From Macrostomum lignano (lineage: Eukaryota): 64,000 nucleotides of DNA. The notes under the pieces are model-generated. The model was not told the DNA's origin. It saw only the letters and a list, made by a program, of their open reading frames with translations, and ran no database searches. Position numbers and translations under genes: made by a program. The DNA lies in NCBI GenBank assembly GCA_002269645.1, contig NIVC01001308.1, positions 62,001-126,000 on the forward strand. Direction: 5' to 3'. Below are positions 1 through 64,000 of this stretch, one piece after another. Within the stretch, counting starts at the first letter, position 1, and every line of letters begins with the position of its first letter.

Positions 1-144
1 AAAATTCTTGGTACATAAAGTTATTCAAAACATTCGTTGCCAAGCTTCATAAATTCTTCAAGAAGTTCAGTAGATGGAAAAATGCTCTTTTTAGTGTTGG
101 TGTTGGAACACTGATGTCTATATTGCAGCATTTATGGCAACAGT

Positions 145-402
145 AGCGCCCATCTAAGAGACAGTGGCGCTCATCTAAGAGACAGTGGCGCTAATCTAAG
201 AGACAGTGGCGCCGATCTAAGAGACAGTTCCGCCGATCTAAGAGACAGCGGCGCCCATCTAACAGACAGCGGCGCCCATCTAAGAAACAGTGGCGCCGAT
301 CTAAGAGACAGTGGCGCCCATCTAAGAGACAGTGGCGCTCATCTAAGAGACAGTGGCGCTCATCTAAGAGACAGCGGCGTCCATCTAACAGACAGTGGCG
401 CC
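145..402. repeat. 21-bp minisatellite (CATCTAAGAGACAGTGGCGCC)n
   Basis: About 12 tandem copies visible; the ORF 191..439 is its translation. Confidence 0.95.
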
Positions 403-492
403 TACTCTGTGAGGGACTGTGACGTGGCATCTGTGACATGGCATAAGTTATTTTTATTGAAAATCATCAATGTGATTAGCTTATTTTTTCCT

Positions 493-735
493 ATTAGAGG
501 CAGAGGGCTGTGTGCACCCTTGGACACTTTAAGCGACATTGTCACACAACCGGCGAGAGGCATTACTGCCCATTCCACCGACTCCCCTGAGCAGGCACAC
601 AAGCGCGCGGATACGTATGCAGTCAAGCGCACAGGCACACACTCACACAGGAGTGTACAGCGGCCCTAAACTTTATTTTCTGGATGTACACTTCACTGTG
701 CCTTGGGGTTTGGCCCTCAAGGGCGGCCCCTAATT
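493..735 (-). mobile_element. 5'-truncated copy of the tRNA-derived SINE seen full-length at 54013-54383
   Basis: Reverse complement matches the body and 3' tail (..GGAGTCGGTGGAATGGGCA..GGGTGCACAC..CTGCCTCTAATA) of the 54.0-kb copy. Confidence 0.85.
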
Positions 736-1660
736 GATTACGAGCTAATTAGTTAATTTTATTTTCGCAATTCATCATTAATTACAATAGTTTAAAAAAT
801 ATCTTGCAGATTCCAGTTAACGAAAATATGATTAATACAATATTGATTTTATTGGTAACTTTATTGAAAAAAATGAATCGTGTGCTAGACAATCTGTGGG
901 AAAAAGCGATAAAAATTGAAATGCTTGTACAAGTATTGAAAAAATGTCCCACCGTATTGGAGTTAAAATAAGTCTGTTTGAAATTTCGAGAGGAATATGA
1001 AATAATATGAAGCCGATTCAAGAGTTCAAACGAAAGGATAAAAAGTAAAAAAACTAGTCAACAATAGACGAAATTATATCATGTACAAATGAATCCACGA
1101 GTATTTTTACGTAGAGGTATGATGCAATATAGTTAATGAAAAAGAAAAAACTGCAAATTTTCATGATAAAAAAATCATTTTATTGGCGTATGTTTTTGCT
1201 TTTCGAAGCGACTCTTTTTTCCGCGACTTACTCAGTCATTTTTTCAGTATGTCTCCACTTTGTCTCTGTTTGCTCTCACTCTCAGTCCAGTTCAGTCTTG
1301 TTATTCTTATCTCTCACTCGCTGCCTTCTGATCGGCTCTTCAATCTCGCCTCTCTCATTGCCTCTCGTCGCTTCGTCTACCGGCTTCTCAACTCTTCGCT
1401 TGGCATCTCTTTCTACTCTCGGGCTGTCGGTCTCGTCTTCCGTCGGAGTCTGTGCTGGCGGCATATCTCGCCGGTTTCTCTCGTCAATTTTCTTCAGTCT
1501 GTTCCGCTCATTCTCGCTTGTCAGTCTCCAGTTTCATTCGTTCTTTATATCAACTCGATTTCTCATCTCCTTCTCGTATTCAACAGACTCAATATGCTTC
1601 TACATTTTTTTGTGAACTGCACAAGACGTCATCAATTAAGAATTAAAAGTCGCGACACTC

Positions 1661-3179
1661 CTAACAGATGAAGGCAGTCAGCGTGGCCAAGATGCTGCCC
1701 TGACAAGCGGGACACCGCGACGCGGTACTCAAGCACCGGTGACAGGCGCTGAAGTGAGTGCAGGGCAGGATCACGCGGTCTCGGACTGACGTTTGGCAAA
1801 CCATGCACCGATCGCTCGATGATTCGGCGAGGCCTTCGCTTAAGTTTCCCACTGTAGTCGGCGGAGCGGCAGCCGACGGCACAGCCAGGACGGCCGGATG
1901 ATTAACTTGAAATTCCGTATTTTGCGCCGTTGTCGATAGAGGCGTTTCCTGCAAAACCGATCGAATATCTACAGCCGAGAGTAAACCCATCGACGAGGTT
2001 GTTTCCAGTGTATCCTGGCAGGCCAGGACCTTCTCAATCAGGTCACCCGGTCGGTGAGGTGCCGGCAGGTCCAGCAAGTGGCTGTGAGCGACTGTGTAGT
2101 AAACCAGACGTCTGGGATAGCCGAACGACTCAACTATGCCGCTGATTGGCTGTTCGATGCTGCTGCGAAGCGTTTGCAAAGTTTGCACAGCTCTGCTCTT
2201 CTCCGATTGGTCAGCTTGAGTCAAAGATCCCGTCTGGGACAGCAGGCTGACCAGGCGATAGTAGCTGCACTGCAAACCTGTGGCAGGATGCTGCTGTATT
2301 GCACCAGCTATAGCTTGCTGACCGCAGCAGTAGCAAACCAGCTGTCCGGACTCCGAAGCCCGGAACAGGCCCGCATCGGCTACGGATTCTGCCGCCGCCG
2401 ATCTCCTATCTGGCTCGGTATTGGCTAAAGAAGCTAGACGAGGAGATTTCAGAGCATGGCTTGGATGCCGACTGGTTATGGAGCATTTCAACCATAGTAC
2501 TGGAATTGGAGTAAAAACATAGATGAAGTACTTTTAAACAGTAGTTTAAAGCGGAGTGATGCTTGTTAGCGATGTTAATTCAGATTCATCATGCCGTGCT
2601 GCTTATAAAGTTTAATCTGCAAGAACTAAATAGTTAGTAGACTATTTTTTCGAGTTAAAAATAATTTAAGCCATCAAGCTTATGGTCAGCACTTGCAGCT
2701 GATTTCTGTCTCTCTAGTAAATGAAAAAGTCAAATAAAATCATCATTATGCCGAAACAAGAATTGAAACGAATTTAAGTTAACACAACTGAATATTTGAC
2801 TTACCTATAAAATCTAAGTTCACCATCAAAAACTTACCGCTAAACAGGTCCGAGAATGGATGCTTAACATCGCGAGAATTAGAATTCTGTCTGCTAAAAA
2901 GGTCTCTAAGAGAGAACTGCCGTACGCCCACAAATTGGAAGCCTGGAAGTGGGTATTGCATATGCAACGCTTCATTTGTGAAATAAAATAACTGCATGGC
3001 CTTTTACTTTATTTTTTATCGCATTTTCACGAAATATCTCAGGGTGTAGCGACTATATTTTCAAGGTACACGGTAGGAATCAAGGCGAGACTTCCTAAAA
3101 TTGGAAAAACAATACTTACGATGCTCACCCACTGGATGTCAGGCGTCTCAGTGTCGCGCAGGATCTGCACTCCAAGCAT
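1661..3179 (-). CDS. IAP-like protein (degenerate BIR, UBA-like segment, C-terminal RING)
   Basis: Main exon 1661..2499 has R..LADAGLF..CYCC-x11-H-x6-C (BIR-like), a GIVESFGYPRRLV UBA-like segment, and a terminal RING CMVC..CTHFSACHRC..CPAC. It has no in-frame ATG of its own. Candidate upstream exons 2838..2886 and 3120..3179 have GTAAGT donors and join in frame (315 aa); this 5' model is tentative. Confidence 0.75.
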
Positions 3180-5183
3180 ACAGGAGGATCACGTGATCCT
3201 CTACAGAATAGAAGCTGTTACCCGAGAGACATGTTGTTTCGGCATAATCAAAGAAATACCACAATTTTCTTTGGCTTAGAATATAACACTATTTTTTACA
3301 GTACAGTCCCTAAGCTTAAGAAGGTCCACGACATTTGACAGGCCTCAATTTCACTTATGTCGTCTATTCATAGCTTCAAAATAATGCGCAGATTAATTAT
3401 AGTTTTGAAAGCCATGAAACAATTTTGCAGCCTACAAGCCACTGGCCATCGCTTGATGACGATAACAGCAGGCATGCAAAGCGGCATACTTTATTTAATT
3501 ATTAGCTAGATTTCTGAGTAATTAATATAATTAATATTATTATTACATGCGATAGGGTGCCGATGAATATATAAAATTATTATTCATTATATAATGAATA
3601 CCGTGGGAAACATGACTTTTAGCAATGCAGAAAAATTAAGAATCTTAGTGGCTTTCGGAAAATGCCCTGGACAACCACCTACCCAGTACCGAAGCTGCAC
3701 ACATGGAGCCTAGATACATGGAGCAATTGCAGCTAAAATATTTCGGGTATCTTAACTAGTTATGGCTAATATGTATGCCGCTGCTAGTGACAATATCATA
3801 TATCGTTTCTAATATAAGGGAAAATGGTTAACCAAAACATAACTCGTAATAAAGTTTACATAAATGTGTGCAATTTACATATAAGTAATGCGCGATCCAG
3901 TGCATTTCGAGCGACTGTAGCGTCATCTGCGTAGCCTGTGTTTGCGGAGCCACCGATGATTGCTTCAAGTCGTTCTGCGCTGCGACGCGGCAGTATTAAT
4001 GCGTATTGCATATCTCGCGTTGCTCAAACTTTAGTAAGCTAGATGCCCTTGCACTGCCCCCCTATTGGGGCTCAAAAAAGCGGGTAGAATATACAACAGT
4101 GCCGTGTTCACAAGCTTTTGTAGACATTTTCCAAGTCAGCTGACGCTTTGTTGTACAGGGAATTATACGTGGGTTCTATTTTTAGAACCAGCTGCAGTAC
4201 CCTGTAGGTCAACCCTGGATCAATAACGTAGTACGTCTGCTGCATTATAGATTGTAGACATGCAACAAGACTGCACAAATGTAGGAACCCGAGTTTGAAT
4301 TTTAAAATTGTAATTTTTTATGAAATAGCTTTTCAAATGTCAATAAAACTCAAAAAAGAAGCGTCATGTAAATCATAAAGAGTTTATTGGTGAATTGCTA
4401 ATATGTCAAGCCGCGTGGGAAATTTCTGAGAGGTCAAGGCTGACGGGGGATTGCTGAGATGTCAATTCTGTCAATTTCGGCAATGTTTCTAAAGTTGTGT
4501 TGTGATGAAATAATTTATCAAAACGCAACTTTTGGACATTTTGGACTTTGGACAAACTGGAAGAATTATAATTAGGATTTGAATTGCAGTTCGAACAGAT
4601 AAATCTCCGAGCTTGAACTACTTTTGAGCAATACAACTACGAAAAGGCAAGCGAAATAATATTTGTTTCCCGGAGGGGTCATGACCCCCTTAATATTCTC
4701 GGGGTGGGGTAAGCCAACCCCCTACGCAGTTTCAGGTTGAGCTTCTCGTAGTGCAGTTTTAGTAGAATATAAAATAAACTTTGACTTAAAGCCTCTTAAT
4801 GTGTTCGTCACGTACCTCTGCTTGAGGTAAGCATATGGTATTATTCCGAGAACCCGCAACTTTTGAACTTTCAACCTTACAATTGTGCGCACGAGCTTCA
4901 AAAGCCCGCGGTAGTAAACACAGATTTACAAGGTCAGGCGAGATCCTTACTTCTAAGCATGGAACGAAACCTACAATGTCTGCAGGGAGTGAAGAGCCCT
5001 CCTTATCAGATAGCAGGAAAGACAACGTTGAAGCTACGTTGTCGTTGAGCCTCTATACAATAGCAAGGTACAGTAGCAATCAATCGGAAAAACTCCTTGC
5101 CATTCTATGTGACCTATAAGATCCAACGTGCCAATCTGACTCCACCAGCTGGTGCTAAGAACTGATAACTGCCGGTTTCGTGT

Positions 5184-5191
5184 TATATAAG
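5184..5191 (+). promoter_or_regulatory. TATA box candidate for the secreted-protein gene
   Basis: TATATAAG about 90 bp upstream of the ATG at 5274. Confidence 0.45.
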
Positions 5192-5273
5192 CAGCCAAAC
5201 TTTAGCAGCAATTACAATTCATGATAGTTTGTGTATTTTGTTTTATAGGTAAAATCAATATTAGCTTTTAAAA

Positions 5274-8200
5274 ATGAAATTCATCGGCCTCTGTATAGCC
5301 GCTTCTCTGCTGGTCGGCTGCGGTAAGTCTACATATACATCTAAGATTCAGCCAAGAACGTTGAAGCAACAAACTATTTGTTAGGGAAGATTAGACGTAA
5401 AATTTCAGTAGCTCAAAAGAAGACTCAGAGAAAAATCATATAATATACAATGTGATAAAAATTCCACCTATAATTCCACCTATTTTATCCCCAATTAAAA
5501 CCTCCGACGACAGCCGTCGCGCAGGACTGGGACGACCTTCGTGTCAGGTTTGGCATGAATCCGCTGTCCAACTTCGTCCAGATGCCTCGGACTGTTGCCG
5601 ACGCCACTAGCCAGGGCTTCAAGCAGGAGACCAACTGCGATGGTGGGTTTTGGTGTTTTTTTTGTATTTATACTTTCTTGCGGCTTGTGGCGGTTAGGGA
5701 GAATTAGGCTTGGGAAAATATTGGAAACGGTTTCTACAGCTGATTTTCTACTATGCTAGTTCGATGTTGAATAAGCTATACTTACTAAAAACTGCATTTC
5801 TCGATGACTTCGAAATAAAAAATAGTATACGAGTATGAGGACAAACTTTCAATTTGTCAGGGAGATTGACGGATATAAGCAACAATCTGCTAGAGCAGGG
5901 GTCAGTAAACTTTTTCACCTCAAGAACCAGATAGAGAACTCAGCGCATGACTGCGGGCCAGAGAGGGGAGAAACGAGACGGAATAGAGAAGAGAGGAGAA
6001 GAGAGGAGGAGAGAGGAGGAGAGGAGAAAAGAGATGAAATAAGGAAGGAGAGAGAGAAGGAAGAGGAAAGAAGATGGGACAGGAAAGAGAGAAGGGAGAG
6101 GAGAGGAGAGGAGAGGAGAGGAGAGGAGAGGAGAGGAGAGGAGAGGAGAGGAGATGATAGAGAAGGGAGCTAAGAAGAGACACTAATACAAAATTTGATC
6201 AGACGAATGAATTAAATGACCCTATGGCCCGATAGAGAGGCTCTGGGACCGGGAGTTTGTTGACCCCCATACGGAAATACGGAACTGCAGTACACAGCAC
6301 ACGGTACAACGAGCAGATAATTAAAAAAGTAAAACAATGACACATTTTGTACAAAAGGAATATAAAAACAACAACAGCAGACGAGCTAAAAAACTGCTTC
6401 GAAGATTTTCCCCGGCTAGTCTTTCTATTTGTTATTCAATGTGTCTTCATTTGCCTCTTTGGCTTGCCATCAGGTGCCGCGAACAAGTTCCTCGGACGTA
6501 GGTTCGTTCACAGGAACGGCGACCGTTCCATCATGCTGCTGTACGATGTTAACGGAATAATTGCCGGAATTCAGACTAACGTGAGAGCGCCAACCGATGT
6601 TCAACCAAGCGTTTGCTAGTTTTAATACAGTTTCTAAAAGTTTAAAATGCACTTTTCCATCCGCAGGTGCCCAAGTCCACCGGCTTCCCGACAGCTGCTC
6701 ACAAGAAGTTCCACGACATGTGGGTTGAAGAGCCGAATGCCCATGTGCTCACTGCCTACTTTGTGGATCCCAGTGAGTTTGAATAAGAGCTTGCACCAAA
6801 CACCTATGACACTGAACTAAAGGTACCACTATCTAAGAGCTATAATTAGATTCAGCTGTTTGAACTGTGGGTAAACATAATTTGCTAAAATAGTTTATTG
6901 TTGGCCGTCAACAACTAATATGTTATGACTAATAAAACACAGAAAAAAACTGTCAAGGAAAAACTATTGACGACAATATTGACGAAAATATGATATACAA
7001 TTCACAAATCCTGTACAATACGAGCGTCTTAGATATCAAAAGTAGGTTTCAATAATAACCCAAAGCTAAAAATAGAGTCGAGATTAGACCAAAATCTTAA
7101 AGATTACGCTTGTATAGGTGCAACCGTGACCAGCTATTTCCAATAAACTGTCAACTGAATTTGGGTTCCTTCTATTTAGAACGTACACAAACTCTGAACC
7201 GTGGAAGCTTAAACCGATAACAATCTTCTTCCTCAAGGCATCGTGTGCACCACCGGCCGCAGCGCCGCCCAGCTGAACAACCAGGGCACTGGCACCGGCC
7301 TCTACCTGCAGAAGGGCCGCGCCAACAGCAACAGCGGCGTCAACTCTTTGCGGATCCCCAAGAACGAGGCTGACATGCCAAGCACCGCCTGGTCTAAGGG
7401 CAAGTGCTTCGTCTTCATGGGTAAGTTCGGATCCCAGATCCTCAGGTTGAGCCACCACACGATCCCAGATCCTCAGGCTAAGCCACCACACGATCCCAGA
7501 TCCTCAGGCTAAGCCACCACACGATCCCAGATCCTCAGGCTAAGCCACCACACGATCCCAGATCCTCAGGCTAAGCCACCACACGATCCCAGATCCTCAG
7601 GCTAAGCCACCACACGATCCCAGATCCTCAGGCTAAGCCACCACACGATCCCAGATCCTCAGGCTAAGCCACCAAACGATCCCAGATCCCCAGGCTGAGC
7701 CACCACACTCCCAGATCCCCAGGCTGAGCCACCACACTCCCAGATCCTCAGACTGAGCCACCACACTCCCAGATCCTAAGGCTGAGCCAATACACGATCC
7801 CAGATCCTCAGGCTGAGCCAATACACTCCCAGATCCTAAGGCTGAGCCAATACACGATCCCAGATCCTCAGGCTGAGCCAATACACGATCCCAGATCCTC
7901 AGGCTGGGGTTTAACACTCCCAGATCCTCAGGCTGAGCCACTACACGATCCCAGATCCTCAGGCTAAGCCACCACACGATCCCAGATCCTCAGGCTAAGC
8001 CACCACACGATCCCAGATCCTCAGGCTAAGCCACCACACGATCCCAGATCCTCAGGCTAAGCCACCACACGATCCCAGATCCTCAGGCTAAGCCACCAAA
8101 CGATCCCAGATCCCCAGGCTGAGCCACCACACTCCCAGATCCCCAGGCTGAGCCACCACACTCCCAGATCCTCAGACTGAGCCACCACACTCCCAGATCC

Positions 8201-8778
8201 TAAGGCTGAGCCAATACACGATCCCAGATCCTCAGGCTGAGCCAATACACGATCCCAGATCCTCAGGCTGGGGTTTAACACTCCCAGATCCTCAGGCTGA
8301 GCCACTACACGATCCCAGATCCTCAGGCTGGGGTTTAACACTCCCAGATCCTCAGGCTGGGGTTTAACACTGATTGCCAGCAATCTGCACTAGTCAATAA
8401 AACTCCCTCCCTCCCCCTCCCACCCCAGGCCAGCACTATTGGTACAACATGCGCAAGAACATGAACTGCGATGACTTCATGCCCTACTTTCTGCTGTACA
8501 ATGGCGGTAAACTGGACGGTTTCGGCTTCGCCATGACTGCCAACTACAATGGCGAGTACTATGAGCACCCGACCGTGTCTGTTGCTGGGGTGAGTCCTGA
8601 CACAGTGGCCATTGTCACTTCTGAGCACAGGCAGCAAGTAGTTACTCCTACATGTATTTTTCAGAGCTTCTTCCCATTTGTCCCGGACTGCATGCACCAG
8701 CCGACGCACCCCCAGACCTTCACCACCGCCCATGTCTACATGTACAAGCGGCCCTGGACCAAGCTGTGTGTCTTCTGA
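5274..8778 (+). CDS. Secreted protein of unknown function, 282 aa, 7 exons
   Basis: Exons 5274-5322, 5514-5642, 6474-6580, 6667-6772, 7238-7420, 8429-8589 and 8665-8778 join in frame with GT-AG sites. Signal peptide MKFIGLCIAASLLVGCAVA; motifs LLYDVNGIIAG, KCFVFMGQHYWY, FLLYNGGKLDGFG; AATAAA at 8863. Confidence 0.85.
5896..6269. mobile_element. hAT-like MITE with internal GA-rich microsatellite
   Basis: Imperfect terminal inverted repeats CAGGGGTCAGTAAACT / AGTTTGTTGACCCCCA. Related partial copies lie at about 29330-29440 and 53407-53590. No intact TSD. Confidence 0.55.
7428..8370. repeat. ~31-bp minisatellite (GATCCCAGATCCTCAGGCTAAGCCACCACAC)n in intron 5 of the secreted-protein gene
   Basis: Directly visible tandem array starting just after the splice donor. 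Confidence 0.95.
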
Positions 8779-9473
8779 GCTGTTTAAGCCGCGGTGTTCA
8801 TCAAGCTACTGAAAGTAGACTAGGAAGATTTCAGTTGAGTAAAGAAATATAAAAAAGTAGGAAATAAAACTGATCAAACATTGAAATTGTTTCAATTTTT
8901 ACGTTATTTCTTTGTAATTTGCTTTTGGCATGGCATAAACTGAAATGTTTGCTAAATCACAGAAAATTTAATACATGTATGTACTTCTCGCACCTCACAA
9001 TCCTATAAAAAACAATATTTGTACCTTCTGTTAAACATAAAGTATTTATTAAATCATTATTCAAAACTAAGACATACTACACAGGTGGTAGTCGAACCTT
9101 ATTCAAGGCTAAGATGTACTTTAATATATACTTTATTCATTTTATTTGCGCCAGGGCCAGTCTATAAGTAAAATTCAAAATACGACAAATAGACATCCGC
9201 GCACGTGCAATGCATACCAATCACCATATTCTGCGACATCAAGGACCATAAACTAATTTGAGAGCTGTTGTCATGACAGTTGACAGTGTGGAATGTCTGT
9301 CAAAGAAAGCACTGTATGGTTACGAAATGGTTTCTTAGCTCAAGGCTTGAAAAAGTAACTGTGTAATCGTTATATTGCGTTATTCAAATTAAAAAATCTG
9401 CTCGATTTTGAAGTGTGACGACAAATTTGCTTTTATAGTTCATTGTGTTTACATTGAGCTGTCTTCTCAACGT

Positions 9474-12400
9474 TTATTGCGGAGGCGGCGCAGTTGCCAT
9501 GGCGAACACCGGGTAGCTGGGCGCCCACTGGGAGGTGCCGTTCACGTTTTTTCCAGCGCCCTCCTCAGGGTCCATGTTCACCCGGCCGAACATGCACTCT
9601 TCGTAGGTGGGCGGCGCTGCGAAAGAGCATATTTTTTAATGGCTTTAACATATTATCAACGCATAGCCTACTAACGAGTAGCGAGAACTGAATATGAGAC
9701 TCCAAAAGGAAATTTCTAGCCTCTGTCATAGTGGTGTCCCCCTGTTACAGGGAGCTGTAAGCCCAGCGGTCTAGCGCGGCGTTCTGGTGTGCCTGCGGCC
9801 CAGGCTCGATTACAGTCACATTAATTTGGGCCTAAATTTGAATCTCGGCTTAGCTCTGCTCGTGCAATTATCGCCCATTCAGGCCAAACCCCAAGACACA
9901 GTGAAGTGTACATGCCTAACGATAAATAAAGTTAGGGCCGCTGTACACTCCTGTGTGAGTGTGTGCCTGTGCGTATGACTGCGTACGTAAACGCGCGATT
10001 GTGTACCTGCTCAGAGGAGTCGGTGGAATGGGCAGCAATGCCTCTCGCTGGTTGTGTGACAATTTTCGATATTATCCTATATACTAAAATTTGATGCTAT
10101 GTTCGAACATTATTCGATGATGTGGGAACATTTTGAAGGGATTGCGTAGGCGAAAACTTATCATAAATAGCGCGATGGTTTACGTACAGTATATTCTTCT
10201 TACATTGCTACTAACCTAGGCCCCGTGTGAATCAAGGGTAACACTGAGCACTACCATGACTTATTGTCACATGAATTCCTGTTTAAAGGTCTTTATAGCT
10301 AACTATATATAAGCTTAGGATACAATTTAGCTCATCAATAGTATTTAAACGAACAATCAAACTTGCCCCCCCCCATTCGAGGCGCCCAATAAGCAAGGCT
10401 TGCTTTAATATGCTTATATCATATGTTAAGATAAACTAATAAATACATTTAGAGCTACCTTATCATCTGATCATTTATTCAAAATCTAATCGCTAATGTG
10501 CTTGTAATAGTGTAGATGATGATCTACGCTAATTATTAATCACACGCGAGTTCACATCAGTCAGTAGCTCGTACTTACGGGGCACAGCTGGAGCCGGCGG
10601 CTGAGACGTGATCGCCATCATTGGACCGTCATAGCCGTAGCCGGGTCCTTGACCCCACGGCATCGAGGACCAGAGCGGCACGGTGCCGATCAGCAGCTCG
10701 CAGCACTCCTCCTTCATGGACAGGCAGCAGCCACCGTCTGCGTTCACCTGAATGAGTGAGGTTTGCGTTGTGGGGTACTCACCGTACTCAAAATTTCAGG
10801 TTGATCAGTCTGCTTTTTCATCGAAGAAACACTCCCCATTGTGGTTTATTGTGTTTGTCTAGCCGATAAACACACTCCCCATTGCGGTTTATAGTGTTTG
10901 TCCAGACGATAAACACACTTCCCATTGCGGTTTATAGTGCTTGTCCAGCCGATAAACACACTCCCCATTGCAGTTTATAGTGCTTGTCCAACCGATAAAC
11001 ACACTCCCCATTGCAGTTTATAGTGCTTGTCCAGACGATAAACACACTCCCCATTGCAGTTTATAGTGCTTGTCCAACCGATAAACACACTCCCCATTGC
11101 AGTTTATAGTGCTTGTCCAGACGATAAACACACTCCCCATTGCAGTTTATAGTGCTTGTCCAGACGATAAACACACTCCCCATTGCAGTTTATAGTGCTT
11201 GTCCAGACGATAAACACACTCCCCTTTTTAAGTCAGCTAGTTCAACTTTCATCATTTCTTTTAATGAGCCCAGAACGACCTCCTTAGTCAGCGTGAATTT
11301 ACTTACTCAATGTGTAGGCAAATGAACTCAACGCTGAACTCACCCTGAAATAGTAGAACATTTCAATATTGTTGCAGCCCTCGATATGCGAGCTGGGCAT
11401 CGGGTTCACCGGCAGCAGGTGATCTAAATAGATGCTGGCGCCCTTGGCAACGCCTGGCAACTCAACCGAGGAGGCCACCCGAGTAGTGGATCGCGACTTG
11501 CTAGTTGCATGGAACACGCATCTCTGCAGATTGAGGAGATTATTAGTACAATATACTCTGTGCACATTCTTTCTGATAAGAGTCTGACGCACGAATACTA
11601 GAAACTTGGCTACGATCTGCTTCAAAAAAGTCAGACGAGACAGCAAACTAGAAGGGCAAACAAGTGGGAGCAAAACTTACTTCCGTATCAAGAACGCTCA
11701 GGACTTAGTCCCTCGTACAATGCTCCTTACGGATCAAGGTTAATGAAGCATTCTTATCGACAACATGTAGAAACAGTATATTCCTTATTACACAGCTAGA
11801 ATTCTGCAATTCAATTCTGAGTAGCTAGAGCCAAGAAAAATTGATGCGTGTAAATCCTTGGCCGTCTGCAAAACAGCGATACACGCTACAGTGGCTCACA
11901 ATATATTTATGTGGCTTCCTGTGTCCAGAGGCTCTTCAATGACAGATTTGCGTTCTTAAACTCCAACAGTGACCCGATGTCCTACATTTCCCAACGTATT
12001 ATAAAATTCACGTGTGAAACCTGACCCAATATCGCACCATTTATATTCTCCAGTGTGCATCCCATACTCCCACTATTTCCTCATCATTCACACCCTTTCC
12101 CCATCCTCTCACTGTTTCTTCATTCTTCTTCACCGTTTCCCACACTCCCACAATTTTCCCATACTCTGACAATTTTCCCATCCTCTCACTGTTTTCCAAT
12201 TCTTTCTTCACCGTTTCCCACACTCCCACCATTTTCCCATCCTCTCACCGTTTTTCCATCCTCTCACCGTTCTTCATCCTCTCACCGTTCATCATCCTCT
12301 CACCGTTCTTCATCCTCTCACCGTTCCTCATCCTCTCACCGTTCTTCATCCTCTCACCGTTCCTCATCCTCTCACCGTTCTTCATCCTCTCACCGTTCCT

Positions 12401-15400
12401 CATCCTCTCACCCACAGATACTATAAACACTAGATAGGCCACTCCAGCTAATTTTCACAACACGACAGTTTACTCTACTTTCTGCTTAGTAGTAGTAAAA
12501 ACATTTTAGCGTTATTTATATTTTTTTAAAATAAAAAAACAGATGAATGCAATGCAGCAATTGTATTGATTTTTTGCAAAAAGAAACTTATAATTATACT
12601 TTCCACAATTCAAAGCAACATTGTGAATGCTTTAGATTGCATAGAAGGCTATATTATTGCAGTCTACTATTGTATATTTAGCAAATACGAGCTATATCAT
12701 ATACTCCATAATCCATATTCGTGAAGCAAAATAGAAAGATTTCTCATCTTAATCAGCTCATCTGTTTGTGAAACTCGCAGCGTGCTGTCGAAGAACAGGG
12801 TCGCCAGTCGCCCTTGTTCAGAGGCAGCATTCAGAACGGCCCAACAGATGAAAAAAACTGGCGAATGCGCCACTTCAAGGTCCAGGGATGTATCCGATGG
12901 AGCCAATCCTCAGTGGTTTCGTAACAGGCAGCCGATAAGCAGCAGGACTTTTGTGGTGCAGCTGCAATGAGCTGCTGATGAGATGACATCCTTTGACCAG
13001 AGCACCCCTGACTGCGAGCGCCCTGCCGCCCAGTCGACCGCTGGAAGCTGCGCTAGCCACGCCTCCACAGTCCATGGATGCACGACTGCGCTGCACTTGC
13101 CTTGACCATCGAGAGTTGCCGCTGCAGCCGCTTGATTTGCCTGTCGCTTTCGGGATTGCCGCTGCAGCCGCTTGATTTGCCTGTCGCTTTCGGGATTGCC
13201 GCTGCAGCCGCTTGATTTGCCTGTCGCTTTCGGGATTGCCGCTGCAGCCGCTTGATTTGCCTGTCGCTTTCGGGATTGCCGCTGCAGCCGCTTGATTCGC
13301 CTGTCACTTTCGGGATTGCCGCTGCAGCCGCTTGATTCGCCTGTCACTTTCGGGATCGTTGCTGCAGCCGCTTGATCTTTGCCTCTAGCGCTTGGAACCC
13401 GCGAATCGGCTGCAGAGGTGAGAGCTTTCAGCCGCAACAGCTGTTCTCGGCGCAGAATCTGGTAGCCGAAGGTTGCTCTGCCACAGCACTGGCAGCAGGC
13501 AAGTCGCAGGCTCGGCTGCAGATAGATTGCTAATTGGCCCCAGCACTGGAGGGTACATGTCGTCTGCCTCTTCATCGTTTATCAGTCCTTTGCACAGAGG
13601 GTAGCTGGTCTATTTGAACGAGCCGAGGCAGCATCAACTCTTGGTGTGGGATTGCGTCCCAGCGAAAACAGATGTCTTGCACATCCGTGGCACTTTGTAA
13701 GGCAGCAGTAGGCCTCGTCCATAAAGTGCAAGCTGAACACACGGAGGCCCCGTGATTTAATTGTTTATAAAGATCAATATCCACGCTCCTGTAGTAGCTG
13801 CTGCCAGCGCTTCGCCAGTGTCATCTTTTGGTAATTTATGCATTCGCAACGGATTTTTCTTTCTCGGATGTTAATAGCACTAGTACAAAGCTCGTGCAAG
13901 TGGGAGCACAGCAGTGGTTCGAATCAAAACATTTCTCGAGTACAAGATTAGATAGAAAAGCTAGTATGCACTCGAACTTTCTTTAACTCTGACTCTTGTC
14001 CTGTTCATCTATATAAGCTTGTATTTAAGCACGATTCGCCACCCCCAAATTTTCTAACCCACAACCTCTCAACCCCCACCCCACCCCTAACCCAGGCTAG
14101 CTATGTGCAGTCCTTTATTTTCTATCCCACCACCAGTAGGCCTAAATTATCGATCCACTCACCCTGCCTTATACGAAACTGATATTAACCCTATTCCAGA
14201 CTACCCCCCTTCCTCCACTTTGAAAGATAGCGGCATTGCACACTGTCTGTCGCGTCTTAATGTACACCATTACTGCACAAAACAAGTTAGTTGTTTATGG
14301 CGTTAGCAAAACGATGTCTTAAAAACAGTCACTCGATTTGTCTAATTTAGCAAATAATACTGTTGCTTCCTTTCATTGCTACTAAGCAGAAAGTAGAATA
14401 AAAAACTTGCCCAGAAAATTAGCCTGAGTGGCCTATCTAGTGTTTATAGTATCTGTGCTCTCACCGTTCTTCATCCTCTCACCGTTCCTCATCCTCTCAC
14501 CGTTCTTCATCCTCTCACCGTTCCTCATCCTTTCACCGTTCTTCATCCTCTCACCGTTCCTCATCCTTTCACCGTTCTTCATCCTCTCACCGTTCCTCAT
14601 CCTCTCACCGTTCTTCATCCTCTCACCGTTCCTCATCCTTTCACCGTTCTTCATCCTCTCACCGTTCCTCATCCTTTCACCGTTCTTCATCCTCTCACCG
14701 TTCCTCATCCTCTCACCGTTCTTCATCCTCTCACCGTTCCTCATCCTCTCACCGTTCTTCATCCTCTCACCGTTCCTCATCCTTTCACCGTTCTTCATCC
14801 TCTCACCGTTCCTCATCCTTTCACCGTTCTTCATCCTCTCACCGTTCCTCATCCTCTCACTGTTCCTTATCCTCTCACCGTTTCCCCGTTCTCCCACCGC
14901 CTTCCCTATCTTCTCACCGTCCTCCCAATCGTCCCACCGTCTGACACCCACCCACAACTTAATCTTCATCCAAACCACTCTACCCGATCCAGCCTCCCCT
15001 CCCGGCAGATCCTATTGAACTCCTACCTGGTATATCTCCAGGCTGACGCTCTCTAGCTCGGTGCCGCTGGTGTTGGCGATCTCGCCGGTGACGCGCACCT
15101 GCTCGCCGGGCACGAAGCCCCTCTTCGGTAGTTGGACTCTCACGAGCAGCTTACCAAAGCAGCAGTTGAAACAGTAGCAGCAGTTCACATCGAACTCGTT
15201 CTCAGTGGAAAACGGCCCGATTGCGTCCATTGGCCTCGTGTTCAAATCGAAGTCGCGAATCACCGTGTAGAATGCCTGGGTGTAGTTGTCGAACTTCCAC
15301 GGCCGATCGATGCTGGCCTTGACGTAGTACCGAATCCGACCGACGTCGCCTTCGAATGAGTTGGGCGCGGTTGGCGGGATCTGGAAAGTCAGCGGGTAGT

Positions 15401-16016
15401 AGTACTCTCCCGCAGGGTGGTGCTCGGCGTTCGGGCCCGTGCCGCTAGGAGCTGCGGGTGGCGGATGGCGTTGAGCAGGTAACACACCTGGGTCTAACTA
15501 GTGAACACATTCAGATCTACACACCGAATCTAAAAGGTGGCACCGATATCTAGAAGTAAATTAATCCCTATAGCAGAACTTGATCAGAGAGTAATATAAC
15601 TCACTAAACACCGGAACTTTCTGTTCAATGTAGATTTCCTCAGATGAGTAGTGTTTGGTGTAGGAGCTCTTCCCGGATTGCTTGCGTTCAGTCCAGTGGA
15701 CGTAACTGTTGCCGAATAGTTTAACGTAAATTGCTGGAATGATACAGGCATACGAGTATTTAAGGCCAAGAAACTGACTGACTGACTGACTGACTGACTG
15801 ACTGACTGACTGACTGACTGACTGACTGACTGACTGACTGACTGACTGACTGACTGACTGACTGACTGACTGACAAAACCCATTCCTACCTCGGCACTTG
15901 ACGGGTTCCCGCAGCACCAGATGCACTCTGAGCGCAACTGTCTGCCCGGAGCGGTACACGGCTCGAGGATTTTCGGAGGCATCATCGAACAAAATTTCCA
16001 GCGTTTGAACTTTCAT
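9474..16016 (-). CDS. Alpha-arrestin (arrestin domain-containing protein) paralog A, 390 aa, complete
   Basis: Exons 15890-16016, 15605-15733, 15027-15451, 11344-11523, 10579-10747 and 9474-9616 join in frame. Motifs PAGEYYYPLTFQIP, PNSFEGDVGRIRYYVKA, KRGFVPGE, ELLIGTVPL, and PY motifs PPTY and APSY. Confidence 0.9.
9750..10065 (+). mobile_element. 3'-truncated tRNA-derived SINE copy
   Basis: Aligns with the 54013-54383 SINE from the tRNA-like head (A/B-box-like) through the body. Confidence 0.85.
10860..11222. repeat. 43-bp minisatellite in arrestin A intron 4
   Basis: About 8 copies of AAACACACTCCCCATTGCAGTTTATAGTGCTTGTCCAGACGAT. Confidence 0.95.
12413..14457 (-). mobile_element. Defective P-superfamily DNA transposon (THAP plus partial P transposase)
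   Basis: 44-bp TIRs starting CACAGATACTATAAACACTAG (2 mismatches) and an 8-bp TSD CTCTCACC. Frameshifted THAP pieces (HKLPKD, KRWQQLL, VCS-LHF, RWDAIP) and transposase pieces (SSLQLHHKSPAAYRL, ATLFFDSTLR). Confidence 0.85.
13110..13380. repeat. 40-bp tandem repeat inside the P-like transposase
   Basis: About 6.5 copies of GCCGCTGCAGCCGCTTGATTTGCCTGTCGCTTTCGGGATT. Confidence 0.9.
15775..15873. repeat. (GACT)n microsatellite in arrestin A intron 1
   Basis: About 25 perfect copies. Confidence 0.98.
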
Positions 16017-16149
16017 GGCGGAAAAATCTGTAAGAGGCGAGTTTCGGTGAAGAATTTTGAGCTGGCTGTTTTGGAAACCTGCGGTGTGGAATGAATGTCT
16101 CAAGTGTAAAAAGAGAGACTCCCTGGTGACAGATAGTAAAAATCTCACA

Positions 16150-17972
16150 ATAGAGACGCACTGAGAATCTTACCGTAGAGACACTGAGAATCTTACCATT
16201 GAGACACTGAGAATCTCACCATTGAGACACTGAGAATCTCACCATTGAGACACTGAGAATCTCACCATTGAGACACTGAGAATCTCACCATAGAGACACT
16301 GAGAATCTCACCATAGAGACACTGAGAATCTCACCATAGAGACACTGAGAATCTCACCAAAGAGACACACATAATCTCACCAAAAAGACACTGAGAATCT
16401 CACCAAAGAGACACTGATAATCTCATCAAAGAGCCATTGAGACACTGAGAATCTCACCATTGAGACACTGAGAATCTCACCATTGAGACAAAGACAATCT
16501 CATCATTGAGACAAAGAGAATCTCATCATTGAGACACTGAGAATCTCACCAAAGAGACACACATAATCTCACCAAAAAGACAATGAGAATATCACCAAAG
16601 AGACACTGATAATCTCATCAAAGAGACACTGAGAATCTCACCAAAGAGACACTGAGAATCTCATCAAAGAGACACTGGGAATCTCACCATTAGACAAAGA
16701 GAATCTCATCATTGAGACAAAGAGAATCTCATCATTGAGACAAAGAGAATCTCATCATTGAGACACTGAGAATCTCACCAAAGAGACACTGAGAATCTCA
16801 CCAAAGAGACACTGAGAATCTCACCAAAGAGACACTGAGAATCTCACCATAGAGACACTGAGAATCTCACCATAGAGACACTGAGAATCTCACAATAGAG
16901 ACACTGAGAATCTCACCAAAGAGACACACATAATCTCACCAAAAAGACACTGAGAATCTCACCAAAGAGACACTGATAATCTCATCATTGAGACACTGAG
17001 AATCTCACCAAAGAGACACTGAGAATCTCACCATAGAGACACTGAGAATCTCACCAAAGAGACACTGAGAATCTCACCATAGAGACACTGAGAATCTCAC
17101 CAAAGAGACACTGAGAATCTCACTATAGAGACACTGAGAATCTCACCATAGAGACACTGAGAATCTCACCAAAGAGACACTGAGAATCTCACCATAGAGA
17201 CACTGATAATCTCACCAAAGAGACACTGAGAATCTCACCAAAGAGACACTGAGAATCTCACCAAAGAGACACTGAGAATCTCACCAAAGAGACACTGAGA
17301 ATCTCACCATAGAGACACTGATAATCTCACCAAAGAGACACTGAGAATCTCACCAAAGAGACACTGAGAATCTCACCAAAGAGACACTGAGAATCTCACC
17401 AAAGAGACACTGAGAATCTCATCATAGAGACACTGAGAATCTCACCAAAGAGACACTGAGAATCCCACCAAAGAGACACTGAGAATCTCACCATAGAGAC
17501 ACTGAGAATCTCACCATAGAGACACTGAGAATCTCACCAAAGAGACACTGAGAATCTCACCATAGAGACACTGATAATCTCACCAAAGAGACACTGAGAA
17601 TCTCACCAAAGAGACACTGAGAATCTCACCAAAGAGACACTGAGAATCTCACCAAAGAGACACTGAGAATCTCATCATAGAGACACTGAGAATCTCACCA
17701 AAGAGACACTGAGAATCCCACCAAAGAGACACTGAGAATCTCACCATAGAGACACTGAGAATCTCACCATAGAGACACTGAGAATCTCACCAAAGAGACA
17801 CTGAGAATCTCACCAAAGAGACACTGAGAATCTCACCATAGAGACACTGAGAATCTCATCATAGAGACACTGAGAATCTCACCAAAGAGACACTGAGAAT
17901 CTCACCAAAGAGACACTGAGAATCTCACCATAGAGACACTGAGAATCTCACCAAAGAGACACTGAGAATCTC
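16150..17972. repeat. 23-bp minisatellite (GAGACACTGAGAATCTCACCAWA)n
   Basis: Array of about 1.8 kb. Confidence 0.97.
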
Positions 17973-18479
17973 ACATCTCATGCAAACGAGAAAGACAAAT
18001 TTGCTCACCTAAATTAATTAATTCTGCCGCATTAGAAAAGTTCGTCTCAGTAATTAATGAGTAGTGCAAGTTTGATCTCTCGCTGGCTAATAAAGATTTC
18101 TGTTTAATCAATTCGTCCCCAACTGTAGGTTTTTTGAGCAAACAACCGGACAGAAGGTTGGGGTAAATACAATCGTTTTCTACCCCCTCCCCACACCTCA
18201 GTTCGGACACAGCCACATTGCAATGAGAGAAGAAAGGCGATTGGGCAGGATTATACAAGCTTAGTATGCTGTACGGTTTTATGCCAAGATTAGTGAGCGT
18301 GAAAATGAGAATTTAAATGCAGGAAAACCACGGACTGCGCTGCTGTTTCACGAATAAGAAACACTGCTCAAATAGGGGTGTTTTGCACCTCAGGAATGTA
18401 CTTTTACGCTGTCTGTAGCGTATCTATTATTATATATTGCTTAAATATTGTCTGCATCTACACCTATCATTATAAAGGA

Positions 18480-21360
18480 CTGCTAATCTACACCTATGAT
18501 TAGAATGGATTGCTAATCTGCACCTACATGATTAGATGTATTGCTAATCTACACCTATATGATTAGTTGGATTGCTAATCTACACCTATATGATTAGTTG
18601 GATTGCTAATCTACACCTATATGATTAGATGGATTGCTGATCTGCACCTATGTGATTAGATGTATTGCTAATCTACACCTATATGATTAGTTGGATTGCT
18701 AATCTACACCTATATGATTAGAATGGATTGCTAATCTACACCTATGATTATAATGGATTGCTAATCTACACCTATGATTATAATGGATTGCTAATCTACA
18801 CCTATGATTAGAATGGATTGCTAATCTACAACTAATGATTAGAATGGATTGCTAATCTACACCTATATGATTAGAATGGATTGCTAATCTACAACTAATG
18901 ATTAGAATGGATTGCTAATCTACAACTAATGATTAGAATGGATTGCTAATCTACACCTATGATTATAATGGATTGCTAATCTACACCTATGATTATAATG
19001 GATTGCTAATCTACACCTATGATTATAATGGATTGCTAATCTACACCTATGATTATAATGGATTGCTAATCTACACCTATGATTATAATGGATTGCTAAT
19101 CTACAACTAATGATTATAATGGATTGCTAATCTACAACTAATGATTATAATGGATTGCTAATCTACAACTAATGATTAGAATGGATTGCTAATCTACAAC
19201 TAATGATTATAATGGATTGCTAATCTACAACTAATGATTAGAATGGATTGCTAATCTACACCTATATGATTAGAATGGATTGCTAATCTACACCTATGAT
19301 TATAATGGATTGCTAATCTACACCTATGATTATAATGGATTGCTAATCTACACCTATATGATTATAATGGATTGCTAATCTACACCTATATGATTATAAT
19401 GGATTGCTAATCTACAACTAATGATTAGAATGGATTGCTAATCTACACCTATATGATTATAATGGATTGCTAATCTACAACTAATGATTAGAATGGATTG
19501 CTAATCTACAACTAATGATTAGAATGGATTGCTAAACTACAACTAATGATTAGAATGGATTGCTAATCTACACCTATATGATTAGAATGGATTGCTAATC
19601 TACACCTATATGATTAGAATGGATTGCTAATCTACACCTATATGATTATAATGGATTGCTAATCTACAACTAATGATTAGAATGGATTGCTAATCTACAA
19701 CTAATGATTAGAATGGATTGCTAATCTACACCTATATGATTAGAATGGATTGCTAATCAACAACTAATGATTAGAATGGATTGCTAATCTACAACTAATG
19801 ATTATAATGGATTGCTAATCTACACCTATGATTATAATGGATTGCTAATCTACACTAATGATTAGAATGGATTGCTAATCTACAACTAATGATTAGAATG
19901 GATTGCTAATCTACACCTATATGATTAGAATGGATTGCTAATCAACAACTAATGATTAGAATGGATTGCTAATCTACACTAATGATTATAATGGATTGCT
20001 AATCTACAACTAATGATTAGAATGGATTGCTAATCTACACTAATGATTATAATGGATTGCTAATCTACAACTAATGATTAGAATGGATTGCTAATCTACA
20101 ACTAATGATTATAATGGATTGCTAATCTACACCTATGATTATAATGGATTGCTAATCTACACTAATGATTATAATGGATTGCTAATCTACAACTAATGAT
20201 TATAATGGATTGCTAATCTACACCTATGATTATAATGGATTGCTAATCTACACCTATGATTATAATGGATTGCTAATCTACAACTAATGATTAGAATGGA
20301 TTGCTAATCTACACCTATATGATTAGAATGGATTGCTAATCTACAACTAATGATTATAATGGATTGCTAATCTACACCTATGATTATAATGGATTGCTAA
20401 TCTACACCTATGATTATAATGGATTGCTAATCTACACCTATATGATTAGAATGGATTGCTAATCTACACCTATATGATTAGAATGGATTGCTAATCTACA
20501 CCTATATGATTAGAATGGATTGCTAATCTACAACTAATGATTAGAATGGATTGCTAATCTACAACTAATGATTAGAATGGATTGCTAATCTACACCTTTG
20601 ATTAGAATGGATTGCTAATCTACACCTATGATTATAATGGATTGCTAATCTACACCTATGATTATAATGGATTGCTAATCTACAACTAATGATTAGAATG
20701 GATTGCTAATCTACACCTATATGATTAGAATGGATTGCTAATCTACAACTAATGATTATAATGGATTGCTAATCTACACCTATGATTATAATGGATTGCT
20801 AATCTACACCTATGATTATAATGGATTGCTAATCTACACCTTTGATTAGAATGGATTGCTAATCTACAACTAATGATTAGAATGGATTGCTAATCTACAA
20901 CTAATGATTATAATGGATTGCTAATCTACACCTATGATTATAATGGATTGCTAATCTACACCTATGATTATAATGGATTGCTAATCTACAACTAATGATT
21001 AGAATGGATTGCTAATCTACACCTATATGATTAGAATGGATTGCTAATCTACAACTAATGATTATAATGGATTGCTAATCTACACCTATGATTATAATGG
21101 ATTGCTAATCTACACCTATGATTATAATGGATTGCTAATCTACACCTTTGATTAGAATGGATTGCTAATCTACAACTAATGATTAGAATGGATTGCTAAT
21201 CTACAACTAATGATTATAATGGATTGCTAATCTACACCTATGATTATAATGGATTGCTAATCTACACCTATGATTATAATGGATTGCTAATCTACAACTA
21301 ATGATTAGAATGGATTGCTAATCTACACCTAAGATGAGATGGATTGCTAATCTACACTAC
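18480..21360. repeat. 30-32-bp minisatellite (ATGGATTGCTAATCTACACCTATGATTAGA)n
   Basis: Array of about 2.9 kb with interspersed length variants. Confidence 0.97.
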
Positions 21361-21914
21361 GAACAAATACATGTACATGTATACTGGATTATAGATACAT
21401 TACTAAAGTTGCCATAACTACCAAGATAAGTAAATGAGACTTACCACACAAAATGATAAAACACTGACAGGCCTTCGCCAATAACTGGCAGAAATTTTTT
21501 AAAGCTCGCCCAGAGATACCGCTGCTCGAGTTCGCCGCACTTTTTAAGCAATCTCGCAACCAATGCTGTCCAATGGCGTGGGAAGCCCAGAGGTCGATAA
21601 GAAGGTATAGAGAGTGACTGTGAACGTACGGCTTGCCTCACAGCTCAACCTGATAAGAAATGCTTGTTGCTATTTTTGGTTAATCTTTAAAAAAAGCAGT
21701 TTAGCCCAAATAGACTTAAGCTGCGATGCGATACCCTCCTGAGCATGACTTTTGCAGTCATATTATTTTGAGAAAATGCATTCATAAGAATTGTACTTTA
21801 ACTCCTTGCCTTTGCTGTACCAATTATAAATTCATGCATACGAGTCATTGCGCCTGTCTTGGATCATGCTCACTCAATTTATAGTTGTACAGGGGTTACA
21901 AAATAAATCAATAG

Positions 21915-23635
21915 TGACAAAACTGAAATCAAGAGTGACAAAACTGACATCAAGAGTGACAAAATGACATCAAGAGTGACAAAACTGGCATCAAGAGTGA
22001 CAAAACTGACATCAAGAGAAACAAAAATGTCATCAAGAGTGACAAAACTGACATCAAGAGTGACAAAATGACATCAAGAGTGACAAAACTGGCATCAAGA
22101 GTGACAAAATGACATCAAGAGTGACAAAACTGGCATCAAGAGTGACAAAACTGACATCAAGAGAAACAAAAATGCCATCAAGAGTGACAAAACTGGCATC
22201 AAGAGTGACAAAACTGACATCAAGAGAAACAAAAATGCCATCAAGAGTGACAAAACTGGCATCAAGAGTGACAAAACTGACATCAAGAGAAACAAAAATG
22301 CCATCAAGAGTGACAAAACTGACATCAAGAGTGACAAAACTGACATCAAGAGTGACAAAATGACATCAAGAGTGACAAAACTGGCATCAAGAGTGACAAA
22401 ATGACATCAAGAGTGACAAAACTGGCATCAAGAGTGACAAAATGACATCAAGAGTGACAAAACTGGCATCAAGAGTGACAAAACTGACATCAAGAGTGAC
22501 AAAATGACATCAAGAGTGACAAAACTGACATCAAGAGTGACAAAATGACATCAAGAGTGACAAAACTGGCATCAAGAGTGACAAAACTGACATCAAGAGT
22601 GACAAAATGACATCAAGAGTGACAAAACTGGCATCAAGAGTGACAAAATGACATCAAGAGTGACAAAACTGGCATCAAGAGTGACAAAATGACATCAAGA
22701 GTGACAAAACTGACATCAAGAGTGACAAAACTGGCATCAAGAGTGACAAAACTGACATCAAGAGTGACAAAATGACATCAAGAGTGACAAAATGACATCA
22801 AGAGTGACAAAACTGGCATCAAGAGTGACAAAACTGACATCAAGAGTGACAAAACTGACATCAAGAGTGACAAAATGACATCAAGAGTGACAAAATGACA
22901 TCAAGAGTGACAAAACTGGCATCAAGAGTGACAAAACTGGCATCAAGAGTGACAAAACTGACATCAAGAGTGACAAAACTGACATCAAGAGTGACAAAAT
23001 GACATCAAGAGTGACAAAATGACATCAAGAGTGACAAAACTGGCATCAAGAGTGACAAAACTGTAACATGTCGTTTATCGGTAGTCTCTGAAGGCCTCTC
23101 ATGCCAACTACCTTACACGCCTGCTACCCCTCTGCCACGACAGGCAGAAACTTCGAAGAACTGAGACAAATCCTTTTCTTAGGTTTGAGCTCAAACTTTA
23201 CTGAACTCGGCGGTGGAAAACCTCGGCTCTTCGAATTGCATTGTATTTATAATGCTCGACATTGTGCTCGGGGGCAGTGTTGGGGTGGTGGCGTGATATT
23301 TTTCCGCCCCACCCATCTTATTAGCTTTTTTTGCATAGTTAGCTAGCTAGATACACAGAGGGCACGCATGGTCTGCATGGCTGTTTTAGTGTAGGCAAAT
23401 GGGTGGGTCTAACATTAAAAATCTATGATAAGTTTGTAATAGCATGTCAGCGTTTTGAACGCTGATAAAAACTGACATCAAGAGTGACAAAACTGACATC
23501 AAGAGTGACAAAACTGACATCAAGAGTGACAAAACTGGCATCAAGAGTGACAAAAATGGCACCAAGAGTGGCACAACTGGCATCAAGAGTGACAAAACTG
23601 GCATCAAGAGTGACAAAAATGGCATCAATGTGACA
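21915..23635. repeat. 20/21-bp minisatellite (CATCAAGAGTGACAAAACTGA)n in two blocks
   Basis: Blocks at about 21915-23065 and 23470-23635 flank a non-repeat segment containing an arrestin exon relic. Confidence 0.95.
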
Positions 23636-23889
23636 AAACAAATATTTGATCAATGTAACTTTATTTGATGACAATCTGGCATGACAAGTGTGCATCTAGT
23701 GCTTCTTCGATAAATGAGAAGTTTACTACTATGAGTGGCCACAGGATGCTGCTACTCAGAAAAAATTTTGCAATGACACAAATCGTTAAATTGCGAAAAG
23801 GAGCAATAATTTTTTGTGAAAATTATAATTTAATTTTTTCACTATTATATTGCACAATTTAAGATACTAATAAAAAGCACTCTACCAAC

Positions 23890-24396
23890 CACCCCACTCC
23901 GCTAACCACTCCACTCCGTCATAAACCATACTCTGCCAAACACCTCACTCCGTCAAACACCCCACTCCGTCAAACACCCCACTCCGTCAAACACCCCACT
24001 CCGTCAAACACCCCACTCCGCCAAACACCCCACTCTGCCAAACACCTCACTCCGTCAAACACCCCACTCCGCTAACCACTCCACTCCGTCATAAACCATA
24101 CTCTGCCAAACACCTCACTCCGTCAAACACCCCACTCCGTCAAACACCCCACTCCGCCAAACACCCCACTCCGCCAAACACCCCACTCCGCCAAACACCC
24201 CACTCTGCCAAACACCTCACTCCGTCAAACACCCCACTCCGCCAAACACCCCACTCCGCCAAACACCCCACTCTGCCAAACACCTCACTCCGTCAAACAC
24301 CCCACTCCGCCAAACACCCCACTCCGCCAAACACCCCACTCTGCCAAACACCTCACTCCGTCAAACACCCCACTCCGCCAAACACCCCACTCCGCC
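23890..24396. repeat. 17-bp minisatellite (CAAACACCCCACTCCGY)n
   Basis: Directly visible tandem array. Confidence 0.95.
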
Positions 24397-25592
24397 AGTC
24401 TTACTTTACTCTAACGAAACAAGTAAAGTAAAACAACTAAAATCACATAACTCTAAGACCAAAGATTCTTTAGAGTCTGCGAGCTGCACCCCCACCTGCA
24501 GCTCAACTGCGTCGGCTTGAAAGCAATCGAGTCAAAAGTCAGTCTTGCTGGTGTTGATGAGGCTGTCTCGAAGGTCGATCGCTTCGCCGGGCACCAAGCC
24601 TCGTTTTTCCAGGTGCAGGCGCACCTGAATCCTGCCTGAATCCTGAAGTACAGCTGGAATTGCCCAAATTTCAAATGGAAACGAGAATTAATTCGCTCCA
24701 ACCCAACCCTGAGGAGAGATAAAGGATTAGATCGATGCATACTGTACAAACGCGATCATGCGTACATTTTCAAGGCCAAGTGGTGAACACTTTTACGCCT
24801 GTCCTTCTTATGGCTACGTTCAAAGGAGTATATTACTGTACGGGTATATGGATATCTGCGTGCACTTTTTCTATGGGTGAACGAGTGCCCGCAGGGGTTG
24901 ACCTTGTATGAAAAGAATGCAGACGAAGTACACAAATTGAACTCAATTGCACTTTTTCAGCACTCGCATTGTTATGCTCTACATCTTTATGACTCCTTTA
25001 CATGTACTTTACTGTACATGTAGGCTAGTATAGAAAGCACTGACTGAGTAGTCTATGCGCTGGGTGAGGAGTGCTCTTACAAGTTTAGCTACATGTACAG
25101 TAACTTCCTCAGCAGAATCTTGCATTGTTTTCTATTGTTTTATATTGTTTTCTAGAACAATTATTGGAAGTACAATGTACATGTACATGTACCGGTATTT
25201 CATCAAATTTTAAAGCTGGCTTCATACATGTAGTTGTGTTTCATGATGCAGAGGCGTATTGAGAAAATTTAATATAGTTGGAGCTGGGGCCTCAATCCAA
25301 GAGAGACAAATATAATTATATTTCGGTGTCTTGGTTGGTTCCGGCCAGCTCTTGGTTGGCGCCCCCTCAGCTGTATCTTAATAGGCGCCCTGTCTTTTGG
25401 TGGGCGCCCCGTCTCTTAGTAGGTACCACAGTGGTATATCACACAGAATGTTCATTCGCCTAATTAAAAACTATGAACGAATTAAAACGCCACGACCCAC
25501 TCTTGGGTTGAAGAAAGCAAGTAGCACAAACCATATAGACACTGCAAAAGTAGCTTACATGTATATTTGCTCAATGCTTATTCGTTCATCGC

Positions 25593-27809
25593 TTGTATAG
25601 TTTGACACTGCTGAGCAAAACAGCAAGATATAGGAGCCATGTGGCACAGTCGACCAAATGAGAAAGTGCTACGTCATGTACTTCAGGACGAGGATAGAGG
25701 CGCGAGAGGGTGTGCCAAGTGGAGCAACGCTTTGATAAATTTATACGAGTGCGCGTATAGCTATTATTATTAAATGAATAGTTTATTTTTGTAGATTAGA
25801 AATATTTACAGCAAGCCATTTAAGCATACTTTTTTACTAGTATACATATATTCTTAATATTCATTACATTAGCGTTAAAACAAATAATTGCACATTGTTA
25901 CTTTTCAAAAAAGCAATAAATACTTATGGAACATTTGTGACGATAAATTTGAAATTGTTTGCGGCAAGGTATCGGGACGGGTATAATAATTCAACATTTA
26001 ATTTTACAAGTTTTATATTAGTTACGCGACGCTTACCATTGTATTATATTTTATTACGCTCATATATTACAGTGGCTATAACACTTTAAGAAAACTAAGA
26101 CTTAATTGTCTTAATAGTTATATGTGCATTACGCTCGTATAACTAAGTGCCTAACAAAAGACAATAACTATATAATAAAAGGGTTTGTAAATAGTTTTAG
26201 TATTGTAACAAAACTTACATTAAAACAAAGAAAAGTCCATTTAATTTTTATAGCAATGTATGAAATAAAACTATTTGAGTAGCTTAAAAATGTCACACAG
26301 TTAAAAAGAGACAAGAGACAGAAGCCTTTACATGGAAATTCGCGAATTTATCGAAGTCTCATATGCAAATTGTATATAATCATTTCATAAATTTGGGTTT
26401 TTGTCTTCCAAGTTTAGTTGAAAGTGGTGCGCTAATTTTTTAGTCGCCCAGCTTCTTGTTAATGGCTGCAATGAATATTTCAGTCGGATTACATATAAAA
26501 TTCATCCGATTGCACAAAACCAAGAAATACCAAAATCTACAGATATCAGCTGGTACGAGTCTCAACAATAAAACAGAGATAAAGCACTATCCCAAGCTGT
26601 CCTGACTATAAAGCTGATTAAATATCCCCATAGCCAACTCACAATATTATAAACGCATCGACTCACGATCGTGTACAATCGTAAGTCCTTAACGATTTTC
26701 AAGCGTTTAAAGTTATTGTGTGCCTTAAAAATAACAGATTTGTTATAGTTTCATATAAAACTTGCTTCTTGCACCAAGCATTACAAGATCAACTATCATT
26801 ATAGTAAATATTCTACAAAGCTCTTTCAAACTTTTTTCATCTTGTCAGTTTAACCAGTAAACTACAAAATATAATAGGGACAAAATATATTTTAAGTTTT
26901 TATGCACTTTTCCTTTAAATTTTAAGTAGGAATTTCCTTGACAAGATCGAGATCGAATATTTATATGCTTTTGTGGTGATTGCTCTCGTGTCCAAATCCA
27001 ACCAATTCACTTGTTTCATGGATTAAAGAAACAAAAAATTAATGTATATAATTACCTTCAGCCAGCGGAATAAAAGCGTTAATCTCCACGGGCCATTGCT
27101 GGCCGATGGGCACGGTGCCAATGATCAGCTCGCACAGGTCCTTTTTCACAATAGTAAGAGTTCCTGCTGCTCGAAGCTGTGGCGTTGATTGGTTGGTAGC
27201 ATGATTGATCGATGGATTGTTGAATAATTATTGATTGATTAATTAATCGATTGTGCTAATGGAATGATTTTTAGTTGGCTTATTTATTTTAGTGCCTGCA
27301 TGATTGATTTTAGAGTTCATCGCTTGACAGTGCAAAGCAAAGTTAACAAAGACTCACTCTGAAAAAGTGGTTCAGGGTTATGTTGGTGCAGCCTTGCAGG
27401 TAGCTGCAGTTGACACCCCGCACCGGAAGCAGGTGGCTCAGCTGCATAGTCTGACCTGAAGCTAGCGGCGGCAAGCGCACAGTTGACGCTATCCGCCACC
27501 TTTGGCGACTTTTTCCACTTCCTTGGAATTCGCACAGCTTTCGATGATAAAATAGAAATTAAAACTGAATATATATAAATATATATATATAACTAAATAT
27601 ATTTCTCATCTACAAAAATAAACTATTCATTTAATAATAATAGCTACACGCGCACTCGTATAAATTTATCAAAGCGTTGCTCCACTTGGCACACCCTCGC
27701 GCCTCTATCCTCGTCCTGAAGTACATGACGTAGCACTTTCTCATTTGGTCGACTGTGCCACATGGCTCCTATATCTTACTGTTTTACTCAGCAGTGTCAA
27801 ACTATACAA
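25593..27809. repeat. Inverted pair of ~212-bp dispersed repeats (25593-25805 and 27599-27809)
   Basis: Near-identical reverse complements; no TSD seen. Confidence 0.85.
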
Positions 27810-29585
27810 CCAACCAACCCCAGTGCAATAAAATTCCACAACTCGCCAACACCATTGCGATAAAACTCCACACCTCACCAACCCCACTGCGATAAAACTC
27901 TACAGCACACCAACCCCATTACGATAAAACTCCACAGCCCGTATATTTTTTTTCTAGAACCAACGCAAGAAAGTCTAAGGCAAAACATTTACCTCCGCAA
28001 TTTCCATGGTAACCAAACGGAAGTCCACACTGCCTGCATTGCGCAGCTCCCCAGTAACTTGGATCTGCTCGCCAACGGCGAATCCGCGCTTGTTTAGTCG
28101 GACTCGAACCTCAGCTTTGCCCATGCCTCGATTAAGAAAAGCGCTACAGGAGACTCTGGTGCGCTCCTGACTCTCGGATTCGTAGGGAGTAATCAACGAT
28201 GGCGCAATCACGTTCAAGTCCAAGTCGCGAATTATGATTATCCTTTTAAAGAATCTCTCGTCGACGTCTGCTGTGCGTCGCATTTTTGCTTTGATCGAGT
28301 AGATAACATTGTTTTGCGAGTCGTACACGAAGCTGGCAGCGATGTTAGCGGGCAGGTCGACAGACAATGGGTAGAAATATTCTCCGGGTGGATGAAAACT
28401 CTGACTTGCATCCGGAGGAGCTAAACGTTGCGAATGGAATATTTTCATATGGTGAGGTGACAGGACACTACAGTTACAAAAAGACACTACAGTGACAGAG
28501 GGACACTACTGTGACAGAGGGACACTACGTTGACAGAGGGACACTACTGTGACAGATGGACACTACGGTGACAGAGGGACACTACTGTGACAGAGGTGAC
28601 ACTACTGTGACAGAGGGACACCACTGTGACAGAGGGACACCACTGTGACAGAGGTGACAGATGGACACTACGGTGATATAGGGACACTACTGTGACAGAG
28701 GGACACTACGGTGACAGAGGGACACTACTGTGACAGAGGTGACAGAGGGACACTACGGTGACAGAGGGACACTACTGTGACAGAGGGACGCTACTGTGAC
28801 AGAGGGACACTGTGACAGAGGGACACTGTGACAGAGGGACACTACGGTAACAGAGGGACACTACTGTGACAGATGGACGCTACTGTGACAGAGGGACACT
28901 GTGACAGATGGACACTACGGTAACAGAGGGACGCTACTGTGACAGATAGGCACTAATTTTGTAAAAAAAACGGTGTCAATGAGAAAGGATGACTAAGGCA
29001 CCACAGCTGAGCAAAAATATTCTCACCAAATACAGGCAGCTCCATTTCCATCATGGTTTCAGTCGATGAATATTTAGATCTTTTTCCCTTGCTCCAGTAG
29101 ACTTTGGACTTGCCCTTAATTTTCACGACAATATCTGCAAGTGCAACAGGGGTTTGAGCAACCAACTAAAGGGTACTAATTTTGGTTTCTATTTGTGAAA
29201 GTAAAGTGAAATATATATTATTCCTCAAATCATAACAAGACAGTCACTAAGAAGACATTTCTGAGTGCTGGCAACAGGTCTCCGAGGTTCCGTTACAGAT
29301 GTCCACTGTCCCAAACAATACTCTAACTCAGGGCGGTCCTTGGAAACTTCACAATAGCAATCCGCCCGCTCAATGTTTACATCTCTTCCCACCGCTCTTC
29401 TTTCTAATCTTCTCTCTCCTCTCTCCTCTCTTCTCTTCTATTCCCAGTGACTCACTTTCGCACTCGGTAGGCTGCTGGCAATAAACCCTGACTTTGAGTT
29501 GAACTGTCTGACCAGCTCGATAGATGGCGTGCGGATTCGAGTTGGCATCGTCGAAAATAATTTGCAGAATTTCTGATTCGCTCAT
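27056..29585 (-). CDS. Alpha-arrestin paralog B (exons 1-5 open; final exon not resolved)
   Basis: Exons 29456-29585, 29027-29134, 27993-28420, 27358-27537 and 27056-27176 join in frame with the same intron phases as paralog A. Motifs HPPGEYFYPL, KRGFAVGE, ELIIGTVP. Confidence 0.8.
28485..28950. repeat. ~19-bp minisatellite (GACAGAGGGACACTACTGT)n in arrestin B intron 2
   Basis: Directly visible tandem array. Confidence 0.93.
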
Positions 29586-30239
29586 AGCCTCTGCTGTTAG
29601 AAGGAAAATTGCTCCGACAGAAATCGTGCTCGGTGAGACTATAGAAATTTCTGACAAAACTTAGTGCTGGGAGGGAGTCGGGACATGGAGGTGAAGAGTG
29701 AGGAATATATTACAAGGTTTATGTAGGGGACAGCGTACGCTGTCCTGTACACTTCCCTGGAGAAATTGGGGTACGAAAAACAGTGTAAAAGCTGGAAATG
29801 TATGCGCGCTATGTAGCAGGGGCGGCTGGCCCAGCTTGTACATTAAGGAGGAATCTTGTGGGGCGGCAGCACTGTACAGTGCAGAAGTTTCTCGGGGTTA
29901 AGAAAGAATGTCGGTGTTACGGCCATGCAACTACCCGGTAATTGCCGGTAATATGCAACTAAGGGATAAATAAATTTATTTTATGTTTAAACAATAGCTA
30001 AGCCTTAATTTAAGCAAGTAAGTGTGAAACGAAACGGTCTATGAAACGTTCAAACGGTAAATAAACATTAAATAAAACGAAGCAAAAGATGGAAAGAGGA
30101 GTAGACTCTATAAAGCCTTCCCCATATAGCGCTGGATCTTTTAAGATGCAATTTTAATTCCTAAAGGCGCAACCTGCCTTTTCTCCTATCGCGAACTTGA
30201 CTTCAACAAAAATGCCCCTTTTCCAAAGCTTTCAATTTA

Positions 30240-30490
30240 ATTTTCTGAAGCGCCAAGTTTTCTGAAGCGTCAAGTCTCCTGAAGCGTCAAGTTTTCTGAA
30301 GCGTCAAGTCTCCTAAAGCGTCAAGTTTTCTGAAGCGTCAAGTTTTCTGAAGCGTCAACTTTCCTGAAGCGTCAAGTTTTCTGAAGCGTCAAGTTTTCTG
30401 AAGCGTCAAGTCTCCTGAAGCATCAAGTTTCCTGAAGCGTCAAGTTTTCTGAAGCGTCAAGTTTTCTGAAGCGTCAAGTTTCCTGAAGGG
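30240..30490. repeat. 17-bp minisatellite (CTGAAGCGTCAAGTTTT)n
   Basis: About 14 copies. Confidence 0.93.
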
Positions 30491-30975
30491 TTAAGTAAAA
30501 GCGCCCCTTCCTAAAGCGAAAAAACGTCTACGAGTATCTTGCTTACCCTCTTCTTCAAAAGGTGCCCCTCTAACAAAACGCCTAAGTTATTTGAAAACTG
30601 TTCCTCCATGTAGTCTTACTTTTAAATCTGCCCTAAAAGTAGAGACAGAGAGCGCCGTGAATATTTAAGAACGGTGCATTTTTTTATCTTCACAACCCTT
30701 GTTATGTCCTCTTCTTCTGCTTCTATACCGACTATTGCCTCCAGGCTACCATCTGACATCAAAGTCAAGTCGAAGAAGCATTATTTAAAATACGAGCTGT
30801 TCACAAGCTTTATTTGCCTCTAGACGGCGCACGTCTTGTTTTTCCTTTGTAATACTGTTAGCCTTCAGCTCTTAAAGAAATAAAAGATTGTACCCTAGAC
30901 TATAGACAAAAGAAGAGAAGCATTAGTGCATTTGCTAAACCAAAAGTCCATACACAACATTCCCCCCTTTGTCAA

Positions 30976-33900
30976 TTAATATCTCAACCGGTCCGGTTTC
31001 TGCAATTTGTCTCTGTCCCTTAGTCGTCTAGGTTCTTTAGCCGATGTGTCAGTGCTCTTGCCACGAGTTCCGTCTGTGTCGGTTGTCTGTGGTTCGTCTT
31101 GCACGGGCACGCTTTGGGCTGCTGGATTTGAAATGTCCTCACTCTGCATTTGCTCACGAGCCAAGTCAGTCTGATCGTCCTGATGCCTCTTCATGATTGG
31201 TGGAATTCGGGTGGGAAGAACGTCTGTCTTGATAATTTGATCAACGTGCCTCTTCCAGATTTGACCGTTGACCTGCAGTCTGTAAGACATTGGTCCTGTG
31301 CGGGTGACCACCTCGGCAGGAATCCATCTGTTCTCTTTCTCCCTTCTGAAATCAAGCGTCAGAACTTTTTCTCCCTCCTGGAACTCCCTCGGCGACGCTC
31401 CTCTATGGCTTTGTCGTTCGGTCACATCAGTCTGCTTATCCAGTACTTTTGTGTAGGTGTCCGGCCTAAGAAAGTCCAATTGAGTCCGGCGCTTGTAGCA
31501 CAGCATCATTTCAGCTGGCGTCCTACCAGTTGTAGAGTGAGGTGTACTTCTGTATCTGAACAAGAAGTTCTGCATACTCAGTATTGGGTCTCCATGCGTT
31601 TTGATTCCGGCTTTAATAGCAGACTTCGCAGTCTGGACCATCCTTTCGCTAAGTCCATTAGTACGCGGATGTCCAACAGCCGTTAAAATTTGACGAATAT
31701 TATTTCGCTTCAAAAACGCACGAAACTCAGATGAGCAGAACTGACTGCCGTTGTCGCTTAAGACTTGCTGAGGAATTCCGAACCTTGTGAAAGTATCTCG
31801 CAGGCACTCAATTGTCTTACTTGTAGTCGCATGTTTCATAGGAAAAATCTCGACCCATTTGCTAGTTGCGTCGACAATGATAAGCCAGAAATATCCGTGA
31901 AATGGTCCCATGTAGTCCAGCTGGATTCTTGTCCATGGCTTCTCTGGCCAAACAAGAGGTTGTACAGGTGCCTGTGCAGGTAAATTTCTTTGCAGCTGGC
32001 AACCTTCACAGCTTCGGACTAGGTCTTCGATGGCACTATCGATTCCAGGGAACCAAACATGCAGCCTAGCGATAGACTTCATAGCAACTATTCCAGGGTG
32101 TCCGTCGTGAAGCAACTCCAGAACCATTCGTTGCACACTCCTTGGAATAACGACGCGCAGTCCCCAGAAAATCACTCCTTGCTCGATACAAAGCTCATTT
32201 CTTTTACGAAAATACTGTTCCAAACCTGGCTCACTTGTTTCTGGCCAGCCGTTTTGGCAGTAGTGAACGACTTTTCGAAGTTCTGCGTCCTTCCGTGTCG
32301 CGGTTCTAATCGTCTCTGCCGTGATCGGTAGCATCTCAAGTCTGACTTCCAGAATTTTGTCACATGAGATGTTCTTGGCTCGATCTGGTAAGCGTGAAAG
32401 CGCGTCCGCATTTGAATGGTCCTCTGTCCTTCGAAATTTGATTGTGTATTGGTGGGCGGACAGAAGTACGGCCCAACGCTGAAGACGACTTGCTGCGATG
32501 CTAGGGATATCCTTTTTGTCTCCAAAGATGGTTAGGAGCGGCTTATGGTCCGTCACAAGCACGAAATGATGTCCAAACAGGTACTGGTGGAACCTTTTTA
32601 CTCCGAATACTATGGCCAGCGCTTCCTTCTCCAACTGCGAGTAGTTAATCTCCGGCTTTGATAGCGTCCTCGAAGCATAGGCAACTGGCCTTTCATCACC
32701 ATTCGGCATCACGTGCGAGATGACACATCCGATTCCATACTTTGAAGCATCCGTTTGTAGAACGAGCTGCTTCTTCGGATCGAAATGCGCTAGCACTCGG
32801 TCAGATGTCAGCGTTTTCTTCACCCTGTCAAATGCAGCGTTGCACTCCTCACTCCAGCGAAACTCCGATTCCTTGCACAACAGTCGATTGAGCGGTACCA
32901 GAATCGACGACAGATTCGGGATGAACTTCGCGTAGTAGGTTATCATTCCAATTAGAGAGCGAACTTCGGTTGCATTTGTTGGTGCCGGTGCATTGTGAAT
33001 TGCCTCAACTTTCTCGTTTGATGGGTGAAGTCCATTTTCGTCAATAACGTATCCGAGGAATGCAATCTTGTTGAGACGAAATTCACACTTCTTTCTGTTT
33101 AAATGCACGCCATAATCTGAAAGGCGCTCCAACACGGCGTTCAACCTATTATCGTGGTCTTCCAGACTGGTTCCAGACACCAGAATATCATCTATGTATA
33201 CAACGACGTCCAGGCCCTGCAGTATTTTCTCCATGGCCTCCTGAAACTGAGCCGGTGCGGATGCCAGTCCCATTGTGAGTCGGTTATATTGAAACAGACC
33301 GAGATGAGTGTTGATAGTGGTAAACCTTCTACAGGATTCTTCCAACTCAAGCTGCAGGAATGCTTGCGAGATGTCCAGTTTGGTAAAATATTTCCCGCCA
33401 TTTAATGTTGCAAAAATTTCTTCTGGTCGTGGCAGAGGATACTTATCGACCTCTAACTGTGGATTGACTGTCCTTTTAAAGTCAGCGCAAATTCTCACTG
33501 ATTTTCCATCGCGCTTGAGAACAGGAACGATTGGCGATGCGAAATCCGATGCCTTCACCTTCGTGATGATTCCTTGGGCTTGCAAACTCTTGAGCTCGTC
33601 CTCAATGAGACCCTTGATTGCAAATGGAACTGGCCGACTTTTGAAATACTTTGGTATTGAATTCTCCTTCAGCACTATATTAGCCTTCAATCCTTTAATG
33701 GTTCCCAATGTCTCAGCAAACACTTGCTCATGCCTCCTTACCAATAGATCCATAGGCTGGACTAATGTGGTCACGTTCACACTCGCAAACTTGTCCCAGT
33801 CAATCTTGATCTTAGAAAGCCAGTCGCGTCCAAGCAGATTTACTCGTTCTCCTGTGACAATCAGTACAGGCAATTGGTAAAGCCTGACGTTGTGGCTAAC

Positions 33901-34280
33901 CACGTCGATTGTTGCTTCACCTAATACTGGGATTGAGTGATCCGTGTAGCTGGACAACCTTACGGTAGTCCTTGAAAGCTTCAGGCCTAGTTGCTTGCTG
34001 GTCTTCTCGTTGATCAGGGTTTTATCCGCACCAGTATCCACTTGAAATCTTACAGCTTTTCCGTTCAGTTCCAGTTCGCACTCGTATGGTGGAGAAGTGA
34101 CATGCGCGACCTGTCCAGTCGAGCACACTGTCCTGACTTCAAAGCACTCCCTGTGGTGTCCCTGACTCGTACAGTTTGAGTCCCTGCTGTGTGAGCTGGT
34201 TGAACTAGCTTTGTCCTGTGCATAGTGCACTCTGCCGTGTCTCTTATGTCTGGACGAGCTGAGTTTCTTTTGCTTTCCAC
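30976..34280 (-). CDS. pol: Outer element pol portion (protease, RT, RNase H, integrase)
   Basis: FQVDTGAD protease, YIDDIL RT, QTDASKYG RNase H, HHCC zinc finger and D-D-E integrase, with no internal stops. In frame with gag once the nested insert is removed. Confidence 0.95.
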
Positions 34281-34492
34281 TGTAGAGTGTTCTACCGCCC
34301 GTTAAAAAAGGTAAAAAGAAGATAATCGTATAATGCTACTATAAGTAAGTAAGTACACGCATGTACGCCTAAGTTTTGAATGAATCACGCTACCAGAAAA
34401 AGATGTTACCAAAATGATACGCAATAAGCCATTTCCCCTTTTAGCGCAACACGTGAATTGTCATGATACTATTTTGGATCAAAAAACTTGCC

Positions 34493-34498
34493 TATAAA
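34493..34498 (+). promoter_or_regulatory. LTR TATA box of the inner element
   Basis: CTATAAATACAAGCG, conserved in the related solo LTR at 49466-50297 and largely in the 47890 copy. Confidence 0.65.
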
Positions 34499-35856
34499 TA
34501 CAAGCGATCTGAAGCGGTACCGGAGCCATTCTCCCCACGGAAGAGGAGCGCTCCGAAGAGGAAGCCTTAGGAGGACTTCCTGATATACCAAGTCAAACGA
34601 GACTCGGTCGAGTTGTTGCGGTAAGCCTTCCTTATTTGCGCCCGTTGTGTTAGAGACGTCTCGCTCAAGTCTCTTGAGACTTGAGTCTATTTGAGTCTGT
34701 TGAGACTCTTGAGTCTGTTTAGACTCCATTGGTTGCAGTCTCCAGAAGGACTGCCCCTGATAGATCTTAGAGGACTATCAGTGGTTTCCGGAGCTATACC
34801 TAGAGTGCATAGAGGCACTGCTAGAAGAAGGAGGCTTAATTCAAACCGCTGTTCGGCGCAGGGTACCCATTGTTGCTACGAGGCCTCTGATTGGTCCTGA
34901 CGGAAGATACCGGCCGGAAGAAATTATCGGAAGTACAAGAGGAACCAGGACCAGAGCAACTGAAGAATCAAGGCGCCTGATCTACGAGATCTACTGACGA
35001 GTTCCTAGCGAGTACTACTCAAGAAATTCAAATCCGGATTAAAGGTAATTAAATACCTTCGTTTGACTTACTGGGTTGCCTAGCTGTTGAGCTAGAAGTG
35101 AGTGTTCTTTGATTACCAAAAGTCGTGTAATAAGGAACACATCAATTGGTGATCTCGCCCTCTCGGCACTACTCAAACTTTGAGCAATAGCCCTGATCAA
35201 GCTATTGTAAAGTGACGAAAGAGCGACTTCATTAATTTTGCGCGCACGTGTTAACACTTTTCAAGTCCGTTACGTTTTGAAACTCGAGTAAAAATTTTTG
35301 GTGAACAGGTTTGAGCATCTGTCAATTTTGAGTACAGTTTGAGCACGCGTGTTAAATTTTGTTTTAACGAGCTCGAGCAAGTGTGAGTTTAAAACAAAAC
35401 CGAAACTAACTTCGTCGGTACACTGAAAACAAACCGAAAATAAAAGAATCGTCGACGCAAAACAAACAGAAAATAACTGAAACATTTGCCGGCACAAAAA
35501 CTAAAACAAAACCGAAATTAATTGAAACTTCGTGAAGAGCGGAGTTAATTGACAAAAGAAGGAAAGTCAAAGAAGAGAAAAAAGCCTTTGCAAAGCAAGA
35601 AGACAAAGTCCACTTCAACTTGAAGATACACTTTGCGGGACGCCGCATAAGTGCGAAATCAGCAAGCGAACAGAACAAGTTCATTTGAGGACAACCAGTG
35701 GCAGCAAGCCACACTGCATTCGAAGCCAGCGAATAACAAATCGACACCACAAGACAATTCGTTACAGTCGAGGTTTATTCCGAGGCAAACACCACACTGG
35801 ACGATCCGTTACAAATCGATCCAGATCTTGAACTACCGTTCTACCCTATCAACAAC

Positions 35857-38800
35857 ATGGCGCGGCGCAATCCAACGGTACACAGAGACATCAAAGAAAC
35901 GGTCGGTACTTTCTCGATGGAGAAAGATTTTAACACATTTGTCGACCATTTTGACCTGGTATGTAGGGAATACAACCTACAAAATCCAGAGAAGGCACAG
36001 CTGCTGCCACCTCTTCTCCAAGGTACTGCGCGAGAAATTTACGGCAAGCTGGATGCGGCAACACAGCAAAATTATCCAGCACTAATCATTCAACTGCGCG
36101 CGCATTTCAACCGTTGCGGCACAAACAGATCAGTGCTGCTGCACAAGTTACATAACAGAAGGATGCAAGCAACAGAATCCTTCCTCGCCTTTGTGGACGA
36201 TATCCGCCAGATAATTAAGGCACTGCATCAGCCACCGCTGCAAGCTGCGGACCAACCGCCACTGGGAGCGGCAGAATTGGCCGCCAGAGAAAGACAACGA
36301 TTGATGGATCGTGAACAAAACCTCATCCTGCACGTAATAAACAACGCACAGCCGTCACTTCGGGATAGACTTTTGCGTGAAAATATCGAAACCGAAGAAG
36401 ACCTTTTGCGTTGCGGAATGCAGTGGGAAGCAAGCGCTCCACTAATGACAACCGGCAACAATGAAGTGCAGAAACTGACACAGCAACTAAACAAGCTGAT
36501 GCAACATCAAACAGCCGTTATCGCCGAACAAAAAAGACGAAACGAACAAGCCTCAGCCAGATGTTACTACTGCGGACAAGAAGGACATTATCAGATTAAT
36601 TGTCCTCATTGGTCAACAAGATACGACAAATCACGACAGATATTCAACAATCAGAAGCCGCAGAAACCATGGCAGCAATATCAAAATCGCCAACAACAAG
36701 GCATAAGACGCTTCGGAAATGATAGACGCTTCGGAAATAATGACCGCTCCGGAAATAATGGCCGCTTCGGAAACGAAGGCCGCTTCAGAAATAATGGCTA
36801 CAGACCGCGAAACGCCAGATACATGCCCAAGCAACCAACGCAAGCGATGCAACGATACGCGAATGCCATCACGTACACACCGGAAAATGAGCAGCAGGAA
36901 CAGCAAGTGTTCACAATTGACGACTTGGAAATGGACTTCACAGTCCCGGAACTTGACATCAGCTTGATCGAAAAGAAGACGACGCACGAGGACAACACTG
37001 ACAACACAGAAGAGGCGAATGAAACCGAAATGATCAAATTAAAAGAGACCACCGGAGACAGCAGAGAAAACAGGAAGAAAGTAAACCACAAGAAAAGGGA
37101 GGAGACGGAGAGCGACACCGGCAACGAAGAAAAGATAAAGACTGGCAGAGAAAACAACTATGAATCGACAACAGTGGATGACGACAAAACAAGCACAAAA
37201 GACAAAGAAATGAAGGAAGAAGAAGAATGTATAAGTTACGGCAACGATCACGACTGCGACGTGCATGATGACACGAACGGATACCGAGCCGAAGAAGGAA
37301 TGCAGGAAGAACTGAGAGCGGAAAATCTAAGCTCCGACAGCGATCAAGGCTACGAAATCCAATGGAAAGATGAAGAAATGGAAAAAGAACAGATAAAAGA
37401 AAAGCCGAGTTCCGACAGCGACGAATGCTACGAGATCCGATACAAACGAAACGGTGAAGCCTATATTCAAACGGTCGACTACAAGGCAGAAAAAAGATAC
37501 CAAACGCAATGGAGTGAAACAACGGAAACATCGGAAGAAGCTGCAGACGAAGATACTGAAATAACCAAAGAGCAAAGCAAATCAGAAGCCTTCCGCCTGA
37601 ATCAGCCAATGGAACAACCGAAAGAATACGATGCGGACATGGAGGATAACGAATGGCAATCGCGGCCAATGCCAGCAAAGACAACGGCAAGGTCCAAGAA
37701 GTGGAAAAACTGGCTATACTGGATCATCGTGATACTACTGATAGCAGTAGTCGCCAAAGCAACGGCAACGGAAAAGCCAATGATTTGTCCAACGGAGGCG
37801 CATATCCAACCGATGATCTACAAGATACCAACCGACATCAAATGCAGCTACTTCAAGACAAACCAGACGAAGCCAAAGAAGATTACACTCGATCTCTACA
37901 AGGCTAACATCAAGAAGCATCGACAACTCGGAATAGTGTGCTTTAGAGACAAGCACCTAGTGGAAAAAGTTTGGCGAGGACAATGGAACAGAATTCGATT
38001 TTGGCAACACGAACTACATGTGTCGCACGCTGAATGTCTACAATGGAACCAAACACTGTTCTCAAAGGATGGTCAGCTAGAACCGGATGAGAAAGTGGGG
38101 GAGGCACAACTTTACCGAACAAAGAACTCAGCAAACGGACGATATGTACACTTTTCGGAAACATGGACTAACTACATGACACGAAACAGTTACCTAATCA
38201 GGAATATTCCATTCTACCACAATCCTTTTGAAAAAATGGAGTCGCTACAACTGCAATTAAGCGACTGCCGATACAGCAAAGGATGGTGTCCAACGCCGAT
38301 ACTGCGGAATGAGGAACTATACAGCTTACCGTTGAGTCCAACATATCATCAAGACTATCGATGGCAAATTATACGCAGAGGCGACTCACGATATGAAGAA
38401 CCATCTAAGTCACGACAATACTTCCTCGCGTGGGAAGTTGGGCCGGAAATTGACTGCAAGCTGCAAAAGTATCACACAGTTGAAGGAGGTCTACTGTCAA
38501 ATACGTTTTTGGCAAAGTCAGGAGACTTGGCACTGACGTTTCAAAAGAAACCAGTCGAGCAAAAACTGAAATGCAAGGATACAGACAAGACACTATTCAT
38601 CTCGGAACAAGAGATACCAGTCTACGTAAAAGATGACGACAAACAAACCTTTCTGGCAATCATCAACGGAACGTATCAACAGCAGGAACAACAGAACAGA
38701 CGACGACGTGACATCGAACGTCCCAAACTGGTATCAAACCGACTACTGTCAGCAAAGATAACGGCTTTGGATCACAATCTACACAACCAGTTAAACCACT

Positions 38801-40482
38801 TGCATCGAACACTGGTCCAGCTAACTTGCAAAATGCACGCAATCAACTTAAATTATGCCAGACAAAACTACTATGTCAACCCTACGATGACTTTTCGTAA
38901 AATCACCGGAATGACGAACGTTTTGGCAGTTCCAATATACGAGCATCTGTTGATATACAAGTGCACGCCGATACAGCACTTCAACATCTTGCCGTCAAAC
39001 ACGTCAACAACCTGCTACGATAAGCCAAGGATTGAAGCGTTCTACGAAGGAAGACGAATTCAAGGATTCTTGGACACGGTACACAACATCATCGTTGGCA
39101 CCGCAATACCGAGACCTTGCACCACAGCAGCAAACTACTATCAACTGGACAATGCACTACACGTCATCAAAACAACTGGAACGACAGCAAACATCACAGA
39201 ACCGGAAGTAATCGTCGACGAAAACTACGACATGGAGGATTTGAAAATCCGATTCAACAGAACGAAGTATACGCCATTCGCCGATATCCAACTTGACGAG
39301 ATAACACCAGGATGGACGATCAACGACTTCTTGCAAGCGTTCATCACCCAACGCAAGATGATTCACCAGCTGTTCACAAGAAAGGACAAAGAAACCGGGA
39401 CAGGAAGATTTCCCGTCCTTGTTTCAATGGACAGCGCCATCAAATCATTTTGGACAAACAGCTTCTGGGAGCTGCTAAATGGAAGAGGCAGTCTCTATCA
39501 AGGATTCATCTTCTACGGTGCTTGCATTGTGTGGATTGTCACGGCAATCTTCGTCATTTCATCGATCGTACGGTGCCTCAGTCAAACTTGTCCAAGAGCT
39601 AAGAAGACAGTGAATGCCATAATGCAAAGAACGACAACGGAAGGCGACAACAGTTTAGAACTAACAGAAACTGCACATCGTGAGGTTCAAGGGCAACCGA
39701 CACTAGCAACGCGGCTATATCCATCGATTCCGACAACACCAACGGCACCAAGGATACAACCACCCAACTATCAAGCAGAACAGCACGAGCCAAAATGGCC
39801 GGAAAACTACGTCTGTACGCTACACGCCGAGATTGGCAAAGCAATGGCTCAGGTCATTGTCAACAACTTGCCATGTCGAGCACTGCTGGATTCAGGCAGC
39901 TCGATCACAGTCATCTCGCAACAATTATGCAACAAGCTACGACTCGCGGTACGACCAGCAGCAATCGCAGTTGCAGGAGCAGGAGGACATTCACTCAACA
40001 TACTAGGAAAAGCAGATATCGACTTGAAAATTGCTAATAAACAGCTGACGGTCCCGACGTACATCATCGACAGACTACCAAACCAAGACGTCATCGTTGG
40101 AATAGACACGTTCAAACAGCTTCGACTACCATTGACCTTCGACTTCAACAAGCAAACGTTTAGGATCGACACGGTGGAGCAACCACTGATCAATCAGATT
40201 CGAGTACTACCGAAAGTAACTCTGCAGCAAGATGTCATCATCCAGCCTGAAAGCGCATGCTGGGTCAGAGCGAAAGCGACCAGCGCGGCAGATGAAGCAA
40301 TGATATTTGATCCGCACAGGAGAGTCACGGCGAAACATCAAATCATGATGCCTACGGCACTAGTGCTGGTTGCAAAAGATAAACAGCTGCCAGTACAAAT
40401 CTTCAACCCGAACGCGGAAATGGTTCATCTACGACAAGGAATGTGCATCGGTCATCTCAACACTCAGCATCGGTTATGCTGA
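35857..40482 (+). CDS. ORF1 polyprotein, 1541 aa: Gag (CCHC) - acidic linker - signal peptide - gB-like Env ectodomain - TM - late-domain tail - aspartic protease
   Basis: CYYCGQEGHYQINC knuckle (about aa 236), hydrophobic WLYWIIVILLIAVVAKATA (aa 619-637), RRRR furin site (aa 948-951), TM at about aa 1216-1238, and LLDSGS protease (D1345), all in one uninterrupted frame. Confidence 0.9.
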   Translation: MARRNPTVHRDIKETVGTFSMEKDFNTFVDHFDLVCREYNLQNPEKAQLLPPLLQGTAREIYGKLDAATQQNYPALIIQLRAHFNRCGTNRSVLLHKLHNRRMQATESFLAFVDDIRQIIKALHQPPLQAADQPPLGAAELAARERQRLMDREQNLILHVINNAQPSLRDRLLRENIETEEDLLRCGMQWEASAPLMTTGNNEVQKLTQQLNKLMQHQTAVIAEQKRRNEQASARCYYCGQEGHYQINCPHWSTRYDKSRQIFNNQKPQKPWQQYQNRQQQGIRRFGNDRRFGNNDRSGNNGRFGNEGRFRNNGYRPRNARYMPKQPTQAMQRYANAITYTPENEQQEQQVFTIDDLEMDFTVPELDISLIEKKTTHEDNTDNTEEANETEMIKLKETTGDSRENRKKVNHKKREETESDTGNEEKIKTGRENNYESTTVDDDKTSTKDKEMKEEEECISYGNDHDCDVHDDTNGYRAEEGMQEELRAENLSSDSDQGYEIQWKDEEMEKEQIKEKPSSDSDECYEIRYKRNGEAYIQTVDYKAEKRYQTQWSETTETSEEAADEDTEITKEQSKSEAFRLNQPMEQPKEYDADMEDNEWQSRPMPAKTTARSKKWKNWLYWIIVILLIAVVAKATATEKPMICPTEAHIQPMIYKIPTDIKCSYFKTNQTKPKKITLDLYKANIKKHRQLGIVCFRDKHLVEKVWRGQWNRIRFWQHELHVSHAECLQWNQTLFSKDGQLEPDEKVGEAQLYRTKNSANGRYVHFSETWTNYMTRNSYLIRNIPFYHNPFEKMESLQLQLSDCRYSKGWCPTPILRNEELYSLPLSPTYHQDYRWQIIRRGDSRYEEPSKSRQYFLAWEVGPEIDCKLQKYHTVEGGLLSNTFLAKSGDLALTFQKKPVEQKLKCKDTDKTLFISEQEIPVYVKDDDKQTFLAIINGTYQQQEQQNRRRRDIERPKLVSNRLLSAKITALDHNLHNQLNHLHRTLVQLTCKMHAINLNYARQNYYVNPTMTFRKITGMTNVLAVPIYEHLLIYKCTPIQHFNILPSNTSTTCYDKPRIEAFYEGRRIQGFLDTVHNIIVGTAIPRPCTTAANYYQLDNALHVIKTTGTTANITEPEVIVDENYDMEDLKIRFNRTKYTPFADIQLDEITPGWTINDFLQAFITQRKMIHQLFTRKDKETGTGRFPVLVSMDSAIKSFWTNSFWELLNGRGSLYQGFIFYGACIVWIVTAIFVISSIVRCLSQTCPRAKKTVNAIMQRTTTEGDNSLELTETAHREVQGQPTLATRLYPSIPTTPTAPRIQPPNYQAEQHEPKWPENYVCTLHAEIGKAMAQVIVNNLPCRALLDSGSSITVISQQLCNKLRLAVRPAAIAVAGAGGHSLNILGKADIDLKIANKQLTVPTYIIDRLPNQDVIVGIDTFKQLRLPLTFDFNKQTFRIDTVEQPLINQIRVLPKVTLQQDVIIQPESACWVRAKATSAADEAMIFDPHRRVTAKHQIMMPTALVLVAKDKQLPVQIFNPNAEMVHLRQGMCIGHLNTQHRLC

Positions 40483-43352
40483 TTGAGCACGCGACTCCAC
40501 GAATAACGGAGGAAGAGTTCCAAAAGAAAATCAACCTGGACGACAGCCCGATTACGGAACAACAAAAGAAGAAAGTTCGACAACTGTTGTGGAAGTACAA
40601 CGAAGCCTTCTGCCATCATGATTACGACATCGGACGAGCTAAAGACATTAAACAGGAAATCAAGCTTCTACCGCACACGGAACCAATTCAGTGCAAGCCG
40701 TACCCGATCGCCAAGCATCTGCAACAACACTTTGACGAAATCATCGATAAAATGCTAAAGCACGGCATCATCAGCAAAGCTATTTCGGCTTACTCCTCAC
40801 CGTGCCTACTGGTACAAAAGAAGGAGACTAACGAAAGACGACTCGTATGCGACTTCAGACTGTTGAACAAGTACATACCGACGGATCAGCAAAGCCTACC
40901 GAAGATCTCCGAACTATTAGCGAAGCTCAACACGGCAAAACTGTTCACGGTATTCGACCTACGTCATGGATTTTGGCAAATAGAAATCGACAAGGAATCG
41001 CGCCAGTACACAGCCTTCAAGACCTACAATGGACAAGTATACGAGTACAATCGATCGCCGATGGGACTTAGCAACAGCCCAGCAACGATGAGTCGACTCA
41101 CAGCATACATGCTTGCAGGATGCACGAACCTGCTGCACTATGTCGACGACATTTTGGCCTATGGAGAGGATTTCGAGCGACTCTATGAAGCTACGGAGAA
41201 GGCCCTGGCGCTCATTCAACGCCAAGGTCTTAAGCTGCAACCGACGAAATGCAAATTCTTCCGAGACAACGTGCGTTACCTAGGACACCAAGTGACAGCC
41301 AGAGGAATTTCACCGGACCCAGACAACGTGGAGAAGGTAAAAAGGTTTCCTACGCCAACCAGTATAACGAAGGTCCAATCATTCCTTGGACTTGCGCAAT
41401 ACTTCAGGAAGTTCTTACCTAACTTCGCAAAGACAGCAAAGCCACTGTACGACCTGCTCAAGTTCGACAAATGGAAGCAAGACAACTGGACACAAAGACA
41501 ACAGGAAAGTTTCGACGAAATTAAACGACAGCTGACATCAGACGCACTGCTACAGCATCCGGACTTCGACAAGCCCTTCATCATCGAGACAGACGCCTCA
41601 GGAACGGGACTCGGAGCAGTCCTACTACAGGAAACCGAGGACAAGAAGGAACGACCTATTGCTTACGTCAGTCGAGCACTCAAACCAAATGAGACAAAGT
41701 GGTCAGCTACGGAACGAGAGCTACTAGGAGTCTTGTTCGCCCTGCGACAGTTTCATTACTACATCTATGGCTCTCCAATACAGACGATAGTACGCACGGA
41801 TCATGCACCATTGACCTACGTCGTAACTACAAAAGGACAGACCAACAACCGACTCATCAGGATGACACTCAAGATCCAGGACTACAACTACAAACTCGTC
41901 TACAAACCAGGAATTACCAACAAAGCCGCGGACGCCCTGTCAAGAGCCTATGAAGTCAACGCCATTCATCCAATCCCTAACATCAAGGAGTTGGTGGATG
42001 AAACCGAGCGCGATAACTTCTACCAATCGGTTAAAGACGACGACAAGAACATCAAACTCAGTCCCATGGAACGAAAATTCCTACGCAAGCAACGACAACA
42101 CCTAACAATCAATAAGTCACGGCTCTACTGGATGAGCGACAATAAACCTAAGATCTACGTACCATATTCGTTTCGGCAAGCAATTCTCAACGAGCTGCAC
42201 GACAACCCACTCGCCGGACACCTGTCGGCCGCAAAGACCATCGCGAGAGTGGAACAATACTACTTTTGGCCAACTATGTATGGCGACATCAAGCAGTATT
42301 GCAACAACTGCCATTCATGTGCTGCATCAAAGACAGGACGACGACAGAAACCACAGCTACAGTCCATTCCGAAGTCGACTACAATGGACTGTCTAAGCAT
42401 CGACATCACCGGACCACTGCCACCGAGCTGTCTCCAGGGCATCGCCTACACCTACATCCTAACCGCCTTGGACATCTTCTCGAAGTTTGCTATTGCCATA
42501 CCGATACCGGACATCACAGCTCAGACAATAGCAATGAGTTTCTTCAATGAAATCATTTGCAAGTACGGCACGCCGAAGAACCTCACCTCGGACAACGGAT
42601 CGCAGTTTACGTCTCAACTATTTCAGCAAGTTGTGAAGATTCTCAACATTACGCAGATCTACACATCGACCTACAATCCGAAGGCAAACATGGTTGAACG
42701 GTTTCACCGCAACCTGCACGAGATGATTACACATTTCGCGCACCAACAGCCGGAAGACTGGATCATCTACCTGCAATCTGTAACAATGGCTTACAACAGC
42801 GCTATTCATCGATCAACAGACAATACGCCATTCTTCCTAATGTTTGGACGAGACTTCCAACCGCCGAATCTGCTCGCACAGCAATTGCTACCATCGCAGT
42901 ACGTGGAAGTACCGACTTCCATTCAGAAATTCGTCACGCAACTACACCTCGCATGGAAGATCGCCAAGCACAACATTGACAACCAGGTGGCTCTGACCAC
43001 CGGCAACGACGCGAGATGGACAACCCTGACGGCCGGCGACATCGTTTACCTGCACTACCCGCCACAGCAGACGCATAAACATGCACAGAAGTATAAAGGA
43101 CCCTATCGAGTGGTCCAACTAACGTCACCAACAACGGCACGCCTGGCTAATGTGCAAGATCCACATCAGCATCAATTTTACGTGCACATTCATCGACTAA
43201 AGAAGATCAACACTGACACCGCGACGTTTCTACCCACATTGGACAACGCCGATCGCACGCGTTCAACGAACCGCCACATCGCGACGAAGCACGAGGAGAC
43301 TCAAACGACAGATGTGAGCCAGCCACATGGCTACAACCTACGACCACGCTAG
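40476..43352 (+). CDS. pol: ORF2 RT - RNase H - integrase of the inner element
   Basis: LHYVDDIL, IETDASG, HHCC, D-D-E and GPY motifs. The frame is -1 relative to ORF1, open from 40383, with first ATG at 40476. Confidence 0.93.
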   Translation: MLIEHATPRITEEEFQKKINLDDSPITEQQKKKVRQLLWKYNEAFCHHDYDIGRAKDIKQEIKLLPHTEPIQCKPYPIAKHLQQHFDEIIDKMLKHGIISKAISAYSSPCLLVQKKETNERRLVCDFRLLNKYIPTDQQSLPKISELLAKLNTAKLFTVFDLRHGFWQIEIDKESRQYTAFKTYNGQVYEYNRSPMGLSNSPATMSRLTAYMLAGCTNLLHYVDDILAYGEDFERLYEATEKALALIQRQGLKLQPTKCKFFRDNVRYLGHQVTARGISPDPDNVEKVKRFPTPTSITKVQSFLGLAQYFRKFLPNFAKTAKPLYDLLKFDKWKQDNWTQRQQESFDEIKRQLTSDALLQHPDFDKPFIIETDASGTGLGAVLLQETEDKKERPIAYVSRALKPNETKWSATERELLGVLFALRQFHYYIYGSPIQTIVRTDHAPLTYVVTTKGQTNNRLIRMTLKIQDYNYKLVYKPGITNKAADALSRAYEVNAIHPIPNIKELVDETERDNFYQSVKDDDKNIKLSPMERKFLRKQRQHLTINKSRLYWMSDNKPKIYVPYSFRQAILNELHDNPLAGHLSAAKTIARVEQYYFWPTMYGDIKQYCNNCHSCAASKTGRRQKPQLQSIPKSTTMDCLSIDITGPLPPSCLQGIAYTYILTALDIFSKFAIAIPIPDITAQTIAMSFFNEIICKYGTPKNLTSDNGSQFTSQLFQQVVKILNITQIYTSTYNPKANMVERFHRNLHEMITHFAHQQPEDWIIYLQSVTMAYNSAIHRSTDNTPFFLMFGRDFQPPNLLAQQLLPSQYVEVPTSIQKFVTQLHLAWKIAKHNIDNQVALTTGNDARWTTLTAGDIVYLHYPPQQTHKHAQKYKGPYRVVQLTSPTTARLANVQDPHQHQFYVHIHRLKKINTDTATFLPTLDNADRTRSTNRHIATKHEETQTTDVSQPHGYNLRPR

Positions 43353-43472
43353 AGTTTCGAGAACAACCCCGTGTAGTGACCGGGATAAAGAATAGCACTA
43401 CAGCTTCGCAAGCTTGTCGTAAAAGGCGACTAATCCGAGCGACACAAAGACAGCGACAAATTGACAACAATT

Positions 43473-43718
43473 ATGGGCAACGCACTGTCGAAACAGGCGC
43501 CCCAACTTCAGCAGCTATATGACTGCCCGATATGTTTAGCTGATGACTTGGCTGTCAAGCCACCGACTATTTGCATCAATGGACATAAAATTTGCGGACA
43601 ATGTTTAAGTGATTCACACTATATTCAGCCCTGGCAGAATTGTCCCCTCTGTAGAGATAGTTTGCGACAATGCGCCTATTGTTATTCTTGGCGCACGTTT
43701 CAATATTGTAACCAGTAA
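43473..43718 (+). CDS. ORF3: small RING-finger protein with N-terminal myristoylation-like motif (81 aa; 144 aa if the TAA is read through)
   Basis: MGNALSK start and C3HC4 RING CPIC-x12-C-x3-H-x2-CGQC-x12-CPLC. The same frame stays open after the TAA until 43907, with a second degenerate RING-like unit. Confidence 0.7.
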   Translation: MGNALSKQAPQLQQLYDCPICLADDLAVKPPTICINGHKICGQCLSDSHYIQPWQNCPLCRDSLRQCAYCYSWRTFQYCNQ

Positions 43719-44899
43719 CATTTTATTTGCATGCACGGTTTGAAGCAAACCGCTAGTAGGGGCATTATAGGATGCCCCTTATGTAATAGTATGCCGCGAG
43801 ACTGCACGTTTCGAAAGTGGTGTCGTATCAAACCTGATGCCACTCGATGTCTACGCGATATTCGAGTTTTGACCGCAATATGTACTGAAAAGTTTTTAGA
43901 GTTTTGACCAAACCCTCGCTTCTCTAGACGCGCACAAAATCAATTGTTTATTTCCTATATTAACAGATCACCACAGAATTTTATTATTTCATTGTTAAAA
44001 CTCGGGACGAGTTTTTTCGTAAAAAAGGGAGATTTTGTAGAGTGTTCTACCGCCCGTTAAAAAAGGTAAAAAGAAGATAATCGTATAATGCTACTATAAG
44101 TAAGTAAGTACACGCATGTACGCCTAAGTTTTGAATGAATCACGCTACCAGAAAAAGATGTTACCAAAATGATACGCAATAAGCCATTTCCCCTTTTAGC
44201 GCAACACGTGAATTGTCATGATACTATTTTGGATCAAAAAACTTGCCTATAAATACAAGCGATCTGAAGCGGTACCGGAGCCATTCTCCCCACGGAAGAG
44301 GAGCGCTCCGAAGAGGAAGCCTTAGGAGGACTTCCTGATATACCAAGTCAAACGAGACTCGGTCGAGTTGTTGCGGTAAGCCTTCCTTATTTGCGCCCGT
44401 TGTGTTAGAGACGTCTCGCTCAAGTCTCTTGAGACTTGAGTCTATTTGAGTCTGTTGAGACTCTTGAGTCTGTTTAGACTCCATTGGTTGCAGTCTCCAG
44501 AAGGACTGCCCCTGATAGATCTTAGAGGACTATCAGTGGTTTCCGGAGCTATACCTAGAGTGCATAGAGGCACTGCTAGAAGAAGGAGGCTTAATTCAAA
44601 CCGCTGTTCGGCGCAGGGTACCCATTGTTGCTACGAGGCCTCTGATTGGTCCTGACGGAAGATACCGGCCGGAAGAAATTATCGGAAGTACAAGAGGAAC
44701 CAGGACCAGAGCAACTGAAGAATCAAGGCGCCTGATCTACGAGATCTACTGACGAGTTCCTAGCGAGTACTACTCAAGAAATTCAAATCCGGATTAAAGG
44801 TAATTAAATACCTTCGTTTGACTTACTGGGTTGCCTAGCTGTTGAGCTAGAAGTGAGTGTTCTTTGATTACCAAAAGTCGTGTAATAAGGAACACATCA

Positions 44900-45657
44900 C
44901 CACCTCCGGAATCTTTAGTCCTGTCCTTTGTGCGGCAGGCATCACTTTTATGTCCCACTCGACCGCACTTGCTGCACGTCTTGCTACGGTAGGGGCAGTT
45001 CTTTGCCCAGTGATCTTGTGCATTGCAGCGGAAGCATCCAGATTGATTGTTTCTGTTGTTCTTCTCTGACAAGCCGTCTGTCAGATTTTTACTGGCTCTC
45101 GAAGACTTCACCGCCTGGATTGCACCAGTTGACGAAATTGTCACCACACCTCTTTCCGCTGCTTCCATCGCAGTCGCAAGGGTAAGTGCTCCAGTTAGTG
45201 TCAGTGTGTCTTCTTGCAACAGACGCTGCTGTGTCAGGCGATTCCTTAGGCCGACAACGAACCTGTCTCTCAGTGCCTCGTCCAAGAATTCATTAAAACC
45301 ACACGTGGCAGCCAACTTCCGCAGACTTGCGATGAAATCGCTCACATTTTCTCCTTCATGTTGGGCTCTGCTGTGGAAGTTGAATCTCTCGACAACGATC
45401 TTAGGCATTGGGTTAAAATGCTCCCTCAGGGCCTTGACTTGATCGTCGAAGTTCACATCCTTGGGCTTCTTTGGTGACAGCAGGTTGCGGAGCAATTGAT
45501 AGCAGTCATTACCAATCACTGTAATCAGATTTGCTCGCTTATGTGCCTCCTCGGTCACTTTGTTTACGACGAGAAACTGCTCGAGTCGTTCTTCATAAGC
45601 TTCCCATTGCTCCGGTTTAGCCACGTCGAACTCTCCGATTTTTACACTCGTCGCCAT
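44900..45657 (-). CDS. gag: Outer element gag portion (two CCHC-type knuckles), interrupted by the nested insertion
   Basis: The ATG overlaps the PBS (ATGGCGACGAG). Mag-like N-terminus WEAYEERLEQFL; CFRCNAQDHWAKNC and CSKCGRVGHKSDAC. Confidence 0.92.
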
Positions 45658-46249
45658 TGTTATGTCCTCTTCTTCTGCTTCTATACCGACTATTGCCTCC
45701 AGGCTACCATCTGACATCAAAGTCAAGTCGAAGAAGCATTATTTAAAATACGAGCTGTTCACAAGCTTTATTTGCCTCTAGCCGGCGCACGTCTTGTTTT
45801 TCCTTTGTAATACTGTTAGCCTTCAGCTCTTAAAGAAATAAAAGATTGTACCCTAGACTATAGACAAAAGAAGAGAAGCATTAGTGCATTTGCTAAACCA
45901 AAAGTCCATACACAACAACCCTGTCAATGCATCAAAAAACAAAACGGCATGTAAGCTGCAGGACAGAAAAAATCAAATTTTCAGCTTTTTAAATCGCAAA
46001 TTTCAGAGCCATGCGTACAGCTATAGCTATTTCTAGGGGGTAGAGAAGTGAGAGGAGAGGGAAGAGGAGAGGGGAGGGGAGAGGAAAGAGAGTAGAGAGG
46101 AGAGAAGAGGAAGGAGAGAGATCTCCAAACACAGTAGCCTACTAAAAGTAGTAACATAAAATTATGAACACAAATTTAAAAATAGCTATGTGTCATACTC
46201 TATTTTTAGTAATACCAGTCATATCACGCAAACAGTGAGTGGCTATGCT

Positions 46250-47850
46250 ATTGTTCGAAAAAACCGGTTCTCGACATCTATTTTTAGAACTTCCAAATAT
46301 GGTAAATGTTAACCTGAATGTGACCCAAGTCTCACCCCTTTCTATTCAAAAACCCAACCTGTCAAATAATAAAATTCCTTTCGTGAACTCATCAAAAAAA
46401 CCGGTTTTGAGCTCAAGGTCGACTCAAGGCCGAAAAATTGTGTATAAATACAAACGCAAAATCCGAGCTGAAATCTCAGACTCGGAGCAGCCTCCGAAGA
46501 GGCTATATCTCTGAGGAAGAGGTAAACACCAATTGGTAAGCTTTGTTCAAGTCTTCGTTATTTGGATTATTGAGAGCGATTGTTATTGCCGGCCGTTACT
46601 GTTCAGTCGATTTTATCGAGTCTATTGAGTTTGAGGCCTCCCTTTTCCTAAGGGATTGGATAGGATCTGCGGACCGATTCCGATACCCTTAGAGGATTAT
46701 TGATTTGATTGATTTTGGTTATCCTAGATTAACCGATAGGAGCACACGACTCCGATTCCGTTAGTTCTAGAAGAAGACGCCCTTTCTGGAGGACCTCGTA
46801 TAGAAGTTGATTCTGTTACTAGGGCGCATCGTTGACATTGATTTCGGCACTCGAGAATATATTGAATCCTGCACTTGAAGAAATACTGCGACGTCGATTT
46901 AATTGTTACGCTCTCACTTTCGGCCGATTCTAGACTTCAAGAAGACTACCCCGGGAGGAACAGCTCTAAGGAGACGAGCTCTACAGACGCGCGCGACAAA
47001 GAAGAGGAGCCCGCAACAGTAAGTGATCACTGAGTTTGTTCCCAGGCTTAAGTGTCTGGAAGTGGGAGTTTACGGGAGACTGATCACCTCCCGAATCAAC
47101 TCTTCAGATTGCTATTGTGAAGTTTCAAATTACACGAGGGCGGGATGGAGAGGCTTTGCCGGATTTTGCCGACCCCTGCCTGTTACATCGACTTTAACTT
47201 CCGGACATGAAAGTGTGGTATGGAGTTTCAGCAACTCTACACTTAATTATAGTTATTCCCCGCCGTGCTAACGATTAAAGGCTCGTGAAGCATGTCCCTG
47301 TTAATCCGGACATTGTTGCAAGGTTGGTGACAGATCATAGCATATACAGTGTATGATGCAACGCACAAGTTCTAGTCGGGCTATGTTGCTAGCTACCATT
47401 TCTTGGGAGCGTCGAGAGCGTCGGGTCGGTACGATTGGGCCAAGCTGCAGTGCCCGTCCACTATCCGCTGCGCCCAGCGGCGACTTCAACTGGATTCGAG
47501 ATTCGAGATTCGTGGACGAGATTCGAGCCGAGGGCTACTGCCCCCTGATCAGGACGTCCTCCTGCTCACCTTGCAGGGCCCGTTCAGACAGGGTCAGGTT
47601 CAAACCCGTCGATACGTGCATGGACTGCCTGCTGTGCGACGCTGGGGCGCCCGAGACTGCCAGCGGGGCGGAGCGGACCTATCGCTCTGTCGTCAGCTTT
47701 CTATTCTAATTCGGATAGTGTTAGTAGTAGAGTTAGGTCGGAATTAGCTCGTACTTTTTAATAATTATGAGGAGTATATTGCTGCAAAATCGTTTACTGC
47801 TGCACGCACAACGAGAACTTCATACAGCTGATTTTCGGCATTAACATGAT
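46250..47850 (+). mobile_element. Probable diverged LTR-like relic
   Basis: Shares the TATAAATACAA, CTCCGAAGAGG and GGTAAGC order with the inner-element LTR; ends and TSD not resolved. Confidence 0.35.
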
Positions 47851-47889
47851 GTGTGCGTCAGGGCATGACCTGCATAACCATCCACATTG

Positions 47890-49041
47890 TGATGTGTTCC
47901 TTATTACCAGACCTTCTCTGTAATCAAGGAACAATCACTTCTAGAACTTTAGCTAGGCAACCCAGTATTCAACTGAAGGTAGTTATTACCTTGAGTCCGG
48001 TTGAGTAGTTCTCTTCCTGTGAGTTGATCTCGCAATAGGAATCGGTTAGATCAGTTGATCTGGCGCCTTACTTCTTGTCTCGGGTCCGAGTCTTCTTTGT
48101 ATTCCTTGCCGGCCGGTATCTGTAGTGTAGACCAATAGGAAGCTTCCAATTAATAATAGGATCCTTGCGCCAACAGCGGTATCAAATAAGCCTACTCCTT
48201 CTAGCAGTGACTTGATGCACTCTAGGTATAGCTCCGGTAATCACTGATAGTCCTCTAAGATCTATCAGGGCAGTCCTTCTGGAGATTGCAACCAATGGAG
48301 TCTAAATAGACTCAAGAGTCTCAACAGACTCAAACTAAACTCAAATGAGACGTCTCAACAACAGGCGCAAATGAGTAAGGCTTCAGGAAGTCCTGCTGAG
48401 GCTTCCTCTTCGGAGCTCTTCTCCTTCCGGAGGATTTCTTGGCACTTGTATTTATAGGTAAATGAACCTCCTTCGAGGTCGTCCATCATCTTTTTCGTAA
48501 ATGTCAAAGGGTCACGCTTTGGTTGCTGTCAAGCATGACAGGGAAAAAAAATTGCGCAACTAGTCTACTGTAAACGCGCATGATTGGTTACCGTAGCTGG
48601 TAGCTTTTGATTGGTTCATCCGGGTGCAAACCGGGTGCAAGCCAAATGATGAATCGCAGGTGGGGTTTGAACTGACAAATGTAGGTCGCACGTGACCAAT
48701 GATGAGTCGCAGATGGGGTTTAACTTGACAATTGTAGGTCACGCATGATTGGTCGGTTGCAAAAAATAACATGTTCGACTTTACTCTCTTGTGGTTGGCT
48801 GACTAGAATATACTTGTGATTCAGTACTTAATTTTATACATGCTACTTATCTTACTACTGAGTTACTACTGGCCCAGCTGCTGAATTTTTACAATTTCTC
48901 GTCGATATCTTTAACCTTCTTTATTCAGTTCTTCATTCAAATTACTTATTGAAACTATATAAGTGAGTATTTAGTCAGAATTATTGTGCAAAAAGTACAC
49001 TGGCTCCGTAAGGAATATTGGGCCAGAATTGCGCCTCCACA
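47890..49041 (-). mobile_element. Solo LTR related to the inner-element LTR (right boundary uncertain)
   Basis: 47890 to about 48460 is the reverse complement of the inner LTR from the TATA region to its 3' end, with substitutions. The U3 side is divergent and no TSD was confirmed. Confidence 0.7.
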
Positions 49042-49465
49042 AAGAGGTTCTCATCTATAGGTTTTAGTTATAGAAAAGTCCTTGGCCTAGTTATCCATAA
49101 AAATCCTGAATAAAACACTGCTCCCATCATTAAAAGCCTCGCTATACGTTATCTGCAGATGCCTCAGCTTCCCGCATGCCCGTGCATTGCCCAGCACGTC
49201 TGTCGCTCAGGAGTCAGGAGTGAGGGAGAGAGACTGACTCCATATATCAACTTTATTGAATCCTCTACTTGGCTCCCTGCTGCAATGTCTCGCTGCCTTC
49301 AATAAAGTTGCGCGTTAATTTTAGCAATTTGTCTGCATGCTGGTTGAGTTGAGCCGTTGAGCTTTGGAAGCAACGAAGAGATGCAGTGGGAGAGCTGGCA
49401 TATGGTAATGCATGCAGAGCAGTCATTGCTGACTTCGCTACTCCAACAGGATCCTCAAGCCAAAG

Positions 49466-50297
49466 TGATGTGTTCCTTACTACCAAGACTTTTTAGTAGT
49501 CAAGGAACAATCACTTCTAACTTCTTTGCTAGGCAACCCAGTTATCAGATAAAGGTACTTCTTACCTTGACTTCGATTGGAGATATCTCTTCAGGAGTTC
49601 TCTTGTAGATCTCGCTTGGATCTCTCTTTGATCTCGTAGATCAGGCGCCTTGGTTCTCCTGTTGCCCTGGTCCTGGTTCTTCTTGCACTTCTGATGAAGT
49701 GACTTCCGGCCGGTGTCTGCAGTCAGGACCAATCAGAGGCCTCGCATCAAATAATGGGTACCCTGCGCCGAATAGCGGTTTCTCCTTAGCCTTCTCCTTC
49801 TAGTAGTGCCTCTATGCACTCTAGGTAATGCTCCGGTAATCTCTAATAGATCCTCTAAGATCCTCTACTCAACAACAACTGGCGCAAATGAGAAAGGCTT
49901 ACCGCAACAGCTCGACCGAGTCTCGATAGACTTGGTGATCAGGAAGTCCCTCTAAGGACTTCCTCTTCGGAGCGCTCCTCTTCCGTGGGGAGAATGACTC
50001 CGGTACCGCTTTGGGCCGCTTGTATTTATAGACGATTTTGCAGGCCAAAAATAGTAACATGACTCATGGGTTGCGCTATAATTGGTAACATGACTCTTTG
50101 CGGCTATTATTAGAAAGTGATTCATTCCGTTGCAATAAATAGTAACATGATTCATTCTGCTGATATAAATTGTAACATGATTCATAACATGATTCATCGT
50201 TAAAGTTTAGGTCCGCATGCGTGCACTTACTTACTTACAGTAGCATCCATCCTAGGATTATCAATTACTTCTTTTGCGGGAGGTAGAACACTCTACA
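49466..50297 (-). mobile_element. Solo LTR (832 bp) of the inner-element family
   Basis: Termini TGTAGAGTGTTCTAC..GGAACACATCA on the - strand, and a 4-bp TSD AAAG on both sides. Confidence 0.92.
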
Positions 50298-51279
50298 AAA
50301 GCATCTCACAGTGCTTTGATGGGTTGAAAAATCCAAAAGCGCCATCTCAGATGTGCTCAGATTTCAACAGCCATTTAGAAAGTCAACAGGCAGCACTCAC
50401 GATTGTTGCTAACTACGAGAGCGTAATATTTTATCATAAGGATTCATAAAATGTGAGGATAGAAAGTTTTGTATATAATTGTTAGAAAAAAGTACGAGAA
50501 AAAAGGTTAATATAGTATAGCGACAATTACAGTAACTTACAGCTACTGTAAAAGTATCGAAGAGTCTCGCTACAGACATTACAAGCTTAATGACTCTGGT
50601 TAGCTAAAAATATTATTCTCACTTCTGTCACCGCAACATAAAGTTATTTCTTCATCATTGAGTGCTATAAGGTAAGCTGTCAAAGCTTAGTACAGCGATC
50701 AGTTTTAAGAACGAATGTTAAAACAAAGACCTGCTTTAATAAGCAAAAGCAACTCTACAATGGGGTCAAGAAGCAGACGGGTTGAAGAAAAACCTTCAGT
50801 TGTAAAAGCACTTTAAAATTACAAAGAAAACGATCATTTCATGCAGGCATGCTGCGCCACCAACCTAAACCAAAGCTGCTAGAGCTTGCATTAAATAAAT
50901 TTCTGTTGGATAAAATTTGTCCTGAAATTATTGGGGTCGTGACTCGACAAATCAATTAACGCAGCAGCTGACCTGCAGGAAGCTTTACGAACTCCCCACT
51001 AGCCCAGAACTGAAAAATTCACTAAATATGATTAGTGACACAAGGCTAAACAGTCTAGTTTAAATTCCAGAGGTTGGAATTTAAAGAGCTTAATTTTAGT
51101 AAATAATTACGGACAAGCAAGCAATCATTCATTCAAACATACAAATCTTAGAGATTTAGTGTATTTAGATTACTTCATCCCTCTCGGACGGTGCAATTTA
51201 TTCTCTGCAGGCACTTTAATTCTCTTTGATTCAACAGCAAATCCCTTCAATACTCTCGCACATCACAGTTTTCAGCTCA

Positions 51280-51900
51280 GTTGAAAATCAGGCACTCAAA
51301 CGTCTTCATCGTCTTCATACGATAAAACAAGTGCGGTACCAGCCTCATTAAGATAGTAATAAAGACCCCGTGTGTTCATATTGGGATACTCTTTGTAGAC
51401 TCCGTTCGGGGACATGAATGTGCAATAGCCGTACCACCACCCGGAGGACTCTGCGCAGTTGCCTCCGCTCCAGTTGTCATTGTCGGAGTCCGGGGTGCTG
51501 AACTGCTTGTTGTTTCGGCGAGTAGTCTGTATGAGTCAGCTGTCCGACACTCGACCTGCTCGCGTCCAGAGGTCCCATCGAGCACCTGAACTTGTCGCTC
51601 GCTGGGCCAACAGAGAACGGAGCATTTTCAGCCCAGTACCAGGTGCCGTTCCAGTCGCTGAACTCCCAGCGGACTCTCCACACTCCAGTGGCGGTGAGCT
51701 GGTGGAGCTGCTCCAGTCCCAGTCCAGTAGTTGAGACTCTCGCCCTGACCGAATTCGCTCGCGTAGTCCGTCCAGCTGCGGTTGAAGCTGACGGAGCCGT
51801 CGACTCTGTGCTGGAAGGTCGTCCAGCACTTCACCGGGTTTCTCATCTGCAATGGGAGATGCGGTGCTGCAGTCACCATTACAGCGCAGATGAAGAGCAG
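51280..51900 (-). pseudogene. Fibrinogen C-terminal domain (FReD) pseudogene
   Basis: WTTFQHRVDGSVSFNRSWTDY..FG, YW-GLEQLHQLT and FSTPDSDND..GNCA..SGWWY are spread over different frames (at least 2 frameshifts). Confidence 0.85.
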
Positions 51901-52362
51901 AGAATGCATTGTGCCGGAGACAGCAGTTGTTTGAGATTCCGCAGTTTTGCTCCACGCGTTTGCATCCCGAGAGGCCCCGCTTTGATAACTTGAGTTTGGA
52001 GGTGGGTGACTGAGTTTTGTTTATGCGCGACTGCTTGGCAACAATGAGCGCACAAGCGGATGAGAGAAGAGAATTGAGACATCAATTTCCCGGTTCCTAC
52101 TCAGTGTACAGCTGTGTTACTGAACCATATAGCTGGGACTTATGGTAATTGGTGGTCTGGATAAGCAGGGCTCTGTAGCATGTAGAATACGAGCGTAGAT
52201 GTGGAGATTGATGGGAAATGCATAATGGACGCCGGGTGTCTGAGGCCTCTGTGCACAGATGCTTTGATGAAGTTAGCAACTGGGACTGAGGGCAAGGCTC
52301 TATATCGACCGCTTGTGCTATTAATGTTCCTTTGCTGGTTTCCTGGTTGCTGGTTAATATGC

Positions 52363-52650
52363 TTAAGACCGAGGTGCTAATTGTGTCGGCTGCGGTGTGT
52401 CCGCAACGATGAAGTTAGCAGAAAAGAGGCGGCGTAGCTCCGGGACAGCGATACACAGCGAGCGCTGGCCAAGAGTGCGGACTTCGCGACCATCAACGCT
52501 GCGTAGGAGGACTTTTGCGGGTGCCAGCAGGTGGCGAGGCGAGGTCCAATGACAGCAGGGAGCACTATAGGCACCGATATCAATGACGAAACGAACAACA
52601 GTTTTGAACTGTTTACGAGCTACATGGTAGCTCGTAGTAACGAAGAATCG
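52363..52650 (-). mobile_element. Degenerate Ty3/gypsy aspartic protease fragment
   Basis: RFVIDIGA..LRSVDGREVRTLGQRSL..LRRLFSANFIVAD resembles gypsy retropepsin; followed by stops. Confidence 0.6.
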
Positions 52651-53406
52651 GCCTTGTTGAATCGTAGGTGACATAGGTGGGGTAGGTGAGGTGACGTAGC
52701 GGATAATGCCAGCAGGTCCGGGTGCAGGTGGAGGATGCGACACAGCTTTCAAGTCGCTGGCGGCGTGGGCTCGGCAGGAAGGTACATGTAGCTTATAGGC
52801 CTGGCCAAGGCGAAGTTCTACCCGTCTCCGAGTCGCACCAAGTCGCACTTGGTCGCGAGGACTTGGTCGCGAAGTCCCACTGTCTCCGAGGCGAGGTAGT
52901 AGACATTAGCGACGAGAACCTGGTGTCAAGTACATGTATGCAGTGAGGGTTGGTCGCAGTTGAACCGAAGCGAGGGCCAGGCTATATTTAAAAGTAATAA
53001 ATACTGGACTTCTTCGTGCGCACGGAGAGGCAAAAATTCTTGATCGTGCAATCTAAATATACTAAATCTCTAATATTAAACTAAACGTTTAAAATACGCA
53101 CAAAACAGGCACAAAATAAAACGGCCCAATTAGGGGCCACCACACGCGAAAAATACACAGATGAAATAGGAAATGATTATTAATTGTCAGTTTAATGCAA
53201 AAATCTGACAGCAGTACTGCATGCTCAGCTGCAGGATGTACATGTAGCTAGCTCGAAACAGTTTGTAAAAATGTTATCATGACAGCAAGCGAAAGTAGTG
53301 TAAAAAATTATAAATTTGTATTGTTTGCTACCTTCTGTACATGTACGGCTGCATATGCACTTTAAATAAAGAATAAAAAATTATACACAATAGTTAATAC
53401 GAGTAT

Positions 53407-53590
53407 CAGGCGTCGGCAAACTCCGGCCCGCAAAGCCTCTCTATCCGGCCCTCGGGGTCCTTTGTAACTTCACAATAGCAATCCAGCCCACTCATGGTCT
53501 GTCTCTCTTCTTTTTTCTCCTTTCTTGCGCCGATCTCTCCTCTCCTTTCTCATCTCCTATCTCCTCTCTGGCCCGCAGTAATGCGCTACA
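53407..53590. mobile_element. Partial copy of the hAT-like MITE family seen at 5896-6269
   Basis: Reverse-complement similarity to the end and internal part of the 5.9-kb copy. Confidence 0.5.
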
Positions 53591-54012
53591 TGCACATCAG
53601 CATGTAAAATCTACTTGTACATCTGGCCCTTATGTTAAAATATTTCAACACAAAAGTTATTTAAATTACTCTTCAATAGGTGTAATCCATTATTTTATGA
53701 CAGCCCTCTCCTTCAGACGTGACTTGTCCATCCTGCTGCTGCTCACTGAACTCGTACTTTGTTGACGAACTTGCTGGTTCTAAGTGACAGTTATAACAAA
53801 AGAAAATCAATTATTTTTTACAGTTTCATTGTAAAAAATCAAGTTATAAATTTTTGAAGTCATACGTTCTGCTGAAGTGCCTTCACCATATTGCTGCTGG
53901 TACATTTGCTGTTGCTCCTGAATCTGCATCAGATGCTGCTGGTACTCTGGCGAACTCCTCACATCGCCAATGACGAGCTCGGAGAAGTGTTTCTTTGCAA
54001 TCGTCCAGATGC

Positions 54013-54383
54013 AGGGGGGCCGTAGCCCAGCGGTAGCGCAGCTGCTCTGGTGTGCCAGCGACCCAGGCTCGATTCCAAGTGCAGTCACATTAATTTGGGG
54101 CTGAATTGGAATCTCGGCTTGGCTCTGCTCGTGCAATTAACGGCCTTGAGAGCCAACCCCCCCAAGGCGCAGTGAAGTGTACATGCCTAACGATAATATA
54201 AAGTTAGGGCCGCTGTACGCTCCTGTGTGAGTGTGTGCCTGCGTACGTATCCGCGCGCTTGTATGCCTGCTCAGGGGAGTCGGCGGAATGGGCACTAATG
54301 CCTCTCGCCGGTTGTGTGCCCATGTCGCTTAAAGTGCGCCAGGGTGCACACAACCCCCCTGCCTCTAATAAAAAAAAAATCGG
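54013..54383 (+). mobile_element. Full-length tRNA-derived SINE
   Basis: A box TAGCCCAGCGG (54023-54033), B box GGCTCGATTCC (54066-54076), A-rich tail, and 8-bp TSD CCAGATGC. Confidence 0.9.
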
Positions 54384-55199
54384 CCAGATGCTGCTGTGCC
54401 CGTTCACCTGTAAAAATATTTCAAAGCGATTATACGATAGAAATGCGTCTTACAACCAGGTATTAGTTCAGATTGATGACCGAGAAGCCTTCTAGGTGCG
54501 AATTTAAAAGGCCGAGAGGCACAGGCAGTTGTTACTGTAGTCGTAGCGAGTCATTCGCTTCTATGCTGGGTAGCAGAATGGCTGCCACCACTTCGCTAAT
54601 CATTTTCTTGCCTTTGAACTTTAGCTTCTGCCGGTTGGTGAATATGAATATGAGTTATTGAGAATATATGAGCTCATGGGAGAACTGCTAAGATGCCGAG
54701 GCTTAACGGAGAATCTCTAAGATAGTTAGATGTCGAGGCTCATGGGGGAACTGCTAAGATGTCAAAGCTTATGTGGGAATCGCTTAAAAGTATGTGGCAT
54801 TAACAAGCTTTAGGAAATTAACAATAGCAACTGGTACTCGTAGATAAACTCGAAATTAATTAAAAAAATGTATATCTTTCTTTGTTGCCTCCCTGTTGGG
54901 GGGGGGGCACAGAATGCTAGTCTACTATACTAAAAAAACGCATTTTGATTTAACCCAATAATTTGATAACCAATCGTCACCTTGCGAATCTCAATGGTAG
55001 TTTTGTTCAGCTCTCGACACGATTGGTTGCGAATTTCGCCTATGATGCTGAATGACTCGCAGGCAGAAAACCGCGCCTATCCAGGTGAATGTTGGCCACA
55101 ATGTCTCCGGCGCAAAGACAGCTGAACAAGCTGCAGCACGACCTGGCTGGGGATCAGAAGTTGTAAATGGGAATCCCATTTTAATCCCATCCCTCCTCC

Positions 55200-56320
55200 C
55201 TGATGCTTCAGTGGCGCCTCCTCCTCCCCGATGCCTCAGTGGGTGCCTCCTCCCCGATACTTCAGTGGGCGCCTCCCGATGCTTCAATGGCGTCTCCTCC
55301 TCCCCGATGCTTCAATGGCGCCTCCTCCTCCCCGATGCTTCAGTGGTGCCTCCTCCTCCCCGATGCTTCAATGGCGCCTCCTCCTCCCCGATGCTTCAGT
55401 GGTGCCTCCTCCTCCCCGATGCTTCAATGGCGCCTCCTCCTCCCCGATGCTTCAGTGGTGCCTCCTCCTCCCCGATGCTTCAGTGGCGCCTCCTCCTCCC
55501 CGATGCTTCAGTGGCGCCTCCTCCTCCCCGATGCTTCAGTGGCGCCTCCTCCTCCCCGATGCTTCAGTGGTGCCTCCTCCTCCCCGATGCTTCAGTGGCG
55601 CCTCCTCCTCCCCGATGCTTCAGTGGCGCCTCCTCCTCCCCGATGCTTCAGTGGCGCCTCCTCCTCCCCGATGCTTCAGTGGCGCCTCCTCCTCCCCGAT
55701 GCTTCAGTGGCGCCTCCTCCTCCCCGATGCTTCAGAGGCGCCTCCTCCTCCCCGATGCTTCAGTGAGCGCCTCCTCTTCCCCGATGCTTCAGTGATGCCT
55801 CCTCCTCCCCGATGCTTCAATGGCGCCTCCTCCCCTCCGATGCTTCAGTGGCGCCTCCTCCTCCCCGATGCTTCAATGGCGCCTCCTCCTCCCCGATGCT
55901 TCAATGGCGCCTCCTCCCCTCCGATGCTTCAGTGGCGCCTCCTCCTCCCCGATGCTTCAATGGCGCCTCCTCCCCTCCGATGCTTCAGTGGCGCCTCCTC
56001 CTCCCCGATGCTTCAATGGCGCCTCCTCCTCCCCGATGCTTCAGTGGTGCCTCCTCCTCCCCGATGCTTCAATGGCGCCTCCTCCTCCTCCCAAATGCTT
56101 CAGTGGCGCCTCCTCCTCCCCGATGCTTCAATGGCGCCTCCTCCTCCCCGATGCTTCAGTGGCGCCTCCTCCTCCCCGATGCTTCAATGGCGCCTCCTCC
56201 TCCCCGATGCTTCAGTGGCGCCTCCTCCTCCCCGATGCTTCAGTGAGCGCCTCCTCCTCCCCGATGCTTCAGTGGGCGCCTCCTCGGCTCCTCCCCGATG
56301 CTTCAGTGGGCGCCTCCTCC
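55200..56320. repeat. 28-bp GC-rich minisatellite (ATGCTTCAGTGGCGCCTCCTCCTCCCCG)n
   Basis: About 40 copies; it produces the spurious 444-aa ORF and overlapping ORFs. Confidence 0.97.
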
Positions 56321-57249
56321 TTATTATCGTCGATGTAAACTTCCTGGGACGCGTAGATTTCCCTGTCCTTTTCATTGCCTTTGTCAGATTGAACCTGGCT
56401 GCTTCCGAATGGCGTGACTTCAATGCCTGTAGGACCAATTCAGGACAGCGTTTCAATCAGGAATCTTCACAAATAAAAAACACAACAAAAGAGACCACTG
56501 CCATGAGAAACTACTGTAGAGGGACACAACACTCGCAAAGTTCACTCAAAGGCCGAGGCACGTAAAAGTTTAACAAAATTAAAAAAACTGAAACCGGTGT
56601 TCATTAAACGGACTAGCTATTTTGGATAAATTCGAATGGCCTATCGCTACAAACTTGTTAACTCGGTCAAGAAAAATCCCCACTAAAAATGCACCCAGTC
56701 GAGAGAAACAACGCAAATTTTGACATAACCTTGCCTAATTGCCACACTGGGGCCAGCAGTATTTCTAAGAAATAAAAATATACATGTTGATCTGACTGCT
56801 CCGTTATCTTAAGTATTAACGTAACATCAGGTAAACCACAAACTGGCTTAATTTTCTAGCTATCTGATCCTGACCAGGCCGGTAAACAGACTGCGGGTTG
56901 ATCTCGGAGTCTAGAAATTCAATGCTGAACTGTCAAAGTTTCATATTTCAGGCCGACAAAACAACTCGGTTACCTTAATGAGCTTTGATCAAAATCGCTC
57001 TTAGGACTTTTTTCAATCAAATATTTTTTGAGCAGACTTAGAATCTTGCCGTGCCGTACATACAGACTGATGCTGTACTTTCTTGAAAAGAAAATTCTGG
57101 TACAGCCTCGCGGCAAATGTATTCAGAAGTGTACCAATTATAATGTACATCTTGGGACTACTTGTATACATCTTATGACCAGAATATTCCTGCTGTCTGA
57201 AAGTCAATGATTGATACTACTGAGCCGGAAATGTTAAGTAGTTAAATCA

Positions 57250-57632
57250 GATCTGGATTATTGCAATCAGATCTGGGTCATTGCAATCAGATATAGGTCA
57301 TTGCAATCAGATATAGGTCATTGCAATCAGATCTAGGTCATAGCAATCGGATCTGGGTCATTGCAATCAGATCTAGGTCATAGCAATGGGATCTGGGTCA
57401 TTGCAATCAGATCTAGGTCATAGCAATGGGATCTGGGTCATTGCAATCAGATCTAGGTCATAGCAATCGGATCTGGGTCATTGCAATCAGATCTAGGTCA
57501 TAGCAATGGGATCTTGGTCATTGCAATCAGATCTAGGTCATAGCAATGGGATCTTGGTCATTGCAATCAGATCTAGGTCATAGCAATGGGATCTGGGTCA
57601 TTGCAATCAGATCTAGGTCATAGCAATCGGAA
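57250..57632. repeat. 20-bp minisatellite (TTGCAATCAGATCTAGGTCA)n with alternating variants
   Basis: Directly visible; two variants alternate to give a 40-bp period. Confidence 0.93.
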
Positions 57633-57929
57633 ATGGGTCAAGAATAGACTCGAAATAGAAATAGACTCAAAGTTTAACAATAAATAGTGCAAGGCACACA
57701 TGTGCTGGCTTTACCATAGTATAAGTATATTTTGATCATGAAACGTCAGATTAATATTGATAGGCTTTAAATTTTATAACTGCACCATCGTAATAATAAA
57801 AACATGAGTTAATTTTTGCAAGATTGCAATACACGCTATTGATAAATAAAATAACAAGTAAAGTGTTATTCAGTTATTCTGTAACAGATTCAGCTCGCTT
57901 TGCCATATACAATATAAAGAAAACAGTAA

Positions 57930-58040
57930 TCATAGGAAATTTGTGGGAATCCATGCAGGTGCTCTACCCATTCCGCCGACTCCACGCACTTGTACACACG
58001 CTCAAACGGGGTGTACAGCGAACCCTCGAAGCAACCATTG
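57930..58040 (-). mobile_element. Old fragment related to the tRNA-SINE body
   Basis: Shares GGAGTCGGCGGAATGGG and the preceding GCTGTAC..GTGTG context with the 54-kb SINE. Confidence 0.45.
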
Positions 58041-58669
58041 GTATCGTGGCGCGAGAATAAGTGCTCTGGTCCCCAGGACTTTACCATAGACTATAAAATT
58101 AAAAGCACTGCTTTTAAGTGAGGGAGGTGAGCTGGGTGTGGGTGCCCATGGCCTCACTTTGAACCATAGACTCATTCTATAGAATCTGATGTACATATAT
58201 GATTCTGATTTACGAGTAAAGCCCTTTTAATTATCATTGTCGATTTTTATCTTCCATCGAAATGACTGACGAATATATGAATACAAAATTCTCTAGTAGA
58301 TTACTTGTAGAATTTTTTTGCTGTTTATGACCCTTGAAAAGTCGTTTTACGCTATAGATCACATTGAGCTGGAGAGTTGGTCCCGCGGTGAGAGCCAATC
58401 ATGGCCCGCATGCATCTACATCAACGTCAACAATAGTTGTCAATGGTAATAAAAATATTCAGTTGGTAAAAACAAAGTAGTAGTGATGATATTGATTTCT
58501 TGTGAAATGCGAAATTCTACGAAAATCTCTAAACAGACGCTCAATTATAAGTAGTATCATTGTCGAATAAAAGTGTATCTAGCGTTCTAGATATCTGTGC
58601 TTTTCATAAACTCAAGTCTTGCATGCTTATATCAGTCCTAATAAATAATAATAATTGATTACATCTGCC

Positions 58670-58900
58670 CTAATGAGCAGATGTGCAACCGACAGCTCAG
58701 CCGCAGCTATTGCAAGGCGCATCTGAAGGCTGCGTACGGCTGTTCAGTCCAAGGACTGGGGAGGGGGTCGCCACACACCCTCAACTACCCCAGCTAATGC
58801 TGACACCCATCTTACAGCTGTGTGAACTGACGTAATGCAGAGTTAAGCGTCTTGCTCAAATCACACAAATTGTTCTATTGGGATCGGGAATCGAACCCCC
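58670..58900 (-). mobile_element. Second SINE family remnant (CORE-like body)
   Basis: B-box GGTTCGATTCC followed by TTGAGCAAGACGCTTAACTC..CAGCTGTAAGATGGG, resembling CORE-SINE central sequence. Confidence 0.5.
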
Positions 58901-59149
58901 CACCCCACCGACCTTCAAGCCGACTACAATAAGTGTCACTAGTTGAAGCATGTAGAGCCAATGGCATTTCAGGCCAGGGCCATACACATAGAAACTGTCC
59001 ACAAACAAAATGACACAATTTATTGGTAAAGCCAGAAAAATGAACTATTGCAATTTTAAAATGACAGCATTTACTAAATTGCTTAATAAAATCTCCCCAT
59101 AAAATATGAAACAATAAAAAATTTAGTATGCAATCATATTTTTAGCGTA

Positions 59150-59922
59150 ACAGGATCTGGGAGACTGGCCCAGCAACTGGGGATCTGGGAGGCTGGCCCA
59201 GAAACTGGGGATCTGGGAGGCTGGCCTAAGCAACTGGGGATCTGGGAGGCTGGCCCAGCAACTGGGGATCTGGGAGGCTGGCCCAGCAACTGGGGATCTG
59301 GGAGGCTGGCCCAGCAACTGGGGATCTTGGAGGCTGGCCCAGCAACTGGGGATGTGGGAGGCTGGCTCAGCAACTGGGGATCTAAGAGGCTGGCCCAGCA
59401 ACTGGGGATCTTGGAGGCTGGCCCAGCAACTGGGGATCTGGGAGACTGGCCCAGTAACTGGGGATCTGGGAGGCTGGCCCAGCAACTGGGGATCTGGAAG
59501 GCTGCCCCAGCAACTGGGGATCTGGGAGGCTGGCTCAGCAACTGGGGATCTGGGAGGCTGGCCCAGCAACTGAGGATCTGGGAGGCTGGCTCAGCAACTG
59601 GGGATCTGGGAGGCTGGCCCAGCAACTGGGGATCTGGGAGGCTGGCCCAGCAACTGGGGATCTGGGAGGCTGGCCCAGCAACTGAGGATCTGGGAGGCTG
59701 GCCCAGCAACTGGGGATCTGGGAGACTGGCCCAGCAACTGGGGATCTGGGAGACTGGCCCAGCAACTGGGGATCTGGGAGAAATGCCCAGCAACTGGGGA
59801 TCTGGGAGGCTGGCCCAGCATTTGGGGATCTGGGAGACTGGCCCAGCAACTGAGGATCTGGGAGGCTGGCCCAGCAACTGGGGATCTGTGAGGCTGGCTC
59901 AGCAACTGGGGATCTGGGAGGC
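59150..59922. repeat. 28-bp minisatellite (CAACTGGGGATCTGGGAGGCTGGCCCAG)n
   Basis: About 27 copies. Confidence 0.97.
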
Positions 59923-60194
59923 CCCAAAATTTTATCTTAGCTTGGGAAGAAAGTTAGCTGAACAGTACAGGAAGTGGAAATGAAAATAGCAGTTTCAATT
60001 TTTCTACAAGCTCTAAAACACTACTTTAAATAGTCAAGCATTGAGAAGGCGAAGCATGTTTAACAGCTATGCTCGGTGAAAAAACGAAAAATATACTTTT
60101 TCTGCGGTCGAAACGGTTCTTTTACATCTATAAATTCCTTTTCAATTGGCTCGCATTAAAACATATTGCCATACTGGCAGTGCTGCAATTGTTG

Positions 60195-63100
60195 CTAGGC
60201 AACGGGAGCACCAGTTTTCCATCTTGACGCCTGCGCCGCCGCAGGCGGGGCGGTGGCCGCCAGTGGGAAGTAGGGGTAGCTGGGCGCCCACTGGCTTCTG
60301 GCGTTGAAGCTCCTGCCCTCCTCTTTGTCGATTTCCACTCGGCCGAACATGCACTCGGCGTAGCTGGGCGGCGCTGCAATGCAAGGCGGAGCAATTCCTG
60401 TTTTTTATTGGGATCTTAGCACTTCTACAATAGAATCTGAGCACTCTACAATAGAATCTGAGCACTCTACAATAGAATCTGAGCACTCTACAATAGAATC
60501 TGAGCACTCTACAATAGAATCTGAGCACTCTACAATAGAATCTGAGCACTTCTACAACCGAATCTGAGCACTCTACAATAGAATATGAGCACTTCTACAA
60601 TAGAATCTGAGCACTTCTACAATAGAATCTGAGCACTCTACAATAGAATCTGAGCACTCTACAATAATATCTGAGCACTCTACAATAGAATCTGAGCACT
60701 CTACAATAATATCTGAGCACTCTACAATAGAATCTGAGCACTCTACAATAATATCTGAGCACTCTACAATAGAATCTGAGCACTCTACAATTCTTCGTTC
60801 AGTTAAAAACAGCTGATGGAAAGCCATATGCTGTAAGTACACTGACATGCTTTCGCGCCTGTGCACCGGTATTTATTAGAGAAGCGAAATCTGAAGCTGA
60901 TTGGCAACGATGCGTTCTTATCGTTTGATCGAACGTACAAGGCTTTGTTGGTCAAATCGCTTCAGCAAAAAAAGGCTGTAGGCAGCGGTCCAAAGTACTG
61001 TCCAATTGACGACAAAGACTTCAACCGCCTACGCCTCTATTTCGATCGTTCGACGCCAACTTGACTGCAATTTGAAGTTCTGTTCAAGATTGTTTATGGC
61101 TTTGGTTTTCGCGGCAGGGAGTGGCTGCGAGAGTTGACTAAGGCCGATGTGATAATTTACGAGTGTGATGGTGTTCGCTATGTGGACCTGCTGAAGACAT
61201 CTATCGAAAAAACTGTGTCTGATAGTAATCCGTCGACATCTAAGAGCTTTATCTTAGCCGAGACACCGGATTATCCAGGCTCATGTCCTGTACGGGCGAT
61301 TGAGTTGTATCTGTGGGTCATTCCAGAAGATGTTGCCTGTCTCTGGCCCAAGCCTTTGAATCAAGCCGACAAAGACGGTATGTGGTACCACAAGACCCTG
61401 GTGCTTGGTAAGAATTGGTAAGATCAGGCTGGTCTGAGTTGCCGTTCCCACACAAATCATTGCATTCGAGCGTTGGTAGTGTCAAACCTTATCGAAGATG
61501 AAGTCACTAGATCAGACATTCAAGTCGTAACCGGCCACAAAAGAATCGAGAGTGTGGACCTCTACAACAAGAGAATGAAGTTCTCGAAGAAGGTAGATCT
61601 ATCAAACACTATTAGTCGTCGACTGGCTGTTCCAGGCCGGTCTGAAACAAGCTTTACCGCATCGAACACGTCGGTTGTATCGACTGGAGACGTAATCGAG
61701 AGATCGGCTACCGACTGCTCGACTAGCTCTGTTGTGCCGACTACGAACTCATTCACGAGATCAGCTACCAACTACTCTATTGCAGTCGGCAGTTCACAGA
61801 GTGCAAGCTCACTGTTTGAAAATTGCAAGTTTGAAAATTGTACGTTTAACTTTAATCAATCAAACTAAGGTCAGGAGGTATTCCGCGTGAGAAATCTAAA
61901 GACTGTCAATGGACTATATATCTAATGTTTATCTCATGTTAATGTTAATATCTAATATTAGCTGAAAATATACACATAGTTTCTTTGTGCCCACTTGGGG
62001 CCATAGACAACTTTTGCTGGCGGGCAGACATCGTAGCTTTCACCCTCGTTTCGGCAGGCTTAGGACTGCTACAATACAATCTGAGCACTCTACAATAGAA
62101 TCTGAGCACTTTACAACAGAATATGAGCACTCTACAATAGAATCTGAGCACTTTACAACAGAATATGAGCACTCTACAATAGAATATGAGCACTCTACAA
62201 TACAATCTGAGCACTCTACAATAGAATCTCAGCACTCTACAATGGAATCTGAGCACTCTACAATAGAATCTGAGCACTTCTACAATACAATCTCAGCACT
62301 CTACAATGGAATCTGAGCACTCTACAACAGAATCTGTGCACTTCTACAATAGAATCTGGGCACTTCTAAAATAGAATCTGAGCACTCTACAATAGAATCT
62401 GAGCGCTCTACAATAGAATCTGAGCACTTCTGCAATAGAATCTGAGCACTCTACAACAGAATCTGTGCACTCTACAATAGAATCTGAGCACTCTACAAAG
62501 GAATCTCAGCACTCTACAATGGAATCTGAGCACTCTACAACAGAATCTGTGCACTTCTACAATAGAATCTGGGCACTTCTAAAATAGAATCTGAGCACTC
62601 TACAATAGAATCTGAGCGCTCTACAATAGAATCTGAGCACTCTCATTAGGGTCTGAGCATTCTCATTAGGGTCTAAGCACTCTCTTAAGTTAAAGAAGAA
62701 TCGCCGAAGATTCAGGCGATCGCTCATCTTTGATAGCTTACGCGGAATAACCTGGCCACCAGGCTGCGGCTGCTGTTTGATGACGTCACTCATTGGCGCC
62801 GTTGGCAGCGGCGGTGGCATTCCGAAAGTCGACCAGAGCGGCACGCTGCCGATCAGCAGCTCGCAGCACTCTTTCTTCACCGACAGGCAGCAGCCGCCGT
62901 CTGCGTTTAGCTGGACACAGGATGAAAAAATGTACGAGTGCACTTTGATTGCTACTGATGTACTTTTGATGGCACTCGTGTACTTTTAACGGTACTGATG
63001 TACTTTTGACGGTACTAGTGTACTTTTAACGATCCTGATGTACTTTTGGTACTAAATTGGTGAATGTTACTAAAAAACTTATAACGTTACTGGTGTACTT

Positions 63101-63448
63101 CTCATGAAATTGAGTACATTTATAATAGTACAGATACATGTAATTTAAATTTCTAATGTTGATATGATACACTTTCAAGATAAGCGAGGTCGGCAATAAG
63201 CTTTTATTCGTTCCTTTAGAATCAGATTACTTGATAAAAATAACTTCTAAATAGTAATTTCAACCTACTCGAAAGTAGTAGTGCACGCGTATATTGTTGC
63301 AGCCTTCAATGTGCGAACTGGGCACGGGGTTGACCGGCAGAAGATGGTTGAGCTGCATCGACTGGCCCTGCTCAATGCCGGACAGGCTGACAGAGGACGC
63401 CACGCGGGACGAAGTTTTGCGCTTGCTGGGCGTTATGAATATGCTTTG
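60195..63448 (-). CDS. Alpha-arrestin paralog D, last three exons (5' exons not found in the window)
   Basis: Exons 63269-63448, 62742-62910 and 60195-60373 are open and match paralog A exons 4-6 in phase (exons 4 and 5 also in size). ELLIGSVPL, PPSY and APSY motifs. Confidence 0.85.
60415..62645. repeat. 21-bp minisatellite (TCTGAGCACTCTACAATAGAA)n in two blocks flanking a Crypton relic
   Basis: Same-orientation blocks at about 60415-60790 and 62070-62645 in arrestin D intron 5. Confidence 0.95.
60790..62070 (+). mobile_element. Crypton-type tyrosine recombinase element relic (DUF3504-like)
   Basis: One frame at 60861-61868 with two internal stops. Catalytic-type motifs GFRGRE, TNHCIR, TGHK and DLY, CPVRAIELY, and a C-terminal FENCKFENCTFNF typical of Crypton-derived proteins. 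Confidence 0.8.
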
Positions 63449-63599
63449 CTGCAATGGCGGGATGGAATGTAGGAACTTGGGTTAGTTAAGTGAAATTATG
63501 TCAGAAATCGATGCTAGTCCTGTACTCTACAACTCACTTGAACGTTACAGAATTCTAAACAGTATTTCTTTTTACAAACAGAATACTCTGTGCTTGATT

Positions 63600-63880
63600 G
63601 TGCACAGGGTCAGGTGGGCTAACGCCCCCAACTGCCCCTGTCCTTCCCCCGCCCTCCGCAGGGCCCTGCTTGGACTCAACCGCAGGGACATCAGGGCGGT
63701 AACCATGGGCCCTCTCGGGTCCGCTACCTGAGGGCTACAGGGCGAGCGACAATCCACCTCCTGGACTCTCCTGAGGGGGACCATGCTGCACCACCGGATT
63801 TCCCTGCGCGACACCGCAGCACCAGGGGTTAAGCGGAATGGGCGGTGACGCCTCCCCCTGTATCCGGAGCCCCATGCAGC
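63600..63880 (+). mobile_element. Possible non-LTR retrotransposon 3' fragment
   Basis: GC-rich segment translating to ALLGLNRRDIRAVT, reminiscent of the post-RT/RNase H region of R1/LOA-type LINEs; degenerate. Confidence 0.3.
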
Positions 63881-64000
63881 CAAGTCAAGTGCTTAACTTT
63901 TTACAAGCCTTGATGTGTTGGACTTCATAGATCCTCTACTAAACTGAATAATCAGACATCAGACAACAAAACAAAGACTGCAGGATTAAAAGCCCTGGTC

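Follow-up and report, generated by a model that had tools for sequence, protein, structure and literature searches.

How a Ty3/gypsy element comes to carry its Env in frame between Gag and protease, and what such an order would mean for the assembly of a particle, is the question raised by this locus. The window, a stretch of 64,000 nt from the flatworm Macrostomum lignano, contains one such element of 10,619 nt (34281-44899) with the following features:

34277..34280, second copy 44900-44903, no strand assigned: target-site duplication CCAC, 4 nt, at the LTR flanks
34281..35144, plus strand: 5' LTR, 864 nt, TG...CA, 100% identical to 44036-44899
35145..35856, plus strand: leader, 712 nt, without any ATG
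35147..35160, plus strand: primer-binding site (PBS), 14 nt that can pair with the 3' terminus of a tRNA-like sequence followed by CCA
35857..36609, plus strand: Gag, capsid-like over aa 1-235 (weak DUF1759 match, E 2.8e-4), CCHC knuckle at aa 236-251
36874..37656, plus strand: acidic low-complexity linker, about aa 340-600
37669..37767, plus strand: signal-peptide-like segment, aa 605-637, with basic n-region, hydrophobic core and A-x-A end
37768..39501, plus strand: Env ectodomain, predicted class III (gB-type) fusogen, aa 638-1215
38698..38709, plus strand: furin-type site RRRR, aa 948-951
39502..39831, plus strand: Env transmembrane (TM) segment (from aa 1216) and tail of about 80 aa, in frame into the protease (PR)
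39850..40119, plus strand: aspartic protease with DSG motif, aa 1332-1421 (Pfam Asp_protease_2, E 1.1e-9)
40383..43352, plus strand: rest of pol by Pfam, with RT, RNase H and integrase (IN) in Ty3/gypsy order
40455..40482, plus strand: interruption of the frame within the PR-RT spacer, close to codon 1537 (about nt 40465), in the window copy only
43473..43718, plus strand: truncated accessory ORF, 81 aa, with MGNALSK start and one whole RING-HC, first gene of a 3' cassette
44021..44032, plus strand: polypurine tract
44036..44899, plus strand: 3' LTR, 864 nt, TG...CA

The LTRs are identical, as an earlier note made from the sequence alone had it, and the window copy is a recent insertion of a multicopy element family; a second family in Macrostomum is represented by the protein P0004. 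A T-arm plus acceptor pattern for the primer tRNA occurs at 7 places in the genome and at none for the reversed control, and around the start ATG at 35857 position -3 is A and position +4 is G. By its Pfam domains the pol order (PR-RT-RNase H-IN) is of the Ty3/gypsy type, and the RT is 32-41% identical to that of other GAG-ENV-POL elements of the HSV/gB type.

Counted from this first ATG, an uninterrupted ORF of 1541 aa (35857-40482) codes in turn for Gag with its CCHC, the acidic linker, the signal-like segment, an ectodomain that contains the furin site, TM and tail, and protease. This is the layout that had been claimed: CCHC knuckle and protease are found by Pfam, the linker lies between Gag and the signal-like segment, and exactly two strongly hydrophobic segments (aa 620-638 and aa 1216-1246) surround the ectodomain, the first of them containing A-K-A-T-A at 633-637 and thus the A-T-A end that had been read from it. 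The ectodomain, with 6 N-glycosylation sequons, has the length given for it (578 aa, against about 580), whereas its description as Cys-rich does not stand, with 12 Cys or 2%. A Pfam search of the PR-RT spacer gave no match. The ORF layout is not a product of chance, since the same genome holds 76 Env matches. A chimeric assembly or nested-insertion artefact within the ORF was also considered and rejected, as the layout repeats in many copies and species.

Whether the frame is a property of the family was examined in full in 21 of these 76 matches, namely 20 taken from the top-scoring rows and one divergent copy. Gag through PR lies in one frame in 12 of the 21 other copies and Gag to the end of IN in 7 of them, giving about 2,450-2,500 aa, and a single frame is also present in a subfamily with an Env only 63% identical. 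A single frame of the family thus holds everything from Gag through Env and PR to RT, RNase H and IN, with two membrane segments flanking Env. The proposed in-frame Gag-Env-PR fusion is therefore a family trait, although other copies might, as the earlier note had warned, have lacked Env or carried it out of frame; what falls is the end of the fusion after PR, as the family frame continues into RT and RNase H and as far as integrase. Fourteen copies are discontinuous before the end of IN, and in 5 of the 21 the break falls after the Env TM and ahead of PR, at two positions that copies have in common. The frame-changing indels, of which 53 were counted in 20 sequences, are all of one sign, and most occur in a single copy only, a pattern expected of assembly error.

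In the window two overlapping frames are visible, and they could be native, Gag-Env-PR stopping at 40482 and RT-IN being reached by programmed frameshifting. Such an arrangement is highly improbable, since there is no slippery heptamer at the ORF end, none of the 21 other copies is broken at the position of codon 1537, contigs from all four public runs differ from the window at the break, and in the public protein P0001 PR continues directly into RT. For the family, a programmed frameshift at this place is largely disproved and was rejected. RT, RNase H and IN stand in a second frame in the window because of the copy-specific break, which is either an assembly error or a private mutation. No in-frame slippery heptamer common to the four sequences scanned was found when Gag-only or Gag-Env-only products were sought.

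The protein lodged in this frame had been taken for a viral glycoprotein, and several lines of comparison agree. The Env profile matches EBV gB (E 9e-13), the structure model (pLDDT 75.5, pTM 0.50) retrieves herpes gB in Foldseek (E 3e-21, TM 0.46), and the BFVD matches are nyami-, chu- or rhabdo-like G and gB, with nyavirus G among the best fold matches. Pfam Monjiviricetes_fusion matches the window Env below its cut-off (E 1.8e-5) and is matched by 18 of the 30 members of the Env alignment; a single-sequence PDB search with Env gave no match. In several Env homologues a simple hydropathy scan detects no strong C-terminal TM. By profile and predicted fold, Env belongs to the class III fusogens, like herpesvirus gB, and purifying selection acts on it, with dN/dS of 0.04-0.09 in both ectodomain halves across three pairwise comparisons. 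This constraint is comparable to that on PR and IN and far below that on the fast-evolving linker (dN/dS 0.34-0.42), which is 24-92% identical between copies and differs between subfamilies; for Gag, dN/dS between copies is 0-0.03. Env could still have lost its fusogen role, either carried along as a passenger or serving assembly as a membrane tether, in an element that moves only within the cell. An Env fused in frame tolerates neither stops nor frameshifts, so that an open frame alone is no proof. The constraint on both halves, however, the furin-type site that all three scanned copies and many homologues retain, and the complete class III fold of the predicted model make the loss of this role quite improbable.

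Within the polyprotein, aa 605-637 would act as an internal signal with cleavage at the A-x-A end, and comparison lends this reading support. Public proteins include 53 Env homologues, 28 of them testable for the upstream segment by the criterion of a 12-residue stretch with a mean KD of >= 2.0 at <= 55 aa before Env. All 28 have such a stretch directly before Env, against 1 of 28 in a control further upstream, while only 3 of the 28 have a Met <= 25 aa before the hydrophobic core. CCHC precedes Env in 20 of the testable homologues, a PR motif also follows it in 12 and an RT motif too in 6, so that a glycoprotein between gag and PR, which the earlier note had suggested looking for in other genomes, is found there in those 12. 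An internal signal in one polyprotein is favoured because all testable homologues keep the segment and only 3 have a nearby Met, which is the new support added here.

Alternatively, Env or Env-Pol might be made mainly by initiation at Met605 on a subgenomic RNA, which an internal promoter or cis- or trans-splicing would supply, with the segment as an ordinary N-terminal signal peptide and the join to gag secondary. Met605 lies 15-17 aa before the core in the window, as does a Met in 18 of 20 close copies, and in Oikopleura Tor3b/4b an env mRNA arises from an internal promoter, as described in PMC4402516. In the divergent subfamily copy, however, the nearest Met is 53 aa upstream, and of the 28 testable homologues only 3 have one <= 25 aa before the core; the linker is stop-free and in frame across subfamilies only 24-55% identical there, which would be needless if it were never read through; and a Gag-only product needs a stop codon, which the family does not have. 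A start at Met605 as the main route is therefore unlikely. No GT..AG joint was among those listed from three runs guessed to be RNA, with all 30 bins covered; these are contigs and so silent on transcription and splicing.

In our judgement, the locus is probably best explained as one of many copies of a GAG-ENV-POL family of Ty3/gypsy elements with a gB-type Env, very probably Mlig_errantivirus_2, that uses a single-polyprotein route. The steps of this route follow what is generally known of signal peptidase and furin, of Sec61 topology and of how retroelements mature. Translation of the LTR transcript would begin at the ATG at 35857, with Gag synthesised in the cytosol until the internal signal, its basic side cytosolic, starts translocation; cleavage at the A-x-A end of this signal would then leave Gag and linker on a membrane stub. 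The ectodomain would enter the ER to be glycosylated, trimerised and cleaved at RRRR, and the TM would halt transfer, so that PR-RT-RH-IN stays cytosolic and attached to the Env tail. Pol would thus be packaged via Env and not as Gag-Pol; Env clustering in the budding particle would bring PR together as a dimer that frees capsid, RT and IN, and the enveloped particle would move between host cells, probably from soma to germline or stem cells. Topology, a 1:1:1 stoichiometry, processing and infectivity are inferred here. Several points count against the polyprotein model: enveloped retroelements do not usually make Gag, Env and Pol in the same quantity, and no device for extra Gag appears in the four sequences scanned for slippery heptamers; Env-Pol may also start at Met605 from a separate mRNA; and there are the discontinuous frames of 14 of the 21 copies, the breaks ahead of PR in 5 of them, and the homologues with no strong C-terminal TM in the hydropathy scan.

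Similar workings are known elsewhere. The structural polyproteins of alphaviruses and flaviviruses have an internal signal after the capsid and are processed by host signal peptidase and furin, and foamy virus assembly depends on Env. The likeness is one of working, the sequences being unrelated: their fusogens are class II or I and the one here class III, and unlike in these viruses the glycoprotein is succeeded, on one and the same chain, by the replication enzymes of an integrating LTR element.

Behind pol lies a 3' cassette made up of 1-3 double-RING genes, paralogues of one another that evolve under purifying selection; the cassette is longer in other copies than in the window. All 16 of 16 C3HC4 zinc ligands are invariant in 6 sequences that are 20-73% identical, the accessory-ORF profile matches the TRIM5 RING (E 8e-6), and the protein model (pLDDT 84), which has a helical part at its C-terminus, aligns to RINGs over about 50 residues (Z 4-5, rmsd 2-3); the first Atlas match (0.91) is to viral RING clusters, a weak lead. 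With C3HC4 ligand spacing and a modelled RING fold, the accessory ORFs classify as RING-HC. Among database proteins of similar length, none of 93 and none of 571 candidates passed as homologues, and a BFVD search gave no match at E 0.001. The proteins would probably be made from separate mRNAs and act as E3 ligases or adaptors against host silencing, the weakest step of the proposed route. The cassette was not found in the published literature searched and is seemingly undescribed, although the figures and code repository of PMC13524379 and earlier Macrostomum LTR catalogues may show RING ORFs. Only tentatively can both parts be joined into one reading, namely an assembly route unknown from retroviruses (one polyprotein with two ER membrane passes) in a 'complex' retroelement with double-RING ligases. 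Gag would then sit on a cleaved internal signal, Pol in its entirety would be packaged as the tail that a class III fusogen extends into the cytoplasm, and Env clustering would activate PR; an expandable set of double-RING ubiquitin ligases, one of them N-myristoylated and by analogy arenavirus Z-like, might clear host defence proteins or drive budding.

The gene order itself is already known. GAG-ENV-POL is reported as the only order in Nematoda, Bryozoa and Platyhelminthes, with the nematode case credited to Sacco et al. 2022 (PMC13524379, Chary and Hayashi, eLife 2026), which contradicts the earlier statement that nematode env normally follows pol and removes the novelty implied for the layout; the accompanying caveat that it might be catalogued was apt. 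Supplementary file 1 of the same paper contains Platyhelminthes_Rhabditophora_Mlig_errantivirus_2, from Macrostomum lignano and with an HSV/gB-type Env. The same host is indicated for the window by a labelled protein with 97% identity. Its LTR coordinates are 0-863 and 9727-10591, against 864-nt LTRs and 10,619 nt in the window; its PBS reverse complement is GCGAGATCACCA at offset 865-877, the same 12-mer, forming the first 12 nt of the window PBS, at the same offset; and 16 near-identical copies are a further point of agreement (PMC13524379). The window family is thus very probably Mlig_errantivirus_2, matched by LTR and element length, PBS and host, a comparison of features and not of sequences. 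The paper handles GAG, ENV and POL as three ORFs in altered order, whereas the window family has one frame; its main text has no discussion of a single frame, an internal signal or a RING cassette, and its figures and code repository may show the single frame (PMC13524379). The window element has the features of the GAG-ENV-POL HSV/gB type: gag-env-pol order, LTRs, a tRNA PBS and a class III ectodomain between membrane segments.

NERV, the nematode element of Sacco et al. 2022, is said to have gag-env-pro-pol as a continuous ORF, with small extra ORFs besides, and a glycoprotein like that of Nyamiviridae. Such a continuous ORF also occurs in 7 of 21 window-family copies and is broken in the window copy, and Env before pol is shared as well (cited in PMC13524379). 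Among the Env homologues is the nematode protein P0017, in which PR-RT-IN comes after Env; in an RT tree of 13 rows the window stands apart from it (97/94). The published table assigns the Macrostomum element to RT clade S, whereas clade R takes in most of the nematode and bryozoan rows of the same page (PMC13524379), so that by host, a flatworm and not a nematode, and by RT clade the window element lies outside NERV. Insect errantiviruses (gypsy, ZAM) and Oikopleura Tor share with it the Ty3/gypsy pol, a membrane fusogen and a proposed soma-to-germline spread, but their env is a separate ORF after pol, expressed from spliced RNA or an internal promoter and in gypsy and ZAM of F-type (PMC13524379; PMC4402516). 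The window element has no separate env after pol, of F-type or class I, such as marks the insect Errantivirus genus and Retroviridae. Tor elements were rejected as a precedent for env before pol, as their env follows pol (PMC4402516).

With the layout in print and the family very probably catalogued, the element is not a discovery. In the literature searched, which did not extend to Sacco et al. 2022, no experimental study on the processing or assembly of a single Gag-Env-Pol polyprotein was found. As the family is young, multicopy and resident in a laboratory flatworm, polyprotein processing and assembly are testable on the animal's own proteins and RNAs. If the accessory ORFs are E3 ligases, an invertebrate retrotransposon would have lentivirus-style accessory genes.

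The Ty3/gypsy element in the Macrostomum lignano window is real, and the earlier note described it well. The open frame at 35737–40482, which gives 1541 aa counted from the ATG at 35857, contains a CCHC knuckle (aa 236–251) and an aspartic protease (PR; aa 1332–1421) according to Pfam, while a hydropathy scan finds exactly two membrane-length segments (aa 620–638 and 1216–1246), so that the proposed arrangement of Gag CCHC, two hydrophobic segments and protease is confirmed. The 578 aa between the membrane segments hold 12 Cys, 6 sequons and RRRR at 948–951. RT, RNase H (RH) and integrase (IN) were assigned by Pfam to a second frame in the window copy (40383–43352). The LTRs agree over all 864 nt, as had been claimed, and the element is flanked by a CCAC target duplication and has a 712-nt leader without ATG, a polypurine tract and a primer site matching a tRNA-like 3' end over 14 nt, this end occurring at seven places in the genome as opposed to none for a control pattern. 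The insertion lies at the gag-pol junction of an env-less, minus-strand Ty3/gypsy element whose own LTRs are 99.2% identical, and given this and the identical LTRs of the inserted element both insertions are young.

34281–35144 and 44036–44899, plus strand: 5' LTR and 3' LTR, 864 nt each, identical
30700–45917, minus strand: env-less Ty3/gypsy host element, LTRs of about 260 nt, 5-nt flanking repeat ACCCT
44900–45738, minus strand: gag of the host element, split from pol by the insertion
30976–34276, minus strand: pol of the host element, split from gag by the insertion

Two older LTR remnants (47889–48430 and 49463–50300, minus strand), 72–85% identical to the family's LTR, lie near the young copy, a few kb away, and many minisatellite arrays with units of 17–43 nt occupy much of 7300–30500 and 55000–62700.

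Besides the one frame and the two membrane segments, the analysis shows that Env has a class III fold and is under selection. The Atlas groups it, at a high score but with recognition under the usual level, with Monjiviricetes, rhabdovirus and gB glycoproteins, and a profile of 30 Env homologues matches EBV gB (E 9e-13). The AlphaFold2 model (pLDDT 75.5, pTM 0.50) matches herpesvirus gB (E 3e-21, TM 0.46) as well as nyami-, chu- and rhabdo-like G proteins. In three pairwise comparisons, dN/dS was 0.04–0.09 for the ectodomain, 0.05–0.06 for PR, 0.01–0.02 for RT-RH, 0.03–0.05 for IN and 0.34–0.42 for the acidic linker between Gag and Env.

The Env segment has at least 76 matches in the same genome, 21 of which were taken in full for comparison. 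The in-frame Gag-Env-PR fusion proposed in the earlier note holds across the family (12 of 21 copies), but not its end after PR: in seven copies, among them a subfamily whose Env is 63% identical, one frame runs from Gag to the end of IN. Compared with one continuous copy, the frame in the window is broken once, near codon 1537, and this break is found in none of the other copies. Contigs from four public runs, representing the family and not the locus, also differ from the window there (depth 1533/2085, 38.5/38.5, 40.9/40.9 and 92.7/92.7). Across 20 sequences, all 53 frame-changing indels have the same sign (not counted are the copy used as reference, the divergent one and, in six copies, a single event at a subfamily boundary), a pattern that suggests mostly assembly error. 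The one-frame copies, the private break and the same-sign indels together argue that the family product, as predicted from these sequences, is one chain of about 2,440–2,500 aa comprising Gag-Env-PR-RT-RH-IN, a more extensive fusion than the earlier note had described. Against a single chain stands the interruption of 14/21 copies somewhere, five of them within the short tail that links the Env membrane segment to PR, at two shared positions (codon 1262–1263 in L022, L023 and L024; codon 1247 in L025 and L026); these breaks would yield Gag-Env without Pol and may represent either locus duplications or a genuine form that lacks Pol. Since one pair shows synonymous distances between 0.03 and 0.9 in different parts of the element, the subfamilies appear to recombine; such jumps, and the mismatch between Env (94–98% identical) and linker (only about 45–55%) when copies L021, L025–L028 and L040 are compared with L029–L039, point to recombination between them.

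For the single chain, co-translational insertion would place Env in the lumen and Gag and Pol in the cytosol. Signal peptidase would cut at aa 635–637 and furin at 951, Pol would be packaged via the Env tail, PR would be switched on by clustering, and enveloped transfer from host cell to host cell could follow. That Gag, Env and Pol would be made in equal amounts is a difficulty for this mechanism. The internal signal was assessed in 28 of 53 Env homologues from a representative library, 25 being dropped because the Env start was not covered or the protein began <100 aa before Env. A hydrophobic 12-mer (mean KD ≥2.0) occurs ≤55 aa before Env in 28/28, versus 1/28 farther upstream; seven of the 28 had been in the alignment that placed Env. 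A CCHC precedes Env in 20, a PR motif additionally follows in 12 and an RT motif in 6, and Pfam finds Gag-Env-Pol order in several homologous proteins of 2,000–3,000 aa. Alternatively, Env could be made by a subgenomic route starting at a Met before the hydrophobic core; such a Met lies 15–17 aa ahead of it in 18 of the 20 close copies but is absent there in the divergent copy, and only 3/28 homologues have one ≤25 aa ahead, making this route possible but not general. The homologues include a nematode protein (P0017). P0004 (2852 aa; Env 29%, RT 41% identical) represents a second M. lignano family with a Gag-Env-Pol single polyprotein and has no entry among the Platyhelminthes rows of the PMC13524379 table, so far as those rows show. 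In the homologous polyproteins P0020, P0038 and P0053, a pair of protease-like motifs follows or surrounds Env.

Downstream of pol lies an accessory ORF that is truncated; other copies carry a longer version of the gene.

43473–43718, plus strand: accessory ORF of 81 aa, starting MGNALSK, with one RING-HC
43473–43718 in the window; downstream of pol in copies L021, L027, L028, L035, L036, L038 and L041; contigs G000:C1063, C1064 and C1405: cassette of one to three paralogous double-RING-HC genes

Two tandem paralogues are present in 7/21 copies (222 and about 210 aa, one damaged; 216 and about 200–250 aa in the divergent copy) and shortened forms in the rest, and a tandem triplet occurs elsewhere. 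Each full protein combines two C3HC4 motifs with a C-terminal part that is helical, with 16/16 zinc ligands invariant across six sequences 20–73% identical. The dN/dS values of about 0.09 and 0.19, obtained where dS is close to saturation, indicate that the cassette is under purifying selection. The protein model (pLDDT 84) aligns with E3 RINGs at Z 4–5, and the accessory profile matches the TRIM5 RING (E 8e-6); no homologues were found among database proteins of similar length, and the literature yielded no publication on such genes. MGxxxS is a myristoylation motif and N-myristoylation is accordingly predicted; in the ORF called for the divergent copy, the motif is missing.

The gene layout is already known. 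UniRef contains a 97% identical protein that carries the label Macrostomum lignano, and a continuous gag-env-pro-pol ORF was reportedly described by Sacco et al. in 2022. In the sections covered, Chary and Hayashi (PMC13524379) report only gB-type Env, in GAG-ENV-POL order and in several clades, for Nematoda, Bryozoa and Platyhelminthes, citing Sacco et al. 2022 for nematodes, so that the novelty suggested for the layout is not upheld. Their table lists Mlig_errantivirus_2, which matches the window element in the lengths of the LTR and of the whole element and in the primer 12-mer, and the family is very probably this catalogued one. Literature searches for a continuous gag-env-pro-pol ORF or its mechanism gave nothing beyond these. 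In the portions covered, PMC12801592 catalogues Macrostomum LTR families without the word "glycoprotein", and PMC4402516 and PMC5408684 offer precedents for internal env promoters and extra ORFs, none of them RING.
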